Shown one piece after another: positions 1 to 64,000 of a stretch of 64,000 bases of DNA. Source of the stretch: Fibrobacterota bacterium (GTDB lineage Bacteria > Fibrobacterota > Chitinivibrionia > Chitinivibrionales > FEN-1185). Position 1 is the first letter of the stretch, and the number at the start of each line of letters is the position of its first letter. A model generated the notes under the pieces. The model made no database searches. It saw only the letters and a program-made list of their open reading frames with translations, and was not told the origin of the DNA. The stretch is taken from assembly GCA_003165595.1 (NCBI GenBank), contig PLWQ01000006.1, positions 69,061 through 133,060 on the forward strand, written 5' to 3'. A program made the position numbers and the translations under genes.

Positions 1-1589
1 TTTTCACGGTACGGATCGATGGGCGGATTGGTGACTTGCGCAAACAGCTGCTTAAAATAGTTGAACAGGACCTGCGGCCGCTCCGACAGCACCGCCAGGG
101 CCTCGTCGTTTCCCATGGAGCCCACCGGCTCCTGCGCATTTTCGGCCATGGGCGCGATGATCATGTCGAGGTCTTCCAGCGTATAGCCGAACACCTTCTC
201 GTTTGTAAGCAGCGTATCGCGCTCGATGCGCACCGGGCCCGGAACGCCGAACAGGCCCTTGAGCTCGATCTTGTTTTTTTCGAGCCAGCGTCGATAGGGC
301 TTACGGCGCGACACCGACGCCTTGATCTCGTTGTCGAACACCACCCGGTTGTGCGCCGTGTCCACGAGGATCATCTTTCCGGGCGCAAGCCTCCCTTTTT
401 CCAGAACGTCGTTTGCGGGGATATCGAGGACCCCGATTTCCGAGGCAAGCACCACCAGCCCGCTGCGCGTAATCACGTACCGGGCGGGCCGCAGGCCGTT
501 GCGGTCGAGGGCCGCGCCGACGATTGTACCGTCCGTAAAGGAAAACGAGGCCGGGCCATCCCAAGGCTCGAGGATTGCCGCATGATATTCGTAAAAAGCA
601 CGTTTGTCTTCGCTGATGTGATAGCGCGGTCCGAATGCCTCGGGAATCATCATCATCATGGAATGCTCCAGCGACCTGCCGCCCATCACCAGGAGTTCAT
701 ACACGTTGTCGAACATGGCAGAATCGCTGCCGCCCGCAGCAATAACCGGAAAGAGTTTCTTGATGTCCTGCCCGAAAAGCGCGGACGAAAGCGTGGCCTC
801 CCGGGCATTCATCTTGTTGATGTTGCCGCGGAGTGTGTTGATTTCTCCATTGTGAGCGCAATAGCGGAATGGCTGGGCCAGACACCACGAGGGAAACGTA
901 TTTGTGGAATAGCGTTGGTGGACAAGCGCGATTGCACTTGTGAACTTAGGGTCGAGCAGGTCTGGATAGAACGCGTCGAACTGAGGGGCAACGAACATCC
1001 CCTTGTAGTTGAGCGTGGCGCCCGAGAACGAAGCAACGTATAAATCGTCCATGGACATTCCGGCCGAGGCAGCCTGCCGTTCGATGCATTTCCGGGCGAC
1101 ATACAGCTTGCGCTCCAGGCCCGGCCCGGACGCGCCTTCAAACGTCACGAAAGCCTGGGTCACAAACGGCATGCTGGCGGCGGCCATGTCGCCCAAGCAG
1201 TCCGGCCTCACCGGTACGTCGCGCCAGCCGAGCACTGCTCCGGCTTCGTCGCGCACCGCCGATTCGAAGATGTCTTTCGCCTCTTTGCGTTTGGTCGCGG
1301 CACGCGGCAGGAAAAGCATGGCGACGCCGTACCCTCCTGCCGTAGGCAGGCCGAATCCGGCTTTGACGCATTCGGCTGCAAGGAATTCATGCGGCACCTG
1401 CGTGAGCATGCCGGCGCCATCTCCCGTTTTCTGGTCGCCGCCGATCGCGCCGCGATGCACAAGGTTCTTGAGGATGGTGATGCCGTTCGCCACGATATCA
1501 TGGGTGCGCGTTCCGTTTACATGAGCAACAAACCCGACACCGCAGCTGTCGTGCTCAAAGAAAGGATCGTACAAATCTTTCCTGGTCAT
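1..1589 (-). CDS. gltB: Glutamate synthase (GOGAT) large subunit, N-terminal ~529 codons; the gene continues beyond the window start
   Basis: Absent from the ORF track because it has no stop in the window. The reverse complement from 1589 reads MTRKDLYDPFFEHDSCGVGFVAHVNGTRTHDIVANGITILKNLVHRGAIGGDQKTGDGAGML, the canonical Cys1 type-2 glutamine amidotransferase N-terminus of GltB. In the same frame around 850-900 it reads TFPSWCLAQPFRYCAHNGEI. All listed minus ORFs here are in the other two frames. Confidence 0.9.
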   Translation of the reverse strand, partial: MTRKDLYDPFFEHDSCGVGFVAHVNGTRTHDIVANGITILKNLVHRGAIGGDQKTGDGAGMLTQVPHEFLAAECVKAGFGLPTAGGYGVAMLFLPRAATKRKEAKDIFESAVRDEAGAVLGWRDVPVRPDCLGDMAAASMPFVTQAFVTFEGASGPGLERKLYVARKCIERQAASAGMSMDDLYVASFSGATLNYKGMFVAPQFDAFYPDLLDPKFTSAIALVHQRYSTNTFPSWCLAQPFRYCAHNGEINTLRGNINKMNAREATLSSALFGQDIKKLFPVIAAGGSDSAMFDNVYELLVMGGRSLEHSMMMMIPEAFGPRYHISEDKRAFYEYHAAILEPWDGPASFSFTDGTIVGAALDRNGLRPARYVITRSGLVVLASEIGVLDIPANDVLEKGRLAPGKMILVDTAHNRVVFDNEIKASVSRRKPYRRWLEKNKIELKGLFGVPGPVRIERDTLLTNEKVFGYTLEDLDMIIAPMAENAQEPVGSMGNDEALAVLSERPQVLFNYFKQLFAQVTNPPIDPYRE

Positions 1590-1741
1590 GGTTTCCTCGC
1601 CTGCCGCGACGTGCGGCACAGTACCGTCGTATAAGAGCCTGAGCAGATGTAAAATACAACACTGCACTACGAGAGCGGGGCGCCGGATATTTGGCTTGTT
1701 CAGGCTCCCGATCACGTCGGCCCGTTCCTCCGGTGCAAGGC

Positions 1742-1757
1742 CGCAAGCCGCGTGCCA
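1742..1757 (-). promoter_or_regulatory. Sigma-54 type -24/-12 promoter upstream of gltB
   Basis: The reverse complement reads TGGCAC-GCGGC-TTGCG (GG-N10-GC spacing). It lies ~150 nt upstream of the gltB ATG at 1589. Confidence 0.55.
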
Positions 1758-1972
1758 TAAAACAGGAATTCAAAAGAGCCGCTTTTCTGCACGTCGCAAA
1801 CGAACAAAAATGTATCAAATCTGCACTTATGGCACAAAAACGTATCGTAAATGTAGGACCAATCAGCCACTTTTGGTCGACCCATAATCTGCGCGCCTGC
1901 CCGATTTTCCAGAGCAGGTTACGCCTGTGCAACTCGACATTATCCTCACGCGTGGCCCTCTATGGCACGCCT

Positions 1973-1988
1973 CTTGCAGAATCCTAAC
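1973..1988 (+). promoter_or_regulatory. Sigma-54 type -24/-12 promoter upstream of amtB-glnK
   Basis: Reads TGGCAC-GCCTC-TTGCA, a perfect match to the TGGCAC-N5-TTGCW consensus. It lies 26 nt upstream of the amtB ATG. Confidence 0.7.
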
Positions 1989-2013
1989 ATCCTCATTTTT
2001 TCAAGGAGATCCC

Positions 2014-3255
2014 ATGAACGCACCATTTCAATCTTTGCAGTATGCCGGCGACGCGCTATTTCTCATTGTCGGCGCGGTGCTGGTTTTTTCCATGCACGCG
2101 GGCTTTGCCTTCCTTGAGGTAGGCACGGTGCGCAAGAAGAACCAGGTCAATGCGCTGGTCAAAATTCTCTCCGATTGGGGAGTCTCGACGGTCATGTACT
2201 TCGTGATAGGGTTCCCCATCGCATATGGCATCAATTTCTGGATGAACGCAGGCGACCTGCTTCAGCTCACCAATGGCAAGATCCTTGCGGGCGGCCGCGG
2301 GTTTGATATCCTGCACTGTTTCTTTCTGCTTACCTTTGCGGCGTGCATCCCCGCCATCATTTCGGGAGGCGTTGCGGAGCGCATGAAATTCTGGCCCCAG
2401 GTGTTTGCAGGCGCGATCTTCACGGGAGTCGGCTATCCCCTGTTCGAATCCGTCATGTGGGGAAAAAATACGTTTCTGCAAACGTGGCTCTTCTCCTCGT
2501 TCGGATCGTCGTTTCACGACTACGCGGGCTCGGTTGTGGTCCATTCTATGGGCGGTTGGATCGCGCTGCCCGCAATCGTGCTTCTGGGCCAGAGAATAGG
2601 CCGCTGGGTAAACGGCAGGAGCATGGGCATCCCGGTTTCCAACATTCCGTTTCTGGGCCTTGGCTCCTGGATCCTTGCCGTTGGATGGTTCGGGTTCAAC
2701 GTGATGAGCGCGGGCAACTTCCAGGCCATTTCCGGACTCGTGGCCGTCAATTCTCTTTTTGCCATGGTGGGCGGCATTCTTTTCGGACTCATCTTTTCCA
2801 AAGCCGACCCCGGCTTTGTTCACAACGGCGCGCTCGCCGGCCTTATCGCCATTTGTTCGGGCTCCGACATTGTTCACCCGTTCGGCGCTTTCTTTATCGG
2901 CGGAATCGGCGCTCTCATATTCATCTTCGGCTACAAGTTCGAAACCGAAAAGCTCAAGATAGACGATGTCCTCGGCGTATGGCCTCTGCACGGCCTGTCC
3001 GGATCGTGGGGCGGCATTGCGGCAGGCATTTTTGGGCAGAAATTCCTTGGAGGTATGGGCGGTGTGAGTTTAATTTCTCAAATCGTGGGGACCGTGTCCG
3101 GAGCCGTGTTTGCGGTGTGCATCGGCCTGCTAGTCTACGGTGCTCTCAAAAAAACCGTGGGAATCAGGCTCGACGAAAAGCAGGAGCGGCAGGGTTCCGA
3201 TTTGGCAATTCACAACATAGGCGCATATCCGGAAGAAGATATGCTGTCGGCCTGA
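2014..3255 (+). CDS. amtB: Ammonium transporter (Amt family)
   Basis: ORF 1927..3255. I place the start at ATG 2014, which is preceded by AAGGAG. The multi-TM protein reads MNAPFQSLQYAGDALFLIVGAVLVFSMHAGFAFLEVGTVRKKNQVNALVKIL, typical of Amt. It is followed by a PII gene. Confidence 0.93.
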   Translation: MNAPFQSLQYAGDALFLIVGAVLVFSMHAGFAFLEVGTVRKKNQVNALVKILSDWGVSTVMYFVIGFPIAYGINFWMNAGDLLQLTNGKILAGGRGFDILHCFFLLTFAACIPAIISGGVAERMKFWPQVFAGAIFTGVGYPLFESVMWGKNTFLQTWLFSSFGSSFHDYAGSVVVHSMGGWIALPAIVLLGQRIGRWVNGRSMGIPVSNIPFLGLGSWILAVGWFGFNVMSAGNFQAISGLVAVNSLFAMVGGILFGLIFSKADPGFVHNGALAGLIAICSGSDIVHPFGAFFIGGIGALIFIFGYKFETEKLKIDDVLGVWPLHGLSGSWGGIAAGIFGQKFLGGMGGVSLISQIVGTVSGAVFAVCIGLLVYGALKKTVGIRLDEKQERQGSDLAIHNIGAYPEEDMLSA

Positions 3256-3295
3256 CAGTTCACCACTAACCGGTCATCGGCAAGGAGAATCGTCA

Positions 3296-3643
3296 ATGAA
3301 GTACATTGTGGCAATCATCCAGCCTTCCCGCCTCGAAGCAGTCAAAGAGGCGCTCTCCACCATTGAAGTGTTCCGGCTCACCGTAACCGAGGCGCAGGGG
3401 ATCGGCCGTCAGCGCGGCCATACCGAAGTGTACCGCGGTCACGAGTACCAGATCAACTTCGTGCGCAAGGTCAAGCTCGAAATAGCGGTTGACGACAAGT
3501 ACGTTGAACCCACCATCGAAGCAATTGTCAACGCTGCCCGTACGGGCGCCGAGGGAAAAATCGGCGACGGAAAGATTTTTATCATGCCGCTGGAAGACGT
3601 GGTTCGCATTAGAACAAGAGAGCGCGGCAGCGAAGCGCTATAA
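3296..3643 (+). CDS. glnK: Nitrogen regulatory protein PII
   Basis: 115 aa. The T-loop GRQRGHTEVYRGHEY keeps Tyr51, and the C-terminus reads GDGKIFIMPLEDVVRIRTRERG. The position directly after amtB matches the classical amtB-glnK pair. Confidence 0.95.
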   Translation: MKYIVAIIQPSRLEAVKEALSTIEVFRLTVTEAQGIGRQRGHTEVYRGHEYQINFVRKVKLEIAVDDKYVEPTIEAIVNAARTGAEGKIGDGKIFIMPLEDVVRIRTRERGSEAL

Positions 3644-3650
3644 TCAAGAG

Positions 3651-3685
3651 TTCAAAGTTTAAAGTTCAAAGTTGAAAGTTGACCT
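3651..3685 (+). repeat. Tandem heptad repeat TTNAAAG x ~5
   Basis: Reads TTCAAAG TTTAAAG TTCAAAG TTGAAAG TTGACCT immediately after the glnK stop. Degenerate inverted versions occur at 9322-9358 and 63668-63700. Confidence 0.6.
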
Positions 3686-3695
3686 CGCCTCCGAA

Positions 3696-3729
3696 CCCCC
3701 TCTCCGACACAGAGAGGGGGCCTCTTTTT
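3696..3729 (+). terminator. Rho-independent terminator of amtB-glnK
   Basis: 9-bp stem CCCCCTCTC / GAGAGGGGG with loop CGACACA, followed by CCTCTTTTT. Confidence 0.8.
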
Positions 3730-3841
3730 GCACAGCGGAGTCGCAGCTCCCTGCATAGATAGCTTTCATTCTTCGTCGGAAGCCTTCGGATTTCCTCCTC
3801 GTGTTGCATTTACAAACTGCGATACTTGTAGCATTGGCCTT

Positions 3842-3984
3842 CTGCCTAGCGTTAGGGGGACTGGAGGGCGCGCGGGAGCGCGGTGCCGGCCGACCCGGCC
3901 GAAGGCATAGGGCGGACCGGTACCGAGGCGAATAGCCGAGCCCGAAAGGAGACCGACCCGAGCATAGCGAGGGGAACGCCCAAA
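3842..3984 (+). repeat. GC-rich structured intergenic element, full copy 1
   Basis: Head CTGCCTAGCGTTAGGGGGACTGGAGG; P1 CGCGC-GGGA-GCGCG; P2 outer stem GGTGCCGG (3882-3889) / CCGGTACC (3917-3924); boxes CCGAGGC and GCCGAGCCCGAAAGGAGACCGACC; tail GAACGCCCAAAT. Confidence 0.85.
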
Positions 3985-4054
3985 TCCTTGCCTTCAATGA
4001 GCCGGGCGCCCAGATTCTTCATGAAAATGAAAATTATCGCTATCAATTACTATT

Positions 4055-4070
4055 TGGCAAATATCTTGCT
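4055..4070 (+). promoter_or_regulatory. Sigma-54-like -24/-12 element upstream of glnD
   Basis: Reads TGGCAA-ATATC-TTGCT, with GG-N10-GC kept and one mismatch in the -24 box. It lies 22 nt upstream of ATG 4092. Confidence 0.4.
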
Positions 4071-4091
4071 TCATATATTTTCATCATCCCC

Positions 4092-6584
4092 ATGAACAAC
4101 TACAAGAACCATCTCGCAGACCTTCGCGAAGACATCTTTGTGCGGCAGCGCTCCCTGCCCGCCCTCAATAAGGTTCAGCTCTTCTCCGACGAGATAGACC
4201 GGATGCTTTCGGAAGCCTATGCCGCGCACATGGAAGAAGGTGGGCTTGACAAACAGGTGTGCCTTGTGGCGCTCGGCGGCTATGGCAGGCAGGAACTCTG
4301 CCCCTATTCGGATATCGACTTGCTCGTGCTGCATTCTTCGAACGCGGACAAGGAAAAAATCGCTGCCGCGGTGCGTTTTTTCTGGGATATGGGCCTCACG
4401 CTCGGATGCGTGGTGCGAAGCGTCTCCGAATGCGCCAAGATATTGGGAGAGGATTTTGCCACCGACACGGCGCTGCTCCAGGCGCGATTCATCGCGGGCA
4501 ACAAGCGCCTGTTCCAGTACCTCGAGAATTCCGTGGCGCTGCCTTTCTTCGAGCACACCAGGAAACGCTTTCTCGGCGAGATCCGCCAGGCGGTCCACGG
4601 CGGAATTTTTTCTCCGGACAACACCCTGTACCGGACCGAGCCGGATCTTAAGAACGGCATCTGCACGCTTCGCGACTGTCAACGCATCATGTGGGCCGAG
4701 CGGGTCATTGCGTCGTCGCGGGTTCTGTGGGACCTGTACAACGTGTCGCATTTCCCGCACGACGACGTTGCCGCATTTTCCAATTCCTACGAATTTCTTA
4801 TGGCTGTCCGCTGCGAGCTTCACATGCTCTGCAGAAAACGAATCGACACCCTGGAAAGCGACCTTCAGCCCGGCGTTGCCGTTGCCATGGGATACGGAGA
4901 AAACGGGGCAGGCGCTCTCATGGAATCGTTCTTCAAGACGGTGCGCACGGTAAAGTACTTTGCCATGCTGTTTCTGGAGAAGCGGAATCCGTCGCGCGGC
5001 CTGTGGGGATCGCTCCGGTCGAGCATGAGCGCCACGCAGGCGACTCCCGGCGTGGTTGCTCTTGACGGAATTCTCTTTTTGCAACGGAAGAATCTGCCGC
5101 CGCCCCCGCCCGAAGCGCTGTGGGTTGTAAACATCTTCCGGTTGGCGCAGGCCTATCAATCCACGCTGGGCGTGGACCTGCTCAACTACATTCGAACCGC
5201 CATGCAGTCCCTTTCGCCGCAGGATTTCCGGACGCCGGCCGTCGACAGCCTGTTCCTCCATATTGTGTCGCAGGACAGGGACGCCGGCCGCATTCTGGGC
5301 ATCATGCACGAAACCGGCGTCCTCGCCGGGATCATCCCGGCATTTTCGGCCCTCCTTTGCAAAGTGGAATACCAGAGCAACCATGAATTCACCGTGGACC
5401 AGCACATATTGCTCGCCCTGCGCGCGCTCGACGAACTCGGCAGCGAGCCCGACCTTCACATTCGCGGCATCTACCAGTCCCTGGAAAACAAGAGGCTGCT
5501 CAGGCTTGCCGTTTTGCTCCACGACATCGGCAAGTCGATGCAGGGCGACCACGTGACGACCGGGACGATCATCGCGGAAGAAATGTGCGACAGGCTCGGG
5601 CTTTCGGTTGACGAAAAGCGGCGGGTGGCGCTGTTGATATACAACCACCTGGAACTGTCCACGCTGGCCTTCGGCAGGGAACTCGAAGATCACCTGGTGG
5701 CCGACCTCGCCGGCCGCGTGCAGGACAGGCAGACACTCGACATGCTGTACCTCCTTACCGTACTCGACATCCGCTACGTCGGCTACAAGACCTGGACCGC
5801 ATGGCGAGCGCGGCTGCTGCAGGACGCCTACGAGCGCGTGAGCGCGGCCATCGGCGAACCGCGCCGCGGCGCACCCGCCGCTTTGCCCTCCGACATCGGC
5901 ATCAACTCGCCGTTTTACCGGCTCGATACCATTCCGGAAGAGCGCGAAAAGCATGCGCAATGGCTTGCGAACCTTAACAAAGGCGAGTTTACCATCGTTC
6001 TGGACACCTTTGCCGGGTTCGACAGCGTATCCGTGCTGTCGTTCGACCGCCTGGGCATTTTCGCCGATATCACGGGCTGCATTTCGTCGGAGGGCTACAA
6101 CATTCTCTCCGCGCGAGCCTACTCGGAGTCGTCGGGAAAAATCCTCGACATCTTTCACCTGGAGCACGACAGCGCAACCACCACGCCCTCCGAACAGCGG
6201 GTGGAGCACATCAGGAAAAAATGGCGGCTCATCGAACGCGGCGAGGCCAGCGCGGAATCGCTCATCGCCGACCGGACCCGGCTGTATCCTCCCAAAAAGG
6301 AACGCAGCACGCAAAAAGAGCCCATCGTCCGCATCGACAACGAGCTGTCCAACAACTTTACGGTGCTCGAAATTGAAGCCCAGGACCGGTTCGGCCTGCT
6401 GTTTCGCATTGCGCGAAGCCTGAGCAGCCTGGGCGTCAACATTGTGTCGGCAAGGCTCTCCACGCGGGTGGACCGGGCGGTGGATACGTTTTATGTGACC
6501 GGCGGATCAGGATCGAAGATCGTTGACAAAGAGCAAATTGAGCGCATAGAGAAAGAGCTGATTGGCGCAATGTCGAGGGAATAA
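4092..6584 (+). CDS. glnD: [Protein-PII] uridylyltransferase / uridylyl-removing enzyme
   Basis: 830 aa. It has a nucleotidyltransferase motif LVALGGYGRQELCPYSDIDLLVLH, an HD domain (LLHDIGK) and two C-terminal ACT-like segments (FTIVLDTFAGFD..., FTVLEIEAQDRFGLLFRIARSL). Confidence 0.92.
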   Translation: MNNYKNHLADLREDIFVRQRSLPALNKVQLFSDEIDRMLSEAYAAHMEEGGLDKQVCLVALGGYGRQELCPYSDIDLLVLHSSNADKEKIAAAVRFFWDMGLTLGCVVRSVSECAKILGEDFATDTALLQARFIAGNKRLFQYLENSVALPFFEHTRKRFLGEIRQAVHGGIFSPDNTLYRTEPDLKNGICTLRDCQRIMWAERVIASSRVLWDLYNVSHFPHDDVAAFSNSYEFLMAVRCELHMLCRKRIDTLESDLQPGVAVAMGYGENGAGALMESFFKTVRTVKYFAMLFLEKRNPSRGLWGSLRSSMSATQATPGVVALDGILFLQRKNLPPPPPEALWVVNIFRLAQAYQSTLGVDLLNYIRTAMQSLSPQDFRTPAVDSLFLHIVSQDRDAGRILGIMHETGVLAGIIPAFSALLCKVEYQSNHEFTVDQHILLALRALDELGSEPDLHIRGIYQSLENKRLLRLAVLLHDIGKSMQGDHVTTGTIIAEEMCDRLGLSVDEKRRVALLIYNHLELSTLAFGRELEDHLVADLAGRVQDRQTLDMLYLLTVLDIRYVGYKTWTAWRARLLQDAYERVSAAIGEPRRGAPAALPSDIGINSPFYRLDTIPEEREKHAQWLANLNKGEFTIVLDTFAGFDSVSVLSFDRLGIFADITGCISSEGYNILSARAYSESSGKILDIFHLEHDSATTTPSEQRVEHIRKKWRLIERGEASAESLIADRTRLYPPKKERSTQKEPIVRIDNELSNNFTVLEIEAQDRFGLLFRIARSLSSLGVNIVSARLSTRVDRAVDTFYVTGGSGSKIVDKEQIERIEKELIGAMSRE

Positions 6585-6608
6585 ATAGGCCGTCAAATTC
6601 TTAATAGC

Positions 6609-6757
6609 AAATTGGGCGCTTCCCTTCGCTGCGCTCGGGCCGGTCTCCCTGCGGGCTCGGCCGCCCGGCCTCGGTGCAGCCTGCCCTGTGGCCTTCGGCC
6701 CGGGTCTGGCTGCACTGCGCACTGGCGCACCACTCCGGTCCACCTAGCGCTGGGCAG
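6609..6757 (-). repeat. GC-rich structured intergenic element, full copy 2
   Basis: Read on the minus strand: CTGCCCAGCGCTAGGTGGACCGGAG; P1 TGCGC-CAGT-GCGCA; P2 outer GTGCAGCC/GGCTGCAC (6674-6681 / 6708-6715 on the plus strand); then CACCGAGGCC, GCCGAGCCCGCAGGGAGACCGGCC and AGCGCCCAATTT. Confidence 0.85.
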
Positions 6758-6884
6758 AGGAATATTTCCACAATTGTCAACTTTTGCATTCGCCGGGACT
6801 GATGCAAGGTTTGCGTCGGCTCCCGAAACTTTTCACAGCCGCGAAGCGGCGTTCCAATGAGATGGCGTTGCGGAAACGTGACGT

Positions 6885-7001
6885 GCGCAAAGCGCAAGCT
6901 TTGCGCCTCGCGCACGCTTCCGCTGGAAGGGGTGTGCCCCCGGATCGCCGGCGCTCGGCGCCGGAAGCCGGGGGCCAGGGGAAACCGCTAGCGGTTTCCC
7001 C
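6885..7001. repeat. Cluster of three strong GC hairpins/palindromes
   Basis: 6885-6906 is GCGCAAAGC-GCAA-GCTTTGCGC. 6937-6974 is a nested hairpin, CCCCCGG...CCGGCGC-TCG-GCGCCGG...CCGGGGG. 6978-7001 is a perfect 24-nt palindrome, GGGGAAACCGCTAGCGGTTTCCCC. Confidence 0.7.
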
Positions 7002-7096
7002 ACCAAAATCATTTCAGGAGACCGGCCTGTGTTTTTTGCAGGCCGGGGAAACGCCCAAATCTACCCAACGCTCATGAGACCCATTGTTTATTTGTA

Positions 7097-7110
7097 GTAC
7101 AAATTTGTAC
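7097..7110. promoter_or_regulatory. Perfect 14-nt palindrome, candidate enhancer-binding-protein site for the glnA sigma-54 promoter
   Basis: GTACAAATTTGTAC lies ~110 nt upstream of the -24/-12 element at 7217. Its role as an activator site is inference from position only. Confidence 0.3.
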
Positions 7111-7216
7111 CAACATTATTCGACTACACAAAATTGTTGAAAAAAAACACGCACCTTCGTTTCCGAATTTATATTTTTTCACCTCGTTGCTCCAAAAACG
7201 GGCGACGAAAACGCAC

Positions 7217-7232
7217 TGGCACACTAGTTGCA
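7217..7232 (+). promoter_or_regulatory. Sigma-54 type -24/-12 promoter upstream of glnA
   Basis: Reads TGGCAC-ACTAG-TTGCA, a perfect consensus match, ~78 nt upstream of ATG 7310. Confidence 0.75.
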
Positions 7233-7309
7233 ACTCATACGAACTCAAGGAAATCGCAAAATTCCCTTTTTCCATACACGCACCATTCACCTCAATAGAA
7301 GGAGCATAC

Positions 7310-8755
7310 ATGGCTAGCCCGAAAACAGCAAAAGACATCCTGGCGATGCTCAAGTCGGAGAAGATCGAGGCCGTAGATTTCAGATTCATCGATTTTCTCG
7401 GAACATGGCAGCATTTTACCTATCCCACGCCCGAAATCGACGACGATGTATTTGAAAAAGGTCTGGGATTCGACGCGTCAAGCATCCGCGGATGGCAGGC
7501 AATCAACGAATCCGATATGCTCATCAAGCCCGTGCCGGAAACCGCGTTCATCGATCCTTTCTTCGCGGCAAAGACCCTTGTCCTCATCTGCGACATCCAG
7601 GACCCTGTCACGGGCAAAGACTACTCGCGCGACCCGCGCAACATCGCGCACAAGGCCGAAAAGTATCTCAAGGCATCCGGCCTCGGCGACATCGCATACT
7701 TTGGACCCGAAGCCGAGTTCTTCATCTTCGACGACATTCGCTTCGGCCAGGGAACCAACTACGGTTACTACTACATCGACTCAGACGAAGGCATCTGGAA
7801 CAGCGGACGCGAGGAATGCCTCGACGCCTCCGGCTCGTCTCACAACACCGGATACAAAATCCGGCACAAGGAAGGCTACTTCCCTGTGCCGCCCGCGGAT
7901 TCACTCCAGGACATCCGCTCCGACATGATGCTCACGCTCATCAAAATGGGCGTTCGTTGCGAAAAGCAGCACCACGAAGTGGCAACCGCCGGACAGTCCG
8001 AGCTCGGCATCAGGTTCGCCCCGCTCGTGGAATGCGCCGACGCTTTGCTCAAATACAAGTACGGCATTAAGCAGGTTGCCAAGAAGTACGGAAAAACCGT
8101 CACCTTCATGCCAAAGCCCCTGTTCCAGGATAACGGCTCCGGCATGCACACGCACATTTCCATTTGGAAAGGCGGAAAGAACACGTTCGCGGGCGGCGAA
8201 TACGCCGGACTGTCCAAGACCGCGCTGTTCGCCATCGGCGGGATCATCAAGCATGCCCCGTCGCTCCTTGCGTTCTGCACGCCCACAACCAACAGCTTCC
8301 GCCGCCTGGTGCCGGGCTTCGAGGCGCCGGTAAACCTCGCCTACTCCAGCAGAAACCGCAGCGCCGCGATCCGCATTCCCATGTACTCGGAATCGGCAAA
8401 CGCCAAACGCCTCGAGTTCCGCTGCCCGGACCCCACATGCAACCCGTACCTGGCCTTCCCGGCCATGCTCATGGCCTGCATCGACGGTATCCAGAACAAG
8501 ATCGATCCCGGCAAACCGCTCGACAAGGACATCTACGAGCTGCCGCCCGAGGAACTCGCAAAGGTCCCGCACACGCCCGGCTCACTCAAGGACGTGCTCG
8601 CAGCCCTGGAAAAAGACCACGAATACCTGCTCAAGGGCGACGTGTTCACGCAGGACGTTGTCGACACGTGGATCGAATACAAGACCAAGACCGAGGTCAA
8701 TCCTATGGCCCTGCGTCCGCATCCGTATGAGTATCACATGTACTTTGATGCCTGA
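7310..8755 (+). CDS. glnA: Glutamine synthetase, type I
   Basis: ORF 7187..8755. I place the start at ATG 7310, after AAGGAG. It reads [36 protein letters not shown]... and carries [17 protein letters not shown] Tyr sits in [14 protein letters not shown] at the position of the adenylylation site. Confidence 0.95.
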
Positions 8756-8788
8756 TAATAATAGTTAGAGCATGGTTCTTGTTACTGG

Positions 8789-8821
8789 AGGCTCCAGCCG
8801 CAGGGCTGGGGCCTCTTTTTG
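8789..8821 (+). terminator. Rho-independent terminator of glnA
   Basis: 11-bp stem AGGCTCCAGCC / GGCTGGGGCCT with loop GCAG, followed by CTTTTT. Confidence 0.85.
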
Positions 8822-8857
8822 TTAGTTTATTTGTCAAGTTGTTTAAATCAAGACAAG

Positions 8858-9006
8858 AATATGGGCGCCCCGCCGCTTCGCGGCGGCGGCTCTCCTTGCA
8901 GGCTCGGCCGGTTGGCCTCGGTGCCGGTCCGCCCTAATCGCCTTTGGCGAGGGTCGGCCGGCCCCGCGCTCTAGCGCGCCTTCCAGTCCAGCCTGGCGCG
9001 GCGCAG
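8858..9006 (-). repeat. GC-rich structured intergenic element, full copy 3
   Basis: Read on the minus strand: CTGCGCCGCGCCAGGCTGGACTGGAAGG; P1 CGCGC-TAGA-GCGCG; a P2 with bulges; then CACCGAGGCC, GCCGAGCCTGCAAGGAGAGCC, tail hairpin CCGCCGC/GCGGCGG and GGCGCCCATATT. Confidence 0.8.
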
Positions 9007-9150
9007 AAAACCATTCGCCTAATTGCCAATTACCTCTCATCTGAAGTCCCTTCAAGAAAAAACACCTGACAATGTACCTCCCATGAGTATTGTTGCGGCG
9101 CGTCAGTTCAGTTCAGCCGAAAAAAAAGTTGTGGCGACCAGTCCTTTGCC

Positions 9151-9294
9151 CTGCGCCAGGTTGGACCGACGGTGCTCTAAAGAGCAGTGCCGGTTGACCC
9201 CGCCGTCAGGCGTTGGGGCAATCCGGCACCGAGTCCGCATGGACGAGCCGCGAGGGAGAACCGCCGCCGTCTTCGGCGGGGCGCCAAGATTTTC
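9151..9294 (+). repeat. GC-rich structured intergenic element, full copy 4 (diverged)
   Basis: Head CTGCGCCAGGTTGGACCGACGG; P1 TGCTC-TAAA-GAGCA; P2 outer GTGCCGG (9187-9193) / CCGGCAC (9223-9229); then CGAGTCC and GAGCCGCGAGGGAGAACC; tail hairpin CCGCCG-TCTT-CGGCGG; end GGCGCCAAGATTTT. It lies head-to-head with copy 3. Confidence 0.75.
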
Positions 9295-9394
9295 ATCTTT
9301 ATTAATACGATATGTCTTAGTTGTCAACTTTTAACTCCGAACCTTCAACGTTGAACTTCTTGCTTTACAAGCTGGCGAATATTGATTTATAGAC

Positions 9395-9817
9395 ATGAAA
9401 AACCTCCTTCACCTCCTCCCCCTCTTTCTCTATCTCCCCGTGGGCCTCGTCTCTTTCTCAATGGCCGCCAAGAGCCTGCACTCCCGCTCCTTCATCCCGT
9501 TCCACCGGCAGGCAGCTCAAAGAACTCTAACCTCCCTCGAACCCCCGCTGCAATCCGTGACACTCGCGCTCATGAGAGTCTCGGGCCTGGGATTTCTCGT
9601 GGTTGGCCTGCTGCTCACCATATTCCCTGTGGTCAACTACTTCCGGCCGCATAAGTTCGCGCAATTAGCAATCCCCGCGGTTTGCCTGGTGTATTGCGCG
9701 GGGCTATCCGTTGCCAACTACTCCCTGCACAAGCAAACGAAAGCCGCCACGCCGTGGAAGGCCGCGCTCGCGGCCGCGGTGATGATTGCCGCGGGAATGG
9801 TGGCAGCGGGGTTGTGA
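9395..9817 (+). CDS. Small integral membrane protein, function unknown
   Basis: 140 aa with four hydrophobic segments (LLHLLPLFLYLPVGLVSF, GLGFLVVGLLLTIFPVV, AIPAVCLVYCAGLSV, ALAAAVMIAAGMVAAGL). No clear RBS. Confidence 0.45.
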   Translation: MKNLLHLLPLFLYLPVGLVSFSMAAKSLHSRSFIPFHRQAAQRTLTSLEPPLQSVTLALMRVSGLGFLVVGLLLTIFPVVNYFRPHKFAQLAIPAVCLVYCAGLSVANYSLHKQTKAATPWKAALAAAVMIAAGMVAAGL

Positions 9818-10105
9818 GCGATGGGAAATGGCTGTATATGGTTGGCACGTCGAAGACAAAAAACCGAAGTCCCTTTGCCTCCTTGTAAGCGTTTTGCGCA
9901 GCGGGCAGCCTAAAGGAGCACTGTATGCCATGGAAAAGGCGGACAAAATGGCCAGATTGAGAGGTTGTCTGCCAGGCGGGATATTGGGTTTCTGTGGCAG
10001 ACATGATGTAGTTGGTGTGCATGTGTCCGGCGACATTAATTATAATATAGTGCGCACCAAAGGAATACGTCCGTCCTGCCTGCAAGAATGGAAAGGCATA
10101 AAAGC

Positions 10106-10594
10106 ATGAAGGAAAAGGTATACGTTGAAACTTCCATTTTCAGCTATCTGACTTCAAAACCATCTCGGAACATTCTTGCCGCTGCGTGGCAGAGTCTGAC
10201 GGTAGAATGGTGGGAAAAGCGGAGACGTGATTTTGACCTATTTATTTCTGAGCTTGTGCGTGAAGAAGCACTCGGTGGGGATAAACAAGCAGCCGCGAAA
10301 AGGATAGCGGCGATGGAAGGAATCCCGCTTCTCAAAATTACAGACGAAGTGGTATCATTAGGTAGGACGTTCCTTGAGCCCGGGCCTTTGCCCAAAAGGG
10401 CTAGCGGGGATGCATTGCATCTTTCCCTTGCCTCTATTCACAAAATGGATTATTTACTGACCTGGAATTGCAGACATCTTGATAATGCTGAAATCAAGCC
10501 AAAAGTAAGAAAACTATTATCCCAGAAGGGTCTTTCAATTCCCGAAATATGTACACCTCAAGAGCTCATAGGAGATAAAAACAATGAAGAATGA
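10106..10594 (+). CDS. PIN-domain (VapC-like) toxin
   Basis: ORF 10088..10594; the likely start is ATG 10106 (MKEKVYVETSIFSYL). The protein is PIN-like, with an acidic residue after the first beta-strand and GDALHLSLASIHKMDYLLTWNCRHLDNA near the C-terminus. The gene is low-GC. Confidence 0.7.
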   Translation: MKEKVYVETSIFSYLTSKPSRNILAAAWQSLTVEWWEKRRRDFDLFISELVREEALGGDKQAAAKRIAAMEGIPLLKITDEVVSLGRTFLEPGPLPKRASGDALHLSLASIHKMDYLLTWNCRHLDNAEIKPKVRKLLSQKGLSIPEICTPQELIGDKNNEE

Positions 10595-10745
10595 AATCTT
10601 AGAAGAATTATGGAAAGTTAAGGACGAATTAGGCGAAAAGTATGGAAACAACATTGATGCTTTGGCGGACGCAATGAAAACGAAAGAGAAAGCCGAAAAG
10701 AACGGGGTCATTGACTTGTCGCATAATCAAAAAGCAGCAGCATAA
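10584..10745 (+). CDS. Unannotated 53-aa ORF, candidate cognate antitoxin
   Basis: Below the 60-aa cut-off of the ORF track. ATG 10584 overlaps the PIN stop by 11 nt. It translates to MKNEILEELWKVKDELGEKYGNNIDALADAMKTKEKAEKNGVIDLSHNQKAAA, which is small, charged and helical. Confidence 0.5.
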   Translation: MKNEILEELWKVKDELGEKYGNNIDALADAMKTKEKAEKNGVIDLSHNQKAAA

Positions 10746-10850
10746 TGTACCGAAATAAGAATACAAAATAACCGCCAGCTTGTCTTGGTCTGCTGGTTAG
10801 TGGTGCGCACAAGTGTGAAATTAGGGCGAAAATGACGTCGAACACACGGC

Positions 10851-10999
10851 CCACCAACACGCGCATGCCGGGCGGTCAAAGCCGCCCCAAATTGCCGCAT
10901 TTTACATTGGAAAAGGCTCGTGTCCGCGCTTCGCTGGCACGAGCCTAAATTATAGGCGGGAACTTCGGCATTGCGTGGAACGTTGTGGGGCAATTTGCC
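10851..10999 (+). repeat. Island junction repeat, composite X+Y, copy a
   Basis: X is CCACCAACACGCGCATGCC...GCCCCAAATTGCCGCATTTTACATTGGA (10851-10911). A 9-bp hairpin AGGCTCGTG/CACGAGCCT is inserted at 10914-10946. A diverged Y, TTATAGGCGGGAACTTCGGCATTGCGTGG, follows, then GGGGCAATTTGCC. Confidence 0.7.
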
Positions 11000-11166
11000 T
11001 GGCCCTTTCAAGAAAAAAATAGAAATGGGCGGTCGAGAAAGAAAATTTGTTTGCGCGGAAAAAGCGCCACATCGTGTGGCGAATAAGGAGCCCGCACCGG
11101 ATTTGAATTTCGACATGTTTGTCCGGTCAATGATAGGCCAATTAACTGCGTTCGGGGATAAATAAC

Positions 11167-12087
11167 GTGCCTAAGACAATACATGAAATCCATACCTCGC
11201 ATTGCTTGATTAATGGCGATTCGCGGGACCTTTCTTTCATAAACAATGAAACCGTGCATCTGGTCATTACGTCGCCGCCCTACTGGAACCTCAAGCGATA
11301 TAACGACAGCCCGGCGCAAATGGGCCATATTGACGATTATGAAGATTTTCTATCCGAATTGTCCAAGGTCTGGCGCGAAGTCCACCGAATCCTTGTTCCC
11401 GGTGGCAGGCTGGTTTGCGTCGTTGGCGACGTTTGCCTTTCAAGAAAAGAGCACGGCCGGCATCTGGTCATGCCTCTGCATGCCGACATTCAGGTACTGT
11501 GCAGAAAAATCGGGCTCGATAACCTTAATCCGATAATCTGGCATAAAATATCGAATGCCAAATTTGAAGCGAATACGAGCGCGAAATTCCTGGGCAAGCC
11601 TTATGAACCGAATGCGATAATAAAAAACGACATTGAATTTATCCTTATGCAACGGAAACCGGGCGGCTACAGACAGCCGACCGAGATCCAGAGAAAATTA
11701 AGCATGATCCCAAAGGACAAATTTGACGCATGGTTCAGCCAGATCTGGAATATTACCGGTGAATCGACACGAGAGCATCCGGCACCCTATCCTCTTGAAC
11801 TTGCAGACCGTTTGGTGCGGATGTTTTCATTTGTCGGAGACGTTGTTCTTGATCCATTCTGTGGTTCAGGAACAAGTATGTTGGCTGCTATGCAATCTGG
11901 CCGACATAGTATTGGAATTGAGATTGACCCGGAATACTGCAACATGATTGAGCATCGCATGGATCATAATTCTCTTTTTAAGACATCCTCGTTCCTTCGC
12001 TTGAATCCCGCTAAAAAGAAAATCAACGGCGAACTGATTGATTTTTACAACAAGGTAGAACGCGAATATTCTTCTTTGGTCGCATAA
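11167..12087 (+). CDS. DNA methyltransferase, beta-class (N4-cytosine or N6-adenine)
   Basis: 306 aa with a GTG start. Motif IV (ITSPPYWNLKRY) is N-terminal and motif I (VLDPFCGSGTS) is C-terminal, which is the circular order of beta-class amino-methyltransferases. No recognisable restriction endonuclease lies next to it. Confidence 0.85.
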   Translation: MPKTIHEIHTSHCLINGDSRDLSFINNETVHLVITSPPYWNLKRYNDSPAQMGHIDDYEDFLSELSKVWREVHRILVPGGRLVCVVGDVCLSRKEHGRHLVMPLHADIQVLCRKIGLDNLNPIIWHKISNAKFEANTSAKFLGKPYEPNAIIKNDIEFILMQRKPGGYRQPTEIQRKLSMIPKDKFDAWFSQIWNITGESTREHPAPYPLELADRLVRMFSFVGDVVLDPFCGSGTSMLAAMQSGRHSIGIEIDPEYCNMIEHRMDHNSLFKTSSFLRLNPAKKKINGELIDFYNKVEREYSSLVA

Positions 12088-12351
12088 AACGCTCTACCTG
12101 TGCCCGTCCTTGGCTCAAGTATAAACGGCGCAAAGTGCAAAAATCAAAATCCAGTGAACGCAGGCAAACCGCTCCCCTCTCAGGTCAGCAGGAGATCTAC
12201 GATTGTGGAACCAATCTTTTGCCCGGCGTTAGTTGGACCGGCGGGTTTGCCGCTTGACATGACGGTTTCGCCACCCGTCATGGTTCGACTGGCTCACCAC
12301 GGGTGTCAGCCAGTCATGTCAAAGACTCCGCCGCGGCTTCCGTCGGGTAGC

Positions 12352-12388
12352 GAGATTGTAGGCGGGCACGGCGGGCGGGTGCGTGGGA
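12352..12388 (+). repeat. Island junction motif Y, copy c
   Basis: Reads GAGATTGTAGGCGGGCACGGCGGGCGGGTGCGTGGGA. It is preceded at 12221-12245 by a head-like fragment of the GC-rich element (TGCCCGGCGTTAGTTGGACCGG) and at 12252-12322 by a long imperfect palindrome. Confidence 0.7.
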
Positions 12389-12539
12389 AGTTGCAAGCAA
12401 TTCTTGCGTTCAATGAGATTGATAAGTTTGCGCCTAAGAAAATTCAGGTAAGACCTGGTTAAATCTATTTTGAATATAGAAGAATGCAGCGCCCCAAAAC
12501 ACGCCGCGTCGTACGGCAATTTAAGCAAAGAGATTAGCG

Positions 12540-13382
12540 ATGAAGAAAAAAGCAATGGTAGATAGAAGCCTCCCCTCCGTACCCACTCCCTTCGTCCTTT
12601 ATACTGCCGCTGATGGCAAGGTTAAGGTTGAGGTATTCGTTCAAGATGAAACGGTATGGCTGACTCAGAAGCATATGTCTGAACTGTTTTCAGTCGATGT
12701 TCGTACGATAAGCGAGCACCTCCGCAATATTTTTGACAGCAACGAGTTGGAAGAATCGGCAACCGTCCGGAAAATCCGGACAGTTCAAAAAGAAGGTACC
12801 CGCGATGTATCACGCGAACTTGCTTTCTATAACCTTGATGCCATTATTGCCATCGGGTACCGCGTAAATTCGTATCAGGCGACGCAATTCCGCATATGGG
12901 CGACAAAAACACTAAAAGAGTTCATTATCAAAGGCTTTGTTCTGGACGACGACCGGCTCAAAAATGGAAAGACCTTTTTTGGCAAGGATTATTTCGAGGA
13001 ACTACTTGAACGTATCAGGGAAATTCGCGCGAGTGAGCGCCGGTTTTACCAGAAGATAACTGATATTTATGCGCTTGCGGCTGATTACGACAAAAATTCG
13101 CCTATTACCAAGGAGTTTTTCGCTACAGTTCAGAATAAATTGCATTGGGCAATTACCGGGAAAACCGCTGCAGAAATAATTTACGATTCAGCTGATGCAA
13201 AAAGGATTTATATGGGGCTTACCAGTTGGAAGCAGGCGCCTGACGGCAAGATAATGAAAACAGATGTTGTGGTTGCAAAGAATTACTTGAATAAAGCGCA
13301 TATCGACGAACTAAACAGAATCGTCTCTGCATATCTTGACCTCGCTGAGAACCAAGCGAAACGCCAGAATAAACCTGTTTAA
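12540..13382 (+). CDS. RhuM family protein (virulence/Fic-DOC-associated family)
   Basis: 280 aa. It reads VWLTQKHMSELFSVDVRTISEHLRNIF...AIIAIGYRVNSYQATQFRIWATKTLKEFIIKGFVLDDDRLKNG...IREIRASERRFYQKITDIYA, matching the conserved RhuM core. Confidence 0.88.
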   Translation: MKKKAMVDRSLPSVPTPFVLYTAADGKVKVEVFVQDETVWLTQKHMSELFSVDVRTISEHLRNIFDSNELEESATVRKIRTVQKEGTRDVSRELAFYNLDAIIAIGYRVNSYQATQFRIWATKTLKEFIIKGFVLDDDRLKNGKTFFGKDYFEELLERIREIRASERRFYQKITDIYALAADYDKNSPITKEFFATVQNKLHWAITGKTAAEIIYDSADAKRIYMGLTSWKQAPDGKIMKTDVVVAKNYLNKAHIDELNRIVSAYLDLAENQAKRQNKPV

Positions 13383-13412
13383 GAATGTATGGTAGCGTTC
13401 CAATTTACGTGT

Positions 13413-13509
13413 CCACAACACGCGCATGCCAGACGCAGAGCTGCCCCAAATTGCCGCATTTTACATTGGACAGATTTTAGGCGGGCACGGTAGTCGGGTG
13501 TGTGGAGCG
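13413..13509 (+). repeat. Island junction repeat, composite X+Y, copy b
   Basis: Reads CCACAACACGCGCATGCC-N12-GCCCCAAATTGCCGCATTTTACATTGGA, with the last 28 nt identical to copy a. It is directly followed by CAGATTTTAGGCGGGCACGGTAGTCGGGTGTGTGGAGCG. Confidence 0.75.
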
Positions 13510-13644
13510 TTTTTACTGATAATTTGCCCGGCATAGGAAGAAACCGCTTCGGGCGCAATACCGGTCGATAATCAGCAGAGGGTTAGAGTCTCAAGGAAAT
13601 CAAAGCTGACCACAATTTTTAAATTGCATGAGAAAGGGACGTCT

Positions 13645-15279
13645 ATGAATGTCTCCACGAGTTTAATAAGGATCTTTTTGCCGGCTAGTTTCCTGGGCTT
13701 GCTTTTCTTCGTCTCATGTGCTCAATCGCAAAGCAATCCGAATGTAACCACAGCGAGTACCGTCAGCCCGAATTCGTCCGTGTTGCAGAGAGTCGATAAT
13801 CTCGAATATCGTTTGAATCTAGAATCAACTAATTCCGAAAAGCGGTACAAGGACTTTTCTGACGTAGTCACCCTTGTTGGGTCTCTGTTTGGGGGATTTA
13901 TTGCTCTCTTCACTATCCTGACCTTTGTTATTAATTTCTTGCGTGACCAACAGCAGCGTAAAGACTATTTGACGGAACGCAAATTCTATGAGGAGCGTGC
14001 AATCAACACCGAAAAGCGCGATACCAAATCCGCAGAGCAGCAGATCAATCTTGGAAATAACGTATTGACTCACTCTAACGATATTCTCGCACAACAGATT
14101 GATAATATTAACAAACTGGGATCAGTAATTGCTTTGGTTCGAGATACATTCCAGCTTCAATTCAACCGCGAAAAGGCACAAAGCAATTTGGTGGAAATGC
14201 TTAATGCAACCAACAAAGTTGTCGAACAACTCCAGAATGATTTTCAACGAAAATTTGACGACGCGGCCCAGTTAATGTTAAACAATTTCAAGAACTACAA
14301 AGCCATGGACTGGCCATCTATTTCGGACGAAGCCTTAAACCTCGCAGCAAGGGCTAGAACCAAATTCGAAGGAGTCCCGGCACATATTCTTGAAAAAGAA
14401 AAAATCAACAGGCCCTATGAACTAGCCTGGATTTTTCAATTGATGGGCACCAGCGCTTTTTATGCCAACGATATCGCTTCTGCGCTTTCCCAACTCAAAG
14501 ATGCCGACGACATCTTCAATTCCTGTCCATTCCGACCCGATTATGGCCTTAAACATGCATACACGAAATATTTTCTTGGATTAATTGAAAAGAACTGGCA
14601 ACAAGAGACCGGGGTTACGCGCAGTAACCTAAAAGCGGCCTTTGACTACCTGCAAAAGGCTTGCGATCTGGTTAAGGAAGATAATAAACAATTCCTCATC
14701 CCAATCACATTTGCAGAGGTTCAATCATATCGTGACGATCAACGCGACGATGCGAACAGATTAATTGATGACATTCTCAATCGTTTTGACAGAATTGGTT
14801 ATGAATCCTTAGACAATAACCAACGCTCGCTGTTCATGCGAACGAACTTGCTCAAAGGCAATATTTTGTTCAAAGCGAAGGATCCGACGTGCTGCAACTG
14901 GTATAGAAACGTATTTGAAAGGAACAAGACAAACGCCTATGCACACCTATCATATGCACATTCGCTCCCGCCAAATAAGGCCCAGGAAGCCGGAGAACAT
15001 TGGAAGCTTGGGCTAAATTACTTGATAAGTTCCGGAGCTGTCCGAAAAAGAGAAACAACAACGAGAGTAATGGCGCTCACATGGGCAATTGTAGCAGCGA
15101 CAAAGTGTAATGACAAAAACAGTTTGGAAGGATATGGAAATGAACTGGAATCAGCGTCAAAGAATTTACAAAGCATTGGCCAGCGCATACCCCTTTTCTT
15201 CTCTCCTATTTCAAAGGACTTGCTAACTATCGAAGACTTGAAAAATCAATTAGATCAATATCTTGGACAAAAAACCTGA
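13645..15279 (+). CDS. Lipoprotein-signal, single-TM, all-helical protein of unknown function (545 aa)
   Basis: ORF 13624..15279; the likely start is ATG 13645. It has a lipobox-like LLFFVSC and a second hydrophobic helix, VVTLVGSLFGGFIALFTILTFVINFL. After that come a Q/N/K-rich coiled region and a TPR-like helical region. The gene is low-GC. No family was recognised. Confidence 0.65.
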   Translation: MNVSTSLIRIFLPASFLGLLFFVSCAQSQSNPNVTTASTVSPNSSVLQRVDNLEYRLNLESTNSEKRYKDFSDVVTLVGSLFGGFIALFTILTFVINFLRDQQQRKDYLTERKFYEERAINTEKRDTKSAEQQINLGNNVLTHSNDILAQQIDNINKLGSVIALVRDTFQLQFNREKAQSNLVEMLNATNKVVEQLQNDFQRKFDDAAQLMLNNFKNYKAMDWPSISDEALNLAARARTKFEGVPAHILEKEKINRPYELAWIFQLMGTSAFYANDIASALSQLKDADDIFNSCPFRPDYGLKHAYTKYFLGLIEKNWQQETGVTRSNLKAAFDYLQKACDLVKEDNKQFLIPITFAEVQSYRDDQRDDANRLIDDILNRFDRIGYESLDNNQRSLFMRTNLLKGNILFKAKDPTCCNWYRNVFERNKTNAYAHLSYAHSLPPNKAQEAGEHWKLGLNYLISSGAVRKRETTTRVMALTWAIVAATKCNDKNSLEGYGNELESASKNLQSIGQRIPLFFSPISKDLLTIEDLKNQLDQYLGQKT

Positions 15280-15362
15280 AGCACAGGTTCCCCGCACATC
15301 CGTCCGAACGTCTTCGATATATCACCCGGTGTGCACGATCATCCGTGACTGTGCGCCGTGGC

Positions 15363-15399
15363 GAGATCATAGGCGGGCACGGCGGGCTGTGCGCACACG
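15363..15399 (+). repeat. Island junction motif Y, copy d
   Basis: Reads GAGATCATAGGCGGGCACGGCGGGCTGTGCGCACACG, ~45 nt upstream of the 15441 start. Confidence 0.7.
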
Positions 15400-15440
15400 T
15401 TGCGGTTTTTTGTCAACCATCCTGATACCCGTGAAAAACC

Positions 15441-16223
15441 TTGTCCATAACCATTCCCGTGCAAAACATCACCCGTAAATCCCTCATCTACAAAAGCGGC
15501 CTTGGCTTCTATTGCGTGAACCATGCGCAGGGCTGCAGCCACGGGTGCAGGTATCCGTGCTATGCGTTTTCCATGGCTGGCCGTTACGGCCGGTCGGCAG
15601 GGTATGATGACTGGTGCAGGCCAAAGCTTGTTGCAAATGCCCCGGCGCTGCTGGACAAGGAGCTTCCGAAGCTGAAGAAGAAGCTTGGTGTTTCTGCGGA
15701 TGCGGATGAATTCCGCATACATTTGTGCCTGACCACGGACCCGTTCATGGTCGGCTGGCCGGAAATTCGGGCCATGAGCCTGCGCATTGTCGAGAAAATC
15801 AATGCCGCCGGCCTTACCTGCGATATTTTGACAAAGGGCATTCTTCCCCGCGAACTGGCAGGCCCCGCATTCAATAAGAAGAATCGTTACGGGATAAGCA
15901 TCGTGTCACTCGACGAGGATTTCCGGAAGCGCTGGGAGCCGGGAGCTGCCCCGTACGCGGACCGCATAGGCGCTTTGCGGTACCTGCACGACAGGGGCTT
16001 TCCCACGTATGCGCATATCGAGCCGTATCCGACACCAAATATTTTCAAGCAGGATATAGCAGCGCTGGTGAATGCCGTAGCCTTTGTTGACTCCCTGTAC
16101 TTCGGCGGCTGGAACTACAGTACCGCGGCAGAGAAATACCCGGACCGTACGGCGTTTTACGAGGAGCAATCCAGGATAGTAAAAGCGTTATGCCGCAAAC
16201 ATAACATTGAGTGCGAAATGTAG
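15441..16223 (+). CDS. Radical-SAM-like protein (SplB/COG1533-like), atypical Cys motif
   Basis: 260 aa with a TTG start. It reads VNHAQGCSHGCRYPCYAF, a CX3CX3C spacing instead of CX3CX2C. The rest resembles a TIM-barrel-like radical SAM core (IHLCLTTDPF, GISIVSLDE). The assignment is tentative. Confidence 0.55.
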   Translation: MSITIPVQNITRKSLIYKSGLGFYCVNHAQGCSHGCRYPCYAFSMAGRYGRSAGYDDWCRPKLVANAPALLDKELPKLKKKLGVSADADEFRIHLCLTTDPFMVGWPEIRAMSLRIVEKINAAGLTCDILTKGILPRELAGPAFNKKNRYGISIVSLDEDFRKRWEPGAAPYADRIGALRYLHDRGFPTYAHIEPYPTPNIFKQDIAALVNAVAFVDSLYFGGWNYSTAAEKYPDRTAFYEEQSRIVKALCRKHNIECEM

Positions 16224-16393
16224 GTATCAGGAAGGATTACAGTCCTATGCCCCCCAAAAGAACGTGGCGGCTTGTGCCGTGGGTGTATTGAGGGATTTGT
16301 CTCGTCTTGACAGGATCACGGGCAGGTCGTACAATCAGGACTGCGGCGGACCCTGCTTCGGAATCTCTGCCGGCATCCCCACGGAGGATTTTC

Positions 16394-17371
16394 ATGCGCC
16401 CGATTACCCTGTCCTTTCTTTTCTGTCTGCTTCCCGCGGCAATTGCCGCAAACACAATCCATGTTCCTCACGATTACGCATTGCTGCAATCTGCGGTTGA
16501 CGCATCTGCAGCCCGCGATACGATCGTCTGCGATAGTGTCAAGGACCCGGATTCGATAAGGATCATGGGCAAAACCAACCTGGTGGTTCAGGGCGTGTTA
16601 CCGGTCGGCAGCACAAGAATCACCACAGTCATGTTCATCAAAAACAGCTCCTGTGCCTTGGAGAACCTCTCTTTTGCCGGCGCAAAGGGATATGACGGCA
16701 GCAACAATAACAGCTGTAAAAGCGCTCCCGGGCTCGACGGAAGACCCGGAGCAGACGCGATTGTCCTGGACAGTTCAACCGTTGCCGTTACGGGGTGCAC
16801 TGCAAGGGGCGGCGACGGCGGATCCTACGGGATAAGCTACCAGAGCGGCATGCTGTGCCTCTGCGGGTCAAAAGGAATACCGGGAACCGCGCTTAAAGCG
16901 CATCATTCGACGGTCTACCTGGAAAACGATTCCCTGTTGTCAGGAACATGCGCCGGCACCTCGATCGCCGGCTGCTTCACCAATACCTGCACGGTGCAGG
17001 GTTTCGGCTGCACGGGCCTGGAAGGGACGGAGATTGACACGAGCCGGTCGATCATAAGTTCCATCAGCCTGGACTCGTCATCGACCGCCGGGCCGGCCGC
17101 AACCCCGGTCAATGGCCGGTATACCCCCCACTTTGCACCGTTGCGGCATCGCGTGCTGGTGTCCGCATCCGGCTTTCTTGCAATTCCGGATGATATCAGG
17201 GCGCCGTATTCCGTTTCTGTTTTCAATGCAAGGGGAAGTCTGGTGTGGTACCGGAACCGTGTTGCTTCACGGCAATGCAATTTTGCAAACCAGCTCGGCC
17301 GGGGGATCTACATGGTTTGTGTGCAATCGGCTCATGTGAAAATCTCGGGCAGGTGGGTGAATTCCCGATAG
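16394..17371 (+). CDS. Secreted Cys/Gly-rich protein with a T9SS-type C-terminal domain
   Basis: ORF 16307..17371. I place the start at ATG 16394, after GGAGGA. It has a signal peptide, MRPITLSFLFCLLPAAIAA. The C-terminal ~70 aa (YSVSVFNARGSLVWYRN...GIYMVCVQSAHVKISGRWV) resemble a Por secretion tail. Confidence 0.6.
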   Translation: MRPITLSFLFCLLPAAIAANTIHVPHDYALLQSAVDASAARDTIVCDSVKDPDSIRIMGKTNLVVQGVLPVGSTRITTVMFIKNSSCALENLSFAGAKGYDGSNNNSCKSAPGLDGRPGADAIVLDSSTVAVTGCTARGGDGGSYGISYQSGMLCLCGSKGIPGTALKAHHSTVYLENDSLLSGTCAGTSIAGCFTNTCTVQGFGCTGLEGTEIDTSRSIISSISLDSSSTAGPAATPVNGRYTPHFAPLRHRVLVSASGFLAIPDDIRAPYSVSVFNARGSLVWYRNRVASRQCNFANQLGRGIYMVCVQSAHVKISGRWVNSR

Positions 17372-17546
17372 AAGTCTTTGAATTACCGATTGAACGCACG
17401 GGCAAAACTATCAAAAGGAAACGGCGGAAAATGAAAGAAGCAAATCCTGTAAATATCAAAGAGATGAACTTCGTTCAATTGTTTGAACAGATTTCTCCGG
17501 AAGAGATAAGCGACAAAGTACGCTTTGCAATTGTGGCAATAAGCTT

Positions 17547-17690
17547 CTGCCCAACGTTAGGTGGACCGAAGGGTGCGCGAGAGCGCAGGGCTGCCTGACC
17601 GCGGCCAGAGGCCGTGGCGGCAGGCAGCACCGAGGCCTTGGCCGAGCCCGCAGGGAGACCGGCCCCGCGGAGCGGGGCAACGCCCAATTT
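17547..17690 (+). repeat. GC-rich structured intergenic element, full copy 5 (reference copy)
   Basis: Head CTGCCCAACGTTAGGTGGACCGAAGG; P1 TGCGC-GAGA-GCGCA; P2 outer GCTGCCTG (17590-17597) / CAGGCAGC (17621-17628), with inner CCGCGGCC-AGAG-GGCCGTGG; then CACCGAGGCC and GCCGAGCCCGCAGGGAGACCGGCC; tail hairpin CCCCGC-GGA-GCGGGG; end CAACGCCCAATTT. Confidence 0.88.
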
Positions 17691-17833
17691 CTTATCTTGT
17701 TATTGCAGCGGGGCACCCGGATCTATTTTTTGATCTCCCTGCACCCGCTCAGCAAACCAAAGCTGCATTTAATTCTATTTTCTCTGTGTCCTCTGTGTCT
17801 CTGTGGTGAATTTCCGGTATTAGAGGAGCCCGC

Positions 17834-18265
17834 ATGAATTCAAAAAAATATCCCCTCCCCTCTTTTCTTTCGGGAACATGCACCGTGGAAACCTACGAAA
17901 AATGGTTGGAAAAACGCGGTGATGAAATTCGCAAGCGAGACCTCGCTCGGGGCAAGCCGTTCGCCTTGACGTGTCAGGTGGCCTTTTACAAACAGAAAAT
18001 CCATGAAGCCGTGGCCAACAGCGGCGGCATCGACCCCTATACCGGCGAAACCCTGCGTTGGGACCTTATCGGCACATGGTACGAGGAACGCGCAAAGACC
18101 TTCGACAGGGCTTTCTTTCTTTTGCCCACGGTCGACCATACCGACCCGGAGGCCGCGGTGCTGGATTTCGAAATATGCTCGTGGCTGGTCAACACTTGCA
18201 AGAACCTCCTGAATCCAAACGAGTTCGTTGCGTTCTGCGGGAAGGTGGTGGAGTACCGGAAATAG
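17834..18265 (+). CDS. Hypothetical protein, possible degenerate HNH-like fold
   Basis: 143 aa with RBS GAGGAG. The segment LLPTVDHTDPEAAVLDFEICSWLVNTCKNLL loosely recalls the DH...N...CxxxN..K of HNH nucleases. No firm family assignment. Confidence 0.55.
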   Translation: MNSKKYPLPSFLSGTCTVETYEKWLEKRGDEIRKRDLARGKPFALTCQVAFYKQKIHEAVANSGGIDPYTGETLRWDLIGTWYEERAKTFDRAFFLLPTVDHTDPEAAVLDFEICSWLVNTCKNLLNPNEFVAFCGKVVEYRK

Positions 18266-18656
18266 CAGCGCCACAAACCTGCCCGATTCTTCTCGGTAAA
18301 CACAATCCAAACCAATCGCGTTCTCGGAGCATCCTTGATCGTTCACAGATTGCAAAGACTAGAATCTACCAAGCATTGGACGCGAGGTTGCCTTCAGCCT
18401 GTGCTTTGATGCCCCTCTCATTGTCTTCGCTTCGCTCGCGGTGCAACGCAGGCAATCAAGCCACCACATTCTTTGATCAAATGTCATGCGCAATAGGTTG
18501 GAACGCGCAGCGCGGGCCGCCACTTCTCTGGACGCGAGGGAAGAACTCTGCATTTTACCAGGCGACTAATTCAGTATTTTATTCCCCGATTCAATTATTT
18601 TATAACACTATGTGAACTGCATCTCATGATTACCAACACGGCAAGGAGCCATATCT

Positions 18657-20159
18657 ATGTCTTTCAAAGAAATCAATTTTGGCTATATCTCTGCTGAAGC
18701 CGAACGCGCAGAATCGCCCAACTTGATTATAGATGGATATTTTGATCCTGCCAACTGGATTGAAGATATCCTTAACAAAAGCATGTTTCTCATTTTGGGT
18801 TACAAAGGGACAGGAAAATCCGCCTTGATCAATCGAATCGATTTTGACAACAAATACGACAAGTTTTATACTTTTATTAGCCTGGATAATTTTCCATTTA
18901 CAGATTTCTTTTCGCAGGTATACAAAAACGACGACCTAAGCAAGGACGCCATTCTTCCCGATAGCTGGGCCTGGCTCATTTTGCTTCAGATAGTATGGTC
19001 ACTGCAAAAAGATCCCAACAAAGTCAACAATAGCAGATTTGACAAATTGGTTCACGGGCTTAAAGAAAACGGCTTTTCATCGCCAAATAAATTCAGTGAT
19101 CTCCTGATCCAAACGAAAGAAAACAAGTTTATTGTGCATGGACCCAGTATTGAATTAAATCCCGCTCTCGGCGTCGAATCTGATTTGACTCTATTCAAAT
19201 TTGAATCCAATTTAGCAAGGGACAAAACCGAAATCTCTCTGGACAGGCTCATTCTATTTACCAAACAAGTGATTGCCGAGCAAACGTCCATCAATCAACA
19301 TATCCTTTTTATTGATGGACTTGATCGAGCCATTTATGGCGGCGAAGATACGTATTCGTCTATCGCCACCTTAATCACTGAAAGTCTAAAACTAAACCAG
19401 TTCTTTCGTGAATCCAATGTTCCCATCAAAATTGTGATCGCTTGCCGCACTGATCTTTTTGGTAAGCTGTCCATCATTAATCGCAACTCAATTCTAAATA
19501 CGTACTCAATACCGCTTATATGGCACAACGACTTTAGGGATTATTCGAATTGCAATCTAAACAAACTTGTAAATTTCAGAGCCAAATTATCTTTGTCCAA
19601 GGAGGTTGATGTTTTTCGTGATTATTTTCCGGACGAATTTACATTGGACAATAATTCAACCGGCAAGACTTTTACACACAAGACAATCGTCTACATTTAT
19701 TGGCATACGCGCAACACTCCTCGCGACTTGCTTATGGCGTTAAAGGAAATACAAAAGGCTCACTCAATCTTCAATTCCATGGTCACATTGGATGAGATAA
19801 TCAAGGGACTTTCAAATTACTCAAGAAGCTATTTTTTGCCCGAAATAAAGGACGAACTTGGTGGTTATCTCACGACAAAGGAAGTTGACCAAGCGTTACA
19901 CATGCTACAATCGTTGTATGTGTGGTATGGTGACTATAAAGTCCTTATCAGAAGAGCAAAAGAGGCTGGTCTGGAAGAAGATCGTGCCCGTGATATTCTT
20001 TCCATTTTGTTTGAATGCAGCGCTATCGGCAATCAATTTAAGGCAGGTGATGGCGATAAAAGGCTTACCTACAAGTACTATATGCCAGAGGCAAGCTTGG
20101 ACATATCGCAGCAAATTGTCGTGCACCGAGGTTTATGGAAAGCTTTTAATTACGTATAG
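18657..20159 (+). CDS. Standalone P-loop NTPase (STAND/ORC-like), function unknown
   Basis: 500 aa. It has Walker A (LILGYKGTGKSAL), Walker B (HILFIDGLDRA) and a sensor-like TRNTPRDLLMAL. This is the most AT-rich gene in the window. RBS AAGGAG. Confidence 0.8.
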   Translation: MSFKEINFGYISAEAERAESPNLIIDGYFDPANWIEDILNKSMFLILGYKGTGKSALINRIDFDNKYDKFYTFISLDNFPFTDFFSQVYKNDDLSKDAILPDSWAWLILLQIVWSLQKDPNKVNNSRFDKLVHGLKENGFSSPNKFSDLLIQTKENKFIVHGPSIELNPALGVESDLTLFKFESNLARDKTEISLDRLILFTKQVIAEQTSINQHILFIDGLDRAIYGGEDTYSSIATLITESLKLNQFFRESNVPIKIVIACRTDLFGKLSIINRNSILNTYSIPLIWHNDFRDYSNCNLNKLVNFRAKLSLSKEVDVFRDYFPDEFTLDNNSTGKTFTHKTIVYIYWHTRNTPRDLLMALKEIQKAHSIFNSMVTLDEIIKGLSNYSRSYFLPEIKDELGGYLTTKEVDQALHMLQSLYVWYGDYKVLIRRAKEAGLEEDRARDILSILFECSAIGNQFKAGDGDKRLTYKYYMPEASLDISQQIVVHRGLWKAFNYV

Positions 20160-20227
20160 TGTTTTGAGTGAGGGATCGGAACGCCCAGTTCTATCTTCTT
20201 TGATTGCAACGGGGCGCGCGGATACAT

Positions 20228-22132
20228 ATGTCGATTGCAACAACCAGCAAATCCGATCTTCTTCTCTCCCGGCTTGAGATCATCACCCTTGTCGGTTTCT
20301 CCTTTTTCATCATTCCGCTTTCTTTTTACCCCGGCATTATCGACCCGGGCCTTTCATTGCGTTTCATTCTTCTGTCGATTCTTGTCGCGGTGCTTGCCGG
20401 TTTCCAACTCGTCCGGTCAATCGGACTTTCCGGAGAATCCGCAATCGATCCGCCGCCGTTCCTGGCGGTTTGTTGCGCGGGATACTTTGCGATCTGCCTT
20501 TTTTCCATCATTCCGTCAACCAACAAAGCCGAAGCGGTTTTCGAATCGGCAAAGGTCTTTTTGTTCTGCGCCTTGGCCTTGTTTTCCTCGATGATACTGC
20601 GGCGTTCGCCCGCCGCTTTCAATGTACTCGGCAAAGCCGCTATCGCAAGCTCGTTCTTCATTTCCCTTCTTGGCATCCTTGAGTACTGGGGCATTTTCCG
20701 CCTCATCGATAACGGCTGGGTAAGCCCGGGCGCTACCATGTTCAACAGGAATCTGCTGTCGTCCTACTTGTTCTTGTGCCTTGGTTTCCTGCTTTTTGCG
20801 GTTGTGAACTGCAAAGGACTATGGCGTTTCGCGGGTTTGGTTGCCGGAGCATCGGTCATTTACACGCTGCTGGCGACCCAGACGCGGGCGGTATGGTTCG
20901 GCTGCGGCGGCGGCGCTCTTGTTGCGCTGATCGCTGTGTTTTCGGCGCGCCCCCGGTCCATACCGGCATTCTTGCGTCGCGAGAAACCGCTGTTCCTCAC
21001 GCTTGCAATTCTGCCGCTCGTCATTGCCGCCGCAGTCACGTTTTTCAAACCGCCGGGCAGCCGGGCGCCGTCCCTTCTGGAAAGGGCGGCAACGGTGACG
21101 AACCAGAGCGTCTATTCGAACCGGGAAAGGCTGATCGTATGGCGCAAAACGGTTGCCATGATCAAAGGCCATTCGTTTCTCGGGGTCGGCGCCGGTAATT
21201 GGAAGATCGAATTTCCCAAATATGGTCTTGGTGATCTTGTACACCCCGAGTACACCGACATGTCCATTACCGAGGTCCGGCCGGGCAACGACTTTCTATG
21301 GGTCGCGGCGGAAAGCGGAGTTTTCGGATTTCTCTTCTACAGCGGGTTGTTCGTCCTCTGCGGCGTTTATGCCCTGGCCGCGCTTTTGCGCGCGTCAAAC
21401 CGAACTTCCTCGATTCTCTCCACCTCCTTGCTTTTTACGATTGCGGGATTCGCAATCATATCGTTCTTCGACTTCCCCAAAGAGCGCGTGGAGCACCTCG
21501 CCGTCTTTGCAACCATTCTTGCCGCAGCTTCATCACTCACCGTCCGGCAGCCGGACCCCGCCGGCAAGGCAGGCACCGGTCATCGGGCATTTTTTTTCGC
21601 AGCCCTTGCATGCGCCTGCGGATGCCTGTGGATCGGCGCCCTGCGCCTCAAAGGCGACATCAATGATGCCGCGATGCGATCCTTCTGGCAAAACAAGGAC
21701 TGGGAGAACACAATTAACGCGGCGGACCGCGCTTCGTCGGCTGTCTATTCGGTCGAGCCGACATCGACGCCGCTCGCTTGGTACCGGGGTGTCGCGAATT
21801 TCAACCTGGGCAACACCGACAGTGCCTTTCGCGACTTTGCACAAGCCCGTTCTTTTCATCCATGGCATCTCAACACGCTCAACGACCTGGCAGCTTGTTA
21901 CACCTTGCGAAAGGACCGGGCGAGCGCGGTTGAATGCCTGTCGGCGGCGCTAGCCGTGTCACCGTCCTTCGAACATGCCCTCGTCAATCTTGCCGCGGTC
22001 TATTACAATGCTGGACAAATGGACAGCGCTTGTAGTATAATTACGCGGTGTAAGAGCCCTCATTCCGACCCTCGGTTCGACTCATTTTACAAGGCGATTT
22101 CGCAAAAAGCAGGCAAAGGGGGATGTCCATGA
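20228..22132 (+). CDS. O-antigen ligase-like polytopic membrane protein with C-terminal TPR repeats
   Basis: ORF 20204..22132 with an internal ATG at 20228. It has about 10 TM segments. The Wzy_C-like segment reads TQTRAVWFG ... NRERLIVWRKTVAMIKGHSFLGVGAGNWKIEFPKYG. The C-terminus is TPR-like (AFRDFAQARSFHPWHLNTLNDLAACY...). Confidence 0.72.
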   Translation: MSIATTSKSDLLLSRLEIITLVGFSFFIIPLSFYPGIIDPGLSLRFILLSILVAVLAGFQLVRSIGLSGESAIDPPPFLAVCCAGYFAICLFSIIPSTNKAEAVFESAKVFLFCALALFSSMILRRSPAAFNVLGKAAIASSFFISLLGILEYWGIFRLIDNGWVSPGATMFNRNLLSSYLFLCLGFLLFAVVNCKGLWRFAGLVAGASVIYTLLATQTRAVWFGCGGGALVALIAVFSARPRSIPAFLRREKPLFLTLAILPLVIAAAVTFFKPPGSRAPSLLERAATVTNQSVYSNRERLIVWRKTVAMIKGHSFLGVGAGNWKIEFPKYGLGDLVHPEYTDMSITEVRPGNDFLWVAAESGVFGFLFYSGLFVLCGVYALAALLRASNRTSSILSTSLLFTIAGFAIISFFDFPKERVEHLAVFATILAAASSLTVRQPDPAGKAGTGHRAFFFAALACACGCLWIGALRLKGDINDAAMRSFWQNKDWENTINAADRASSAVYSVEPTSTPLAWYRGVANFNLGNTDSAFRDFAQARSFHPWHLNTLNDLAACYTLRKDRASAVECLSAALAVSPSFEHALVNLAAVYYNAGQMDSACSIITRCKSPHSDPRFDSFYKAISQKAGKGGCP

Positions 22133-24288
22133 AACGGTTTCTTCTCGCTGTTGCAGCGGCCGCATTCTTCTCACATGTCAGTTTCGGCCAGAGCCTCTCT
22201 TCCATCAATCCGTCAAGCGCCGAACCTGGCCAGGAGCTTCCCATTACCATCACCTGCTCAGGCGATAACTTCGTCACTTGCACCCAGATGACGAGCTGGA
22301 CGGTATGTAACAGCAACGTCGCCGGTGTCTACATGAGAAACGGCGACTCCCTTCTCACCGCTTCCTCGGTCTCAAACGTGCAAAGCACGTCGCTTACCGC
22401 CACCTTCGGATTCCCCTTGTCGTGCGCAACAGGCGCATGGGACGTCGGCGTGGGCCGCTCCGGCGGCACCCTGTGGCAATCGCAGGGCTTTGCGGTAAAT
22501 CCGCTTTCCGCACCGGTTCTGGATTCGATTTCGCCGAAAATGTCTCTGCAGAACAGAAGCCTTGCAATGACCATTTTCGGGACGCATACCCATTTCCGCC
22601 TGTTTCAGCAAAGCGCGTCGGTCGACAACGTCTCTGCCGCCTGGCTCAAGCGGGGTGTCGCCGCCGTCAAGGCCGACAGCGTCAGGCCGATCAATTCCTG
22701 CACGGTGCAGGCCTATTTTACTTTGTCGAGCTCCGTTGATTCCGGGCGGTACGACGTCCAGGTGGATCAGGGCGGCGGGCTCGCTTCGGCAACGCTACCG
22801 AAGGCTTTCACCGTCACATGGCCTTTTTCTCCTTCCCACCCTCTGCCGAAAGGATGCATCGCCTACTATCCCTTGGACGGCGATGCCGGCGACTACAGCA
22901 ACAACGGCAACGACGGAACGATCTACGGAGCCACTGCCGCGGACGGAGTCTACGGCGGCGCTCTCTATTTCGACGGGAGCAGCAGCTATATCTCGGTGCC
23001 CGACAATGGCGGATTTACAATTACAAACGGCCTTTCCATTTGCGCATGGATAAAACCCGAACAGGCCGACATGTGGTACCGGGTGGTGGGTAAGACAAAC
23101 TCTTCAAGCTCCAACAACGATTGGGTGTTGGGCCAGGCAATGGCAGGCGGCATCTACTTTTCAATGTGGAAAGGCGCCTCCCAGTATAACACCAACGGCG
23201 GCAATCCGTTGGTCCTCAACGCATGGAACCACATTGCCGGCACATGGGATGGCACCTGCATGAGGATCTACTACAACGGCTCGGTACAGCCCGAATCGGT
23301 CCTGGTCGCGCCGCCCATCAACAGTTCCGGCAACCCGCTCCTTATCGGCAAAATGGCGGACAACACCTATTACTTCAAGGGTGGTATCGACGAGATCATG
23401 ATATTCAACCGGGCGCTTACCGGAGCGGAAATCGACTCCATTTACAGGGGCGCCTATAGTGCAAATTCCAAGGCCGATTCCACAATACCCGTTCTCATTC
23501 CCTGTGAGCCGAAGGTAACGCTCAACCTTCGTCCCTCATTTGCGTGGCACAAGGTGACCGGTGCGGCAGTCTACACGCTGGCAGTCGCTACCGACCTCGC
23601 ATTTGCCAACATAGTGCTCCAAACGCCGCTTTCCGATACGTCATATGCGTCCCTGGCGAACATGCCGTTGGGCACGATTTTCTGGCGCGTCAAGTCCGAT
23701 CTCAATACGCGGTGGTCGCCATACGACAAATTCGTCATTCAATCGGACACGGTGCCGTACCTGGTCCGTTTCAACGGTGACACCGTGGAGTCGAAGCGGC
23801 CCAGGTTTATCTGGAACAAGGTTGCAAAGGCAACCGCCTACAGGGTCGAAATCGCCTCATCCCAGACATTTACGCCCAACCTCGTGTCCACTTTGTGCCA
23901 GGACACTTTCTTCCTTCCTCTCGTAGATATGACGCAAGGAACCTATTTCTGGCATGTAAGCTGCGACCGGAATTACGAGATCTATTGCGCTCCGGACAGC
24001 CTTGCGGTCGGTTCATCAGTGCACATCATCGGTACGGGCCGGGCCGTGCGGCAGGACGGCTTTCTGGGACGGTTTGCATCTTTGATCGGCCGAGCATCCG
24101 GATTGGAGCTGTGGATATATGAACCCAATGGGAAAAGGGCGGCCGTCATACCCTCTGTCAACCTGCGGCCCGGCATTGCGGAAACGCTCAAGGCTTCCGG
24201 CGTCAGGCTCCCCTCCGGCGTATACCTGGCCGTGTTAAAAATGAGCGGCGTAACCGTGGCGATGAAGAAATTTGCGAAAGGCCAATAG
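22123..24288 (+). CDS. Secreted LamG/concanavalin-like domain protein with a T9SS-type C-terminal domain
   Basis: 721 aa with a signal peptide, MSMKRFLLAVAAAAFFSHVSFG. The LamG core reads YYPLDGDAGDYSNNGNDGTIYGA...ALYFDGSSSYISVPD...NAWNHIAGTWDG...GGIDEIMIFNRALTGAEIDSIY. The C-terminal tail reads GVYLAVLKMSGVTVAMKKF. Its start overlaps the preceding gene by 10 nt. Confidence 0.8.
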   Translation: MSMKRFLLAVAAAAFFSHVSFGQSLSSINPSSAEPGQELPITITCSGDNFVTCTQMTSWTVCNSNVAGVYMRNGDSLLTASSVSNVQSTSLTATFGFPLSCATGAWDVGVGRSGGTLWQSQGFAVNPLSAPVLDSISPKMSLQNRSLAMTIFGTHTHFRLFQQSASVDNVSAAWLKRGVAAVKADSVRPINSCTVQAYFTLSSSVDSGRYDVQVDQGGGLASATLPKAFTVTWPFSPSHPLPKGCIAYYPLDGDAGDYSNNGNDGTIYGATAADGVYGGALYFDGSSSYISVPDNGGFTITNGLSICAWIKPEQADMWYRVVGKTNSSSSNNDWVLGQAMAGGIYFSMWKGASQYNTNGGNPLVLNAWNHIAGTWDGTCMRIYYNGSVQPESVLVAPPINSSGNPLLIGKMADNTYYFKGGIDEIMIFNRALTGAEIDSIYRGAYSANSKADSTIPVLIPCEPKVTLNLRPSFAWHKVTGAAVYTLAVATDLAFANIVLQTPLSDTSYASLANMPLGTIFWRVKSDLNTRWSPYDKFVIQSDTVPYLVRFNGDTVESKRPRFIWNKVAKATAYRVEIASSQTFTPNLVSTLCQDTFFLPLVDMTQGTYFWHVSCDRNYEIYCAPDSLAVGSSVHIIGTGRAVRQDGFLGRFASLIGRASGLELWIYEPNGKRAAVIPSVNLRPGIAETLKASGVRLPSGVYLAVLKMSGVTVAMKKFAKGQ

Positions 24289-24866
24289 GGATAATATACC
24301 AAACGTCACATTTCGAACACCGCTCCATGGTCAAAAACCTCAGATCTTGAGGATTCAGCATCATTGCCAAAGAACACCAGAGGGATGGTGCAAAGCTGCA
24401 AAAATCCTCGTCTTCTTCATATTTTACGTCACCACACTCACACATTGTACCTTTATACCAACGACTTGCATAGTTTTGAACTGATTGCCTTCTGCGAATA
24501 CGGTTTCCGGGAATCGACGATTCAGGGCAAAGCCTAGTTTACCGTCATCGCCGGGCAAGATGGATTCTAGACCCGTTACCGTGCGTTTGGGGGAATAGGA
24601 TTTCCGCAGAGTCGAATCAAAGCGAAGAGCGGTGCGCGCAAGGAAAAGAAACGCTCACCGAGTGGCTTGAATCGCGCAGAAGGCAGCAACCATCTTGATT
24701 TTCACTCTCGCTTCTCGATTCTCACTCCTTTCTCTGAATTATGGTAGCTTATTTGCCTCCCGCCTCATCCCAAGTCGCTTAATTGCAACCCTTCGCAAAC
24801 CAGTTCACCCGTTGGCATTATCTCCAACACATTGATTTATAGCGTACTCAATCATCTCCCCCTTTT

Positions 24867-24882
24867 TGGCACGCAGATTGTT
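24867..24882 (+). promoter_or_regulatory. Weak sigma-54-like element
   Basis: Reads TGGCAC-GCAGA-TTGTT, with a -12 box of TTGT instead of TTGC. It lies ~100 nt upstream of ATG 24979. Confidence 0.25.
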
Positions 24883-24978
24883 TTACTTTACATCGAACAT
24901 ACAACCCGGGAAATAGCTTGAGTATGTTCACACCTGATACACTGTTTTTTAAACAATCAAATTTTAAGGAGTGACGGT

Positions 24979-25503
24979 ATGAGTTCCGCAATTTTTACCA
25001 ACGGTATTAATGCATATCAGGTTTCCAGAATCCTCTATGCCGGATCGGTCACCCAGATTCCGGAGGAACGTCGACAGAATGGAAACACGCATTCCTTCAA
25101 GATCACCACGGGGTTGGGAACGGTTTTTTGTCATTACAAAGACGAAGAAACCGCTAGAAAATCCCGCGGCGCATTGGCGGGGATGCTCGACGCCGCAAGG
25201 CCCAACGCATTCAAACACGGGTTTGAATACCTGGATCCGTCGCGCGTCGTGTCGTTCAGCAGTGTTCTCCAGTTCAAAAAGCCGCTCGGCGCATATACGC
25301 ACGGCTTTGTCGTTCGGATGGAGACGGTGGACGAGAAGAGCCAGGAGGTGTGGTTCAGGTACAAAACGGAAGACCATGCCCAAAAAGGCCGAAAGGCCCT
25401 GTGGGCAACGTTGCATCATGTAAACGGTTCATCCGCTCCTGCGGACAAGGAACCTGCACTTGCAGCGCAGCAGCCCGTTTCTTCGAACGGTTTGCCCTTC
25501 TAG
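24979..25503 (+). CDS. Hypothetical protein built from two copies of an ~80-aa unit
   Basis: 174 aa with RBS AAGGAG. Internal repeat: THSFKITTGLGTVFCHYKDEETARKSRGAL versus THGFVVRMETVDEKSQEVWFRYKTEDHAQKGRKAL, and NGINAYQVSRILYAGSVTQI versus HGFEYLDPSRVVSFSSVLQF. Confidence 0.55.
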   Translation: MSSAIFTNGINAYQVSRILYAGSVTQIPEERRQNGNTHSFKITTGLGTVFCHYKDEETARKSRGALAGMLDAARPNAFKHGFEYLDPSRVVSFSSVLQFKKPLGAYTHGFVVRMETVDEKSQEVWFRYKTEDHAQKGRKALWATLHHVNGSSAPADKEPALAAQQPVSSNGLPF

Positions 25504-25540
25504 GTTGTATCTGAAAAGCAGGGGTCCCTGGAGTGAAATG

Positions 25541-25576
25541 AATGCCGCCTTTCCATGGAGGGCGGCATTTTCTATT
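25541..25576 (+). terminator. Rho-independent terminator
   Basis: 9-bp stem AATGCCGCC / GGCGGCATT followed by TTCTATT. It lies between convergent genes. Confidence 0.7.
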
Positions 25577-25681
25577 ACAAATCACATTTGACATATTGCG
25601 AAAATCAAGGCCAAATGGGCGTTTCCCCGCTGCTAAGCTTGTTTTCAAAGCCACGGCCTATGGCAGTGGTTGTTTACGTTC

Positions 25682-27139
25682 TTAACGGCAAATCGGAACC
25701 CGGATAGAAGTTTGTTCATTGCCATGATGGAGTATTGCAACATACACGCCCGTTGAGAGCGGCGCTGTTGCCCCCGCGATTGCCAGCGAAATCGACGTGC
25801 CGCTCTCCTGCTTGACGGAGCGGACAATCCGCCCGGATGCATTATACAATGCAACAGCGGTGATGTCCGGGGCCAGGAATGTTATCCGCCCGGCAGTCGA
25901 CACAACCGAGGGCATTCGCCCGGAAAGGGATTTGACCGGGCGAATCACGCCGGAATTCACCTGGGCAAACGTATTGACGTCCATGTTGCTCACCACCCAA
26001 TTACCGTACGCAGGTTCAAAAAATGATTCAACGCTTACCGTGTTGTTACCATTTGCGTCATAGGTTAACGCATAGGAGTACTGCATGCTCGTATCCCAGG
26101 ACGAAGTGGGCGTTGCGTAGGTGCACGTGTATGTCAAAGTATCATTCCCATGCGAATCGGGCCATTCCACCTCCTTGTCCATGCACACAAAACTCTTGGA
26201 GGTTGTGTCCCAATCGAATACCCATTCGCCGGTCCCGAAGCCGTTGGCGTTATAGGTAAAGACGTCTTTGCCTGCACTATCAAATGCGCCGGACACGGGA
26301 TTTTTCTCCAGGATGATAACCTGTGTCAGGGCATTCTCCGACCACACCGGCGACTTGAATGAATATATGTACTTCGTATCAAAAAGGCTGTCCTGGCCGC
26401 TTCCCAGAACCGGCATCAGTTCCTTTTCCTCGGTTGTAAACGTGGTCGCGTTGCTTTCGCTGTCGATTCTCACCATGGAGCCGTTACTTTCCCACGTTGA
26501 ACTCACCGAATCAAGAGTAAAGGAATAAGCTTCCGAGAGGCATTGAATATTCACGAAATTGCCCACAGCAAGGGTGCCCGGCGGACAAAAAAAGACAATG
26601 GAATCCCTGCCGTTCAATGCCCAGGATTTGTTTGCGTCATCCCAGTTGGAATATGTTTCAACATCGGTTCTTCCTCCATTCGACCAAGCATATGTGGCGC
26701 GCCCGCCGGTATTCTGGGCCGTGCCGCCATAATTGTCATACGCAAACGATACCTGCAAGACAATCTGGCCGCCGGAATACACCAAAGAGTCGAGACTCTC
26801 CAAACTGTCCGTTTCCCAGCCCGAGCCTGCCATGCTTGTTTTCGCCAGTATTTCGTTGCCATCCCCATCGTAAACCACCGTATCTCGTGAATACAGCTTC
26901 CATTGCGCGGGACTGCCCCAGGTTGCGAGATTGCTGTAATGCGAGGTGCCTACCTGTTTCCATACCGTTCCTGCGGAACCGGCGCAACGTTTCTGCAGCC
27001 CGTGCTTTTGCGCTGCGCCTTTCACAGAGTGAGAAAGTGCCAATGGATGGCGAAGGTACTCCGTCCAGGACTTTGCCGGAGCGCCGAAGCAGGTTGCGAC
27101 GGCCACCAGGCCCAACAGCATGCCGTTCATATTATGCAT
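25682..27139 (-). CDS. Secreted protein with a T9SS-type C-terminal domain, function unknown
   Basis: ORF 25682..27175. The likely start is ATG at 27139, after AAGGAG. It has a signal peptide, MHNMNGMLLGLVAVATCFGAPA. The C-terminal tail reads ITAVALYNASGRIVRSVKQESG...GVYVAILHHGNEQTSIRV. Confidence 0.7.
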   Translation of the reverse strand: MHNMNGMLLGLVAVATCFGAPAKSWTEYLRHPLALSHSVKGAAQKHGLQKRCAGSAGTVWKQVGTSHYSNLATWGSPAQWKLYSRDTVVYDGDGNEILAKTSMAGSGWETDSLESLDSLVYSGGQIVLQVSFAYDNYGGTAQNTGGRATYAWSNGGRTDVETYSNWDDANKSWALNGRDSIVFFCPPGTLAVGNFVNIQCLSEAYSFTLDSVSSTWESNGSMVRIDSESNATTFTTEEKELMPVLGSGQDSLFDTKYIYSFKSPVWSENALTQVIILEKNPVSGAFDSAGKDVFTYNANGFGTGEWVFDWDTTSKSFVCMDKEVEWPDSHGNDTLTYTCTYATPTSSWDTSMQYSYALTYDANGNNTVSVESFFEPAYGNWVVSNMDVNTFAQVNSGVIRPVKSLSGRMPSVVSTAGRITFLAPDITAVALYNASGRIVRSVKQESGTSISLAIAGATAPLSTGVYVAILHHGNEQTSIRVPICR

Positions 27140-27604
27140 TTTTGTCGATTCTCCTTCTGCAAATGTGCAAGGCAAGTTTATTCATGAAGCGGGCGCCTCC
27201 GCCCGCCATCAGTGGCGCAGCCGCGCGGGAATTATGAGCAGGAATTTAAACATTTTCTTGACTCAAGCGCCCAAACGTGTGCAAACCCGTTGTCCGCTCT
27301 GTCATTCTGCTGTAAGTCAAATTGCTCAGCCGGGATGTCAACAAATCAATATACAATCGCGTGTTGCCGCTGTCAACCTTGCAACCTTGGTTTCAGGTTT
27401 AGCTTGTTTCCAGAAACTAAAGACCCGAGCGCCTCCTTTTCCCCGTGTCTCCGAGGCGAGCCTTCACCTTCATTACCCGATCTGCTTGCAGCATTAAATT
27501 GGACGAAAAGCCGACAAGACCATATACTCTCATTAGGTGGCGCGATCGCCGCCGTTGGAACCAGTGTCCGAGCAAAAAACCCCTTCTCAAGAAAAAGGAT
27601 ATTT

Positions 27605-29662
27605 ATGAAAGCATCTTTTGCTGTTTTGCGGAAACTTTCGTCGCGCTCACCCGGATGGGAAATAAAGTTCTTCGGAATTTTTTCCGGCGTTGCATTGCTT
27701 CTCCTGTTTGTCCCGGGCGCTTGGGCCGACTGCACCGTGGTGCCTTATGCCAATGACGCCAATACCGTGCTTTTGGACCATTTCGACAGTTCCACGAGCG
27801 CAAGCTTTAACGGCAGTCTTTCTGCGGCGGATTGCAACTTGACGTCCCCCACGCAACCATCCCATGCCTATGGCTCGGGGCAGAGCGGCCTTGGGAATGC
27901 CATTACCTTGACTCCCCCTGCGGCGGCCGGTTCGATGTCCTATCTGCGGTATCCCACGCAGGATATTTTATGCCTGGCCAACGGGACTATTGAGTTCTGG
28001 GTTTATCCTACTGCCTATGGTTTCGAACTTGCGGACCAAGGGCAATATTACAACGCATGCTCGGGTTGGACGTTTCGCCTCGGGATTAATGCAAACGGAT
28101 ATCTGACCTCCGCAGACTGGGACTTTTCCGGCTGTTGGAGCATGACGTCCGGTGAGGTCGTGCCCTTGAACGCCTGGAGCCACATAGCGGTAAGTTGGGG
28201 CAGCACCGGCGCCAAGTTGTATCTCAACGGCGTACAGGTGGGCAGTCATGCCTCCACCGATTATCCGGCCGGGGGTTTCGGGGGATACCTGATGATGCCC
28301 TTCGGCTCCCCCACAAGTGTAAAATGCAGCATCGACGAACTGAGAATCTCAAATGTGCAGCGAACCAGTTTCAACTTGTGCGGGCCGCCGTCCGCACCAT
28401 CACTTGCGTTACCGGTTGACTCGGCTGGAAACATCCCGGTATCAACCACCTTGAGCTGGAACGCCGCTGCCGGCGCCGATTCATACACGCTCCAAGTATC
28501 GGATTCATCTTCATTCTCCTCATTCGCAATTAACCGGCCCGGCATAACCGCAATTTCCAGCGACGTATCCGGCTTGGCGAACGATACGAAATACTATTGG
28601 CGGGTCAACGCAAAAAACAGCGGCGGCACGAGCGCATGGTCAAACGTCTGGTCTTTCACCACTTCCGCGCCGGCCAACTGCATATCTGCGGAGTATACCA
28701 GTGACTCAAATACCGTGCTCCTGGACCATTTCGACAGTTCCACGAGCGCGAGCTTCAATGCCTATGTTGCCGCCCCCGGCTGCGGGAGTTTTGCCGCAGC
28801 GACGCCGGCCTATGCCTATATAACCGGTCAGAGCGGCTTTGGAAAGGCAATTGCGATGAGTCCGCCTGCGGGCCAGCCGTCCGGTTCTGCCTCCTTTCTA
28901 AAGTATTCAACGGAAGACATCTTGTGTCAAGCCAACGGTACCATTGAATTCTGGGTCTACCCCACCGCCCGCGGTCACAACTCTCTGGATCTGGCGGGCC
29001 AGGGACAATATTACAACGCGTGCCAGGGTTGGACGTTCCGCATGGGGATCGACACAAGCGGCCATCTGACGTCAGACGACTGGGACTTTACCGGCAGTTG
29101 GAGCATGACGTCAAGTAAGGTCGTCCCTTTGAACGCGTGGAGCCGCGTGGCAGCCACCTGGGGAAGCGCCGGCGCCAAGTTGTATCTCAACGGGGAGCAG
29201 GTGGGCAGTCATTCGTCAACCGATCATCCGGCCGGCGGTTTCGGGGGGTATCTGATGATGTGCTGCGGGACAAACGCGGGTTCCGGTCACGTCATCGACG
29301 AACTGAGGATCTCAAACGTACAAAGGACTGTTTTTGGCGCGTGTGCGCCGCCGGTCGGAGTATTTCCGGTGCATAATGTACCGGGAACTTCCGGCTTCAC
29401 CGCTGTTTGGCCCAATCCGATGAGGAATACGCTCTCGATCAATTTCAATCTTTGCCGGCCGGCAAAGGTTGCGGTTGAAATCTACTCATGCAACGGCACC
29501 CTGGTAAAGCAGTTGACCAACGAGACAAGGGAATCGGGCGTTCATACGCTGGTGTGGAATGGTTGCGACAAAACCGGCAGGCAGGCGGGTGCGGGGGTAT
29601 ATTTCATGCGGCTCACGCTCGGGGACCAGACCTATGGGAAGCAGATTGCGATAATAAAGTAA
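27605..29662 (+). CDS. Secreted protein with two LamG-like modules, an FN3-like linker and a T9SS C-terminal domain
   Basis: ORF 27212..29662; the start is at ATG 27605 (MKASFAVLRKL... with a TM/signal segment). The modules NTVLLDHFDSSTSASFN...ANGTIEFWVYPTA...LNAWS...GAKLYLNG.QVGSH...IDELRISNVQRT are duplicated in tandem. The C-terminal tail reads GVHTLVWNGCDKTGRQAGAGVYFMRLTL. Confidence 0.8.
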   Translation: MKASFAVLRKLSSRSPGWEIKFFGIFSGVALLLLFVPGAWADCTVVPYANDANTVLLDHFDSSTSASFNGSLSAADCNLTSPTQPSHAYGSGQSGLGNAITLTPPAAAGSMSYLRYPTQDILCLANGTIEFWVYPTAYGFELADQGQYYNACSGWTFRLGINANGYLTSADWDFSGCWSMTSGEVVPLNAWSHIAVSWGSTGAKLYLNGVQVGSHASTDYPAGGFGGYLMMPFGSPTSVKCSIDELRISNVQRTSFNLCGPPSAPSLALPVDSAGNIPVSTTLSWNAAAGADSYTLQVSDSSSFSSFAINRPGITAISSDVSGLANDTKYYWRVNAKNSGGTSAWSNVWSFTTSAPANCISAEYTSDSNTVLLDHFDSSTSASFNAYVAAPGCGSFAAATPAYAYITGQSGFGKAIAMSPPAGQPSGSASFLKYSTEDILCQANGTIEFWVYPTARGHNSLDLAGQGQYYNACQGWTFRMGIDTSGHLTSDDWDFTGSWSMTSSKVVPLNAWSRVAATWGSAGAKLYLNGEQVGSHSSTDHPAGGFGGYLMMCCGTNAGSGHVIDELRISNVQRTVFGACAPPVGVFPVHNVPGTSGFTAVWPNPMRNTLSINFNLCRPAKVAVEIYSCNGTLVKQLTNETRESGVHTLVWNGCDKTGRQAGAGVYFMRLTLGDQTYGKQIAIIK

Positions 29663-29812
29663 CTGATTGTCAATAGCAGCGCACGCGATTTGAAATTGTC
29701 CGGGAGCGACGGCCGCCGGATCGACCGCTCATGCTGTCCGAGCCCGGCATCTTCGATGAAGACGTTGCGGTGGAGCGGCTTTTGCGCAGGAGTCAAGGGG
29801 CCGGCCCTTGCG

Positions 29813-31237
29813 CTATTTTCCTGCCGTCGGCGTGTCTATTTCGTCAAGAAATTTGAAATAGCTTGCATACGTTTTTGCAAACCTGCTCACCAGAAACTTG
29901 AACCCTGCCTTGAGCAGCAGGGTCTCAAAGCTGAACCGGAACACCCTCCGGAAATCCCATACCAGAGCGTCGAGAAGGACATTAAAGACCAGCTTCAGCG
30001 CTTCCAGCGAAAGGTGCTGCAGGGAATAGAATTTCCGGTATGCCGACACCATTTCCTGCTGGAGCCTGGACGCGGTCATGGTCTTTGGCTGGAACACGGT
30101 AAACATGCCGTTGTAGTATTCCCATTGCCGATGGAACAGGCGTTTTTCCGCGACAAGCTTGTCGTACACGGGCGTACCCGGAAACGGCGTGAGGATCATG
30201 AACTGCGCGGTGTCGATATGCTGGTTGATGGCGAAAACAGCGGTCTGGCGCAGGCTCTCCACCGTATCGTTGTCGTCGCCGAAGATGAACATGCCGTGGA
30301 CGTTGATTCCCGCCTGCTGGATGACGCGGATTGAGACCTCAATGTCCCTGCGCGTCTGCGACTTGTGCATTGCCTTAAGCGTTTCATCGCTGATTGACTC
30401 GAAACCGATGTACACGACCCGGCAGCCGGCCCTGGCCATTTTGCCGAGCAGGGCCGGGTTGTTCGCGATATCCTGGCGCACCTGCGCGGACCACGAAATG
30501 TTCAGGCCTTCACTCATAATGAGATCGCACAGACCGTCGATGCGCTGCTGGTTGGCCGTAAAATTGTCGTCGTAGAAAAAGATGCTGCGGGTCTTGAAGA
30601 ATGCCAGCGCATGCTTGACTTCCGCAATGATTCGCTGCGGCGACTGCATGCGGAACTTCTTCCCGAAGATCTTGGTGACGGTGCAGAAATTGCAGTCGAA
30701 CGGGCACCCGCGGGAGGTCATCACCGGAATGATGTCCATGGAATCGAGCCCCTGGATCAGGCTGTAGTTGATAAACGGCAACTGTTCCACGTCGTCTATC
30801 GCCTGGCCCTGCACGATCTTTCCCGGGTATCTCCCTTCGACGATGTCCACGATATTTTTTTCGGCCTCGCCCTGAACGATGCAGTCCGCAACGTCCGCGA
30901 AATCGTCCGGCAGCAGCGACGCATGGATGCCGCCGATGATGACGCGCCTGCCGGGATACACGCGCCGAATCTGGTTTGCAAGCGTCTTTGCGCGAACGCA
31001 CGATGTGGTGAGCGAGGAGATGCAGTAGACGTCCGCGCTGATGGCAAACGGATCGATGCGTTCCCGCAACACGCTCTCGTTGTAGATACGGACGCTGTAC
31101 CCCGCGTCCCGCAGAATGGTCCCCAGGTACAGCGTGCCCGTGAGAGGCAGCTTCATAAAATTATCAAAAACATTAGCGGCCGCGCCGGCCGGCTCTATAA
31201 AGACAACTGATTTCTTCGTGGAACCATCCGCAGTCAT
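29813..31237 (-). CDS. B12-binding-domain radical SAM protein
   Basis: ORF 29813..31480. The likely start is ATG at 31235-31237 (MTADGSTKKSVVFIEP). It has an N-terminal cobalamin-binding-like Rossmann segment and a radical SAM motif MTSRGCPFDCNFC. Its start overlaps the upstream stop as ATGA. Confidence 0.85.
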   Translation of the reverse strand: MTADGSTKKSVVFIEPAGAAANVFDNFMKLPLTGTLYLGTILRDAGYSVRIYNESVLRERIDPFAISADVYCISSLTTSCVRAKTLANQIRRVYPGRRVIIGGIHASLLPDDFADVADCIVQGEAEKNIVDIVEGRYPGKIVQGQAIDDVEQLPFINYSLIQGLDSMDIIPVMTSRGCPFDCNFCTVTKIFGKKFRMQSPQRIIAEVKHALAFFKTRSIFFYDDNFTANQQRIDGLCDLIMSEGLNISWSAQVRQDIANNPALLGKMARAGCRVVYIGFESISDETLKAMHKSQTRRDIEVSIRVIQQAGINVHGMFIFGDDNDTVESLRQTAVFAINQHIDTAQFMILTPFPGTPVYDKLVAEKRLFHRQWEYYNGMFTVFQPKTMTASRLQQEMVSAYRKFYSLQHLSLEALKLVFNVLLDALVWDFRRVFRFSFETLLLKAGFKFLVSRFAKTYASYFKFLDEIDTPTAGK

Positions 31238-31716
31238 CTGTCCCTCTCGGCAATCCAGACGCTCAAGCCGGCAAGCAGAAAAACGGTCCACCAGAGGTCT
31301 TGGCTTATTGAGAACACAAGGAAAAAGACAACCGACGTTGAAATCAGAAGCAGTCCGATCAGGAGCCAGGTGCGTTTTTTCCGGCAGAATAAATAGGCGC
31401 CCGTAACGGCAATGCCGAGGAAAGCCACAAACAGCGGCCAGAGCATTTTGAGAGAACCCCAGTGGGTGAAGTCGCACCACAAAGCCAGCCCGCTAAAGCA
31501 GACTAGGTAGATGCCGACCGTGAGGTACAAAGCCTCTTTTCGATCGCGGGTCTTAAAGATACCGATGAATCCGATGCCGAGCATCGTAATGACAAGCGGC
31601 CAGAGCTTGTAGACAAAAGAAAGGTGCAGGACGGAGTCAATGCCGAGCAACGCGCCGATAATAAACAGCAGAATCGCAAGTCGTCCGTAGCTTGTTTGCT
31701 TTTCGGTTTTAGGCAT
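31234..31716 (-). CDS. Polytopic membrane protein (5 TM), unknown function
   Basis: ORF 31234..31794; the likely start is MPKTEKQTSYGRLAILLFIIGALLG at 31716. The 4-nt ATGA overlap suggests translational coupling with the radical SAM gene. Confidence 0.6.
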   Translation of the reverse strand: MPKTEKQTSYGRLAILLFIIGALLGIDSVLHLSFVYKLWPLVITMLGIGFIGIFKTRDRKEALYLTVGIYLVCFSGLALWCDFTHWGSLKMLWPLFVAFLGIAVTGAYLFCRKKRTWLLIGLLLISTSVVFFLVFSISQDLWWTVFLLAGLSVWIAERDR

Positions 31717-31863
31717 GATGTTCTCTCCCCTGCCGGCGTTAGTTCGGGAAAAACTTCGGAGAACACTGACCGTTGCCATAATTTCAAATTCCAAAATACT
31801 ACTTGGCCGTCATAAAGGAGAGTACGGCACCCTGGCTGCAATATTAAGATAAAAATTCGGGCG

Positions 31864-32145
31864 TTACACCTGGCTAAAAACAAAGTAAACTCTGGGCGTT
31901 GCCCCGCTGGCCTCCTCTGCCAGGGCGCGGTGAGACCACTCCGATACCGTGCCTGTCAAGACAACCTCTGTGTCACCCATTATCTGGAGCCTGATGTCGT
32001 CGGACTTCAGAAAGGTCGCAAACACGTAGGATCTTCTCGCTGAGGATTCTATGCGGTCGCCGTTCTCGGTTGCGAGCAAGGTCCAGCAGAAGCATGCGAA
32101 AACCATCACAGCGGAAGCAATGGTCACTTTCTCACTTTTGCTCAT
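31864..32145 (-). CDS. Small membrane-anchored protein, possible BON-like domain
   Basis: 93 aa with an N-terminal TM (VTIASAVMVFACFCWTLLA). The segment DDIRLQIMGDTEVVLTGTVSEWSHRALAEE resembles the BON pattern. Weak call. Confidence 0.4.
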   Translation of the reverse strand: MSKSEKVTIASAVMVFACFCWTLLATENGDRIESSARRSYVFATFLKSDDIRLQIMGDTEVVLTGTVSEWSHRALAEEASGATPRVYFVFSQV

Positions 32146-32262
32146 CGTACACCTCTATTGAAATGAATGAGATCTTGAACAATTCAGTTGGCGGAAAGAA
32201 TCATGCAGCGATATTCGTGCGGGTTAGTCTTTTAAACTCCCTTGAGGTTGAGGCGTCCCGGT

Positions 32263-34506
32263 TTATGCAATTCTGCCCGCCTTGTCGCTTTCGATAAGCC
32301 GTTCCAGGAAGCGGCCTACCTCGAACTGGTTCCTGAGATTGTACCGGGCCAGCGTTGTTTTGAGGCCTACCTTCAGCGTAATGGCATCAGTTGGCAGGGA
32401 CCGGAAAATATCTTCATCGGTCTTGTCGTCGCCCATGGCGATAATGCAATCGAAGGTTTTTTCCGAAATGAATTTTAGGGCGGCCGTTCCCTTGTCGTAG
32501 CCCGTGCGTTTCACTTCCACCACTCTTGACCCTTCCAGCACATGCAGCCTATTTTCGTGCGCCGCTGCGCTCCTGAGTTCTTCGCTGAGCTCCTTGGCCT
32601 GCACTGTGGCGATTTCGTACGGCGCATTCCGGTAATGCCAGGCGAGCGAAGAGAACTTTTCCTCAATAAACGAGCCGTTGCAGCGATCGACATATTTCTC
32701 CAACACCGGTACAATTGCGGTTTTCCAACCCTGGTCCGAGTCAATGACGCATTGCCACGGCTCGCCCGGCCCCTTTTGACATGCGCCGTGTTCGGCGATG
32801 CAATTCACGGCAACCCCTCCAAACCACTCCTCCATGAAATCCTTTGAGCGCCCGCTTATGAGAATGACCGAAGTGGCGGGTTGCGCCGTAAGCCGTTCCA
32901 GCTGCAACATTGTTGCCGCCGAAGGCACGGCCAGCTCGGGTACACGGGTCAAGGCGACCAGGGTGCCGTCGTAATCGATAAAAATCGCCCGACGGGAAGC
33001 CGAGGCGAACTTCCGGATTATGTCCGCTTCGTCCGAAGGCGTTACAACGTTCACTTTTCGTAATTCCTGTTCCTTCTTCACCGCGCCGACACTATCGACG
33101 ATCGCGCGTGCCCACGCAAAAACCGTGTAGCGCCGGAGCCGCTCCTGCATTCGGGAAACGAGGATATCACGCTCGCGCGCCGGCAGGGTGAGCGCCCGGT
33201 TGAGAGCGTCGGCCACCTCCTGTTTGTCGGTGGGATTGATGAGCAACGCTTCGCCCAGCTCCGCGGCCGCGCCCGCGGTTTCGCTGAGTATGAGAAAGCC
33301 CTTTCCGGAACTTTGCGACGCGATGAACTCCTTTGCAACCAGGTTCATCCCATCGCGAATTGGCGTGATAAGGCCGACATCGCTCGAATCGTACAGGGCC
33401 ACGAGCTCCGAAAAGGAAAGAGACTTGTATTGATATACCAAGGGCCGCCAGGCGATAGTGCTGTATTTCCCGTTGATTCTTCCCACCGTGGCCTCAAGCT
33501 CCCGTTTCATCTCCTGATAGCTCGCAAGGGTGTCGCGCGAAGGAATCACCACCATGTTGAATACGACCTTACCAACCCACTGCGGATAAGCGTCGAGGAA
33601 GAACTCAAAGGCAAGCAGGCGGTGATTGAGCCCTTTCGAATAGTCGAGCCGATCAATGGAGAAAATCAATTTCTGGTTCTCCAGCGTAGAGAAGATTTTG
33701 GTTTTCTCCTCTGCCACGGTCTTTGAGAGCCGGGCGGCTTCGTGGAATTTCTCGTAGTCTATACCTAAGGGGAACGCATCCACTCTCACCACGCGATCGT
33801 CAAGCGTCACGGCGTTCATCGCCACTTCGTGGCCCGCCATGCGGGATACCGTTCTCAGGAAATATTGGCAGTAATCGAACGTGTGAAAGCCTATAAGGTC
33901 CGCACCCAGCATGCCCCGCAAAATGGCTTCGCACCATCGCCGCGGCATGATTCGAAACAGCTCGAACGTTGGAAACGGAATGTGGAGGAAAAAGCCGATA
34001 TTCGCTCCCGGCAAATTGTTTCTGAGCATCATGGGAAGCAAAAAGAGCTGGTAGTCGTGGACCCAGATAAGATCTCCCGGCTGCGCGATCGATCTGATCT
34101 TGTCGGCAAATGCCGCGGTAGCCAACTGGTAATTTTCGAAATAACTTTCGTCGAACACGGCAAGGGATGGGAAATAGTGGAACAGGGGCCAGAGCAGGTC
34201 GTTGCAGAAACCGCCGTAGTATTTTTCGTCAATCTGTTTGTCGATGGCAACGGGTACGAGCTGGAAATTGGAATTGGCTTGGTTTACCACCCCGTAATCT
34301 TCCCCCTCGTCGGCCTTGCCCACCCACACTATGGACCGGAAAAGTTTGTCACCGTCGAGAGATGCCGAAAGGCTCACGATGGCGGAAACCAGGCCACCGC
34401 TGGATTGTTCAATGGTTTTTTTCCCGCCGTCGTCCACAATCTTGTACGGCATCCGATAGGATACCATGATCAGGCGTTTGAATGGGGGGTCCAATTGCGA
34501 ACCCAT
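32263..34506 (-). CDS. otsA: Bifunctional trehalose-6-phosphate synthase / phosphatase (OtsA-OtsB fusion)
   Basis: 747 aa. The GT20 motifs are SSGGLVSA, FCNDLLWPLFHYF, GDLIWVHDYQLFLLPMMLR and IGFFLHIPFPTFELFRIMP. The C-terminal HAD phosphatase carries IFIDYDGTLV and MGDDKTDED. Confidence 0.9.
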   Translation of the reverse strand: MGSQLDPPFKRLIMVSYRMPYKIVDDGGKKTIEQSSGGLVSAIVSLSASLDGDKLFRSIVWVGKADEGEDYGVVNQANSNFQLVPVAIDKQIDEKYYGGFCNDLLWPLFHYFPSLAVFDESYFENYQLATAAFADKIRSIAQPGDLIWVHDYQLFLLPMMLRNNLPGANIGFFLHIPFPTFELFRIMPRRWCEAILRGMLGADLIGFHTFDYCQYFLRTVSRMAGHEVAMNAVTLDDRVVRVDAFPLGIDYEKFHEAARLSKTVAEEKTKIFSTLENQKLIFSIDRLDYSKGLNHRLLAFEFFLDAYPQWVGKVVFNMVVIPSRDTLASYQEMKRELEATVGRINGKYSTIAWRPLVYQYKSLSFSELVALYDSSDVGLITPIRDGMNLVAKEFIASQSSGKGFLILSETAGAAAELGEALLINPTDKQEVADALNRALTLPARERDILVSRMQERLRRYTVFAWARAIVDSVGAVKKEQELRKVNVVTPSDEADIIRKFASASRRAIFIDYDGTLVALTRVPELAVPSAATMLQLERLTAQPATSVILISGRSKDFMEEWFGGVAVNCIAEHGACQKGPGEPWQCVIDSDQGWKTAIVPVLEKYVDRCNGSFIEEKFSSLAWHYRNAPYEIATVQAKELSEELRSAAAHENRLHVLEGSRVVEVKRTGYDKGTAALKFISEKTFDCIIAMGDDKTDEDIFRSLPTDAITLKVGLKTTLARYNLRNQFEVGRFLERLIESDKAGRIA

Positions 34507-34521
34507 ATGCTTGTACTCCCG

Positions 34522-36297
34522 TCAAAAGAATATCGGCCGCTCCAGCTTGTTGGCAAGACGATATACGGCGTTTACCAGCCCTACATGGCTATAGGTTTGC
34601 GGGAAATTGCCCCACTGGCCGTTGCTTTCGTCCGCGTCTTCGCTCAGCAGGCCCAGATGATTGGCGCATTGCAAGGCGCGCTCGATCGCCGCTGCAGCCT
34701 GATCGAGCCTGCCCATGCACGCGAGCGCTTCCGCGTACCAGAACGAACAAACCAGAAAGGAGGTCTGCGGGAGGCCAAGGTCATCGGCTTGCGAATAGCG
34801 ATTTATGAGGCCGCTGCGCGTCTTGAGGCTGGCCTCCAAGGCAGCCATGTGGCAAGAGGCCTTGGGCGATGCCGGATCGAGGTAGCGCATAGTGACAAGC
34901 TGGAGTGTACTGGCGTCGAAGCCCTTTGATCCTATCGCCTGGGCATAGCCGCCCACGCGCTCATTAAAACATTCCTCAATTTTTCGTGCGCTTGCCTGCT
35001 CCAGCTCACGCGCCTTTGCGGCAAGGGCGTCATCGTTCATCGCCCTTGCAATCTTGAAAGCCGCCTTGGAGCCTGCCCAGTGGAACAGGTATGTGTAGCA
35101 GTGAAATTGTTGACTACTGCGATATTCCCATATGCCCGCATCGGGAAGATCCATGGTTTTTTCGATGCGATCCGCCAGCCACTGAACCAGCCGGTACTGC
35201 TTGCGGTGCCGCTCTCTGTCGAGACGGGGATCGGTGTACAGCGGCAAGAGACAGGCAAGCAACTGGCCGTACACGTCGTTTTGCCGTTGCAGGTATGCGT
35301 TGTTGCCGGCGCGTACCGGATGATTGTTTTTGTATCCGTCAAGAGACAACTCATATTCCGGGAGGGCCTTTTCCCCGCTCAAGCCATACACGGGTTGAAT
35401 GAATTCGTTTTCATTGAGAACCACATTTTGGATATAGTGAAAGAACTTCTCCAGTTCCTCGAAATGGCCGATGTTGTTGAATGCGTTGAGTGTGTAAAAA
35501 GAGTCCCGTATCCAGCAATACCGGTAGTCCCAGTTCCTGCCCGCGTCCTCGCATTCTGGAAGGCTTGTTGTCCCGGCGGCGATTATTCCCCCCGTGTCTT
35601 CGTATTGATGGAGCTTGAGCACCAGCGCCGAGCGAATGACCTCCTCCTGGTAGAGGGCCGGGATGGATGTCGCTTTGACCCAATCGCTCCAGTACCGTTC
35701 CGTTTTTTGCAGGAAGTCCTCCGCCGTGGATGCGAGCGGCGCTTCCAGAGGTTCCCCGTAGGTAAACACGCAGTAGCGCACGCCGCTCAGCACAAACGCG
35801 AGATTCTCCAGCACATAATTGAGGGGAACATCGGTAGTGAGCCTCACCTGGCTTTGCAGATTGAGATAGCGGATATGATTGCTGCCCACCACGGTCTGGG
35901 GTTCCATGGCTCCATACTCTCCCCTCGGGCTGCATGCCACGCGCACAACCGGTTCTCCCGAAAGAGGCTCAATTTTTCGAACCAGCATGAGGGGCTTAAA
36001 GTACCGCTCAAAATGGTAGAACCTCGGCGCGAAATCCGTTATCCGAACAACTCCCCCGCCCGTATCGAACTCGGTACGCAGGATATTCGTGTTCTTCACG
36101 TAGTATTGTCTTGACGAAAAGTATTCGTCCGCGGGAAGAATAGAGAATTCCCCCCCCTTTTTGTTGTCCAGAAGCCCACCAAACACGAAGCTGCTGTCGA
36201 ATCGGGGCATGCACATCCACTGCACGCGCGCCTCTGTGTCTATATGGGCCAAAAACGAGCAGTTGCCCACAAGTCCCATGGAGTAGGTGTTGGTCAA
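34522..36297 (-). CDS. Glycoside hydrolase family 15 (glucoamylase/trehalase-like)
   Basis: 591 aa. It carries GRNWDYRYCWIRDSFYT and an (alpha/alpha)6 barrel-type C-terminal half (GQWGNFPQTYSHVGLVNA). It lies adjacent to otsAB. Confidence 0.87.
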   Translation of the reverse strand: MTNTYSMGLVGNCSFLAHIDTEARVQWMCMPRFDSSFVFGGLLDNKKGGEFSILPADEYFSSRQYYVKNTNILRTEFDTGGGVVRITDFAPRFYHFERYFKPLMLVRKIEPLSGEPVVRVACSPRGEYGAMEPQTVVGSNHIRYLNLQSQVRLTTDVPLNYVLENLAFVLSGVRYCVFTYGEPLEAPLASTAEDFLQKTERYWSDWVKATSIPALYQEEVIRSALVLKLHQYEDTGGIIAAGTTSLPECEDAGRNWDYRYCWIRDSFYTLNAFNNIGHFEELEKFFHYIQNVVLNENEFIQPVYGLSGEKALPEYELSLDGYKNNHPVRAGNNAYLQRQNDVYGQLLACLLPLYTDPRLDRERHRKQYRLVQWLADRIEKTMDLPDAGIWEYRSSQQFHCYTYLFHWAGSKAAFKIARAMNDDALAAKARELEQASARKIEECFNERVGGYAQAIGSKGFDASTLQLVTMRYLDPASPKASCHMAALEASLKTRSGLINRYSQADDLGLPQTSFLVCSFWYAEALACMGRLDQAAAAIERALQCANHLGLLSEDADESNGQWGNFPQTYSHVGLVNAVYRLANKLERPIFF

Positions 36298-36376
36298 GGA
36301 CTGCCCTTTCTTTGTAAAGATCTAGAAACCGCCGTTGGCCGAGGATAGTTTCGGGGGTCGCACTGTTGCACGCCCA

Positions 36377-36907
36377 CTAATTCTCCGGAGCCGGTTCCTT
36401 GAGCATCACCGTGATGGTGATCCGATCGCCAAGTCTTTCGCGAGCCGAAATGGTGGCCACCACCCGGACCGCTCCCTTGTCGCTTCGAAACAAAAAACTC
36501 TCGACCCTGCACCGGGGAGAGTCGAGCGCCCGCAGGAGGCAGTCGCGGAAAGCCCCATGACTCTCGTTCTCAACGTATCCAAACACTGTTCTTTGTACGA
36601 GATCTTCCCGGTTTGCTCCCAAGAACTCAGCCGCGGCCGGATTGGCCTCAAGGATGGCATACTGTTCGTCCAGTGTCAAACACGGGAAAGGAGTTGCATT
36701 GATGAGGTCCCGATAGTTCCTGAGGCATTCGGCAAGGCGTTCCTGTGCTCCAAGCAACGCTTCGAGATAGGACTCCACCTCAACTTGACTAGTGCGCATT
36801 TCCTCGGCGAACACGATGGCATCGGTGGGACGCGCCGAACCGCCGGGCTTTGCAGGCAATTGACTTGCGATATCGAGGCCATCGCCCCGTTTAGTTTCTT
36901 CGGGCAT
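36377..36907 (-). CDS. Stand-alone PAS domain protein
   Basis: ORF 36377..37150. The likely start is ATG at 36907, after GGGGGAG. The PAS core reads INATPFPCLTLDEQYAILEANPAAAEFLGANREDLVQRTVFGYV... Confidence 0.6.
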   Translation of the reverse strand: MPEETKRGDGLDIASQLPAKPGGSARPTDAIVFAEEMRTSQVEVESYLEALLGAQERLAECLRNYRDLINATPFPCLTLDEQYAILEANPAAAEFLGANREDLVQRTVFGYVENESHGAFRDCLLRALDSPRCRVESFLFRSDKGAVRVVATISARERLGDRITITVMLKEPAPEN

Positions 36908-37112
36908 TGGATTATCTCCCCCCTTTCCTTCGAGTTCTCCGCGAACGTTGTTTCTTCTTCGCTTTAGTTCTAAGGCAATTAAGCAAACTGGCGGCCAACG
37001 CCTGCAACTACTCTTCGCAATGGTCCCTTCACAAAACCAATGCAAAGCCAGGTTCCCATTTTCGAAAGTGATTTTCCCACAAACAATAATTGCGAACAAT
37101 TTTCTATTCGGA

Positions 37113-37212
37113 AGATCCGGGCGCCCCGCCGCTTGGTTCACACTTCGCATCTCGCTCCGCGCCCAGGGGGGTTATAGGCCCGCCGCCGCAAAGCGGCGGG
37201 GCGCCCGGATCT
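37113..37212. repeat. Inverted pair of tail modules of the GC-rich element forming a long hairpin
   Basis: AGATCCGGGCGCC (37113-37125) pairs perfectly with GGCGCCCGGATCT (37200-37212). Inside sit CCGCCGCTTGG... and the hairpin CCGCCGC-AAA-GCGGCGG. Confidence 0.7.
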
Positions 37213-37308
37213 TGCCGCATTTATCTCGGCATCTGCCGCTCTCATCCATTTTTTTTCCTTTGCGGCCACAGGCTCCCTATTATTTTAGTTTTAGAGGAGG
37301 GCAAACTT

Positions 37309-38454
37309 ATGAAAAATATAGGGAGTCTTTTTGCGACATGTCTTGTTCTTGCATTGCTGGCAGGATGCGGCGGAAACGGAAACCATCGGGTCTTTGGAAA
37401 ACTCACCGGCGTGTCGGGCACGGTCCGGCTGTTCGCGGCGGGCGGCGCGTGGGCACCTGCGCAGAACGGCTCAGCGGTTGGCATCGGCGACAGTGTCCAA
37501 ACGTCCAAGGAATCCGAGGCTGTTGTGGCTTTCGGCAAGAGCACGGTAAAGTTGAGCGAAAATACCTGCATTACGATCAGCGACACCCTGGACGCCGAGA
37601 AGAAAAGGCTCGTGTCCGTGCTCGTTACCGGCGGTGAAATTCTTTGTGATGTCAAGGATTATGAGCAAAGCGGCGGCAGGTTTGAGGTGTGGACGCCGAC
37701 TGCCGTTGCTCACGCGGAGGGAACCCACTTCAGCGTGACGTTTTCTCCCCAGGCCTACTCTACCAACGTTCACGTGCTTGACGGACGCGTACGCGTGTAT
37801 AACCCGTTCATGCCGTCGGCGCCCCAGGTCATGGTTTCGCCCGGATGCTACACCACGGTCGCATACAACGCCGGGCCTTCCGCAACCGCACCCATGAACT
37901 GCGGACAGTTCAAGAAGATGGAACGTGTTCTTGGACCAAGGTGGTACCACGACTACGAAGTGAGATTCAAGGTCGATCCGGACCAGACACCTCTTGATGC
38001 ACCTATCGTCGTTGTGCCCGTGGTAACGGCCGCTGTGTTTTTCCCGCCGGTACCTCCGCTACCCCGGGGACCGCACGGACGCTTTGTCGTACAAGGGCCG
38101 TTCTTGTTGCCGCCCGGTCCGGGAATGCCTTTGCCGGAACGTCGTTCGGTCGCCTTTGCAGCGCCCGGTTTGCCCGCTCCCGGAATGCCACCAATGCCGC
38201 CGATGCCACGTCATGGCGGCGTATTGGTTCCTCCGGCGCCGCCCGGACCAGGCCGCCTGCCGGCGCCACCCGGTCCCGGCCGCATGCCGGCACCTCCCAT
38301 GCCGGGCCGTGCACATGTGGTTGCGCCCAGACCCGTGGCGCCACCGCCCGCGCCCCATGCCCCGACAATGGCCAAGATCGCTGTTCATGGCGGCAACGGA
38401 GGCCACCAGGGCGGCAATCACGATCAGGGAAAACACAAAGGCGATAAGCACTAG
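37309..38454 (+). CDS. FecR-domain lipoprotein with a Pro-rich repetitive C-terminus
   Basis: ORF 37090..38454. The start is at ATG 37309, after GGAGG. Lipobox LALLAGC. The FecR-like core reads VSGTVRLFAAGGAWAPAQNGSAVGIGDSVQT...AEGTHFSV. The tail reads PPAPPGPGRLPAPPGPGRMPAPPMPG and ends HGGNGGHQGGNHDQGKHKGDKH. Confidence 0.75.
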   Translation: MKNIGSLFATCLVLALLAGCGGNGNHRVFGKLTGVSGTVRLFAAGGAWAPAQNGSAVGIGDSVQTSKESEAVVAFGKSTVKLSENTCITISDTLDAEKKRLVSVLVTGGEILCDVKDYEQSGGRFEVWTPTAVAHAEGTHFSVTFSPQAYSTNVHVLDGRVRVYNPFMPSAPQVMVSPGCYTTVAYNAGPSATAPMNCGQFKKMERVLGPRWYHDYEVRFKVDPDQTPLDAPIVVVPVVTAAVFFPPVPPLPRGPHGRFVVQGPFLLPPGPGMPLPERRSVAFAAPGLPAPGMPPMPPMPRHGGVLVPPAPPGPGRLPAPPGPGRMPAPPMPGRAHVVAPRPVAPPPAPHAPTMAKIAVHGGNGGHQGGNHDQGKHKGDKH

Positions 38455-38462
38455 AGGCGAAA

Positions 38463-40004
38463 CTAGCGGGTGACGTCTTGATCCTGCTTTGCGGTTCCGG
38501 CGATTCGAACGAAACGGTACTCGAGCGGATCCACCAGCTCTTCGCGCACCCTGATTGAAAACGACCGCGCGTTTCCCGCGCTGTCGAAAACAAAAACCGG
38601 GTAGCTCTTGCCGAAGTACCTGTCGCGCCAGACGCACATCATCGTGTCGCCGCCCACGTGCCACAGGTTGCCCGCAAGCCCGGGATGCGCGGTGAGGTGA
38701 AGTATGCAGTCTTTCCCGGTGCGAAAAATGGTGGCAGTGCCGTAGACGTCGCTCTTGTAGGTTCCCGTGAGCGCCTCGGGCTTTGCGAGCCCCAGCATGG
38801 TACGGGACGCCGAGGCTTTGGCCTTGGCCGGATCGTTATTCCACCGATCCAGGAGAATCCCGCTCCAATCCCGCGACGGAATTCCCAGATACCCGTCCAG
38901 GATTTCGTAGAAAATCGCTTCGTGAAGCCTGTGGTTGTCGCAATTGGTAAGCACCGCGATCCCGAGTTTTTCGTCGGGCACGAACCCCACAAAGCACAGC
39001 ATGCCGTCGACCCCGCCCGCATTGTACACGAGCATTCGTCCGTAGTAATCGGCCAGCATCCAGCCCAGGCCCGAGGCATGAAACTTGGTCGCGGGAAACA
39101 GCCCGCGCGAGTTCGGCTCGGGAGGCGCGAGCATCTGCGGCTTCCGCGTCTCGCCCACAATGGCCGAATCGACCACCACGGTTCCGTTGAATCGCCCATT
39201 GTCAAGCTGGAGCCTGAGCCATTTGGACAGGTCTATGGCGGATGAATTCATGGCCCCCGCCGCGCCGATGTTGTCGAACATGCGATAGGTGATTGCCGAC
39301 ACCTTGCCGTCGGCGATCGTGTGCGGGTCCGCCGCATTCTGGACCCTAAACAGATCCCGGGCAGACGTGCCCGAGCGCGTCATGCCGAGCGGGTCGAGCA
39401 GACGTTTCTTGACAAGTGCGCCCCACGGCATCCCCGCGGCAGTCGCGGCAACCCTGCCCGCAACGAGGTACATCAGATTCGAATAACCGAACCGGCTCCG
39501 GATTGCGAAATCCGGCTTGAGGAACCTGAGCCGGGACAGTATGGTGTCGTCGGTATAGCGTGAGCCGTACCACAAAAGATCGCCGCAGCGCGATGCGAGA
39601 CCGGTGCGGTGCGACAGCAGATCCCGCAGCGTAAGTTCGCTGCTCGCGCAGTCGTCCTGCAGCGCAAACGAGGGCAGCCGCCGCGAAATGGTATCGTCCC
39701 AGGAGATCATTCCGTCTTTGACAAGGAGGCCGATGGCTGTTGCGGTAAACGGCATCGTGGCCGGGCCGATGGCAAATACTGTTTTGCCGTCGATCCGCGC
39801 GCCCTCTCCCCGCCTGCACACGCCGTATCCCCGGCAGGCGACCAGGGAATCGTCTTTTACGACGGCGACGGCAACCCCCGGCACCCGCCACGAAGACATG
39901 CAGGCCTTTACGCACGAGTCAAGCGGCAGGGGAAGCCCGCCCGCGGCGGAGGCACAGGAGGCAAGGGCAAGGGTCAGTAGCACACAGGTATACGCTTTTG
40001 TCAT
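38463..40004 (-). CDS. Beta-lactamase/transpeptidase-fold (class C-like) protein lacking the SxxK nucleophile
   Basis: ORF 38463..40034; the likely start is MTKAYTCVLLTLALASCASA at 40004. The fold motifs are present (FGYSNLMY = YxN). At the SxxK position the sequence reads FAIGPATMPFTATAIG, where the expected pattern is IGSxxKxFTA. Confidence 0.78.
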   Translation of the reverse strand: MTKAYTCVLLTLALASCASAAGGLPLPLDSCVKACMSSWRVPGVAVAVVKDDSLVACRGYGVCRRGEGARIDGKTVFAIGPATMPFTATAIGLLVKDGMISWDDTISRRLPSFALQDDCASSELTLRDLLSHRTGLASRCGDLLWYGSRYTDDTILSRLRFLKPDFAIRSRFGYSNLMYLVAGRVAATAAGMPWGALVKKRLLDPLGMTRSGTSARDLFRVQNAADPHTIADGKVSAITYRMFDNIGAAGAMNSSAIDLSKWLRLQLDNGRFNGTVVVDSAIVGETRKPQMLAPPEPNSRGLFPATKFHASGLGWMLADYYGRMLVYNAGGVDGMLCFVGFVPDEKLGIAVLTNCDNHRLHEAIFYEILDGYLGIPSRDWSGILLDRWNNDPAKAKASASRTMLGLAKPEALTGTYKSDVYGTATIFRTGKDCILHLTAHPGLAGNLWHVGGDTMMCVWRDRYFGKSYPVFVFDSAGNARSFSIRVREELVDPLEYRFVRIAGTAKQDQDVTR

Positions 40005-40123
40005 ATATCGGTTCCATTGCAGAGCGCATGGCACAGTGCATGAAAATAGTAAAAGTCATTGCCGGTTTTGTCCGGATATTGTAAGTTAATTATCGATTGA
40101 CAGTCCAATCTTAAGGAGGACAA

Positions 40124-40759
40124 GTGCAATTCCGACGTGGCGCGGCCGTGGCCGCCGTATTCCTTTTGGTTTCATGCGCAACGTACCGCCCCCAGCTGCC
40201 CGGCGCCATTGCGCGCGGCACTCACGAATATGTCAATGATGTTGCAGGCATCAGGATCGCATTTCCGGAACAATGGGACATCTCCACCGGTCCTGCGAGC
40301 GGCCCAAAGGAATTCCGGCCGTTGTTCCGCACGCTGCAATCGCCCACCACCGAGTTGCTGTTTATCGGAATGGATTCAAGCAAAAGCGCGTTTGTGCGTT
40401 GCGTTGCCGAAGCGTTCGACGGCGGTCTGGACTCTTACTACACTGCGGTCGTTCGCAGCAGCGGAGCCGGGATAGGTGTACAGGCCGCCGATTACTACGA
40501 AGGAAAAGGCCAAAAACTGGTGGTCTGGACCTACAACCTCGTCAACGGCGACCAGACTTCGGCGTTCGAGGAGTACGTAATCGACCTTGGCGGCACCAAA
40601 TGCCGTCTCAGCTTCTGGACATCTGCGGACCTCTTTTCCAGCTACCATGCGGAATTTGAGAAGACGGCAAAAACGGTGTGCGCGGGAAAAGAGCTAGCGA
40701 CGTGCGAGCAGGTCTGGGCCGCAAAAGACAGCGCCGAGGCGCACCGGACGCTCAAATAG
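40124..40759 (+). CDS. Lipoprotein, function unknown
   Basis: 211 aa. GTG start after AAGGAGG; lipobox FLLVSC. Confidence 0.6.
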   Translation: MQFRRGAAVAAVFLLVSCATYRPQLPGAIARGTHEYVNDVAGIRIAFPEQWDISTGPASGPKEFRPLFRTLQSPTTELLFIGMDSSKSAFVRCVAEAFDGGLDSYYTAVVRSSGAGIGVQAADYYEGKGQKLVVWTYNLVNGDQTSAFEEYVIDLGGTKCRLSFWTSADLFSSYHAEFEKTAKTVCAGKELATCEQVWAAKDSAEAHRTLK

Positions 40760-40795
40760 TAATTAGAGCATAACCATAAATGGGTGCCACGTGTC

Positions 40796-40830
40796 ACTCC
40801 CGCGAAAGTGGGAGTCCATCTTTTCTTTAT
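40796..40830 (+). terminator. Rho-independent terminator
   Basis: 8-bp stem ACTCCCGC / GTGGGAGT with a GAAA tetraloop, followed by CCATCTTTTCTTTAT. Confidence 0.65.
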
Positions 40831-40942
40831 ACAGTGGATTCCCGACCAGGCCGGGGACGACAAAACTTTCCACAGAAACCGGCTCGGGATTCGCTTTCGA
40901 TGCCGGATGCCCCTTGCCATTGGCAACCACTATTTTTCCTTC

Positions 40943-41833
40943 ATGCACATAAACGACATTTTCAAACGCGATAAGATAACCTTCAGCTTCGAGTTCTTTC
41001 CACCCAGGGACGCGGCTGCTTCGGAACAGCTGTTCCACACAATCACCGACGTGGTACCGCTTGGCCCCTCCTATGTGAGCGTCACGTACGGCGCAGGCGG
41101 TTCCACCCGCACACTCACGCACGACCTTGTGGTTCGCATCAAGAAAGAAACCGGCATTACCGTGGTGTCGCACCTTACCTGCGCCGGTTCCACCGAGGAC
41201 GAGATTCTGAAGATTCTGGCCACCTATCGCGCAAGCGGCATAGAGAACATCATGGCACTGCGGGGCGACCCGCCCAGGGGGCAGCCGCCGTTCGTTCCGC
41301 CGGAGGGAGGCTGCGCGCACGCCGCCGAACTTGTGACGCTCATAAAACGCCATTTCCCCGCCATGGGTGTCGGCGTGGCAGGCTATCCGGAAGGTCATCC
41401 GGAAGCGCCCAACCGCCTGCGCGAGATGGATCACCTTAAGGCAAAAGTGGATGCCGGCGCGGATTTCGTGTGCACGCAATTCTTTTTCGACAACCACGAT
41501 TTCTTTGACTTCTGCGACCGGTGCAGGCTGGCGGGCATCACGGTACCCATACTGGCGGGTATCATGCCCGTTACCTCGCTCAAGGGAATGGCTCGAATGG
41601 CCGACCTGGCTGCGCGCACGCATTTTCCGGCGCGGCTCCTGAGGGCGCTGTCACGCGCCGAAGACGACGACCACGTGGAAAAAGTGGGCGTCCACTGGGC
41701 AACGGAGCAGGTGGCCGACCTGATTGACAACGGAGTAAAGGGCGTTCATTTCTATACGCTTAACAAATCGAAAGCAACCCTGAAGATTTACGATTCGCTG
41801 GGCGTCACCAGTTCGGCAAGGCTCAAGCAATAG
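40943..41833 (+). CDS. metF: 5,10-methylenetetrahydrofolate reductase
   Basis: ORF 40784..41833; the start is at ATG 40943. It reads MHINDIFKRDKITFSFEFFPPRD...SYVSVTYGAGGSTRTLTHDLV...VSHLTCAGSTEDEI...ALRGDPP...GYPEGHPE. Confidence 0.9.
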   Translation: MHINDIFKRDKITFSFEFFPPRDAAASEQLFHTITDVVPLGPSYVSVTYGAGGSTRTLTHDLVVRIKKETGITVVSHLTCAGSTEDEILKILATYRASGIENIMALRGDPPRGQPPFVPPEGGCAHAAELVTLIKRHFPAMGVGVAGYPEGHPEAPNRLREMDHLKAKVDAGADFVCTQFFFDNHDFFDFCDRCRLAGITVPILAGIMPVTSLKGMARMADLAARTHFPARLLRALSRAEDDDHVEKVGVHWATEQVADLIDNGVKGVHFYTLNKSKATLKIYDSLGVTSSARLKQ

Positions 41834-41839
41834 CCTTGC

Positions 41840-42125
41840 CGCTTATCCCCTAGCCCACCACCTGCGATCCATTTCTCTTATGAAAAGCAGCTGGGGCCCC
41901 GACCAGGTGTCGGGCTTCAAAGCTTTTCCGAATGGCCATAGGCTTTCTTGGTGGTGAGGAACAGGCCGCAACAGGGTCTTCCCAACCACTTTTCGCGGGT
42001 GCCCCCCAACCGAGGTTGACGTTTGCCACAGCCCCGTCAAGGGGTGCACCCAGGAAGGGGTAGCGGAAGACCGGTGGTACACCGGGCTGAAGCGAGGGGG
42101 AAACTTCCCCCCGTAGGAACATGCT
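41840..42125. other. Highly structured ~290-nt spacer between convergent genes; candidate small RNA or bidirectional terminator complex (unassigned)
   Basis: Many nested helices: CACCACC (41853)/GGTGGTG (41950); GAAAAGC/GCTTTTC; CCCGAC-CAGGT-GTCGGG; GGGTGC/GCACCC; CCCC-GTCAA-GGGG; CCGGTG-GTA-CACCGG; GGGGGAA/TTCCCCC. There is no convincing ORF and no match I can assert to RNase P, tmRNA, SRP or 6S RNA. Confidence 0.3.
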
Positions 42126-42130
42126 ATCCA

Positions 42131-45049
42131 TTATCTTTTCCCATACACTACCAGTTTTTCCCTTAGCGCAACCTCGCTGATCGGCTTTACAAGATAATCG
42201 TTCATGCCGGCGGCGAGACAGACTTCCCTGTCTTCGGAAAGCGCGTGCGCCGTAAGGGCGATTATCGGGATTCTTTGTCCGAGCCTGCGCCGGATTTCCC
42301 TGGTGGCGTCCACGCCCCCCATCTCCGGCATCTGCACGTCCATAAAGACCATGTCGAAATGCCGGGAACATGCCTTGTCCACCGCCTCCGTCCCGTTGAC
42401 GGCAAAGGAAACCGCGCATCCCAGCTTCGCGAGCATCACGCTCAGAAGTTTCCGGTTTACCGGATTGTCCTCCGCCACGAGCACTGCGGCGCCCACTCCC
42501 TTCTGTTCGGCCGCCGAGTGTCTGGTAACGAGGTTCTCCTCGCGCGCAGGGCCCTGGCCGAACAACATGCGCATGATATTTTCAAAATCGGACCTGCTCA
42601 CCGGCTTGCTGCAATAGGCGTCGAACCCGAGATCGGCGTAGGCCCTGGCCGAGCCCGGCTCGGCATCGCCGGTGAGGGCAAAAAGCCGTGTTCCCTTGAC
42701 TGCATGCAACGCACGGACCTGCGAAGCGAAATCTGCCGCAGGCAGGTCTCTCCGCTCGCACTGGTACACGATGGCATCGGGCGCAGGATCGCATGATTGA
42801 AGCGCCGCCAAAGCCTCGGTGGCCGACCCCACTGCCGCTACAACCACCATTCCCGTCTCAGAGCACAGGCGTGCGGTGATTTCGCGCGCCGGCGGGTCGG
42901 CATCGACTATCAACATTCTCTTCCCGGCGAGCGCACCTTCGCCGGTATTCGCGCAAGACGTGCGTTCGGCTTTCTTCCCTTCGTCAAGAACCAGCGTTAC
43001 GGTAAACTCGCTGCCTTTTCCCACTTCCGAGTTTACGGTGATCACACCGCCCATTTTTTCCACCAAAGCCCGGACAATGGCAAGCCCCAACCCGGTCCCG
43101 CCGTATTTCCTGGTTGTGGAAGCGTCGGCTTGGACAAACGGATCGAAAATCTCGCGCTGCACCGCTTCCGGAATGCCCGTTCCCGTGTCAACGACGCTGA
43201 TGCGCACAAGCCGGCGTTCCGCTTTGCCTTCCATCCGGCTGTCTGTTATGCTTTCGCAAGCAACGGCGAGCGTAATGCTTCCATGGTCGGTGAATTTCGC
43301 GGCGTTGTTGAGGAGGTTGAGGAATATTTGACGCACGCGCGTGGGATCGCCCACGAAACTTCGCGGGGCGTCGGCAGGATACTCGAACCGAAGCCCCACG
43401 TCTTTCCCCGCAACGCGCTGACGCGCGATACGGAGCAGGCCGGACAAAAGATATTCAAGGTCAAAATCGATTGATTCCAGCCGGACCTCACCCGCTTCAA
43501 TCTTTGCAACATCGAGAATGTTGCTGATGATCCCGAGCAACAGATCGCCCGAAGAACAAATAGTGTCCGCGTAGTCCCGCTGTATTTCGGACAGCGGTGT
43601 GTCCGACAGCATGCGGGCAAACCCGATGACGGCGGTAAGCGGCGTTCGAATTTCGTGCGACATGTTGGCGAGGAACAGGCTCTTTGCCTTGTTTGCCGCC
43701 TCCGCATCGTCTTTGGCTTTCTCCAATTCCGCCTCCGCCTGCTTCCGAATGGAAATGTCGCGCGCAATGCCGAGCACGAGTTTCTTTTTGTCAATTACCA
43801 CGGGAACGGTGCATATTTCGACGGGAACGGCGGAACCGTCCTTTCTGTGCAGGGTAAACTCGTCGGGACCTGTGGGTCTGCCCATCATGTTCTTGGCCAG
43901 CAGCGCTGCAGCCTTGACAATATCCTCCTTGCCGATGAGGTTGAGTTTGAGAAAGCTGCTCCCCACGAGATCCCTTCGGGGAGATCCCGCCAGTTCCTCG
44001 GCTTTCCTGTTGCCGTCCACGAACGTGCCCGTAAGATCGTTCATGTAGTAGGCGTCCGGCGCGGACTCGAACAGAACCCTGAACCGCTCTTCGGAAGACT
44101 TGAGCTGCGCCGCCAGGCCGGTACGCTCCTCCAGCTCCTGCTCGAGTTTCTGTTTGGCGGCTTCGAGCTGTTTGGTTCGGAGGCGAACAAGCTCTTCGAG
44201 CTGTTCCTGGTGTTTTTCCAGCTCCCGCTGCGCAAGTTTCCGTTCCGACACGTTTCTTATGACGCCCTGTGCAAAGGCGATGCTCTTCCCTTTTTGGAAG
44301 GGAGTGATATTGATCTCCGTTGGAATCGGATTGCCGGACTTGTCCTGTAAATCAATCTCAAGATTCTTAACCGGTTTTCCCGTGAACAACTTGGCAATCA
44401 CCGAAAACGCTTTGGACATTTCGCGGCCGGGCATCACCGCGCTCACATTCCTGCCGATGAGCTCTTCGGGTGTGTACCCGTACATGTCCCGCAGATTCGG
44501 GCTTATGTACTGGATCCGGCCGGCAACATCGATCTGAAAGATCACATGATCCATGTTCTCGATGATCATCCGCAGTTTCTGTTCGCTCTCCTTGAGCTGA
44601 CGCTCGGCCTGCTTGCGTTTTGTGACATCCCGCGTTATGAAGAACAGGTCGTTGCCCTTGATATTGCCCGTGCTCACCATGTTGCGCCAATTGCCGTTCT
44701 TGTCTTTAAACCTGTATTCGAACGTCTCGGAAATGTCCGAGTCCTTTCCTGTAAAGAGCCTCTTGCCGCGGGCGCTGATGTACTTGCGCAGAAGCGGAAC
44801 CAGCAGCTTCCGATCGTCGGGGTGAATAAAAGCCAGACCGGACTTTCCCAGCAAGTCCGCGGGCTCGTAGCCGAGGATGCGCTTGTGCGAAGGGCTCAAA
44901 TACACGTACCGGGAGAAAAGATCCGTCACCGCGATCAATTCGTTGGTGTTCTCTATTATCAATCTATACCGGGCCTCGACTTCGGCAAAATCGAGGGGCG
45001 GTGCCGAGCTTGCGGCCGCAGGCTTTTTTCTTTTGAAGAACAAACCCAT
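42131..45049 (-). CDS. Hybrid sensor histidine kinase (multiple PAS, HisKA, HATPase_c, two receiver domains)
   Basis: 972 aa. It has an H-box (MSHEIRTPLTAVIGFARML), an N-box (IFLNLLNNAAKFT) and a G-box (GGTGLGLAIVRALVEKMGG). The C-terminal receiver reads VLVAEDNPVNRKLL...FMDVQMPEMGG...LTAHA...K. Confidence 0.9.
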   Translation of the reverse strand: MGLFFKRKKPAAASSAPPLDFAEVEARYRLIIENTNELIAVTDLFSRYVYLSPSHKRILGYEPADLLGKSGLAFIHPDDRKLLVPLLRKYISARGKRLFTGKDSDISETFEYRFKDKNGNWRNMVSTGNIKGNDLFFITRDVTKRKQAERQLKESEQKLRMIIENMDHVIFQIDVAGRIQYISPNLRDMYGYTPEELIGRNVSAVMPGREMSKAFSVIAKLFTGKPVKNLEIDLQDKSGNPIPTEINITPFQKGKSIAFAQGVIRNVSERKLAQRELEKHQEQLEELVRLRTKQLEAAKQKLEQELEERTGLAAQLKSSEERFRVLFESAPDAYYMNDLTGTFVDGNRKAEELAGSPRRDLVGSSFLKLNLIGKEDIVKAAALLAKNMMGRPTGPDEFTLHRKDGSAVPVEICTVPVVIDKKKLVLGIARDISIRKQAEAELEKAKDDAEAANKAKSLFLANMSHEIRTPLTAVIGFARMLSDTPLSEIQRDYADTICSSGDLLLGIISNILDVAKIEAGEVRLESIDFDLEYLLSGLLRIARQRVAGKDVGLRFEYPADAPRSFVGDPTRVRQIFLNLLNNAAKFTDHGSITLAVACESITDSRMEGKAERRLVRISVVDTGTGIPEAVQREIFDPFVQADASTTRKYGGTGLGLAIVRALVEKMGGVITVNSEVGKGSEFTVTLVLDEGKKAERTSCANTGEGALAGKRMLIVDADPPAREITARLCSETGMVVVAAVGSATEALAALQSCDPAPDAIVYQCERRDLPAADFASQVRALHAVKGTRLFALTGDAEPGSARAYADLGFDAYCSKPVSRSDFENIMRMLFGQGPAREENLVTRHSAAEQKGVGAAVLVAEDNPVNRKLLSVMLAKLGCAVSFAVNGTEAVDKACSRHFDMVFMDVQMPEMGGVDATREIRRRLGQRIPIIALTAHALSEDREVCLAAGMNDYLVKPISEVALREKLVVYGKR

Positions 45050-45178
45050 GGAACCTCGGGTATGGATGGCTATTCTCTGATTTTACACGGTTTTTCCCGA
45101 AAATGCCGTAAGAAAAACGAAGCGTGCGGCCGTGCCCGCGGCTAAATACGTGTGGGGCGCCGCCTATCACCGCTACGC

Positions 45179-45281
45179 GGGCGCCCCGCCGAAGACGGCG
45201 ACGGTTCTCCTTCCGGACTCGGCCAAGGCCTCGGTGCCGGGGGCGTCGCCCCCAACCCCCCACCTACTTTCTGTCTGCAGC
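45179..45281 (-). repeat. GC-rich element, truncated/degenerate copy
   Basis: On the plus strand it reads GGGCGCCCCGCCGAAGACGGCG..TTCTCCTTCCGGACTCGGCC AAGGCCTCGGTGCC, then the hairpin GGGGGC-GTC-GCCCCC, then CCACCTAC...CTGCAG (a head remnant). No P1 hairpin. Confidence 0.6.
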
Positions 45282-45294
45282 GACAGAAAGTAGG
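45263..45294. repeat. Perfect 13-bp hairpin
   Basis: CCTACTTTCTGTC-TGCAGC-GACAGAAAGTAGG. It overlaps the head remnant of the degenerate copy. Confidence 0.7.
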
Positions 45295-45599
45295 CAAAGA
45301 ACGCCGCGCCTACAGCGCCGCCTGATCGCTCGGCCGTCGGGCCGCTCGTGAACTCACCCCGCAGAACAGTTGCAGGATCTGAACGAAGATGCCGGTCTCG
45401 GACAGCACGAGCGGGCCAAACCTCCGGCCGAGTGGGCGGCGCTGATGGCGGAAGACAAAGACCAATACAATTCGGATTGATTCACCAGACGTTGTTGACG
45501 CATTGCACTCTTACCTCCTCGCCACTGATGGAGAAAGAAAAAGCAAAACAATTCAAGTTGATTCGCGCAAGCCCTTATTTACAAGTGGGCAAAGTACTT

Positions 45600-45819
45600 C
45601 TGCCAGCGTTAGGTGGACTGAAAGGCGCGCAAGAGCGCGGTACCGCCTGACCGCGGCCGCAGGCCCTAGCGGCAGGCGGTACCGAGGCGAGCCGGAGCAC
45701 ATGGATGTGCGGAGACCATCACGCATAGGCGTGACCGAAACGGCGCGAGCAGGATGCGAAGCGTGAATAGCCGAGCCTGTAAGGAGACCGACCCAAGCGC
45801 AGCGAGGGTAACGCCCATT
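45600..45819 (+). repeat. GC-rich structured intergenic element, long variant (copy 8)
   Basis: Head CTGCCAGCGTTAGGTGGACTGAAAGG; P1 CGCGC-AAGA-GCGCG; P2 outer GGTACCGCCTG (45639-45649) / CAGGCGGTACC (45673-45683). A ~76-nt insertion at 45689-45765 holds a second GAGCC...GGAGACC box and two extra hairpins. Then ATAGCCGAGCCTGTAAGGAGACCGACC and TAACGCCCATT. An extra tail fragment, GCGGCGGGGCGCCCAGATC, lies at 45823-45843. Confidence 0.8.
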
Positions 45820-45943
45820 CAAGGCGGCGGGGCGCCCAGATCCTGACCCACTACAAAGCAGCAAATACCCTCCATATCACCCTGGATTATTTTCATACAA
45901 TAGAACATCCGTCCGAAAGGTCATTATCTAACAAGGAGAACAA

Positions 45944-46717
45944 ATGGACAAGAAAGTGGCGGTCGTCACGGGTGCAAGCGGCGGCATCGGCGCGGAGTTG
46001 TGCAAAAAACTCGGCGGCGACGGCTGGTGCGTGGTTCTGGCGGCCCGCAGGGAACAGGAATTGAAAGCCGTTGCAGCGCAATGCGGCGTCGATACGCTGG
46101 TGGTAGTCACCGACGTCAGGAAACGGTCAGACGTGGACAGGCTCAAGGAGCAGACGCTTGCCAGATTCGGAAGAATCGACGTGTGGGTCAATAACGCGGG
46201 CAGGGGCATCGGCAGGAAAGTGCTGGACCTTGCCGAATCGGACCTCGACGAAATGATCTCCGTAAATGTCAAGAGCGTTCTCTTTGGCATACAGGCCGTA
46301 GTCCCTTATTTCCAGAAGCAGGGCGCCGGCCATATCATAAATATCTCGTCCTTTTTGGGACGGGTACCGTTCGTGACCGACCGCTCCGCGTACAACGCCT
46401 CCAAGAGCGCAATGAACATGCTTACCGCAAATCTGCGCATGGACCTTCGCAGAACGCATCCGGGAATCAAGGTCTCGCTCGTGATGCCCGGCGTGGTGAC
46501 GTCCGAGTTTGCGAACAATGCGATGTACGGCACGCCCATGCCGCCCGGCCTTGCCGGCCGTGTCAATGCGCAGACCCCGCAACAAGTGGCAGACATTCTT
46601 TTCGACCTCATCAAGTACCCGAAGCCGGAAGTCTACACCAATCCTTCGTCGGCAGAAACCGCAAAGGCGTACTATTCGGACGTGGGAGCGTTTGAGGAGA
46701 AGATGGGAAGAAGTTGA
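45944..46717 (+). CDS. Short-chain dehydrogenase/reductase (SDR) family oxidoreductase
   Basis: 257 aa with TGASGGIG (cofactor binding), NNAG and YNASKSAM (YxxxK). Confidence 0.9.
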   Translation: MDKKVAVVTGASGGIGAELCKKLGGDGWCVVLAARREQELKAVAAQCGVDTLVVVTDVRKRSDVDRLKEQTLARFGRIDVWVNNAGRGIGRKVLDLAESDLDEMISVNVKSVLFGIQAVVPYFQKQGAGHIINISSFLGRVPFVTDRSAYNASKSAMNMLTANLRMDLRRTHPGIKVSLVMPGVVTSEFANNAMYGTPMPPGLAGRVNAQTPQQVADILFDLIKYPKPEVYTNPSSAETAKAYYSDVGAFEEKMGRS

Positions 46718-46871
46718 TAATTTGTAGTTGACAGCCAATGCAAAGCTTTGTTTGGCCTTGGTGCGCAACCTTCTCAACGCGACAGTCATGTTCTGCTATG
46801 AAGACCCATGCGCTTCTATTCCCGACTTGTCAATCATTATTGCTTTTTGTGGTTTTCTTCCCATTCCCGGC

Positions 46872-47290
46872 TTATAGAACGATGGTTCTGCGCGCAAGCG
46901 TGCGGCCGCCGGCCTCGAGTTGCAGCACGTTTACGCCGTTGGACATACTCCTCCGGTGGTACGTCAGGCTGTGGGCGCCCGCCGCCTGCATCCCATCGGC
47001 AAGGATCCTTACCAGCCTGCCGGACAAATCGAATACGGCCAAACGGACGTCCAAGGATTTGTCGCGTCCTGGCTCCCATCGCCGTAGGCGGAAGCCTGCA
47101 GGGTCGTGTAAATGGCGGAGCGGTTCGGGATGCCGCCGATTGACATAAGACCGGGCACCCACGCAGCGGCGCGGTCGGGCGGCAGGATCGCGCTCGATGA
47201 CGGAACGTTGATTGACAGGACCAGAATGGCCGCCCAAAGCGCCTTTATCGGGTTTGTGAATGGATTCATAGTTATTCCCCCATCGTTCAT
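46872..47290 (-). pseudogene. Remnant of a secreted T9SS cargo gene: N-terminal signal region joined out of frame to a C-terminal sorting domain
   Basis: Frame A (47290->47009) reads MNPFTNPIKALWAAILVLSINVPSSSAILPPDRAAAWVPGLMSIGGIPNRSAIYTTLQASAYGDGSQDATN, then junk. Frame B, from ~47057 to 46872, reads SLDVRLAVFDLSGRLVRILADGMQAAGAHSLTYHRRSMSNGVNVLQLEAGGRTLARRTIVL (a Por-tail pattern). The catalytic body is missing. Confidence 0.5.
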
Positions 47291-47468
47291 GAGCTCTTAT
47301 CCGGCCTCACTTTGATTATACGATGTTCGCGGCGTGCGGATCTTTTTTTTGATGTATTGACACAATGTGCGGGCGATGTGTGTGACAAGACACAAATCAC
47401 TTGGTCGTTTCTCTAGCGCCCCTCCGGTTGGGCGACGGAAATTCCTCGCCACGATAGAAAGACAAGAA

Positions 47469-47540
47469 GGTGGACTTTGCCCAGCTGCCACGACAAGTTA
47501 GTAAATTGGGCGCCCCGAGCGCAGCGAGGGGAACGGGCGG
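47469..47540. repeat. Scrambled fragment of the GC-rich element
   Basis: GGTGGAC-TT-TGCCCAGC carries the head pieces in permuted order. It is followed by AAATTGGGCGCCCC (tail, minus sense) fused to CCCGAGCGCAGCGAGGGGAACG (tail, plus sense). Confidence 0.5.
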
Positions 47541-47801
47541 CGGGAGTGTAAAAAGCATCGAAAAACTGGATTTTCGGCGAACTGCCCAAAGCAAATGCGA
47601 TGGCTGCGGAAAAACTGATGGCACTGGGGGTGACAGGGCAGTTGCGGGAGTTTCTGGCGAGATGAGAGCGAAAAATCATATATTTTGTGGTATGCACTAC
47701 CTTCATCAAGAAGAATGGCACATGTCCGGTTTTGCTAAAATCCTCCTTAAAGATGGTTCTGTTTCCTGTAACGAGCAAGCTCCGCTCCCCGCGCTGGCTC
47801 C

Positions 47802-49103
47802 ATGAAAATCCTGTTTATTTATCCGAAATTCATGAAATATCTTGAGGGTTTTCCGGGACGTTCCTTTGCCGGCGCCGAATACCTGAACGGCTACTCGTAT
47901 CCTCCGGCATTGGCAATTGCGGTTTTGATGTCCGTTACCAGCGATAAACACGAATGTGTTTTCATGGATGAAAATATTGAAGAAATCGACTATAACACGG
48001 ATGCCGATGTCATTGCGCTTAGTATCTTTACACCTCAGGCCGGTTTTGCATACAGCATCTGCTCCCGGTTCCGCAGCCTGGGCAAACTGGTGGTCGTTGG
48101 CGGGGTGCACCCCACGGTATGTCAGGAAGAAGCCTCGAGATACGCCGACATCGTTTGCGTGGGGGAAGGCGAAAAGGCATGGGTACAAATCCTTGAGGAC
48201 ATCGAAGACGGAACCTGGAGAAAAGTGTACCGCCAGGAAACGGCAACAGATCCGAAGACAATTCCCGTTCCCAAAAGGTCAGCCTATTATGCCAATACCG
48301 ACAGTTATACCATTCTCTTTGACTATCTGGAACTGTCCCGCGGCTGCAACGCCCTCTGTGACAGCTGTGTCGTTCCGCAGGTTTCGGGAAAAGAGTTCCG
48401 TTACAAGAGAATCGAGAAAATCGTTGAAGATGTCGGCACCATGCGATATCCGATGTGCTTCATCACCGATGACGTCGTTTATATGCCGCAGAACAGTGAG
48501 AGCAGGAAATTCCTGGTCGAGGTGTTTAACGAGATAGGAAGAAGCGGTTACGGCAGGAACCATGGTTTCTATATAGCAAGCACGGCAATGTACCCTCCGG
48601 ATCCCGAGCTGTTGTCTGCGATGCGCTATGCCGGAGCACGGGTTTCATACTTCACCCTCGGGCTTGATCCGTTTTCAAACTCAATCATGACCGGCGATCA
48701 CGGCAGGTACCGGCGGATGATGGTTGATCAGGCACGACAGCTTCAGGATGCCGGCCTGCTGGTGTATCCGGCTTTTCACCTGGGGTTTGACGATCACACG
48801 TGTGCGATCAAGGAGAATATCCTGGAATTCTGCCGTGAAGCGGACCTTTCGCTGGCCCAATTCTGCATGCGGATGCCCTGGCCGGGCACCATCATGTGGA
48901 AGCGGCTAAACGATGAGGGCCGGATCCTTCATACCGATTGGAAAAGATATTATGGTTCGAGTGTCGTGTTTGTGCCGAAAAAGATGACTGCGGAACAATT
49001 GGAGGGCATTGCCGCTGATCTCTGGAGCGAATTCTCCCTTAATTTCCACAAACTTTACAAAATCCAGCGCACGGAGGTCGTCGGCATCGGCTCGCTTGAT
49101 TAA
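47802..49103 (+). CDS. B12-binding-domain radical SAM protein (second paralogue)
   Basis: 433 aa. It has an N-terminal B12-binding-like domain (MKILFIYPKF...DVIALSIFTPQ...VVGGVHPT) and a radical SAM motif LSRGCNALCDSC. Confidence 0.85.
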   Translation: MKILFIYPKFMKYLEGFPGRSFAGAEYLNGYSYPPALAIAVLMSVTSDKHECVFMDENIEEIDYNTDADVIALSIFTPQAGFAYSICSRFRSLGKLVVVGGVHPTVCQEEASRYADIVCVGEGEKAWVQILEDIEDGTWRKVYRQETATDPKTIPVPKRSAYYANTDSYTILFDYLELSRGCNALCDSCVVPQVSGKEFRYKRIEKIVEDVGTMRYPMCFITDDVVYMPQNSESRKFLVEVFNEIGRSGYGRNHGFYIASTAMYPPDPELLSAMRYAGARVSYFTLGLDPFSNSIMTGDHGRYRRMMVDQARQLQDAGLLVYPAFHLGFDDHTCAIKENILEFCREADLSLAQFCMRMPWPGTIMWKRLNDEGRILHTDWKRYYGSSVVFVPKKMTAEQLEGIAADLWSEFSLNFHKLYKIQRTEVVGIGSLD

Positions 49104-49164
49104 TTATCGTGGCCTTTTTTCAATCGGAATACCTGACTGTAAATACCCACCGGCCGGCACCTCT

Positions 49165-51045
49165 TTACTGCGGACGCTCGGAAAGTTCTTCCCATCGACC
49201 ATATGCTTCGCCGAGATCACGGTCGATTGTCGCGAGGCGTTCCTTTGACGTTGTTATGAAACCGGGCTTGCCGAAGCAGGCCGGGTCCGCCATCCGCATG
49301 CTGAGTTCCTCATGCTCTTTTTCCAGCTTCTCTATGAGAGCCGGCAATGAATCAAGTTCACGTTTTTCTTTAAAAGAAAGTTTTACTATCTCCGGTGTGA
49401 CGGGAGCGGCAACCGATGTTTTTTTGCGCGTCGCTGCAGCCGCAGGTTTTTCCGGAAGTCCTGAAAGCGCTTTAGTGGCCTGCCAATCGTCATAGCCGCC
49501 CACGTATTCCTTCACTCTGCCGTTTCCTTCGAAAACAAGCGTGGCTGTTATCACATTATTCAGGAACTCCCGGTCGTGGCTGACGACAAGGACCGTACCC
49601 GGATACGCAAGCAGGATTTCTTCGAGAAGCTCCAATGTCTCGGCGTCCAGGTCATTGGTGGGCTCGTCGAGCACCAAGACATTTGACGGCTGCGTGAACA
49701 GTCGTGCGAGCATAAGCCGGTTCCGCTCGCCGCCGGACAATTGCTTTACGGGACATTTGGCCCTGTCCGACGTAAAGAGAAAATCCTGAAGGTAGGCGAT
49801 GACGTGTTTGGGCGCTCCATTGACAAACACGGTGTCGCCGCCGCCGGGCGCCACGTTTTCCCACACGGTCTTTTGCGGGTCGAGAATCTCCCGAAGCTGG
49901 TCGAAATATACCGGGGCAAGTTTTGTGCCGAAACGGATAGTCCCGGATTGCGGTTCCAATTTGCCAAGGAGCAGGTTGAGCAGCGTTGTTTTGCCGCAGC
50001 CGTTGGGCCCGATGATGCCGATGCGGTCACCGCGCATGATGGTCGTCGTAAGGTCCGCGATTATTGGAGTCCCATCGTAGGAAAATCGGATGTTTTCGGC
50101 CTCAAGCACACGATCGCCGGAACGCTGCGCCGTGCTGATTGCCATGGACACCGTCCCGGTACGTATCCGGCGTTTTTTCCGTTCGTCGCGCATTTTCAAA
50201 AGCGCGCGCACGCGGCCTTCGTTGCGGGTCCTCCGCGCCTTGATGCCCCGGCGTATCCACACTTCCTCCTGTGCGAGCTTCTTGTCGAACCGCGTCCATG
50301 CCATTTCCTCCGCGTCAAGTACAGCCTGCTTCCGGACAAGAAATGTACCGTAATCGCAGGACCAGTCTACAAGTCGTCCGCGGTCGAGTTCGATAATACG
50401 CGTTGCGAGTCGCCGCAACAGCCGCCGGTCATGGGTGACGAAAAGTACCGTGAGCCTTGCACCGAGGATGAACGATTCAAGCCAGGCAATGGATTCGATG
50501 TCAAGATGGTTTGTGGGTTCGTCGAGGAGAAGCACGGTGGGTTCCGCAACGAGCGCACGCGCCAGCATCACGCGCCGGCGCATTCCTCCGGACAGGGTTT
50601 CGAAGCCCAAAGAACCGTCCAATCCTGTCTGGTCGAGCACCCGCTCCACGCTCGTCTGAATCTTCCAGCCGTCGTGCTGGTCGAGATGGTGGTGCAGTTT
50701 AAAAATCTTCTCCGGATCGCCATGAAGAGCGGTGAGACGATGCAGCAATGCGAGTTCTTCACCTCGTGTTCCTGCACCGCCGGCCACGACTTCAAAAACG
50801 CTTCCGGAAACCCCTGTTGGAACTTCCTGGGGAAGGTAAGCGATACGGATACCCGGGGCGACGATAATGTTCCCGGAATCGGGCGCCATTTCGCCGGCGA
50901 TAATCTTCATGAACGTGGATTTGCCCGCGCCATTTCTCCCCAGAAAGCAGATGCGCTGGCCTTCCTGTATGTCCAGCGAAACGTTCTCGAGCAGCAGCGG
51001 ACCGCCGAATGCAATGTTGATATTGTGAAGGCTGACAAGCGACAT
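49165..51045 (-). CDS. ABC-F family ATPase (Uup/EttA-like, no TM domain)
   Basis: ORF 49165..51078; the likely start is MSLVSLHNINIAFGG at 51045. It has two cassettes, GRNGAGKST/LSGGMRRR/LLLDEPTNHLD and GPNGCGKTT/LSGGERNR/LVLDEPTNDLD, plus a C-terminal coiled coil. Confidence 0.9.
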   Translation of the reverse strand: MSLVSLHNINIAFGGPLLLENVSLDIQEGQRICFLGRNGAGKSTFMKIIAGEMAPDSGNIIVAPGIRIAYLPQEVPTGVSGSVFEVVAGGAGTRGEELALLHRLTALHGDPEKIFKLHHHLDQHDGWKIQTSVERVLDQTGLDGSLGFETLSGGMRRRVMLARALVAEPTVLLLDEPTNHLDIESIAWLESFILGARLTVLFVTHDRRLLRRLATRIIELDRGRLVDWSCDYGTFLVRKQAVLDAEEMAWTRFDKKLAQEEVWIRRGIKARRTRNEGRVRALLKMRDERKKRRIRTGTVSMAISTAQRSGDRVLEAENIRFSYDGTPIIADLTTTIMRGDRIGIIGPNGCGKTTLLNLLLGKLEPQSGTIRFGTKLAPVYFDQLREILDPQKTVWENVAPGGGDTVFVNGAPKHVIAYLQDFLFTSDRAKCPVKQLSGGERNRLMLARLFTQPSNVLVLDEPTNDLDAETLELLEEILLAYPGTVLVVSHDREFLNNVITATLVFEGNGRVKEYVGGYDDWQATKALSGLPEKPAAAATRKKTSVAAPVTPEIVKLSFKEKRELDSLPALIEKLEKEHEELSMRMADPACFGKPGFITTSKERLATIDRDLGEAYGRWEELSERPQ

Positions 51046-51277
51046 GGAAGCATTATCTATTGAAGAACCCCGCCCCAAGTGGCGGGGATTGTCACTTCGT
51101 TCTTAAAGGTAAAGTGCTCGGGCCTTCGGCCCAATTTATTATTATAATCGCCTTTTCTTCCTTAACTGTGGAAACAATTTACTCTCTATTCGCCCGCTAA
51201 CCTCGCGCAAAGTCGCGGGGACCGCGAATACAACCGGATGTACGCCCCAGTGAGCAGCCTGTAATGCGCGGGCTGTG

Positions 51278-52312
51278 TTACTCAAAATGAACTGTTATTC
51301 CCGAATCCGGCTTGAGCGCATTTTTCAATCCCGCGCTCGCCCACCCCACTTTGGCGCTGTCGATCAGGAACCCCTGCAAATCTCTTGACGCAAGATACTG
51401 GAGCGCCTGGCGGGCAGGCATGAGAAACGCAGTCTTGACAACAGCGTCAACCTGCAGCGGATCGTGACCCACCACCGTAGCGCTCATGTTGAGCGAGCCG
51501 GGCACGCCCGTGTTCGGATTGAACAGGTGGTGATACCGCTTGCCGTTGGCAAAGAAGCACCGTTCGTAGTCGCCGCTGGTGAACACGCACACGGTGCTGC
51601 AGGCAAGTGTCGCGATAAGGCTCTCGGGCCTGCGCGGGTCCTGGATGCCGATAATCCAGCTGTCTCGCGACGGCTTTTTCCCGCAGGCGATAAGGTCGCC
51701 GCCCGCATTGACGAGGAAGCTTGCGTGTCCCTGTGCCCGCAGGAACCGCTCCGCCTGCGTGAGCACATATCCTTTGGCAATGCCGCCAAAGTCAAGGTGC
51801 ATGCCGGCGGGCATCACCAGAACGCTGTCCGAAACGAACCTGATGCGGCCGAAACCGATATTCGCCAGCACCGCGGCAAGCTCCGCAGATGTTGGAACGT
51901 GATATTCTTCCTTCTGGTGAGATTCCAGGCCGTACAACAGCTTGAGCGGCTCAACGGTCACGTCGAACAGTCCCTTCGACAGGGCGAATTCGCTTCTGCA
52001 AACCGATAGTATACGGCGCAGCGTGCCGTTGACGGTCACCGTGGAATCGGTCCGGTGGTTGATCCGGTATATTTCACTTTCGGGTTTCGATATGGACAGG
52101 CTGTCTTCGAGCCGGGCAAAGAGCGCCGCAAGCGAGTCGAGGTCCCTGTCGGCATGCGACGAAACGGAATACAGGGTCACAGAGATGACCGTATCGAGCG
52201 CGGAAAAATGCTTTGTATACTTCTTAGCCGATCCGCACGACAGGAGAAGCGCCGCGCACAGGAGAATTCCCGAACGCCTAGAGATCGACAGGAGCAATGA
52301 CTTTTTCACCAT
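51278..52312 (-). CDS. apbE: FAD:protein FMN transferase (ApbE family) lipoprotein
   Basis: 344 aa. Lipobox LLLSCG; motifs DFGGIAKGYVL and TSGDYERCF...YHHLFNPNTG. Confidence 0.85.
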   Translation of the reverse strand: MVKKSLLLSISRRSGILLCAALLLSCGSAKKYTKHFSALDTVISVTLYSVSSHADRDLDSLAALFARLEDSLSISKPESEIYRINHRTDSTVTVNGTLRRILSVCRSEFALSKGLFDVTVEPLKLLYGLESHQKEEYHVPTSAELAAVLANIGFGRIRFVSDSVLVMPAGMHLDFGGIAKGYVLTQAERFLRAQGHASFLVNAGGDLIACGKKPSRDSWIIGIQDPRRPESLIATLACSTVCVFTSGDYERCFFANGKRYHHLFNPNTGVPGSLNMSATVVGHDPLQVDAVVKTAFLMPARQALQYLASRDLQGFLIDSAKVGWASAGLKNALKPDSGITVHFE

Positions 52313-52940
52313 GAAAATCCTTTATTGCGCGCCAGAGAAACGCGGACCCGGCTGCAACCGTCAAAAGGAACAGAACCCATTCCTGCAGGGAAATGAACTG
52401 TGCGGCGCCATAGTACAACGAGCACACGAGCACGACAAGAAACAAATTTGCAAAGGGCATGATCCTCGGGCTCGAAAAATGGATCGACATCCATGCGCCC
52501 GCCGCTGCGCCCATGAAGGCGCCGCCCATGTACAGAAGCATTCCCGAAAGCAGCGAGCGCACAAGAAACGGCTGAAGGCTTCCCACAGGCCACGCAAGCG
52601 ACAAGAGCGAGCAAAGGACGCCAAGGCCTGCGGAGACAAGTACTACAAATGCAGTCTTGCCAAGTACGACCGCGTTCCGGGAAAAGCCGCAGGTAAGCAG
52701 GATCTCCATGGATCCGCTTATCCGTTCGGCAACGAACACCGAGTTGGCGAAACTGCTGCTCACAATAACCGAGAGAGACATCCACCAGATTGCGGACATC
52801 AGGCCCGAACCGTTGACCGCATTGTACCTGGGAAGAAAACTCCAGATGCACACAAGCACCGCGTAGACGACGAAAACGCCCTTCTCGCTTCCGGTAAAGC
52901 AGGCCCATTCCTTTCTGAGAATCGTTCCGATCTTGTCCAA
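52278..52940 (-). CDS. ABC-2 type transporter permease
   Basis: 220 aa with 6 TM segments. It directly follows the ABC ATPase with a 3-nt gap. Confidence 0.6.
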   Translation of the reverse strand: MDKIGTILRKEWACFTGSEKGVFVVYAVLVCIWSFLPRYNAVNGSGLMSAIWWMSLSVIVSSSFANSVFVAERISGSMEILLTCGFSRNAVVLGKTAFVVLVSAGLGVLCSLLSLAWPVGSLQPFLVRSLLSGMLLYMGGAFMGAAAGAWMSIHFSSPRIMPFANLFLVVLVCSLYYGAAQFISLQEWVLFLLTVAAGSAFLWRAIKDFHGEKVIAPVDL

Positions 52941-52943
52941 GGC

Positions 52944-53873
52944 CTACGATCCTTTCGCGTCTTTGGAAATGATTCGCATCCTGTCCTTTATGCTGTCGGA
53001 ATCAGGACACACCTCGGAGATCTCGCACCCGGCCTGCACCAGCGCCGATATCATCGCCGGAATCACCGCTTCCGGCCTGGCAACCGGAAAATGCCAGGCA
53101 TTATTGTAGTGCTCAGCCGGGAAACCGCACGCCTCTTCGATTATCGTGCGGTACTTTTCGTCCGAGGCGCATCTGACAAGCCACGATCCCGTCTTTGTTC
53201 GCCCGCCGGTCGTGATGATTGAGATGCGGCGGTTGTGAAGCATGCCGACGCCGTCGCAGAGTTCCTCGATGGCCGGGAGCTGATGCGAGCTGATGAGCAC
53301 GGTAGCGCCCCTGGACCGGGCCGTGCGAACAAGAGAATAGAAATGGTCAATGGCGTCCACGTCCAGCGCCACCGTGGGCTCGTCGAAAAAATACGCGTCG
53401 GGCCACGATAGAAAAGCACGGCAGATGCCGCACTGCATCTTTTGACCCCGCGACAGGTATTTAACCTTTGTGGCGGCCTTGCGCAATTCTCCGTGGATGA
53501 AGGTGGTGTTCCAGTGCTCATCCACGTAGGCCTCAACCTGCTTCCACGGAATTCCCTTGGCATCCGCGAACAGCCTGAGATTGCGGGCGACGGTGAGGTT
53601 GCCGGCGAACCCGTCGTGCTCAAGAATGACGCCCAGCCTTCGGTAGTATTCCGGTTTGTGAATCCACGGGTCAAAGCCCAGCACTCGGGCCACGCCCCCG
53701 GAGGGCTTCAAAAGCCCAAGCAGCAGGCGGATAAACGTTGTCTTGCCGCTGCCGTTGAGCCCCACGAGTCCGAATACCGTCCCCGATTCGAGCACCAGTC
53801 CGGCATTCTCGAAAATGGCATGCGTACCGAAGCTTTTGTAAAGTCCTTCGACTTGAACGGTTGTGTGCGGCAT
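52944..53873 (-). CDS. ABC transporter ATP-binding protein
   Basis: ORF 52944..53993; the likely start is MPHTTVQVEGLYKSFG at ~53873. It has Walker A (GLNGSGKTT), the signature LSRGQKMQ and Walker B (FFDEPTVALD). Confidence 0.85.
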   Translation of the reverse strand: MPHTTVQVEGLYKSFGTHAIFENAGLVLESGTVFGLVGLNGSGKTTFIRLLLGLLKPSGGVARVLGFDPWIHKPEYYRRLGVILEHDGFAGNLTVARNLRLFADAKGIPWKQVEAYVDEHWNTTFIHGELRKAATKVKYLSRGQKMQCGICRAFLSWPDAYFFDEPTVALDVDAIDHFYSLVRTARSRGATVLISSHQLPAIEELCDGVGMLHNRRISIITTGGRTKTGSWLVRCASDEKYRTIIEEACGFPAEHYNNAWHFPVARPEAVIPAMISALVQAGCEISEVCPDSDSIKDRMRIISKDAKGS

Positions 53874-54018
53874 AAGCATGTAAAAATGGGTTATGCTCCC
53901 GCGGGGTTGCGGCAAATTGTAGTGTGCGCAGTGCGACCACGATACCGGGGGCGTTCCGGCGCCCATACCGAAAATGCTGTTCGCAACATTCATTGACCCG
54001 ATTAATCCCGGGATAATA

Positions 54019-54034
54019 TGCTATTTTAGTGCCA
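54019..54034 (-). promoter_or_regulatory. Sigma-54-like -24/-12 element upstream of the ABC exporter-apbE operon
   Basis: The reverse complement reads TGGCAC-TAAAA-TAGCA, with GG-N10-GC kept and one mismatch in the -12 box. Confidence 0.3.
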
Positions 54035-54082
54035 TCCACGAAATCGACAATTGCACTTCAACAGCATCGGGCAAGGCCGCAA

Positions 54083-55309
54083 ATGACGTTCTTTCGAATC
54101 GCTGCATGCGGCATGATTTTCGCAATCCTGTTCTTCCCCGTTTCCGGCTTCACGGCTCAAGAGCAACCCGATATTCTGTATCCCGGCATTTCCGCACAGC
54201 AGCATGCCCTTGCACGGGAAGTGATGCACGAGTTTTTTGCGCAGCACTGGCTCAGGGCCGGAGGTCTTGCGCGCGATATGCGAAACCTGGAGCAATCCGA
54301 CAGCCTGCTCCCCTTGAGCGACATGCTTCGCTTTGCAATGCCGGCCTGGCGAATTATCAACAGCGAATTCGACTCACGCGGCCAGGGCGATTCGCTTTTC
54401 CGGGAACTTGAGCCGCTGCGACGCGATTGTCTTTGGATTCTTCACCATCGCCATTTTGCCGACTCCACCCTGCCGACGCGCATGTTCCTGGAAGCGGGGA
54501 TCAATGGATTCAACGCAACGCTCATTATCCGGTCCAACCCGCTTGCCTCTCTGACGCAGGGCCTGCGGTCGTTTCGGACCCTCGATTCATTGCGAGCCAT
54601 TGCTCCGCAAATCAAGGACCTCTACCTGGGCTTGGGACTTTTCCAATGCGCGCTTGCAAACGAACCGGGCATCATCGGTTTCGCGCTCCATCTTTTCGGC
54701 GGCCTGCACGTGAGTCTAGATTCCGGGCTTGCATATCTGCGCATCTGTTCGAACGAAGCTCTTTACACACAAGTCGGCGCAAAGGAATATCTTATTCAGT
54801 TTCTGTCGCCCTTCAATCACAACGAAGCTGGCGAGAAACAGGCGGTCTTCCGGTCGCTTGAACAGGAGTTTCCGGGAAACCCGTACTATGTCTTTCAGGA
54901 AATTGACGAACAAATGGCATTCCACCGTGAAAGCGCGTTTGAGAAAAGCACGTGCGACTGGGCGCTTGCGCAGATTGCCGGGTTCGACACCTCGAATTCA
55001 ACCACCAAACTGTATGCGAACTGCGTCAAGTGGCAGTGCACTGCGATCGACACATCTCTTGCTGCCACGCTCGGACCGCGCCCCTTTGGCGACAGAGAAT
55101 GCCTGTCGTTCTATCCGGTTTTTCTGGAAGCCGCGAAGGCAAGGTATGTAATAGATTCAGACAGCAAACAAACCGTTGGCAAGCGAAGAAACGCTATCCG
55201 GTCGTATCACGAGTTGCGAAACAGGGCGTACGTTGTCCTAAGGCGGTCGGAGATCAACCCCATGCTCCGGGAATACTACCTGTGGCATCTGGATGACGGT
55301 TTGCCATGA
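54083..55309 (+). CDS. Secreted/periplasmic all-helical protein, function unknown
   Basis: ORF 54029..55309; the likely start is MTFFRIAACGMIFAILFFPVSGFTAQE at 54083. No family was recognised. Confidence 0.55.
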   Translation: MTFFRIAACGMIFAILFFPVSGFTAQEQPDILYPGISAQQHALAREVMHEFFAQHWLRAGGLARDMRNLEQSDSLLPLSDMLRFAMPAWRIINSEFDSRGQGDSLFRELEPLRRDCLWILHHRHFADSTLPTRMFLEAGINGFNATLIIRSNPLASLTQGLRSFRTLDSLRAIAPQIKDLYLGLGLFQCALANEPGIIGFALHLFGGLHVSLDSGLAYLRICSNEALYTQVGAKEYLIQFLSPFNHNEAGEKQAVFRSLEQEFPGNPYYVFQEIDEQMAFHRESAFEKSTCDWALAQIAGFDTSNSTTKLYANCVKWQCTAIDTSLAATLGPRPFGDRECLSFYPVFLEAAKARYVIDSDSKQTVGKRRNAIRSYHELRNRAYVVLRRSEINPMLREYYLWHLDDGLP

Positions 55310-55472
55310 TCGGATGAGCAAGACAAAAGCCCAAAAAAGCGGAAGAATCATTATATTATGGTATGATCGATCGCAGGTCGCATTTCTGCCCTCGGTTGAA
55401 GGAGTATTACCAAACATTCGGCGTTCAGCATTTTACCTTAACCGTTTCATTACTCATCAAAAAGGGGGGAGT

Positions 55473-58316
55473 ATGGTTCGACGCATCACCACGCTCGCAT
55501 TTGCGTGTGCACTTGCGGGCGCTTTTACAGGGTTCGGCCAGACATATACGCCGGATTCGAGCAACAGAGTAACCATTAATCTTGGCGCAACGGCCTGGAA
55601 GATGATCAAGTCCGACGCCGTTGGTGCGCAGGATCCGGCGTACAACGACGCTACCGGCCTCGACATCGGAATTCCTCACTGCATGGCCGAAGACCAGACA
55701 TTTGTCAACAACACATCCGGCGGCGGCAATCTTCCCGGAGGTCCCTACTGGTATCGCAAGCATTTTACGCTCGACCCCAAATATTCGGGCAAGAAGGTGT
55801 TTCTTGAGTTTGAGGGAGTGCATCTGGGCTGCCAGGTGTATGTGAACGGCACCGTACTGCCCACTACCAGCACCATCAACCCCCAGGCAACGCACGTCAT
55901 CGGGTTTGTCGGCTTTACAAACGACATAACCAGCATGGTAAAATTCGACGGAACAAACAACGTGATAGCGGTTCGCGTGGCCATGAACGCAGGCTGGTTT
56001 GCAGACCCGGGATTCTCTACGGTGTTCCGGTTCGGGCAGGGCAGCGGCGGACCGTTCCGCCCGGTATGGCTCCACCTGACAGACCCGGTGCATGTGCCCA
56101 GCAACGAATATTCAGGCCTCCAGCAGTGGGGTACGTATGTCGCAACGACGAGCCTCTCCGCCGACTTGTCGCAGGCGACCGTGCGAATTCTCACCAACGT
56201 CCAGAACGACAACGCCGCGGCCCAGACGGTCACGGTTACGACCAAAGTGGTTGATGCGTCCAACAATAATGTCGTGCTTTCGCAGGACGCAACCCACGCC
56301 ATCGCGGCGGGATCGAACTTCATCTTCGATCAGACCGGCACCATCAACAGTCCAAAGCTGTGGTATCCCAATAACAGCCCTTACGGGAAGCCGAACCTTC
56401 ACAAGGTTTATCATATCATAAAGATTGGCGCCACGGTGGTGGACCTTGTCCAGAGCCCGCTCGGCATCCGCACCATCACATGGGACAAGAATTTCCCCTA
56501 TATCAACGGCAAGAAGCAGTGCCTCTACGGCGCTTCGTCGCGGTACGATTACCCGGCGCTGGGCACGGCAGTGCCGCCTGCCATACAATGGCGCGACGCC
56601 AAGATGCTCGCCGACATCGGCGGCAACCTGTGGCGGCCCGGCCATTCAACATGCAGCGAGACGTTTGTGGAAGCGTGCGATGCGTTCGGCATCATGATCG
56701 TTCAGCCCAGCGGCGAGGGCGAAGGGGCATTCTCCGACGGAGCAAACGCGACCGCGTCACGGCTCATTCTCAAAAAAGAGATCCACAGGGACATGATCAT
56801 CCGTGACCGGAGCCATCCGTCCATTCTCGCATGGGAAGCCTCAAACGGCGACATGGATTCGCTGTTTGCCGATACGCTGCGGACCATCAGCACCACATGG
56901 GACTCGCTTGCGCCCAGAGTTATCGCCCTTCGCGGCAAGCCGTTTAAATCCGGCGTAATAGACCTTCACGGGTGCACGCTCACTGGCTGCGACGCGCAGC
57001 AGAAGCCACTGGGCAACAACATCAATTTCCCCTGGTGGGGTTCGGAATACTGGGGCAGGCACAGTTCGCGTTTTGCGTATGACTGGCAGGTGGATTTCTG
57101 TGGCGAATTCCTTCGCGACTGGGCCGGCGGCATAAAGAACAATTGCTTCGGCATGGTGCAATGGTATTTTATGGAAACCCCGGGCGAAACCGGGCCCTAT
57201 GAGGAAGGCATAAGTTCCGACAATGCCAGGTCCTTCGGTTCCTCCATGACCGACTACAACCGTATTCCCAAGTATCTGTATTATCAGTACGGCGTGTGCT
57301 GGATACCCTATGCCCTGCAGCCGCGGATTGCGATCGCAAACCATTGGAATCGCTCCGGCTCCGTGCGGGTGGACGTATGGAGCAACTGTCCCAAGGTGCG
57401 TCTGAGCGTCAATGGCACGAGCGTTGGCGAACAAGTACCCAATGGCCAGCTTGGCGCCACCGGCGGTATTTCCGATGTGAGTAATGCGACGACGCAGTTG
57501 CCTTTCCAGTGCACGTTTACCGGCGTCGCGTGGCAGTCAGGCACGCTCAAGGCCGATGGCCTCGATGCCGGCGGCAATGTTGTCTGCACCGACCAGAAGG
57601 TAACAGCAGGAACTCCCGATCATATTGTGTTGACACAAGAACAGAACACGGTGATGCCGAACGGCCAGGCATTCAATGTTACGGCCAACGGTACGGATGC
57701 CGCTCTCATAATGGCCACCATTGTCGACGCGAACGGCAACTGGTGCCCAACCGATTCCGGCAAGATCACCTGGACTGTTGCGGGCCCTGCCACGTACCGC
57801 GGCGGCGCCGACCAGTTCGTGACGACCGGACAGGGGTACGGGTATCATGCGCCTCTCGACCCGGAACTCAACATCGAGGGCGGCAAGGCAATGGTCGCGG
57901 TGCGGTCGCAATTCACCACCGGAACCGTTACGGTGAGCGCAACGGCAACCGGAGTCACAAAACCCACGGCAAGCATTACCTACGACATCAAACCGGTTAC
58001 CGACCCGGTGGTTGCGGAAAGCCCCGTGCGCCCCGCCTCGTTGCTCGGCTCCGGAGTGGCCGCCAGGATGTACGTAGCCGGCCGTCTAGTCAAATACTAC
58101 ATCAGCGGCATCTCGGACGTTACGGTTGAAATCCTCAATGCGCACGGGCAGACCGTGCGGCAGTTGAAGGCGTCGCGGCAGTCGGCCGGATGGCATTCCG
58201 TGATGATCGACGGGCAGACGCCCGGGGCGCAAGGCCGCACCGCCGGTGTCTACTTTGTTAAGCTGACGGCCAACGGAACCTCGCTGGCCGCGCAAAAAAT
58301 GGTTGTCACACGCTGA
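55473..58316 (+). CDS. Glycoside hydrolase family 2-like enzyme with a T9SS C-terminal domain
   Basis: ORF 55293..58316. The start is at ATG 55473, after GGGGGAG. It has a signal peptide. The GH2 sugar-binding pattern reads YWYRKHFTLDPKYSGKKVFLEFEGVHLGCQVYVNG. The tail reads VTVEILNAHGQTVRQLKA...GVYFVKLTANG. Confidence 0.75.
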   Translation: MVRRITTLAFACALAGAFTGFGQTYTPDSSNRVTINLGATAWKMIKSDAVGAQDPAYNDATGLDIGIPHCMAEDQTFVNNTSGGGNLPGGPYWYRKHFTLDPKYSGKKVFLEFEGVHLGCQVYVNGTVLPTTSTINPQATHVIGFVGFTNDITSMVKFDGTNNVIAVRVAMNAGWFADPGFSTVFRFGQGSGGPFRPVWLHLTDPVHVPSNEYSGLQQWGTYVATTSLSADLSQATVRILTNVQNDNAAAQTVTVTTKVVDASNNNVVLSQDATHAIAAGSNFIFDQTGTINSPKLWYPNNSPYGKPNLHKVYHIIKIGATVVDLVQSPLGIRTITWDKNFPYINGKKQCLYGASSRYDYPALGTAVPPAIQWRDAKMLADIGGNLWRPGHSTCSETFVEACDAFGIMIVQPSGEGEGAFSDGANATASRLILKKEIHRDMIIRDRSHPSILAWEASNGDMDSLFADTLRTISTTWDSLAPRVIALRGKPFKSGVIDLHGCTLTGCDAQQKPLGNNINFPWWGSEYWGRHSSRFAYDWQVDFCGEFLRDWAGGIKNNCFGMVQWYFMETPGETGPYEEGISSDNARSFGSSMTDYNRIPKYLYYQYGVCWIPYALQPRIAIANHWNRSGSVRVDVWSNCPKVRLSVNGTSVGEQVPNGQLGATGGISDVSNATTQLPFQCTFTGVAWQSGTLKADGLDAGGNVVCTDQKVTAGTPDHIVLTQEQNTVMPNGQAFNVTANGTDAALIMATIVDANGNWCPTDSGKITWTVAGPATYRGGADQFVTTGQGYGYHAPLDPELNIEGGKAMVAVRSQFTTGTVTVSATATGVTKPTASITYDIKPVTDPVVAESPVRPASLLGSGVAARMYVAGRLVKYYISGISDVTVEILNAHGQTVRQLKASRQSAGWHSVMIDGQTPGAQGRTAGVYFVKLTANGTSLAAQKMVVTR

Positions 58317-58420
58317 TTTTCTTGATCGGCCGTTTGATTTGTTTCGAGGCGGAGAGCAACGCAAAGATTCATGCGAGGCTCTTCGCCTCTCGTTTTGCGC
58401 ACAGCAGAGACCGGCGTATC

Positions 58421-60901
58421 CTACTTGAGAAGAGAACTGCCCGCGGATCGCATGGCAGCAAGTATCAGCCGGGCGATATATTCGTAGCCGAGCTGGTTGG
58501 GATGGATAAAATCGCTGAAGTAAATCTGGTTGTACGTTGAATCGCTTGGATTGGACAGCGGCGTATTGGCGTCCACGAGCCACACGCCGTTATCCCCGCG
58601 CGTGCGCCAGAGCTGCCTGCGCTGCGTCACCGACGAGTCGAGCAGATGGTTAAATGTCACAAGATTCTGCCGCGTGGTTGAATCGACCGAGTACAGCGCG
58701 TCCGACGTGTCGTGCGGCAAAGGCAGCCCGTTGATCACATATATCTCGCTCTTGGGATTCCGCGAGTGCATCATGTCCATGGACGTGACACAGTAATACC
58801 AGCCCGGATATCTGTCGTAACCGTCGTTGACGCCGTTCATGAAGACCCAGAGGTCGGCATTGACGTCCGGGTGAAGAGAAAGGGAATCATAAATGTCGAA
58901 TGCCTGTTTCCCGTTCGCAGCCATGCACGAATCGTCCTGGCCGGGAGCCAGCATGCCGGTGACCATCGCCCCTTCGCAGCCAATGGCGTGCGGATCTCCC
59001 GCCTGCGCGCGCAAGGTGTCGACAAGCGAACGCCTGAATCCTCCCCTGCCGGCATCGCCCAGCATGCCGACCACAATCGAATGCCCAACAAAGCATACAC
59101 GCTGTTGCATCCGGCATACCTGTGCGCCCGCTGCCCACACGCTGTCGTTATGGGAATCAACCGCCAGTATTTTCCACCAGCACAAACCAGTGTCAAGCGT
59201 GGAAATGACGGTCGAATTGCTCGTGCCGCTGTATTCCTTGCTCAGGGCTCCGGCCGAAGAGCCCAGCCACAGCGTGTAGACAAAAGCGTCCTCGGCCTGG
59301 TCGGACCGCCGGGCCAGAAACGCAAAACGCGCTTTGCCGCTGCCCAGACCGTAGTGCGGCACATACAGGGTGTCGCCGGCGCGCGGAGAAAGAACAGCCA
59401 CGCTGCACGGGACTGCTTTGCAATTGATGACAAATGTGTCCAGCGCAATACGTCCGTCCGCGTCCCGAGCGCCAGCCACCACCGTCAGAAGCCCGTGGCC
59501 CTTGCCCGTGATTCTTATCGAATCGGCGGTCGCGCTGTCGGTCCAGCCGCCGCCACCCACACTCCATAGATACTTTTCGATTTTGCCGCCGGTGTCGGCC
59601 GCCCTGCATCGCACCATGATGGTATCGGTCCAGCGCATCGCCGTGTCGGGAATCCGGCTCATAATCACGGGATTTCCCCAGCGAAGTCTCACCTTCATGG
59701 TGTCGGGCACCGATTCCAGCGAATCGTTGTCGATTGCCTTGACGCGAACGATGTTCACACGTCCGGTGTCCCGCGCCGGCCACGCATGGTTCACCGATCC
59801 GACGGTTGTTGTATCTGTAAATAGCGAGTCGAACGCCCAGGCGTATCGTTCTACCCAGCCGTTGGTGTCTACCCCCTGCGCCCGGATTGTGATGGTGTCC
59901 CCCACATCAACAACGGTATCGTGTGAAATCGAAACAACCGGCGCCGCGAGACCCACAAAAACCTTCATCGAATCGATGTTCGACTCCTGGCCGTGACAGT
60001 CGACCGCTTTCGCGTAGACGACCTGCATTCCCGTCTCAAGCCGGCCGTACACGATTGCACACGAATCGGCAAGCGTCGTATCTGTGAACTCAGGGCGGCC
60101 CCTGGCCCATAGCCACCGAACCCGAGTACCAAAAGTGTCAATCCGCGCGGCATGGAGCATCAGCGGCGTGTGAATCGCAGTCGAGGTTTTGCCGGAGAGC
60201 GAAATAACCGGAGGATCTGCAATAACTCTTACCGCGACGCTCTCCGGCAAGGACAGGAGGCTGTCGTTATCCATGGCGGTTGCGAGAATATGGTACATCC
60301 CCGCGCTTCGGCAGAAAGCGTACCGCAGCGTGTCCCCGACGGTGGCAAGAGTCGAGTCGCCCGGATCAATTCGCCACTGCAATCCGATGATTCTGCCGTT
60401 TGTGTCATAAGCGCCTGCGGCTATAGCCAGCGTATCCCCAAAGTAAACGCTTGTGTCCGAAATCATGAACCGCAAACTCGGCTTGCCGAGCCGAACGCCG
60501 ATCCTTGTGGTATCCGGACCGGACCACACGCCGTTGCCGCCAGCCGCATATACAACAAGCCGGTGTGACCCCGTATCGTGCAATCCGAAATAGAGCCTGC
60601 ACGCACTGTCGCCGTTTGAAGAACGCGGTAACCGCGTCGAATCGAGATACCAGACGAAACTCATTTGCCCGGCATCGCGGTTAAGCGGATGCGCACATAC
60701 GACAAGAGAATCCTTAACGAACACTGTTGTGTCCGGGGGAGCCGCGAAATGCGGCTTTACCCGCGAGTCGCTCATCGGATTGCCGCACCTGGTTGCAAGC
60801 AAAATAAGAACCGACAAGACGCAGGCCGATCGGGATATGGCGCGGACGCCGCGGCACCATGCCGGGAACCCGGCGAGAAACGGAGAATAGTTGGTTGGCA
60901 C
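58421..60901 (-). CDS. Large secreted protein: Ig/PKD-like repeats fused to a C-terminal SGNH/GDSL hydrolase
   Basis: 826 aa with a GTG start. The repeated ~90-aa modules share DT..V..D..G motifs. The SGNH blocks are FVGHSIVVG, FMNGVNDG and DFIHPNQLGYEYIA. Confidence 0.72.
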   Translation of the reverse strand: MPTNYSPFLAGFPAWCRGVRAISRSACVLSVLILLATRCGNPMSDSRVKPHFAAPPDTTVFVKDSLVVCAHPLNRDAGQMSFVWYLDSTRLPRSSNGDSACRLYFGLHDTGSHRLVVYAAGGNGVWSGPDTTRIGVRLGKPSLRFMISDTSVYFGDTLAIAAGAYDTNGRIIGLQWRIDPGDSTLATVGDTLRYAFCRSAGMYHILATAMDNDSLLSLPESVAVRVIADPPVISLSGKTSTAIHTPLMLHAARIDTFGTRVRWLWARGRPEFTDTTLADSCAIVYGRLETGMQVVYAKAVDCHGQESNIDSMKVFVGLAAPVVSISHDTVVDVGDTITIRAQGVDTNGWVERYAWAFDSLFTDTTTVGSVNHAWPARDTGRVNIVRVKAIDNDSLESVPDTMKVRLRWGNPVIMSRIPDTAMRWTDTIMVRCRAADTGGKIEKYLWSVGGGGWTDSATADSIRITGKGHGLLTVVAGARDADGRIALDTFVINCKAVPCSVAVLSPRAGDTLYVPHYGLGSGKARFAFLARRSDQAEDAFVYTLWLGSSAGALSKEYSGTSNSTVISTLDTGLCWWKILAVDSHNDSVWAAGAQVCRMQQRVCFVGHSIVVGMLGDAGRGGFRRSLVDTLRAQAGDPHAIGCEGAMVTGMLAPGQDDSCMAANGKQAFDIYDSLSLHPDVNADLWVFMNGVNDGYDRYPGWYYCVTSMDMMHSRNPKSEIYVINGLPLPHDTSDALYSVDSTTRQNLVTFNHLLDSSVTQRRQLWRTRGDNGVWLVDANTPLSNPSDSTYNQIYFSDFIHPNQLGYEYIARLILAAMRSAGSSLLK

Positions 60902-60998
60902 GGTGATAAAATACTATCGTTGCAAGAACAACCGGCTGTGGCCTTGCTTTATTTCTGTCCGCTTCCATAACCGTTCACCAAGCGGTATTTTATCAGCT

Positions 60999-62978
60999 AT
61001 GCAACCGGACGTTTCTGCCATCCGGCGATTTACCGCACCCTTTTGTTACTTGTGCATCGCCGCATGCTTCCTGATAAACTGCGCCAATATCCCCGGCACC
61101 CGCACGCCGCCGCCAGCGCTGTCGGTCGAGGGTATCCCGCCGATTTCCGATTCGCTTCGGGAGGCCGTGGCGCGATATCGGAATTGGAATTTTGCGTCGC
61201 TGGCCGACTGGATGCCGGACGGAGGCGGAATGATCGTTGTCTCGCGTGTCAAGGAGATCAATCAGATACATTCGGTATCCGCGCCGTGCGCTTCTCCAAA
61301 ACAACTCACGTTTCTTTCCGAGCCGGTGACGAGCGTTGCCGTATGCCCCGATCCGCGCCGCCGCCTGCTTATCTTCACAAAGGACAGCGGCGGCGATGAG
61401 AATTTCCAGATATTTGCCCTGCGGCTCGACTCGCCTGCCCCTGTTCGGCTCACCGACGGAGCCGGGCAGAGCGAGGGCGTAGTCTGGTCGAACGCGGGCG
61501 ACCGGTTCGCGTATCACAGCAACAGACGCAACGGCACCGATTTCGACATTTACGTCAGCGATACGGGAGGATGCCGCCTGGACACCAAGCCGGTACTCGC
61601 ACTCGCCGGATCGTGGTCGGTTGCAGGCTGGTCGCCCGGCGACAGCCTGCTGCTTGCGCTTCGCTACATTTCCCGAACCGTCTCGTTCCTGTACGTGTGC
61701 AACTTGCGCACGGGCGCTTGCTCGCCCATCCATGACACGCTCGACACGGTTTCACAGGAGATCGGCGCGTGGGGTCCTTTAGGCAAAGGAATCTTCCTCA
61801 CCTCCGACAAGGGTACCGACTTCCGCACGCTCCGGTATTACGATCTCGCAACACGGCGCGAGACCATTCTCACCGCGGGAATTCCCTGGGATGTGCGCGA
61901 GATAGCGCTGTCGAAGGACCGGTCCATACTTGCCTTCCAGACCAACCAGAACGGGTATTCCCATGTGTATAGTATGGATACGAAAACGTTCCGCTATCGT
62001 GAAATTCCCGGACTGCCGCTCGGCGGAATCTACGGCCTCAGGTTCGACCCTACCGGTAGGCGCCTGGGCATCACCGTCACCACGGCCCGGCATCCGGAGG
62101 AATCCTACGCGGTGCGGCTATCCGATTTCTCGCTTGTCAGGTGGACCGACAGCGGACTTGGCGCCCTTGATTCGAACGAGCTGGTCTCCCCCACTCTCGT
62201 GGAATACCCCACCTTCGACAGCGTCGCCGGACACGCCCGCACCGTTCCCTGCTTTGTTTACAAACCAAAAAACCGGCCCGGCCCTTTCCCCGTGCTCGTT
62301 ACCATCCACGGCGGACCGGAAAGCCAGTTCTGGCCATATTTTGTGCCGCAGATCCAATACGACGTGTCCGACCTCGGGCTGTGCGTGCTTGCACCGAATA
62401 TCCGGGGGTCGGGCGGTTACGGAAAAGGATACCTGTCGCTTGATAATGGTTACAAACGCGAAGATGCCGTAAAGGACATCGGCGCATTGCTCGATTGGGT
62501 CGGCTGCCAAGCCGACTTGAGCCCTTCGAAAGTCGGGGTTTCAGGAGGTTCCTACGGCGGATTTATTTCGCTTGCATCGCTCGAACGCTTCGGACCGCGC
62601 ATCAAGGCCGGCATCGACATGTACGGCATCTGCAATTTCATCACGTTTCTGGAGCGCACCGCCGCCTACCGCCGCGACCTGCGGCGGGTTGAATACGGCG
62701 ACGAGCGCGATCAGGCAATGCGCGATTTCCTCGTCCGGATATCTCCCCTCACAAGCGCCTCACGAATATCGTGCCCGATCTTTATCCTTCAGGGCGCAAA
62801 CGATCCGCGTGTGCCGAGAAGTGAATCCGAACAAATCGCCGCATCGGTCCGCTCCAGAGGCGGAACAGTATGGTCGATTGTCGCAAGCGACGAAGGCCAC
62901 GGGTTCCGCAAAAAATCAAACCAGGATTATCAGGAGTGCGCGCAGGCGCTTTTTCTCAAGACCTTTCTTGCACGATGA
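60999..62978 (+). CDS. S9 family serine peptidase (prolyl oligopeptidase / DPP-like) with an N-terminal beta-propeller
   Basis: ORF 60891..62978; the start is at ATG 60999 (MQPDVSAIRRF... with a lipobox-like FLINC). Catalytic motifs are GVSGGSYGG, GANDPRV and DEGHGF. Confidence 0.87.
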   Translation: MQPDVSAIRRFTAPFCYLCIAACFLINCANIPGTRTPPPALSVEGIPPISDSLREAVARYRNWNFASLADWMPDGGGMIVVSRVKEINQIHSVSAPCASPKQLTFLSEPVTSVAVCPDPRRRLLIFTKDSGGDENFQIFALRLDSPAPVRLTDGAGQSEGVVWSNAGDRFAYHSNRRNGTDFDIYVSDTGGCRLDTKPVLALAGSWSVAGWSPGDSLLLALRYISRTVSFLYVCNLRTGACSPIHDTLDTVSQEIGAWGPLGKGIFLTSDKGTDFRTLRYYDLATRRETILTAGIPWDVREIALSKDRSILAFQTNQNGYSHVYSMDTKTFRYREIPGLPLGGIYGLRFDPTGRRLGITVTTARHPEESYAVRLSDFSLVRWTDSGLGALDSNELVSPTLVEYPTFDSVAGHARTVPCFVYKPKNRPGPFPVLVTIHGGPESQFWPYFVPQIQYDVSDLGLCVLAPNIRGSGGYGKGYLSLDNGYKREDAVKDIGALLDWVGCQADLSPSKVGVSGGSYGGFISLASLERFGPRIKAGIDMYGICNFITFLERTAAYRRDLRRVEYGDERDQAMRDFLVRISPLTSASRISCPIFILQGANDPRVPRSESEQIAASVRSRGGTVWSIVASDEGHGFRKKSNQDYQECAQALFLKTFLAR

Positions 62979-63625
62979 TGCGCGGTGAAACCATGAACCC
63001 CGTTTTCGAATTCGAAAAAGCGCTCACGCGGCGCGAGCGCAGGGTGTTTCGATCTCTTGCAAATCCGGAGAAGATCCAGCAATACCTCGACCGCGTCCGG
63101 TATTGCGACGACGATAATTATCATTGCCCGCTCACGGTGATCAGGAAGAACATCGGGTGTTGCTTTGAAGGCGCCCTTGTCGCCGCGGTTGCGCTTTGCA
63201 GGATCGGACACCCGCCCCTGGTTATCGAAATTACTTCTGAAGGCGATGACGATCATGTCCTTGCGGTGTACCGGAAGAACGGACTTTGGGGCGCAGTGGC
63301 AAAATCGATCTTTCCGGGCCTGCGCTCACGGCAGCCGGTGTACAAAACCCTTCGTGAATTGGTGATGTCCTATTTTGAGTTCTATTTCAACGCACGGCGC
63401 CAGCGGACCATGCGCGGCTATTCCCTGCCGCTCAATCTGAGATCACTTGCCGATTCGCAATGGATGCTCGACGATGCCGCTGTGGAAAAAGTAAACAAAG
63501 CCCTCGACAAAACCCGGCATGTGAGGCTTTTCAAACGGGCTGCCGTGTGCAAGCTTCCCAAAGTGGATTTCTGGACATTCAAAGCCGGGATGTGTGGGAC
63601 ATCTGCAAAATATCTGCACCGCTAG
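62975..63625 (+). CDS. Transglutaminase-like cysteine peptidase fold protein
   Basis: ORF 62870..63625. ATG 62975 forms an ATGA overlap with the S9 peptidase stop; an alternative ATG lies at 62993. Cys/His/Asp candidates are NIGCCFEGALVAA, DDDHVLAVY and GAVAKS. Confidence 0.55.
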   Translation: MMRGETMNPVFEFEKALTRRERRVFRSLANPEKIQQYLDRVRYCDDDNYHCPLTVIRKNIGCCFEGALVAAVALCRIGHPPLVIEITSEGDDDHVLAVYRKNGLWGAVAKSIFPGLRSRQPVYKTLRELVMSYFEFYFNARRQRTMRGYSLPLNLRSLADSQWMLDDAAVEKVNKALDKTRHVRLFKRAAVCKLPKVDFWTFKAGMCGTSAKYLHR

Positions 63626-63732
63626 GGCGGGATTTTGAAGTGCAAGCGTTGGACTTCTTGCTCGTTACTGTCAACTGTCAACTTGAATTTGCAACTTTTC
63701 TCTTTGTTCTCTGCAGTGAATTTTCTTCCTGG

Positions 63733-64000
63733 TTATCCCGCAGTTATCAACCGGTACGACCTCGATCCCAAACCAAGCTTCTCCGCATAGGCAAGCTGTT
63801 TCAGGGAATCGCGGCCCGGATGCGCTTCGAGGAACACGTCCTTGCCGCCCGCCTTCTGTTTTACCAGATCGCAGCAGGCCATGTCCACGGCGACCGGGTC
63901 GGCAGAAACGAATATTCCCACGTCGTCAACGATGCGGGCGGTGTCGCCGGCCATGCAATCGCATTCGGCGGTTATCTTGAGCGCAACATTCACGTAGGCG
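63733..64000 (-). CDS. DUF362-like protein, C-terminal part; the start lies beyond the window end
   Basis: The frame is open to the window edge. The C-terminus reads TAECDCMAGDTARIVDDVGIFVSADPVAVDMACCDLV...AEKLGLGS, typical of the DUF362 family. Confidence 0.55.
   Translation of the reverse strand, partial: AYVNVALKITAECDCMAGDTARIVDDVGIFVSADPVAVDMACCDLVKQKAGGKDVFLEAHPGRDSLKQLAYAEKLGLGSRSYRLITAG

Follow-up and report, generated by a model that had tools for sequence, protein, structure and literature searches.

What placed several unrelated genes one after another on the same strand, each separated from the next by a recurring motif? The window, i.e., the whole 64-kb stretch of DNA analysed, revealed a GC content of 0.43–0.48 over 10–15 kb versus 0.55–0.60 in the flanks, and the tetranucleotide correlation of positions 10000–16200 with the rest of the window was 0.51 (0.95 within the rest). 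The sequence TAGGCGGGCACGG occurs in three exact copies (12359, 13478, and 15370), which belong to a 34-nt motif family (12353–12386, 13472–13505, and 15364–15397) with a diverged copy at 10940–10968 and a weak copy, CAGGCGGGATATTGGGTTTCTGTGG, within a 9-bp hairpin at 9966–10003. All copies lie inside 5.5 kb on a single strand, one per gene boundary. Furthermore, a 28-nt module is exactly repeated at 10884–10911 and 13443–13470 (chance expectation 0). Motif, module, low GC content, and unrelated same-strand genes were thus all present where the first-pass annotation had placed them. After our analysis, we regard it as likely that the locus is a chromosomal, frozen, and decaying integron-like cassette array without its integrase, and its type is probably an undescribed integron variant.

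Organization of the array in the window

No intact integrase was found in the window by tblastn, in agreement with the first-pass annotation, but a remnant of one had been overlooked, namely about 80 nt of the 3' terminus of a gene for a Xer-like tyrosine recombinase, followed by an attI region (together c. 9835–10017). The remnant (9835–9913, plus strand, as all following features) reads YMVGTSKTKNRSPFASL up to a stop codon and then a frameshifted tail to the ancestral TAA (9911–9913), while C-termini of the recombinase family read IYTHVSNKEISKIRSPLA(S/N)L..KKGTT before the stop. An HMM of the recombinase 3' end and downstream region from six other loci yielded a single match in the window using nhmmer (9857–9961, E 7.1e-5), short with 17 bits, directly upstream of junction J0 and on the cassette strand. 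The attI-like region J0 (9914–10017) comprises a GTATGCCATGG block, the above-mentioned hairpin, and a crossover box TAG|TTGGTG (10009–10017) with the context AGTT, and aligned with the region behind the recombinase stop codon in loci L164, L170, L171, L173, L163, and L165. Its GTTGGTG and the left box of J1 are exactly complementary. The recombinase gene appears to have been deleted down to its last c. 25 codons with the attI-like region surviving, and four units follow, i.e., a PIN-like pair, a methylase with RhuM, a 544-aa protein, and a radical SAM protein.

Cassette 1 (10012–10982), whose ends TTGGTG and CACCAA are complementary, harbors a PIN-like gene (10088–10594; Pfam PIN, E 3.8e-4, under the Pfam cutoff) and an overlapping 53-aa open reading frame (10584–10745). 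It ends in the attC site J1 (10852–10988, 137 nt; left box CACCAAC, right box GTTGTGG), which includes the 28-nt module as well as an internal hairpin, matched the site family with an E-value of 4.8e-25 (nhmmer), and showed 90.5% identity to attC b of array L140. Folding both strands, as proposed in the first-pass annotation, showed that J1 folds end to end on the top (z -3.7) as well as on the bottom strand (z -3.4).

The following cassette (10983–13509) begins with an N6/N4 DNA methyltransferase gene (11167–12087; Pfam N6_N4_Mtase, E 7.7e-41) and continues with a RhuM-family gene (12540–13382; Pfam Virulence_RhuM, E 8.4e-98), whose untranslated 5' and 3' flanks share homology with the flanks of a Fic cassette in L140. 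Both genes appear to be fused into one cassette because J2 (12249–12396) lost its left arm. This 5'-truncated attC, covering only positions 27–148 of the family HMM, has neither left box nor left stem arm, retains the right box GTTGCAA (12390–12396), and is non-homologous to L140 attC a to the left of GCCGCTTGAC. The expected place of the left arm is occupied by a fragment of an unrelated GC-rich dispersed element (12202–12248), which aligned with copies of that element at 17533, 45585, and 9133. The resemblance formerly read as a common origin of motif and GC-rich element therefore comes down to the first c. 47 nt of a separate dispersed repeat abutting J2.

In site J3 (13413–13515, 103 nt; family match E 1.9e-13), the left box CCACAAC complements the right box of J1 exactly, and the right box is GTTTTTA. 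Its L stem forms 7/7 pairs with G-T pairs counted, and its whole-site fold was no better than those of shuffled sequences. The next cassette (13510–15405) carries the gene for the 544-aa protein (13645–15279), formerly predicted as a lipoprotein, which matched no Pfam family and had only five homologs among 5.8 billion proteins. The divergent site J4 (15268–15412), with mutually pairing outer boxes CAAAAAAC and GTTTTTTG, folds end to end, and its motif half matched the family HMM (E 3.1e-5). Its left box is complementary to the right box of J3 at 6/7 positions, while no matching left arm was present for GTTGCGG in the family register (15399–15405). In the last cassette (15406 to c. 16263), a radical SAM gene (15441–16223; Pfam Radical_SAM, E 4.7e-9) lies between the two arms of a 19-nt inverted repeat (15411–15429/16223–16241). 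The degenerate left half of an attC, J5 (16223–16263), reads GGTATCAGGAAGGATTACA...CAAAAGAAC. It complements the beginning of this cassette and matches at three of the four variable box positions; a right arm was not found, so that this last site seems half decayed. The gene 3' of J5 has its own promoter (TTGACA-17-TACAAT, 16307–16335).

Anatomy of the junction sites and pairing of successive boxes

In general, the junction sites are imperfect palindromes, typically of about 100–150 nt within a range of 62–174 nt, with outer boxes xxxxAAC...GTTxxxx; J2, J4, and J5 are irregular. A motif scan of metagenomes revealed eight true family copies, located on peat contigs, whose similarity has exact limits, AAC at the left end and GTT at the right. 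The left arm opens with the left box xxxxAAC, and the right arm has nnAC at its end, before the right box GTTxxxx. The motif AGATnnTAGGCGGGCACGG...GTGCGTGG represents the conserved right arm of such an attC-type site. The palindrome GGCAAWTTGCC recurs within the sites and just 3' of the right box. Like J1, the full site of L088 folds over its entire length on either strand (z -4.4 and -5.3), and single-stranded folding may be the form in which the sites recombine. One unpaired A in the left arm and the 4-nt nnAC spacer in the right arm were present in 12/13 sites. Pair 1 of the L stem is CG in six sites and GC in seven, and pairs 2 and 6 use three to four pair types, so these changes across sequence classes read as compensatory, with the architecture kept. 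The boxes stand in the context CGTT in all 13 tabulated attC sites, compared to AGTT in six and TGTT in two of the eight listed attI-like sites.

The absence of a complementary AAC/GTT pair, on which the first-pass annotation had based its statement that the motif is not a canonical attC, is contradicted by the outer boxes of J1, J3, and J4. The statement itself stands for other reasons, since we judged the sites non-canonical because the recombinase that accompanies them has no IntI-specific domain and their stems are asymmetric in the opposite sense. Over 15 sites, 80 unpaired bases lie on the R'-L' arm versus 26 on the other arm, while the extrahelical bases of canonical attC sites are found on the R''-L'' arm (PMC2727003).

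The boxes also match across successive junctions. We compared the right box of the first junction with the left box of the second in 14 successive pairs tabulated for the window and four related metagenome arrays. In 12 pairs, the two boxes were exact reverse complements, with the J1-to-J3 pair skipping J2 and one L140 pair needing a 3-nt slip. At the variable positions, 54/56 matched, compared to 26/56 for boxes within one junction, and none of 100,000 random pairings reached 12 exact pairs. Two further attI-to-attC pairs (L171 and L173) were exact as well. Such complementarity is a signature of cassette exchange at G|TT.

Sister platforms and their recombinase

In intact relatives, a tyrosine recombinase gene lies at the array head on the cassette strand. 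The attI-like region is conserved behind its stop codon in eight platforms with differing upstream contexts, the putative attI (TAG|TT) being located 70–130 nt 3' of the stop, and same-strand cassettes follow wherever the contig continues. In these platforms, the first cassette box fits the next attC. The recombinases are Xer-like, c. 400–440 aa long with an N-terminal extension of 120–170 aa, and the IntI additional domain was absent in 7/7 aligned sequences. Comparison with TIGR02249 resulted in two stretches (196 bits, under the cutoff of 265) and with NCBIfam XerA_Arch in 214.6 bits (cutoff 220); the best PDB matches were the XerC-like protein 4a8e and then IntI4 2a3v, split in two. For two homologs, P0004 (L162) and P0009 (L163), no attC was seen in their contexts, the latter possessing an attI-like region. 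Across arrays, the cargo includes PIN-like, HEPN/MNT, RelE-type plus HTH, Fic, and methylase genes, which is typical of integron cassettes.

Cassette turnover was displayed by L088 and L160/L161, whose recombinases are 99% identical at the amino acid level. Their DNA (94.7%) is common up to CTAGTTG|, and homology resumes in the right flank at GTTGTTCATTGAG (88.5%), while the intervening cassettes are wholly different. The proposed alignment of related loci thus revealed sister platforms that differ in cassettes between common flanks and break exactly at GTT, but the window's own array is invariant; all 10 contigs carrying it are 99.9–100% identical, and no recombination, circular cassette, or strain variation was found among them. 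Together with the box rule, the compensatory stem changes, and the recombinase/attI remnant at the array head, the GTT breakpoints favor serial site-specific insertion regenerating the junctions, as first suggested. The Xer-like recombinase would cut G|TT of the right box and free an open reading frame with its attC as a circle, which would be re-inserted at attI TAG|TT downstream of the recombinase's own stop.

Alternative explanations and relation to known systems

The repeats might be miniature inverted-repeat transposable elements or REP-like repeats that landed between genes by chance, since the repeats have lengths of 100–150 nt and imperfect terminal inverted repeats and the window contains another dispersed, GC-rich repeat. 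This is hardly credible given the confinement of the copies to one per gene boundary on one strand, the absence of target-site duplications in favor of flanking boxes complementary across each open reading frame, a structure kept while sequence classes differ, and the recombinase gene and attI-like site that bound the arrays. That the motif is a shared promoter, operator, terminator, or structured untranslated RNA of co-regulated accessory genes is very improbable as well. Hairpins between same-strand genes could serve as terminators or stabilisers, GGCAAWTTGCC could bind a dimeric protein, and the 5' leaders of cassettes are conserved; yet a sigma-70 scan revealed no enrichment (14 sites vs. 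9.0 +/- 2.9 expected) and no match on the conserved motif cores, against the promoter or operator alternative of the first-pass annotation. The sole overlap, with the attI-like J0, was a weak 9/12 promoter-like match. Intrinsic terminators were not enriched and none coincided with motif cores, no Rfam family was detected, and box rule, GTT breakpoints, and cassette replacement between identical flanks would be left unexplained. A regulatory role could coexist with recombination.

An ordinary CALIN, i.e., a canonical attC cluster left behind and serviced by a canonical IntI elsewhere with the neighbouring Xer-like gene as a bystander, appears unlikely. Such elements are common, mostly without nearby intI pseudogenes (PMC4889954), the boxes loosely fit RYYYAAC/GTTRRRY (GCCCAAC/GTTGGGC, ATTTAAC/GTTAAAT), and the examined DNA is 64 kb of a 491-kb contig. 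Against this stand the Xer-like gene and conserved attI-like site exactly at the head of eight arrays, the fit of the first cassette box to the next attC there, the remnant of a Xer-like gene rather than IntI in the window, and the opposite stem asymmetry. Moreover, no IntI-like sequence was found in any examined locus carrying this attC family or platform; an IntI1 query otherwise matched only a recombinase in L039, a locus with no relation to the arrays.

The integron-like cassette array that we favor shares with integrons and CALINs (Mazel/Rocha definitions, IntegronFinder) an array in which unrelated units, mostly of a single gene, lie on one strand, each followed by an imperfect palindrome with xxxxAAC/GTTxxxx outer boxes. 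In both, the two ends of a cassette match, as expected from exchange at G|TT. Further common features are an attI adjoining the recombinase gene, cassette content varying between conserved flanks, cargo rich in toxin-antitoxin and defence-type genes, and decay to an integrase-less array. The arrays differ from integrons in the recombinase, which has the N-terminal extension but not the additional domain (I2 helix region) and whose gene runs in the direction of the cassettes with attI 3' of it, and in the stems, whose R-L spacer measures 1 x 4 nt and whose extra unpaired bases are on R'-L' instead of R''-L''. In the "inverted" integrons of the Treponema denticola type, the integrase also lies on the cassette strand and the array begins 3' of its gene, but their integrases still have the IntI additional domain. 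A limited literature search found no report of integrons in Fibrobacterota, the probable host lineage.

With Xer/dif/pdif/IMEX systems, the arrays share a recombinase that is Xer-like in length and domain content and sites bounding gene modules. While dif and pdif sites are double-stranded 28-bp sequences with an 11-6-11 layout, the sites described here are long palindromes in which bulges are conserved and which possess AAC/GTT boxes and cassette ends of the integron type. The recombinase is a dedicated one, encoded together with its attI at the head of the array, instead of a housekeeping pair at the chromosome terminus. Fused cassettes by partial attC loss, as in the window, are described for class 1 integrons (PMC4670013). 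The additional domain defines IntI in IntegronFinder, and Cury et al. (2016) made the same kind of observation as here, with 50 PF00589 proteins without the IntI region adjoining attC sites, four of them phylogenetically between IntI and Xer, which that study did not pursue further as a system (PMC4889954). The intact arrays of the present family are headed by a recombinase without the domain thought to define integron integrases.

Gene units and junctions of the array

The first-pass annotation had described unrelated gene units on one strand, and gene and Pfam reading confirmed that all of them lie on the plus strand, in the order PIN-like gene with an overlapping 53-aa ORF, N6/N4 DNA methylase, RhuM, a 544-aa protein without family, and radical SAM protein. 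Of the recurring motif noted between them, TAGGCGGGCACGG, the window holds precisely three occurrences (12359, 13478, and 15370), and a repeat finder recovered the 34-nt motif family as well as its diverged copy near 10954. The shared 28-nt module was found to be exact at 10884 and 13443, with 0 occurrences expected by chance, and the reported low GC content was also borne out, with values of 0.43–0.48 between 10 and 15 kb against 0.55–0.60 around. The tetranucleotide profile of 10000–16200 correlated with the rest of the window at r = 0.51, compared to 0.95 within the rest.

The window lies on a metagenome contig of 491 kb (ENA ERZ19979932 c_000000001345), and the neighbors of the array are ordinary chromosomal genes, with amt, glnB, glnD, and glnA upstream and T9SS-sorted proteins elsewhere. 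An 816-aa Laminin_G_3/FlgD_ig/T9SS-tail gene (27212–29662) harbors a tandem duplication of about 963 nt (27746–29353, 74–81% identity). Named glnA relatives at about 72% identity belong to Chitinivibrionales; among GTDB representatives, the best glnA identity was 73%, and attC-family sites were absent from them. A Fibrobacterota-like host is indicated by three clues only, namely the named glnA relatives, the named homologs of the recombinase described below, and the T9SS sorting domains. The closest glnA ortholog on a long contig (L176, 88%) revealed a rearranged neighborhood with neither the array nor an empty site, and a search of the whole window against Rfam gave no hit at gathering scores. 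Ten contigs from several metagenomes carry the window array with 99.9–100% identity, and since all assemblies with the window RhuM are identical, no strain variation could be read for it.

For the 544-aa cassette protein, the sole named homolog (41% identity) was located in a Polyangia MAG (L175, JBAVNC010000168.1, 5199–6824), flanked by an MmeI-type methylase/SNF2 helicase pair on one side and a DEAD/MZB helicase on the other. This setting is a defense-like island, not a cassette array, and the neighbors hint at a phage-defense role of the cassette protein.

Anatomy of the attC-like sites and the box rule

The earlier statement that the motif lacks a complementary AAC/GTT pair proved wrong. 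Every junction in the window displays a GTT within a few bases 3' of the motif, and the first junction, J1 (10852–10988), folds end to end, its left box CACCAAC pairing with its right box GTTGTGG (z of -3.7 for the top and -3.4 for the bottom strand). The copy in the related locus L088 folds end to end on both strands (z of -4.4 and -5.3), and J4 of the window also folds end to end; the whole-site fold of J3 was no better than shuffles. Scanning public metagenome contigs with AGATNNTAGGCGGGCACGG resulted in 73 loci, most of them chance matches inside genes, and the whole element was common to eight copies in seven loci from peat metagenomes (L088, L099, L108, L132, L139, L140 with two copies, and L145). 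These copies are alike from xxxxAAC ACACGCAGCCGCGCCATGCCCGC... to ...GGCGGGCACGGCGGGCGGTGCGTGGAAC GTTxxxx, and divergence begins exactly outside AAC and GTT; their two arms form imperfect inverted repeats.

Altogether, imperfect palindromes with a left box ending in AAC and a right box starting with GTT were identified at J1, J3, and J4 and at 12 sites in related loci, the attC calls in the window and in these loci resting on our own criteria. The sites are structured, 62–174 nt long, and occur several per locus. Though they fall into several sequence classes, they follow one plan: the left box xxxxAAC and a single unpaired A precede the L stem, whose two halves enclose a middle that varies, and a spacer of 4 nt (nnAC in 12 of 13 sites) then leads to the right box GTTxxxx. 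The first six pairs of the L stem are kept by compensatory changes, pair 1 being C-G in six sites and G-C in seven, and pairs 2 and 6 each showing three or four pair types. A covariance model was dropped, as full-site MAFFT alignments (A2, A3) mis-registered the left ends, and nhmmer profiles and a hand-written structural scanner were used instead. An energy-based arm scanner missed J1 and J3; an edit-distance scanner recovered the known sites with about nine false matches per shuffled 64 kb at a cost of at most 2, so that it was applied only together with the box rule described below.

Further recurrent sequences were observed in and around the sites. The block GTCATGTCnnAAAnCTCCGT is conserved in otherwise variable attC middles across different sequence classes (window 12318–12340; L088 11945–11970 and 13050–13075; L165 at about 16160–16185; L140). 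Several attC sites contain the palindrome GGCAAWTTGCC, which is also repeated at cassette starts, immediately past the right box (e.g., GTTGTGGGGCAATTTGCC), and looks like a candidate site for binding by a dimeric protein; it was found in the window at 10886–10898, 10990–11000, and 13445–13457 and in attC sites and attI flanks of L140, L164, and L165. In addition, unrelated cassettes share a homologous 5' leader of about 100 nt starting right at the right box (GTTGyAAGCAATTyTTGCGTTsAATGA..TTTGCGCC.AAGAAA), namely those for RhuM (window 12390–12500), Fic (L140 10923–11030, minus strand), and a HATPase protein (L171 11352–11410). The RhuM and Fic cassettes also have 25 nt in common before the left box of their attC.

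In integrons, exchange takes place between the G and TT of the GTT box, so that a cassette starts with TTxxxx, complementary to the left box xxxxAA(C) of its own attC. The same relation runs through the window: the right box of J0, the attI-like site at the array head, and the left box of J1 are exactly complementary (GTTGGTG to CACCAAC), as are the right box of J1 and the left box of J3 (GTTGTGG to CCACAAC), J2 being skipped because it has lost its left box and arm. From J3 to J4 (GTTTTTA to AAAAAAC), six of seven positions agree, as they do from J4 to J5 (GTTTTTT to AAAGAAC), where the complementarity extends over 19 nt (inverted repeat I7). For J4, a right box GTTGCGG in the family register was also considered; the fold and the 19-nt extension favored GTTTTTTG, and the choice is ambiguous. 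The related arrays of L140, L088, and L160 revealed three exact pairs out of three each, and L165 one out of one. In this set of boxes from the window and four related arrays, in which one L140 pair needs a 3-nt slip of GTT, the four variable positions agreed throughout in 12 of 14 neighboring pairs (54 of 56 positions overall), compared to only 26 of 56 matching positions for boxes of the same junction, and none of 100,000 random pairings reached 12 exact pairs. Two exact attI-to-attC pairs were added later from L171 and L173, and homology breakpoints lie at GTT at both ends of the L088/L160 arrays.

The arms of the sites are asymmetric. Inside the stems, the left (R''-L'') arms have 26 unpaired bases in total and the right (R'-L') arms 80, with more of them on the right in 15 of 15 sites, and the spacer comprises 1 nt on the left and 4 nt on the right. 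By definition, the extrahelical bases of a canonical attC site belong to the R''-L'' arm, where they are the determinant of bottom-strand choice (PMC2727003). Since R''-L'' is the ORF-proximal, left arm, the asymmetry is reversed here, and the canonical placement does not hold for these 15 sites. Inversion of the whole array relative to a canonical integron would explain the reversal, but was ruled out because attI and the recombinase of the sister platforms lie at the ORF-upstream end; it is also contradicted by the last attC, which goes with the cassette on its left. In L088 and L160, which differ in their last site, the common right flank starts precisely at the GTT of that site, so that each site appears to travel with the ORF on its left, with the crossover at the right box.

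An Xer-like recombinase and its attI-like site

A tblastn search with IntI1 identified a recombinase gene in L088 (8281–9483) on the cassette strand. The L088 protein scored 215 bits against the NCBIfam model XerA_Arch (cutoff 220), while integrase_gron (TIGR02249) matched in two stretches only, with 196 bits (cutoff 265), and its alignment with IntI1 revealed gaps of 30 and 11 residues at the position of the additional domain. Recombinases of the sister platforms (recombinase gene, attI-like site, and cassettes) carry PF13495 and PF00589. In seven of seven recombinases from independent loci, the IntI insertion of about 40 aa is absent, as in XerD (alignment A5), and all seven display an N-terminal extension of 120–170 aa. 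The best solved relatives were the XerC-like protein 4a8e (144 bits) and IntI4 (2a3v, 134 bits in two stretches). There are thousands of homologs (roughly 4000), under the JGI name XerD, some of them from Chitinivibrionales, Fibrobacteres, or Chitinispirillaceae MAGs; homolog P0004 (L162) lies among housekeeping genes with no sites there, and P0009 (L163) heads a large defense-type operon.

Downstream of the recombinase stop codon, eight platforms (L170/168/169, L171/172, L173/174, L163, L165–167, L164, L088, and L160/161) share a conserved region that runs from GGATGCCACTnAGTGGCGTC.. via TACCATTTTTGGTATAAAGGACGGTAyCG.. and about 10 further nt to nTAG/TTGxxx, the TAG/TT (slash, exchange point) lying 70–130 nt past the stop codon. 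In L088, L160, L165, L171, and L173, the box after TAG/TT and the left box of the next recognizable attC are exactly complementary. By these sequence features, the region is the putative attI-type site adjoining the recombinase gene, that is, the predicted entry point of cassettes in the sister platforms. Variable cassettes between conserved flanks were found in the comparison of L088 with L160/L161, while the array of the window itself was identical in all assemblies found. The recombinases of these platforms are 99% identical at the amino acid level, their DNA is 94.7% identical up to CTAGTTG, and their right flanks are 88.5% identical from the last GTTGTTCATTGAG onward, yet the cassettes in between are completely different: L088 harbors a Dam methylase with a 376-aa protein, a SAM methyltransferase, and a RelE-like/HTH pair, whereas L160/L161 carry small ORFs, a DUF6036 protein, and a sortilin-like T9SS protein, with two IS insertions in L160. 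The platform of L088 and L160/L161 adjoins genes for a Tn3-type transposase, a resolvase, and TraG; others are chromosomal.

Two observations concern the contigs themselves. L168, L169, L172, and L173/L174 end 70–1000 nt past the recombinase gene, the pattern expected if assemblies break at strain-variable arrays. One IS of L160 (DDE_Tnp_1/DUF772 transposase, about 11080–12840) is inserted precisely at the AAC of the attC2 left box, and L161 (12889–12975), identical in other respects, lacks it, which suggests that attC boxes are targets of IS insertion.

The window had been described as lacking an integrase. This holds insofar as tblastn over the 64 kb detected no intact tyrosine recombinase ORF; however, a 3'-end remnant of the gene is present. 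The J0 box stands in the context TAGTT, the attI type: attI-like sites have AGTT in six of the eight listed and TGTT in two (L165, L164), compared to CGTT in 13 of 13 attC sites. The region upstream of J0 could be aligned with the post-stop regions of the platforms (..CCTAAAGGAGCACTGTATGCCATGG.. against ..CCTAAGGAACAAAGGATGCCACT..), and just 5' of it, the reading YMVGTSKTKNRSPFASL is comparable to the C-terminus of the family, IYTHVSNKEISKIRSPLA(S/N)L..KKGTT. A profile HMM built from the last 150 nt of the gene and 95 nt downstream in six other loci, searched on both strands of the 64 kb, gave a single match, at 9857–9961 (E 7.1e-5). Based on this match and both alignments, the window holds a short stump of the recombinase gene and the attI remnant region (9914–10017), followed by the cassettes; the remainder of the gene is gone, a 140-aa ORF ending at 9817. 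The chromosomal flanks of L171, L165, and L173 are near the window in composition (r 0.85–0.90), from which we infer that intact platforms occur in close relatives.

Probable decay of the array and its class assignment

Several sites in the window are damaged. J2 matches the family profile from position 27 onward only, its left box and left arm being replaced by the first approximately 47 nt of an unrelated GC-rich element (fragment 12202–12248), and methylase and RhuM now form one fused cassette, fusion being a known fate after partial attC loss (PMC4670013). At J4, the motif is retained and the left arm has diverged, with pairing preserved between the outer boxes CAAAAAAC/GTTTTTTG, and J5 consists of a left half only. 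Given this damage and the 99.9–100% identity across ten contigs, the array is most likely inactive in cis and slowly decaying.

The GC-rich element itself is intergenic and dispersed, about 170–190 nt long, with four plus-strand copies (3822–3985, 9133–9330, 17533–17720, and 45585–45850, the last with an insertion of about 100 nt) and no match in Rfam (E at most 1). Three copies share a multi-stem consensus fold with eight compensatory pairs; a new structured RNA/DNA element and a mobile repeat are both possible readings. After J5, a near-perfect sigma-70-type promoter (TTGACA-17-TACAAT, 16307–16335) upstream of a 325-aa secreted-protein gene (16394–17371) marks the return to ordinary chromosomal genes. 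Further downstream (17834–20159), there are additional plus-strand genes of low GC content (an ORF of 143 aa and one for an AAA-ATPase-like protein of 500 aa; GC 0.39–0.48 at 18–20 kb) and a weak attC-like trace at 18402–18545 (GTGCAACGCAGGCAATC.., nhmmer E 0.17), and the original array may have reached as far as about 20.2 kb.

With three full and two partial sites within 5.5 kb, attC by our own criteria, and no tyrosine recombinase ORF in 64 kb, the locus corresponds to a CALIN (at least two attC and no intI nearby). That it is an ordinary CALIN, with a canonical IntI acting on it from another part of the genome, of which the search covered 64 kb, is rather unlikely in view of the recombinase remnant at the array head, the Xer-like gene heading eight platforms, and the reversed stem asymmetry. 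That the junction motif is purely a regulatory signal, as in the promoter or operator alternative of the first-pass annotation, is highly improbable: a scan for terminators and for promoters other than those of the Bacteroidota type gave no enrichment, and such a reading accounts for none of the recombination signatures. A dispersed repeat of the MITE or REP kind has next to no likelihood, as the copies of the motif family are confined to 10.8–15.4 kb of the 64-kb window, every one on the plus strand, and their flanks are complementary across ORFs instead of being direct repeats.

Judged from these sequence signatures, the system is functionally a putative integron, with attI, attC, G/TT exchange, and variable cassettes. 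Xer/dif systems, in contrast, use a 28-bp site with two 11-bp arms around a 6–8-bp center and housekeeping XerC/D or XerA, whereas here the sites are structured, 62–174 nt long, and several per locus, and the recombinase is encoded at the array heads in plasmid/transposon and chromosomal backgrounds. Compared to canonical integrons, the extrahelical bases are not on the R''-L'' arm, and the recombinase is without the additional domain that is used to define IntI (PMC4889954), the combination of PF00589 and intI_Cterm not being found in it. Cury et al. (2016) reported 50 tyrosine recombinases other than IntI in the vicinity of attC sites, including four with a position between IntI and Xer, which were not pursued there (PMC4889954). 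Within our incomplete coverage of the literature, no publication dealt with integrons of Fibrobacterota or with integron-like systems whose integrase is Xer-like. We see about an even chance that the array represents an undescribed integron class of Fibrobacterota-like (Chitinivibrionales-related) bacteria and their plasmids and transposons, with an Xer-like integrase that lacks the I2/additional domain, has a novel N-terminal extension, and is co-oriented with the cassettes, an attI after the stop codon, and a mirror-image asymmetry of attC. Such a class would have invented the integron principle independently or would be a survivor from near the Xer-to-IntI transition.

What defines integron integrases, and allows them to be found in databases, is an extra domain in contact with the flipped-out bases of the folded attC; the gain of this domain is regarded as the step turning an Xer-like enzyme into an integron integrase (PMC7790495, PMC4792948). 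For the genome of the window, the locus represents a fossil array whose accessory genes (toxin-like, methylase, RhuM, and radical SAM) were gained by horizontal transfer. If the assignment to a separate class is true, current tools would score such systems as orphan CALINs, and integrons outside Proteobacteria would be undercounted; these systems would also offer a tractable experimental contrast for attC recognition and strand choice without the I2 helix, and would bear on the origin of integrons.

What the first reader, a model, noticed from the sequence alone, without database searches (positions are those of the whole stretch)
17547..17690. A ~145-nt GC-rich intergenic element family whose helices covary between copies
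There are six full copies: 3842-3984 (+), 6609-6757 (-), 8858-9006 (-), 9151-9294 (+), 17547-17690 (+) and 45600-45819 (+). There are at least five fragments: 12221-12245, 37113-37212, 45179-45281, 45823-45843 and 47469-47540. All are intergenic.

The shared order is: head CTGCCCARCGTTAGGTGGACCGRAGG, short hairpin P1, long hairpin P2, box CACCGAGGC, box GCCGAGCCnnnARGGAGACCGRCC, tail hairpin, then AACGCCCAATTT.

The boxes are conserved, while the helices change sequence but keep pairing:
- P2 outer stem: GGTGCCGG/CCGGTACC (copy 3842), GTGCAGCC/GGCTGCAC (6609), GTGCCGG/CCGGCAC (9151), GCTGCCTG/CAGGCAGC (17547), GGTACCGCCTG/CAGGCGGTACC (45600).
- P1: CGCGC-GGGA-GCGCG, TGCGC-CAGT-GCGCA, CGCGC-TAGA-GCGCG, TGCTC-TAAA-GAGCA (G-C replaced by T-A), TGCGC-GAGA-GCGCA, CGCGC-AAGA-GCGCG.
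- Tail hairpin: CCCCGC/GCGGGG versus CCGCCGC/GCGGCGG.

Compensatory change between paralogous copies indicates selection on a folded nucleic acid. That could be a structured RNA, or single-stranded DNA hairpins used by an HUH-type transposase. It does not fit passive decay.

The two ends are not inverted repeats, and no transposase is present in the window. About 10 copies in 64 kb implies hundreds per genome. I cannot match it to any repeat or RNA family I know.
Basis: seen in the sequence. Interest (0 to 1): 0.72.

Follow-up and report, generated by a model that had tools for sequence, protein, structure and literature searches.

The report
Folded intergenic repeat family of Fibrobacterota
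The window carries seven copies of a non-coding intergenic repeat of about 140 bases, unmatched in any library searched, whose seven-helix fold is kept intact by matching changes on both sides of its stems; it is found, on the order of a hundred copies per genome, in peat and wetland Fibrobacterota, and is a good candidate for a new structured RNA that spreads like a mobile element.

Summary
A covariance model finds six full copies and one degenerate copy in the window, plus short fragments. About 150 further copies lie in Fibrobacterota MAGs and peat or wetland metagenome contigs.

Across 132 distinct copies, 92.8% of base-pair cells are paired and 41 of 44 pairs show changes on both sides.
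- a 5-bp closing helix (GCGYY/RRCGC);
- three short long-range helices separated by conserved purine-rich internal loops;
- three hairpins on a junction;
- a tail hairpin.

The fold is strand-specific. The plus strand is 42% G and 18% A but only 8% T, and it folds better than its complement in 94 of 112 copies.

No Rfam family matches, and no transposase, reverse transcriptase or other protein gene recurs next to it. Copies lie in every orientation relative to neighbouring genes. They are absent from the same gln-operon spacers in relatives and can be replaced by another variant at one locus. One third follow one of three other GC-rich modules (covariation checked for F2 only) on the same strand.

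Best reading: a mosaic, non-autonomous repeat whose core acts as a folded single strand, most likely RNA. Transcription and the mode of spread are not shown.

The parts
17547..17690 (+). Copy 5, the flagged copy. Leader 17547-17553. P0 closing helix 17554-17558 with 17679-17683. Pa 17560-17561 with 17659-17660. Pb 17566-17567 with 17653-17654. Pc 17571-17573 with 17647-17649. P1 hairpin 17574-17587 (loop GAGA). P2 long hairpin 17588-17630 (bulged A at 17598). P3 hairpin 17634-17643. Tail hairpin 17663-17677 (GGA triloop). Then CCA and a T-rich run, 17684-17700.
   Evidence: CM 116 bits, E = 6.5e-27. Helices come from the alignment, RNAalifold, pair counts and mutual information. Sequence read.
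3842..3986 (+). Copy 1 (subfamily A), between the glnK terminator and glnD.
   Evidence: CM 125 bits. Absent from the glnK-glnD spacer of four relatives. Differs from sister strain L018 at five positions, all unpaired.
6609..6757 (-). Copy 2, downstream of glnD and pointing towards the glnD 3' end.
   Evidence: CM 108 bits. Part of an insertion of about 470 nt relative to relatives.
6758..6790 (-). Upstream 'U' module of copy 2 (AAAAGTTGACAATTGTGGAAATATTCCTCTGCCCA).
   Evidence: Exact TTGACAATTGTGG at 6768-6780. The U consensus is present upstream of 44 of 129 copies.
6879..7000 (-). F2 module: a second structured GC-rich repeat, upstream of copy 2 and on the same strand.
   Evidence: nhmmer. 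F2 lies upstream on the same strand of 20 cores. 19 of 34 predicted pairs show changes on both sides across 16 sequences.
7016..7062 (+). 3' fragment of a core (GGAGACCGGCC, tail hairpin, GGAAACGCCCA).
   Evidence: Weak nhmmer hit at 7016-7059 covering model positions 109-145. Sequence read.
8858..9006 (-). Copy 3 (subfamily B), downstream of the glnA terminator and head-to-head with copy 4.
   Evidence: CM 139 bits. The glnA terminator at 8787-8816 lies between glnA and the copy.
9146..9291 (+). Copy 4 (subfamily B; P1 variant UGCUC/GAGCA; UCUU tail loop).
   Evidence: CM 134 bits.
45599..45821 (+). Copy 6, with a 76-nt structured insert in the P3 loop (about 45689-45764).
   Evidence: CM 101 bits over the full model. 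nhmmer splits it into 45603-45694 and 45765-45818. Alignment.
45174..45336 (-). Degenerate copy; only the 3' half (45179-45240) is well preserved.
   Evidence: CM 36 bits, E = 4e-7. nhmmer E = 2e-8.
12200..12253 (+). Truncated copy: U-like module, head and the 5' strand of P1, interrupted by an inverted repeat (TTGACATGAC ... GTCATGTCAA, 12254-12322).
   Evidence: Sequence read. Inverted-repeat coordinates. Weak nhmmer hit.
37176..37213 (+). Tail-only fragment (CCGCCGCCGCAAAGCGGCGGGGCGCCCGGATCTT).
   Evidence: Repeat D11 and inverted repeat I10. Weak nhmmer hit.
45820..45850 (+). A second tail-like module directly after copy 6.
   Evidence: Repeat D11. Sequence read.
47487..47539 (+). Tail-like fragment (CCCGAGCGCAGCGAGGGGAACGGGCG).
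   Evidence: Repeat D3, 60% identity. Weak.
17735..17765 (+). 'D2' box (CTGCACCCGCTCAGCAAACCAAAG) downstream of copy 5. It is the reverse complement of the start of the Y and Z modules.
   Evidence: D2 lies 24-106 nt downstream, on the same strand, of 14 cores.

Best explanation
The element is the core module of a family of non-coding, non-autonomous, mosaic intergenic repeats, on the order of 100 copies per genome, confined as far as searched to a lineage of peat and wetland Fibrobacterota.

The core is about 135 nt, running from GCGYYAGG to RRCGCCCA. It works as a folded single strand of one polarity, the G- and A-rich strand. Its parts are:
- a closing helix, P0;
- a rod of three short helices (Pa, Pb, Pc) interrupted by invariant purine-rich internal loops (NNGGA/GAGAN and GNN/NNA);
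- a junction carrying hairpins P1, P2 and P3;
- a tail hairpin.

About 35 positions, most of them unpaired, are nearly invariant, while stem sequences change freely in a compensated way.

I think the folded strand is most likely RNA. In this reading the core is transcribed, often as the 3' domain behind one of three other GC-rich modules (F2, Z, or Y-W) on the same strand. It then serves as a compact binding, processing or stability element in the transcripts that contain it. The same fold is probably what is recognised when the unit is copied or exchanged between intergenic sites.

Shown:
- the family and its fold;
- strand asymmetry;
- the polar arrangement of modules;
- lineage-specific gain;
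- replacement of one variant by another at one locus;
- no recurrent protein gene beside the copies.

Inferred, not shown:
- transcription;
- the RNA-level role;
- the copying mechanism.
For: Family and fold:
- The window holds 7 CM hits; 100 sources hold 133.
- 92.8% of 5614 pair cells are standard pairs. This compares with 80.2% after shuffling and 33-45% after sliding the 3' partners.
- 41 of 44 pairs and 699 cells show changes on both sides; 0 of 500 shuffles reach this.
- The top pairs by mutual information with APC correction are the proposed base pairs.
- Rare compensations support the 2-bp helix Pa (G-C to U-A or C-G in 6 copies).

Strand specificity:
- The plus strand is G 41.6%, C 32.1%, A 18.1%, T 8.2%.
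- It folds better than its complement in 94 of 112 copies (median -2.6 kcal/mol, p = 8e-14).
- G.A mismatches number 59, against 21 C.U.
- Loops are C-GNA-G, GNNA and NRRA on this strand.

Features typical of a structured RNA:
- long-range helices with invariant internal loops;
- a covarying non-Watson-Crick position (A.G in 99 copies, C.A in 20);
- large insertions tolerated only at hairpin tips (P1, P2, P3 and tail).

Polarity: partner modules sit upstream on the same strand in 58 cases against 2 on the opposite strand. Downstream they occur only inverted. F2 itself covaries and keeps two conserved G.U pairs on this strand.

Context:
- All four gene-orientation classes occur (29, 28, 28 and 18).
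- There is no strand bias relative to neighbouring genes.
- No neighbouring protein family recurs in 777 ORFs.
- The upstream genes have their own terminators ahead of copies 1 and 3.

Gain and turnover:
- The gln spacers of four relatives (GlnD 67-77% identical) lack the core.
- L072 and L090 have flanks 94-98% identical, but their cores are only 71% identical, with 7 compensated pairs.
- Within one population, copy 1 differs at 5 positions, all unpaired. By contrast, 2.8 kb of adjacent coding DNA is identical.
Against: - No expression data are available.
- No convincing promoter: the U module has a perfect TTGACA but nothing resembling a -10 box at 16-18 bp. It also does not fit the canonical sigma-54 spacing that this genome uses at glnA (TGGCAC-N5-TTGC at 7217-7231).
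- No canonical intrinsic terminator: the T-rich run starts about 12 nt after the tail hairpin.
- G.U pairs are only weakly favoured over A.C (63 against 44). Established RNA families, from my own knowledge, usually show a much larger excess.
- C-GNA-G triloops are a classic motif of very stable DNA hairpins (own knowledge).
- One orthologous pair (L001 and L068) shows a copy decaying at about the same rate as its flanks, with stem-breaking changes and a 5-nt head deletion. Not every copy is therefore under selection.
- Only 34% of cores have a detected partner module.
Confidence: 0.5

Rival explanations
1. The core is cargo inside a conventional MITE. A DDE transposase encoded elsewhere in the genome moves composites bounded by TIR-like ends. 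The left end is TTGG(A/T)T(G/T)GCTGAGCCGG(G)TG, and the right end is its reverse complement. The core travels as an internal passenger, and solo cores are remnants of such composites.
For: - Y and Z modules start with this box, and its reverse complement (D2) follows 14 cores at 24-106 nt.
- Composites such as Y-W-core-inverted Z, and Z-U-core-D2, span 320-460 nt. Core-less Y-inverted Z units of 210-230 nt also exist.
- All left-hand modules begin with TGG and the core ends with CCA. This resembles the TG...CA termini of many DDE transposons (own knowledge).
- Gain is lineage-specific.
Against: - Only about 10% of cores have such ends on either side.
- No target-site duplication is visible at 10 composite ends.
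- No transposase recurs among 777 ORFs near the copies (BLASTP clustering only), and none was found among the 34 window ORFs scanned with Pfam.
- A passenger has no reason to keep a seven-helix fold with compensated changes in 41 of 44 pairs.
Confidence: 0.2
2. The element is a single-stranded DNA element. The hairpins are read on one DNA strand by a Y1/HUH transposase (RAYT or IS200/IS605-like) or another structure-specific recombinase.
For: - The fold is strand-specific.
- There are no long terminal inverted repeats and no target-site duplication.
- C-GNA-G triloops dominate P2 and the tail.
- G.U pairs show only a weak excess over A.C.
- GTAG-bearing perfect palindromes are inserted in some tail loops. 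This hints that REP-type palindromes exist in these genomes; REPs tagged with GTAG are described in PMC3733652.
Against: - No HUH gene was found (Pfam on 34 window ORFs only).
- There is no orientation bias relative to neighbouring genes (114 against 117). In the window, which has a uniform GC skew, copies are 4 plus and 3 minus.
- REPs are 20-40 bp single palindromes (PMC2817692, PMC3733652), not 135-nt multi-helix folds with long-range pairs.
- No conserved target tetranucleotide lies 5' of the element.
Confidence: 0.15
3. The copies are free-standing genes of a trans-acting or catalytic RNA (an sRNA family, ribozyme or ligand-binding aptamer), each with its own promoter. They are not mobile DNA.
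For: - Dense invariant unpaired nucleotides at the junctions.
- Copies lie in any orientation relative to their neighbours.
- A conserved 32-nt upstream module containing TTGACA occurs in one third of copies.
- A T-rich tract lies downstream.
- Four copies flank nitrogen-assimilation genes in the window.
Against: - The copy number is on the order of 100 per genome.
- Copies are absent from orthologous spacers in relatives.
- One variant is replaced by another at one locus.
- Truncated and nested copies occur.
- No -10 box lies at a workable distance from TTGACA.
- The association with gln genes is not conserved in relatives.
Confidence: 0.12
4. The copies are passive remnants of an old duplication, or a chance GC-rich similarity.
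For: None beyond the fact that some copies are degenerate (45174-45336; L068).
Against: About 150 copies in unrelated contexts, with 0 of 500 shuffles reaching any of the covariation measures.
Confidence: 0.01

Closest known systems
REP sequences and bacterial interspersed mosaic elements (BIMEs), with REPINs and RAYT transposases (PMC2817692, PMC3116915)
   Same: - Non-coding, GC-rich and intergenic.
- About 100 or more copies per genome.
- Found in both orientations.
- Combined with other short motifs in a regular mosaic syntax.
- Often lie at gene 3' ends.
- No open reading frame of their own.
   Different: - REPs are single palindromes of 20-40 bp, and copies within a genome are near-identical to a master sequence.
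- Here the unit is a 135-nt seven-helix fold with long-range pairs.
- Copies within the window are far from identical (mean column identity 57% for the six full copies with flanks).
- No RAYT gene was found.
Pneumococcal BOX, RUP and SPRITE repeats (PMC3049150)
   Same: - Modular: boxA, boxB and boxC there, compared with F2/Z/Y-W, U and core here.
- Highly base-paired.
- Thought to act on the transcripts that contain them.
- Gained on a species timescale, and currently slow-moving.
   Different: - BOX and RUP fold by pairing their terminal inverted repeats into one duplex.
- This core has a branched fold with conserved junction loops and only a 5-bp terminal helix.
- The sequences and the host phylum are unrelated.
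MITEs derived from IS elements (for example Correia/NEMIS, Nezha; review PMC3184786)
   Same: - Short and non-autonomous.
- Intergenic.
- Gain is lineage-specific.
- Some composites here have TIR-like ends.
   Different: - No terminal inverted repeats at the core.
- No target-site duplication seen.
- No parent IS found.
- GC-rich rather than AT-rich.
ERIC/IRU elements of enterobacteria (own knowledge)
   Same: - Size of about 127 nt.
- Intergenic and transcribed.
- No known transposase.
- Imperfect pairing that is conserved.
   Different: - ERIC is essentially one long imperfect hairpin.
- It is found in a different phylum and has no sequence similarity.
Guide-RNA scaffolds of IS200/IS605 and IS110 elements (omega/reRNA, bridge RNA) and their ORF-less derivatives (own knowledge)
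   Same: Structured non-coding parts of about 150 nt, carried by mobile elements that lack terminal inverted repeats.
   Different: - No TnpB, IscB or IS110 gene lies next to any copy in the window (Pfam), and none recurs in about 1 Mb of loci by clustering.
- No variable guide-like segment abuts the scaffold.
- HEARO and the other related Rfam models do not match.
Candidate structured RNA motifs found by comparative genomics (Rfam 15)
   Same: Strong covariation, invariant junction nucleotides, and variable-length hairpin tips.
   Different: - No family reaches its threshold on any module.
- Such motifs are rarely dispersed at about 100 copies per genome in both orientations.

Membership tests
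Any Rfam 15 RNA family | Score at or above the family's gathering threshold | tested here: not met
   0 hits in the 64-kb window. Only noise below 20 bits at E up to 10 on the element. No hit on the core, F2, Y, W or Z in five other loci.
tRNA / tmRNA-like | Cloverleaf detected by ARAGORN | tested here: not met
   0 genes in the window.
MITE | Terminal inverted repeats at the element ends | tested here: inconclusive
   The core has only a 5-bp terminal helix. Upstream and downstream flanks pair no better with their own partner than with flanks of other copies (p = 0.67). TIR-like GCTGAGCCGG boxes bound larger composites in about 10% of copies.
MITE | Target-site duplication | tested here: not met
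   None visible at 10 composite ends or at the core ends.
MITE | A parent IS with matching ends in the same genome | not testable with these tools
   Only 64 kb of this genome and fragments of related ones are held. No transposase was found among 34 window ORFs scanned with Pfam, and none recurs among 777 ORFs near copies by BLASTP clustering.
REP / REPIN (RAYT-mobilised) | A 20-40 bp palindrome with a GTAG or CGTC tag; REPIN = two inverted REPs (PMC3733652, PMC3116915) | tested here: not met
   The core is a 135-nt branched fold. GTAG palindromes occur only as insertions in some tail loops.
REP / REPIN (RAYT-mobilised) | A RAYT (Y1 transposase) gene in the genome, flanked by REPs | not testable with these tools
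   The whole genome is not available. None was found among the window ORFs scanned.
IS200/IS605-derived element (PATE) | Subterminal hairpins, a conserved 4-5-nt target 5' of the left end, and an orientation bias relative to replication | tested here: not met
   The positions just 5' of the core are variable. Orientation in the window is 4 plus and 3 minus under a uniform GC skew. Neighbouring genes are 114 on the same strand and 117 on the opposite strand.
Integron attC site | R''(RYYYAAC) ... R'(GTTRRRY) order, a single imperfect hairpin, arrays of cassettes in one orientation | tested here: not met
   GTTAGGT occurs at the 5' end and only in subfamily A (subfamily B has GCCAGG). The order is reversed, the fold is branched, and copies are dispersed in both orientations.
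Cis-regulatory leader (riboswitch or T-box type) | Consistently upstream of, and co-oriented with, the regulated gene | tested here: not met
   The 3' neighbour is on the same strand in 50 cases and on the opposite strand in 65.
Independent sRNA gene | Its own promoter and terminator at fixed distances | tested here: inconclusive
   The U module (TTGACA...) is present in 44 of 129 copies but has no -10 box at 16-18 bp, and its GG-N12-GC spacing is not the sigma-54 spacing. The T-rich tract is not adjacent to a hairpin.
BIME/BOX-like mosaic intergenic repeat (the kind I file it under) | Non-coding, dispersed, intergenic, and combined with other repeat modules in a regular order and orientation | tested here: met
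   About 150 copies lie between genes. Partner modules are upstream on the same strand in 58 cases against 2, and downstream only inverted.

The most novel reading that the evidence does not exclude
The core is a new class of complex-folded functional RNA: a ribozyme, a ligand- or protein-binding scaffold, or a self-propagating RNA. It has dispersed to about 100 sites per genome, which would make it a bacterial counterpart of a SINE. Its invariant junction nucleotides would form an active or binding site. Together with F2, Z and Y-W it would belong to a previously unseen system of modular structured RNAs in Fibrobacterota.
Probability: 0.25. Interest if true: 0.85.

Novelty: new variant of a known kind. 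Interest (0 to 1): 0.64.

Why it matters
Dispersed bacterial repeats known so far (REP, BIME, ERIC, BOX, Correia) are simple palindromes or TIR duplexes. Their function and mode of spread are mostly still debated.

This family is different. It is a branched, seven-helix, strand-specific fold with about 35 invariant, mostly unpaired nucleotides, backed by one of the strongest covariation signals one can get from about 130 distinct copies. Yet it behaves like mobile DNA: it is gained in a lineage-specific way, replaced at a fixed locus, and occurs nested and truncated.

If it is an RNA, it is a new structured RNA class with an unusual, repeat-like distribution, and it comes with at least one further covarying module (F2) and two more untested GC-rich ones (Z, Y-W). 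If it is read as DNA, it would be the most elaborate DNA fold used by a bacterial mobile element.

Either way it gives a concrete, testable object in an uncultured, poorly studied phylum. It also gives a covariance model that will improve the annotation of intergenic DNA in peat metagenomes.

Tried and rejected
- **Rfam.** Gathering and E-value modes on the window, the element and five other loci found nothing relevant.
- **tRNA or tmRNA.** None found.
- **Other collections.** The box pattern has no hit in viral contigs. blastn against plasmids found nothing.
- **Other phyla.** The pattern hits in Actinomycetota, Acidobacteriota, Gemmatimonadota and Sphingomonas score 19 bits or less with the CM, so they are chance.
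- **U module as a promoter.** As a sigma-70 promoter it has a perfect TTGACA but CTGCCC where the -10 box should be. The TATCTT-like hexamer is only 11 nt away. As a sigma-54 promoter it has GG-N12-GC, whereas this genome's glnA promoter has the canonical GG-N10-GC. As an independent operator it fails because in the window it occurs only beside cores.
- **Flank pairing or hidden terminal inverted repeats.** Own flanks pair no better than flanks from different copies.
- **5'-truncation bias, as expected for retroposition.** There are 14 5'-only and 13 3'-only fragments.
- **A linked protein gene.** Clustering 777 neighbouring ORFs gave only two-component proteins.
- **Clean empty sites among the fetched loci.** Most size differences turned out to be other repeat modules. 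Empty sites were obtained instead from gln-operon orthologues.
- **attC reading.** Rejected on motif order and fold.
- **Small-ORF or type I toxin reading.** Rejected because loop-length indels break any reading frame.
- **RNAalifold pair 30-118.** This pair (U.G in 60 copies) was replaced by the covarying P1 pair 30-45.
- **Literature.** Searches found no description of the element.
Full report

Yes. The repeat finder, nhmmer and a covariance model all recover the six full copies at the stated places, plus a degenerate seventh at 45174-45336 on the minus strand. Copy 6 is full length but carries a 76-nt insert in one hairpin loop. The conserved box CGAGCCNNNARGGAGA occurs 10 times against 3.0 expected; none of 100 shuffles reaches that.

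The listed fragments are real but unequal:
- 12200-12253 is a 5' head with its upstream module, cut off by an unrelated inverted repeat.
- 45179-45240 is a 3' half.
- 37176-37213, 45820-45850 and 47487-47539 are tail-only pieces.
- 7016-7062 is an additional 3' fragment.

All lie between genes. The neighbours are:
- amtB, glnK, glnD and glnA for copies 1-4;
- hypothetical genes in a low-GC island for copy 5;
- a hybrid histidine kinase and a short-chain dehydrogenase for copy 6.

**2. Where does it occur?**

The window is part of a 491-kb metagenome contig (ENA ERZ19979932), and identical or 97%-identical sister contigs exist.

A box pattern scanned over one genome per species hit only Fibrobacterota MAGs (MFD03044.bin.1.58, MFD03726.bin.1.27 and a Chitinivibrionales MAG). 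The four hits in other phyla score 19 bits or less with the model and are chance.

In about 1 Mb of fetched DNA, nhmmer finds 190-194 matches, 143 of them full length. Of these, 89 differ from every other by more than 8%. Nothing was found in viral contigs or plasmids.

The patterns recover only 3-10% of copies that were not used as seeds. Secondary copies occur at about 42 per Mb. A genome therefore probably holds on the order of 100 copies.

**3. Anatomy**

I aligned 86 non-redundant copies (A4), built a covariance model with a structure read from the covariation (R1), and re-aligned 133 matches (A5). The fold contains:
- P0, a 5-bp closing helix GCGYY/RRCGC. Its two inner pairs are U-A in 72-73 copies and C-G in 49-52.
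- Pa (GG/CC), which is nearly invariant but has U-A or C-G replacements in six copies.
- An internal loop NNGGA/GAGAN.
- Pb (CY/RG; C-G in 66 copies, U-A in 50).
- An internal loop GNN/NNA, with a covarying non-Watson-Crick position (A.G in 99 copies, C.A in 20).
- Pc, 3 bp.
- A junction carrying three hairpins: P1 (5 bp, NRRA tetraloop), P2 (about 16 bp with a bulged A within GACC, closed by C-GNA-G or GNNA loops), and P3 (GGCN/NGCC).
- The tail hairpin, then the 3' strand of P0, followed by CCA and a T-rich run.

Overall, 92.8% of 5614 pair cells are standard pairs. The figure is 80.2% after shuffling and 33-45% when the 3' partners are slid by one to three columns. 41 of 44 pairs have changes on both sides, in 699 cells. 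No shuffle out of 500 reaches any of the measures.

The alignment was fitted to the structure, which inflates such counts. However, an RNAalifold run on the plain MAFFT alignment already gave 16 covarying pairs out of 23. An energy-free mutual-information ranking also puts the proposed pairs on top.

Two subfamilies exist:
- A: P0 with UU/AA, and tail CCC-GA-GC...GC-GA-GGG with tandem G.A.
- B: P0 with CC/GG, and tail CCGCCGC...GCGGCGG.

Insertions of 16-85 nt occur only at the tips of P1, P2, P3 and the tail.

**4. Which strand, and is it RNA or DNA?**

The fold is strand-specific:
- The plus strand is G 41.6%, C 32.1%, A 18.1%, T 8.2%.
- It folds more stably than its complement in 94 of 112 copies (median difference 2.6 kcal/mol, p = 8e-14).
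- Purine-purine mismatches (59) outnumber their complements (21).
- The loop motifs (GNA, GNNA, NRRA) make sense only on this strand.

That rules out recognition of plain double-stranded DNA as the whole story. It does not separate RNA from single-stranded DNA.

For RNA:
- the branched fold with long-range helices;
- invariant purine-rich internal loops;
- hairpin tips that tolerate insertions;
- no orientation bias relative to neighbouring genes (114 on the same strand, 117 on the opposite strand);
- a 4:3 split within a window of uniform GC skew;
- strict same-strand polarity with partner modules (section 5).

Against RNA:
- the weak excess of G.U over A.C (63 against 44);
- the prevalence of C-GNA-G triloops, known as very stable DNA hairpins (own knowledge);
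- no convincing promoter or intrinsic terminator.

**5. It is one module of a polar mosaic**

The 3' end of the core lies close to the next gene (median 60-107 nt). On the 5' side, by contrast, there are about 280 nt of non-coding DNA.

One third of copies (44 of 129) are preceded by a conserved 32-nt U module, aAacTTgACAAtTGtGG.Aa..atCtTCTGCCCa. In the window this module occurs only next to cores.

Further upstream, on the same strand, 50 of 149 cores have one of three other GC-rich modules:
- F2 (20 cases; in the window at 6879-7000, upstream of copy 2);
- Z (19 cases);
- Y (11 cases), mostly with W (8 cases).

Only 2 partner modules lie upstream on the opposite strand. Downstream, partners occur only inverted: Z 8, Y 1, F2 1.

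F2 itself covaries. 19 of 34 predicted pairs show changes on both sides across 16 sequences, and two G.U pairs are conserved.

Y and Z begin with TTGG(A/T)T(G/T)GCTGAGCCGG(G)TG. The reverse complement of that box (D2) follows 14 cores. Composites of 210-460 nt therefore have TIR-like ends, but I saw no target duplication. None of these modules matches Rfam.

**6. Dynamics**

The gln operon is syntenic in four relatives whose GlnD is 67-77% identical. Their glnK-glnD and glnD-glnA spacers are 129-252 nt and contain no core.

In the window, those spacers are about 200 and 470 nt longer. The extra DNA holds copy 1, and copy 2 with U, F2 and a 3' fragment. The conserved enhancer-like palindromes and the sigma-54 promoter of glnA follow unchanged. 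One relative has a core after glnA inside a Y-W-core-inverted Z composite.

Orthologous loci:
- At one locus (L072 and L090) the flanks are 94-98% identical, but the cores are only 71% identical, with seven compensated pairs. One variant has therefore replaced another. The breakpoints lie about 15 nt inside the head and about 22 nt past the 3' end.
- At another locus (L001 and L068) the same copy persists. It diverges about as fast as its flanks, with stem-breaking changes in one genome.

Within the window's own population, copy 1 differs from a 97%-identical sister contig at five positions, all unpaired. Meanwhile glnK and glnD (2.8 kb) are identical.

Every pair of non-orthologous copies I saw differs by more than 8%, so there is no sign of a recent burst. 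No transposase, reverse transcriptase, integrase or other protein family recurs next to copies, and none was found among the window ORFs scanned.

**7. Interpretation**

The best-supported reading is a mosaic, non-autonomous intergenic repeat. It is of the general kind of BIME and BOX elements. Its core module is a strand-specific, complex fold under selection, most likely acting as RNA within the transcripts that contain it. It is gained and exchanged between intergenic sites on a species timescale (confidence 0.5).

Rivals:
- cargo of a TIR-bounded MITE moved by an unseen DDE transposase (0.2);
- a single-stranded DNA element for an HUH-type enzyme (0.15);
- a family of free-standing RNA genes that is not mobile at all (0.12).

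Passive decay is excluded. Section 4 and the rival entries state what would separate these readings.

**8. Novelty and scores**

I found nothing like it in Rfam 15 or in the searched literature. I file it as a new variant of a known kind (dispersed mosaic intergenic repeats) rather than as categorically new, because its behaviour in the genome is that of such repeats.

What is unusual is the complexity and the quality of support of the fold, and the existence of at least one companion module that also covaries. Interest is 0.64. The most novel reading that is not excluded is a new functional RNA class dispersed like a SINE. I give it probability 0.25, and it would deserve about 0.85 if true.

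Noticed in passing
window 6879-7000 (-); 34 matches in other loci: F2 is a second GC-rich repeat family of about 125 nt (GGGAAACCGC..GCGGTTTCCCC TGGCCCCC...GGGGGCACACCCC ...). It has its own covarying fold: 19 of 34 predicted pairs show changes on both sides across 16 sequences, and two G.U pairs are conserved. No Rfam match. It is present or absent between orthologous loci L068 and L001.
   Followed up: partly
L143 10288-10695; L003 3283-3687; L116 3669-3896; Z-like piece in window 41979-42052 (-): Further GC-rich repeat modules Y, W and Z occur. Y and Z start with TTGG(A/T)T(G/T)GCTGAGCCGG(G)TG, and this box also occurs alone or in tandem, 49 times in about 1 Mb. Core-less Y plus inverted Z units of about 220 nt look like MITEs with 25-nt terminal inverted repeats.
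   Followed up: partly
window 3842-3986 compared with L018 5399-5543: Between two 97%-identical strains, copy 1 has five differences, all at unpaired positions; three of the four substitutions are A/G. The adjacent glnK and glnD (2.8 kb) are identical, and 304 nt of flanking spacer has three differences. Possible causes are a local hot spot, a conversion patch, or relaxed or diversifying loops.
   Followed up: partly
window 7097-7110, 7128-7137, 7217-7231; also 1743-1757 (-) and 1963-1977 (+): Canonical sigma-54 promoters (TGGCAC-N5-TTGC) lie ahead of glnA, amtB and the divergent glutamate-synthase gene. Palindromes (GTACAAATTTGTAC, ACAAAATTGT) lie upstream of the glnA promoter and are conserved in relatives. 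Together these look like a nitrogen regulon with enhancer sites.
   Followed up: partly
window 3654-3681: A tandem heptamer run (AAAGTTN)x4 lies directly after the glnK stop codon. Similar runs follow stop codons in L001, L068 and L140.
   Followed up: no
window about 9400-20000: A low-GC island (44-48% against about 57%) holds a PIN-domain protein, an N6/N4 DNA methylase, a RhuM-family protein, a radical-SAM protein and several ORFs without a Pfam match. Copy 5 and the truncated copy at 12200 sit inside it. It is possibly a defence or mobile island.
   Followed up: partly
window 12254-12322; 12353-12386, 13472-13505, 15364-15397: A 69-nt unit bounded by the inverted repeat TTGACATGAC/GTCATGTCAA interrupts the truncated copy. 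A separate 34-nt repeat (AGATTGTAGGCGGGCACGGCGGGCGGGTGCGTGG) occurs three times in the island.
   Followed up: no
L001 about 6470-6520; other loci (tail-loop inserts listed): Long perfect palindromes containing GTAG (for example TGTAGAGACGTAGCGCGCTACGTCTCTACA) are inserted in the tail-hairpin loop of some cores. They are REP-like, which hints that a RAYT-type system may exist in these genomes.
   Followed up: no
window 27746-28390 and 28694-29353: An internal duplication of about 640 nt at 74-81% identity lies inside the gene for a Laminin_G_3 / T9SS-sorted protein (27212-29662).
   Followed up: no
window 1-7000 compared with L018: Divergence between the two strains is mosaic: 7% and 14% in the first 1.9 kb, 2.9% in amtB, and 0% from glnK through glnD. 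This points to recent recombination within the population.
   Followed up: no
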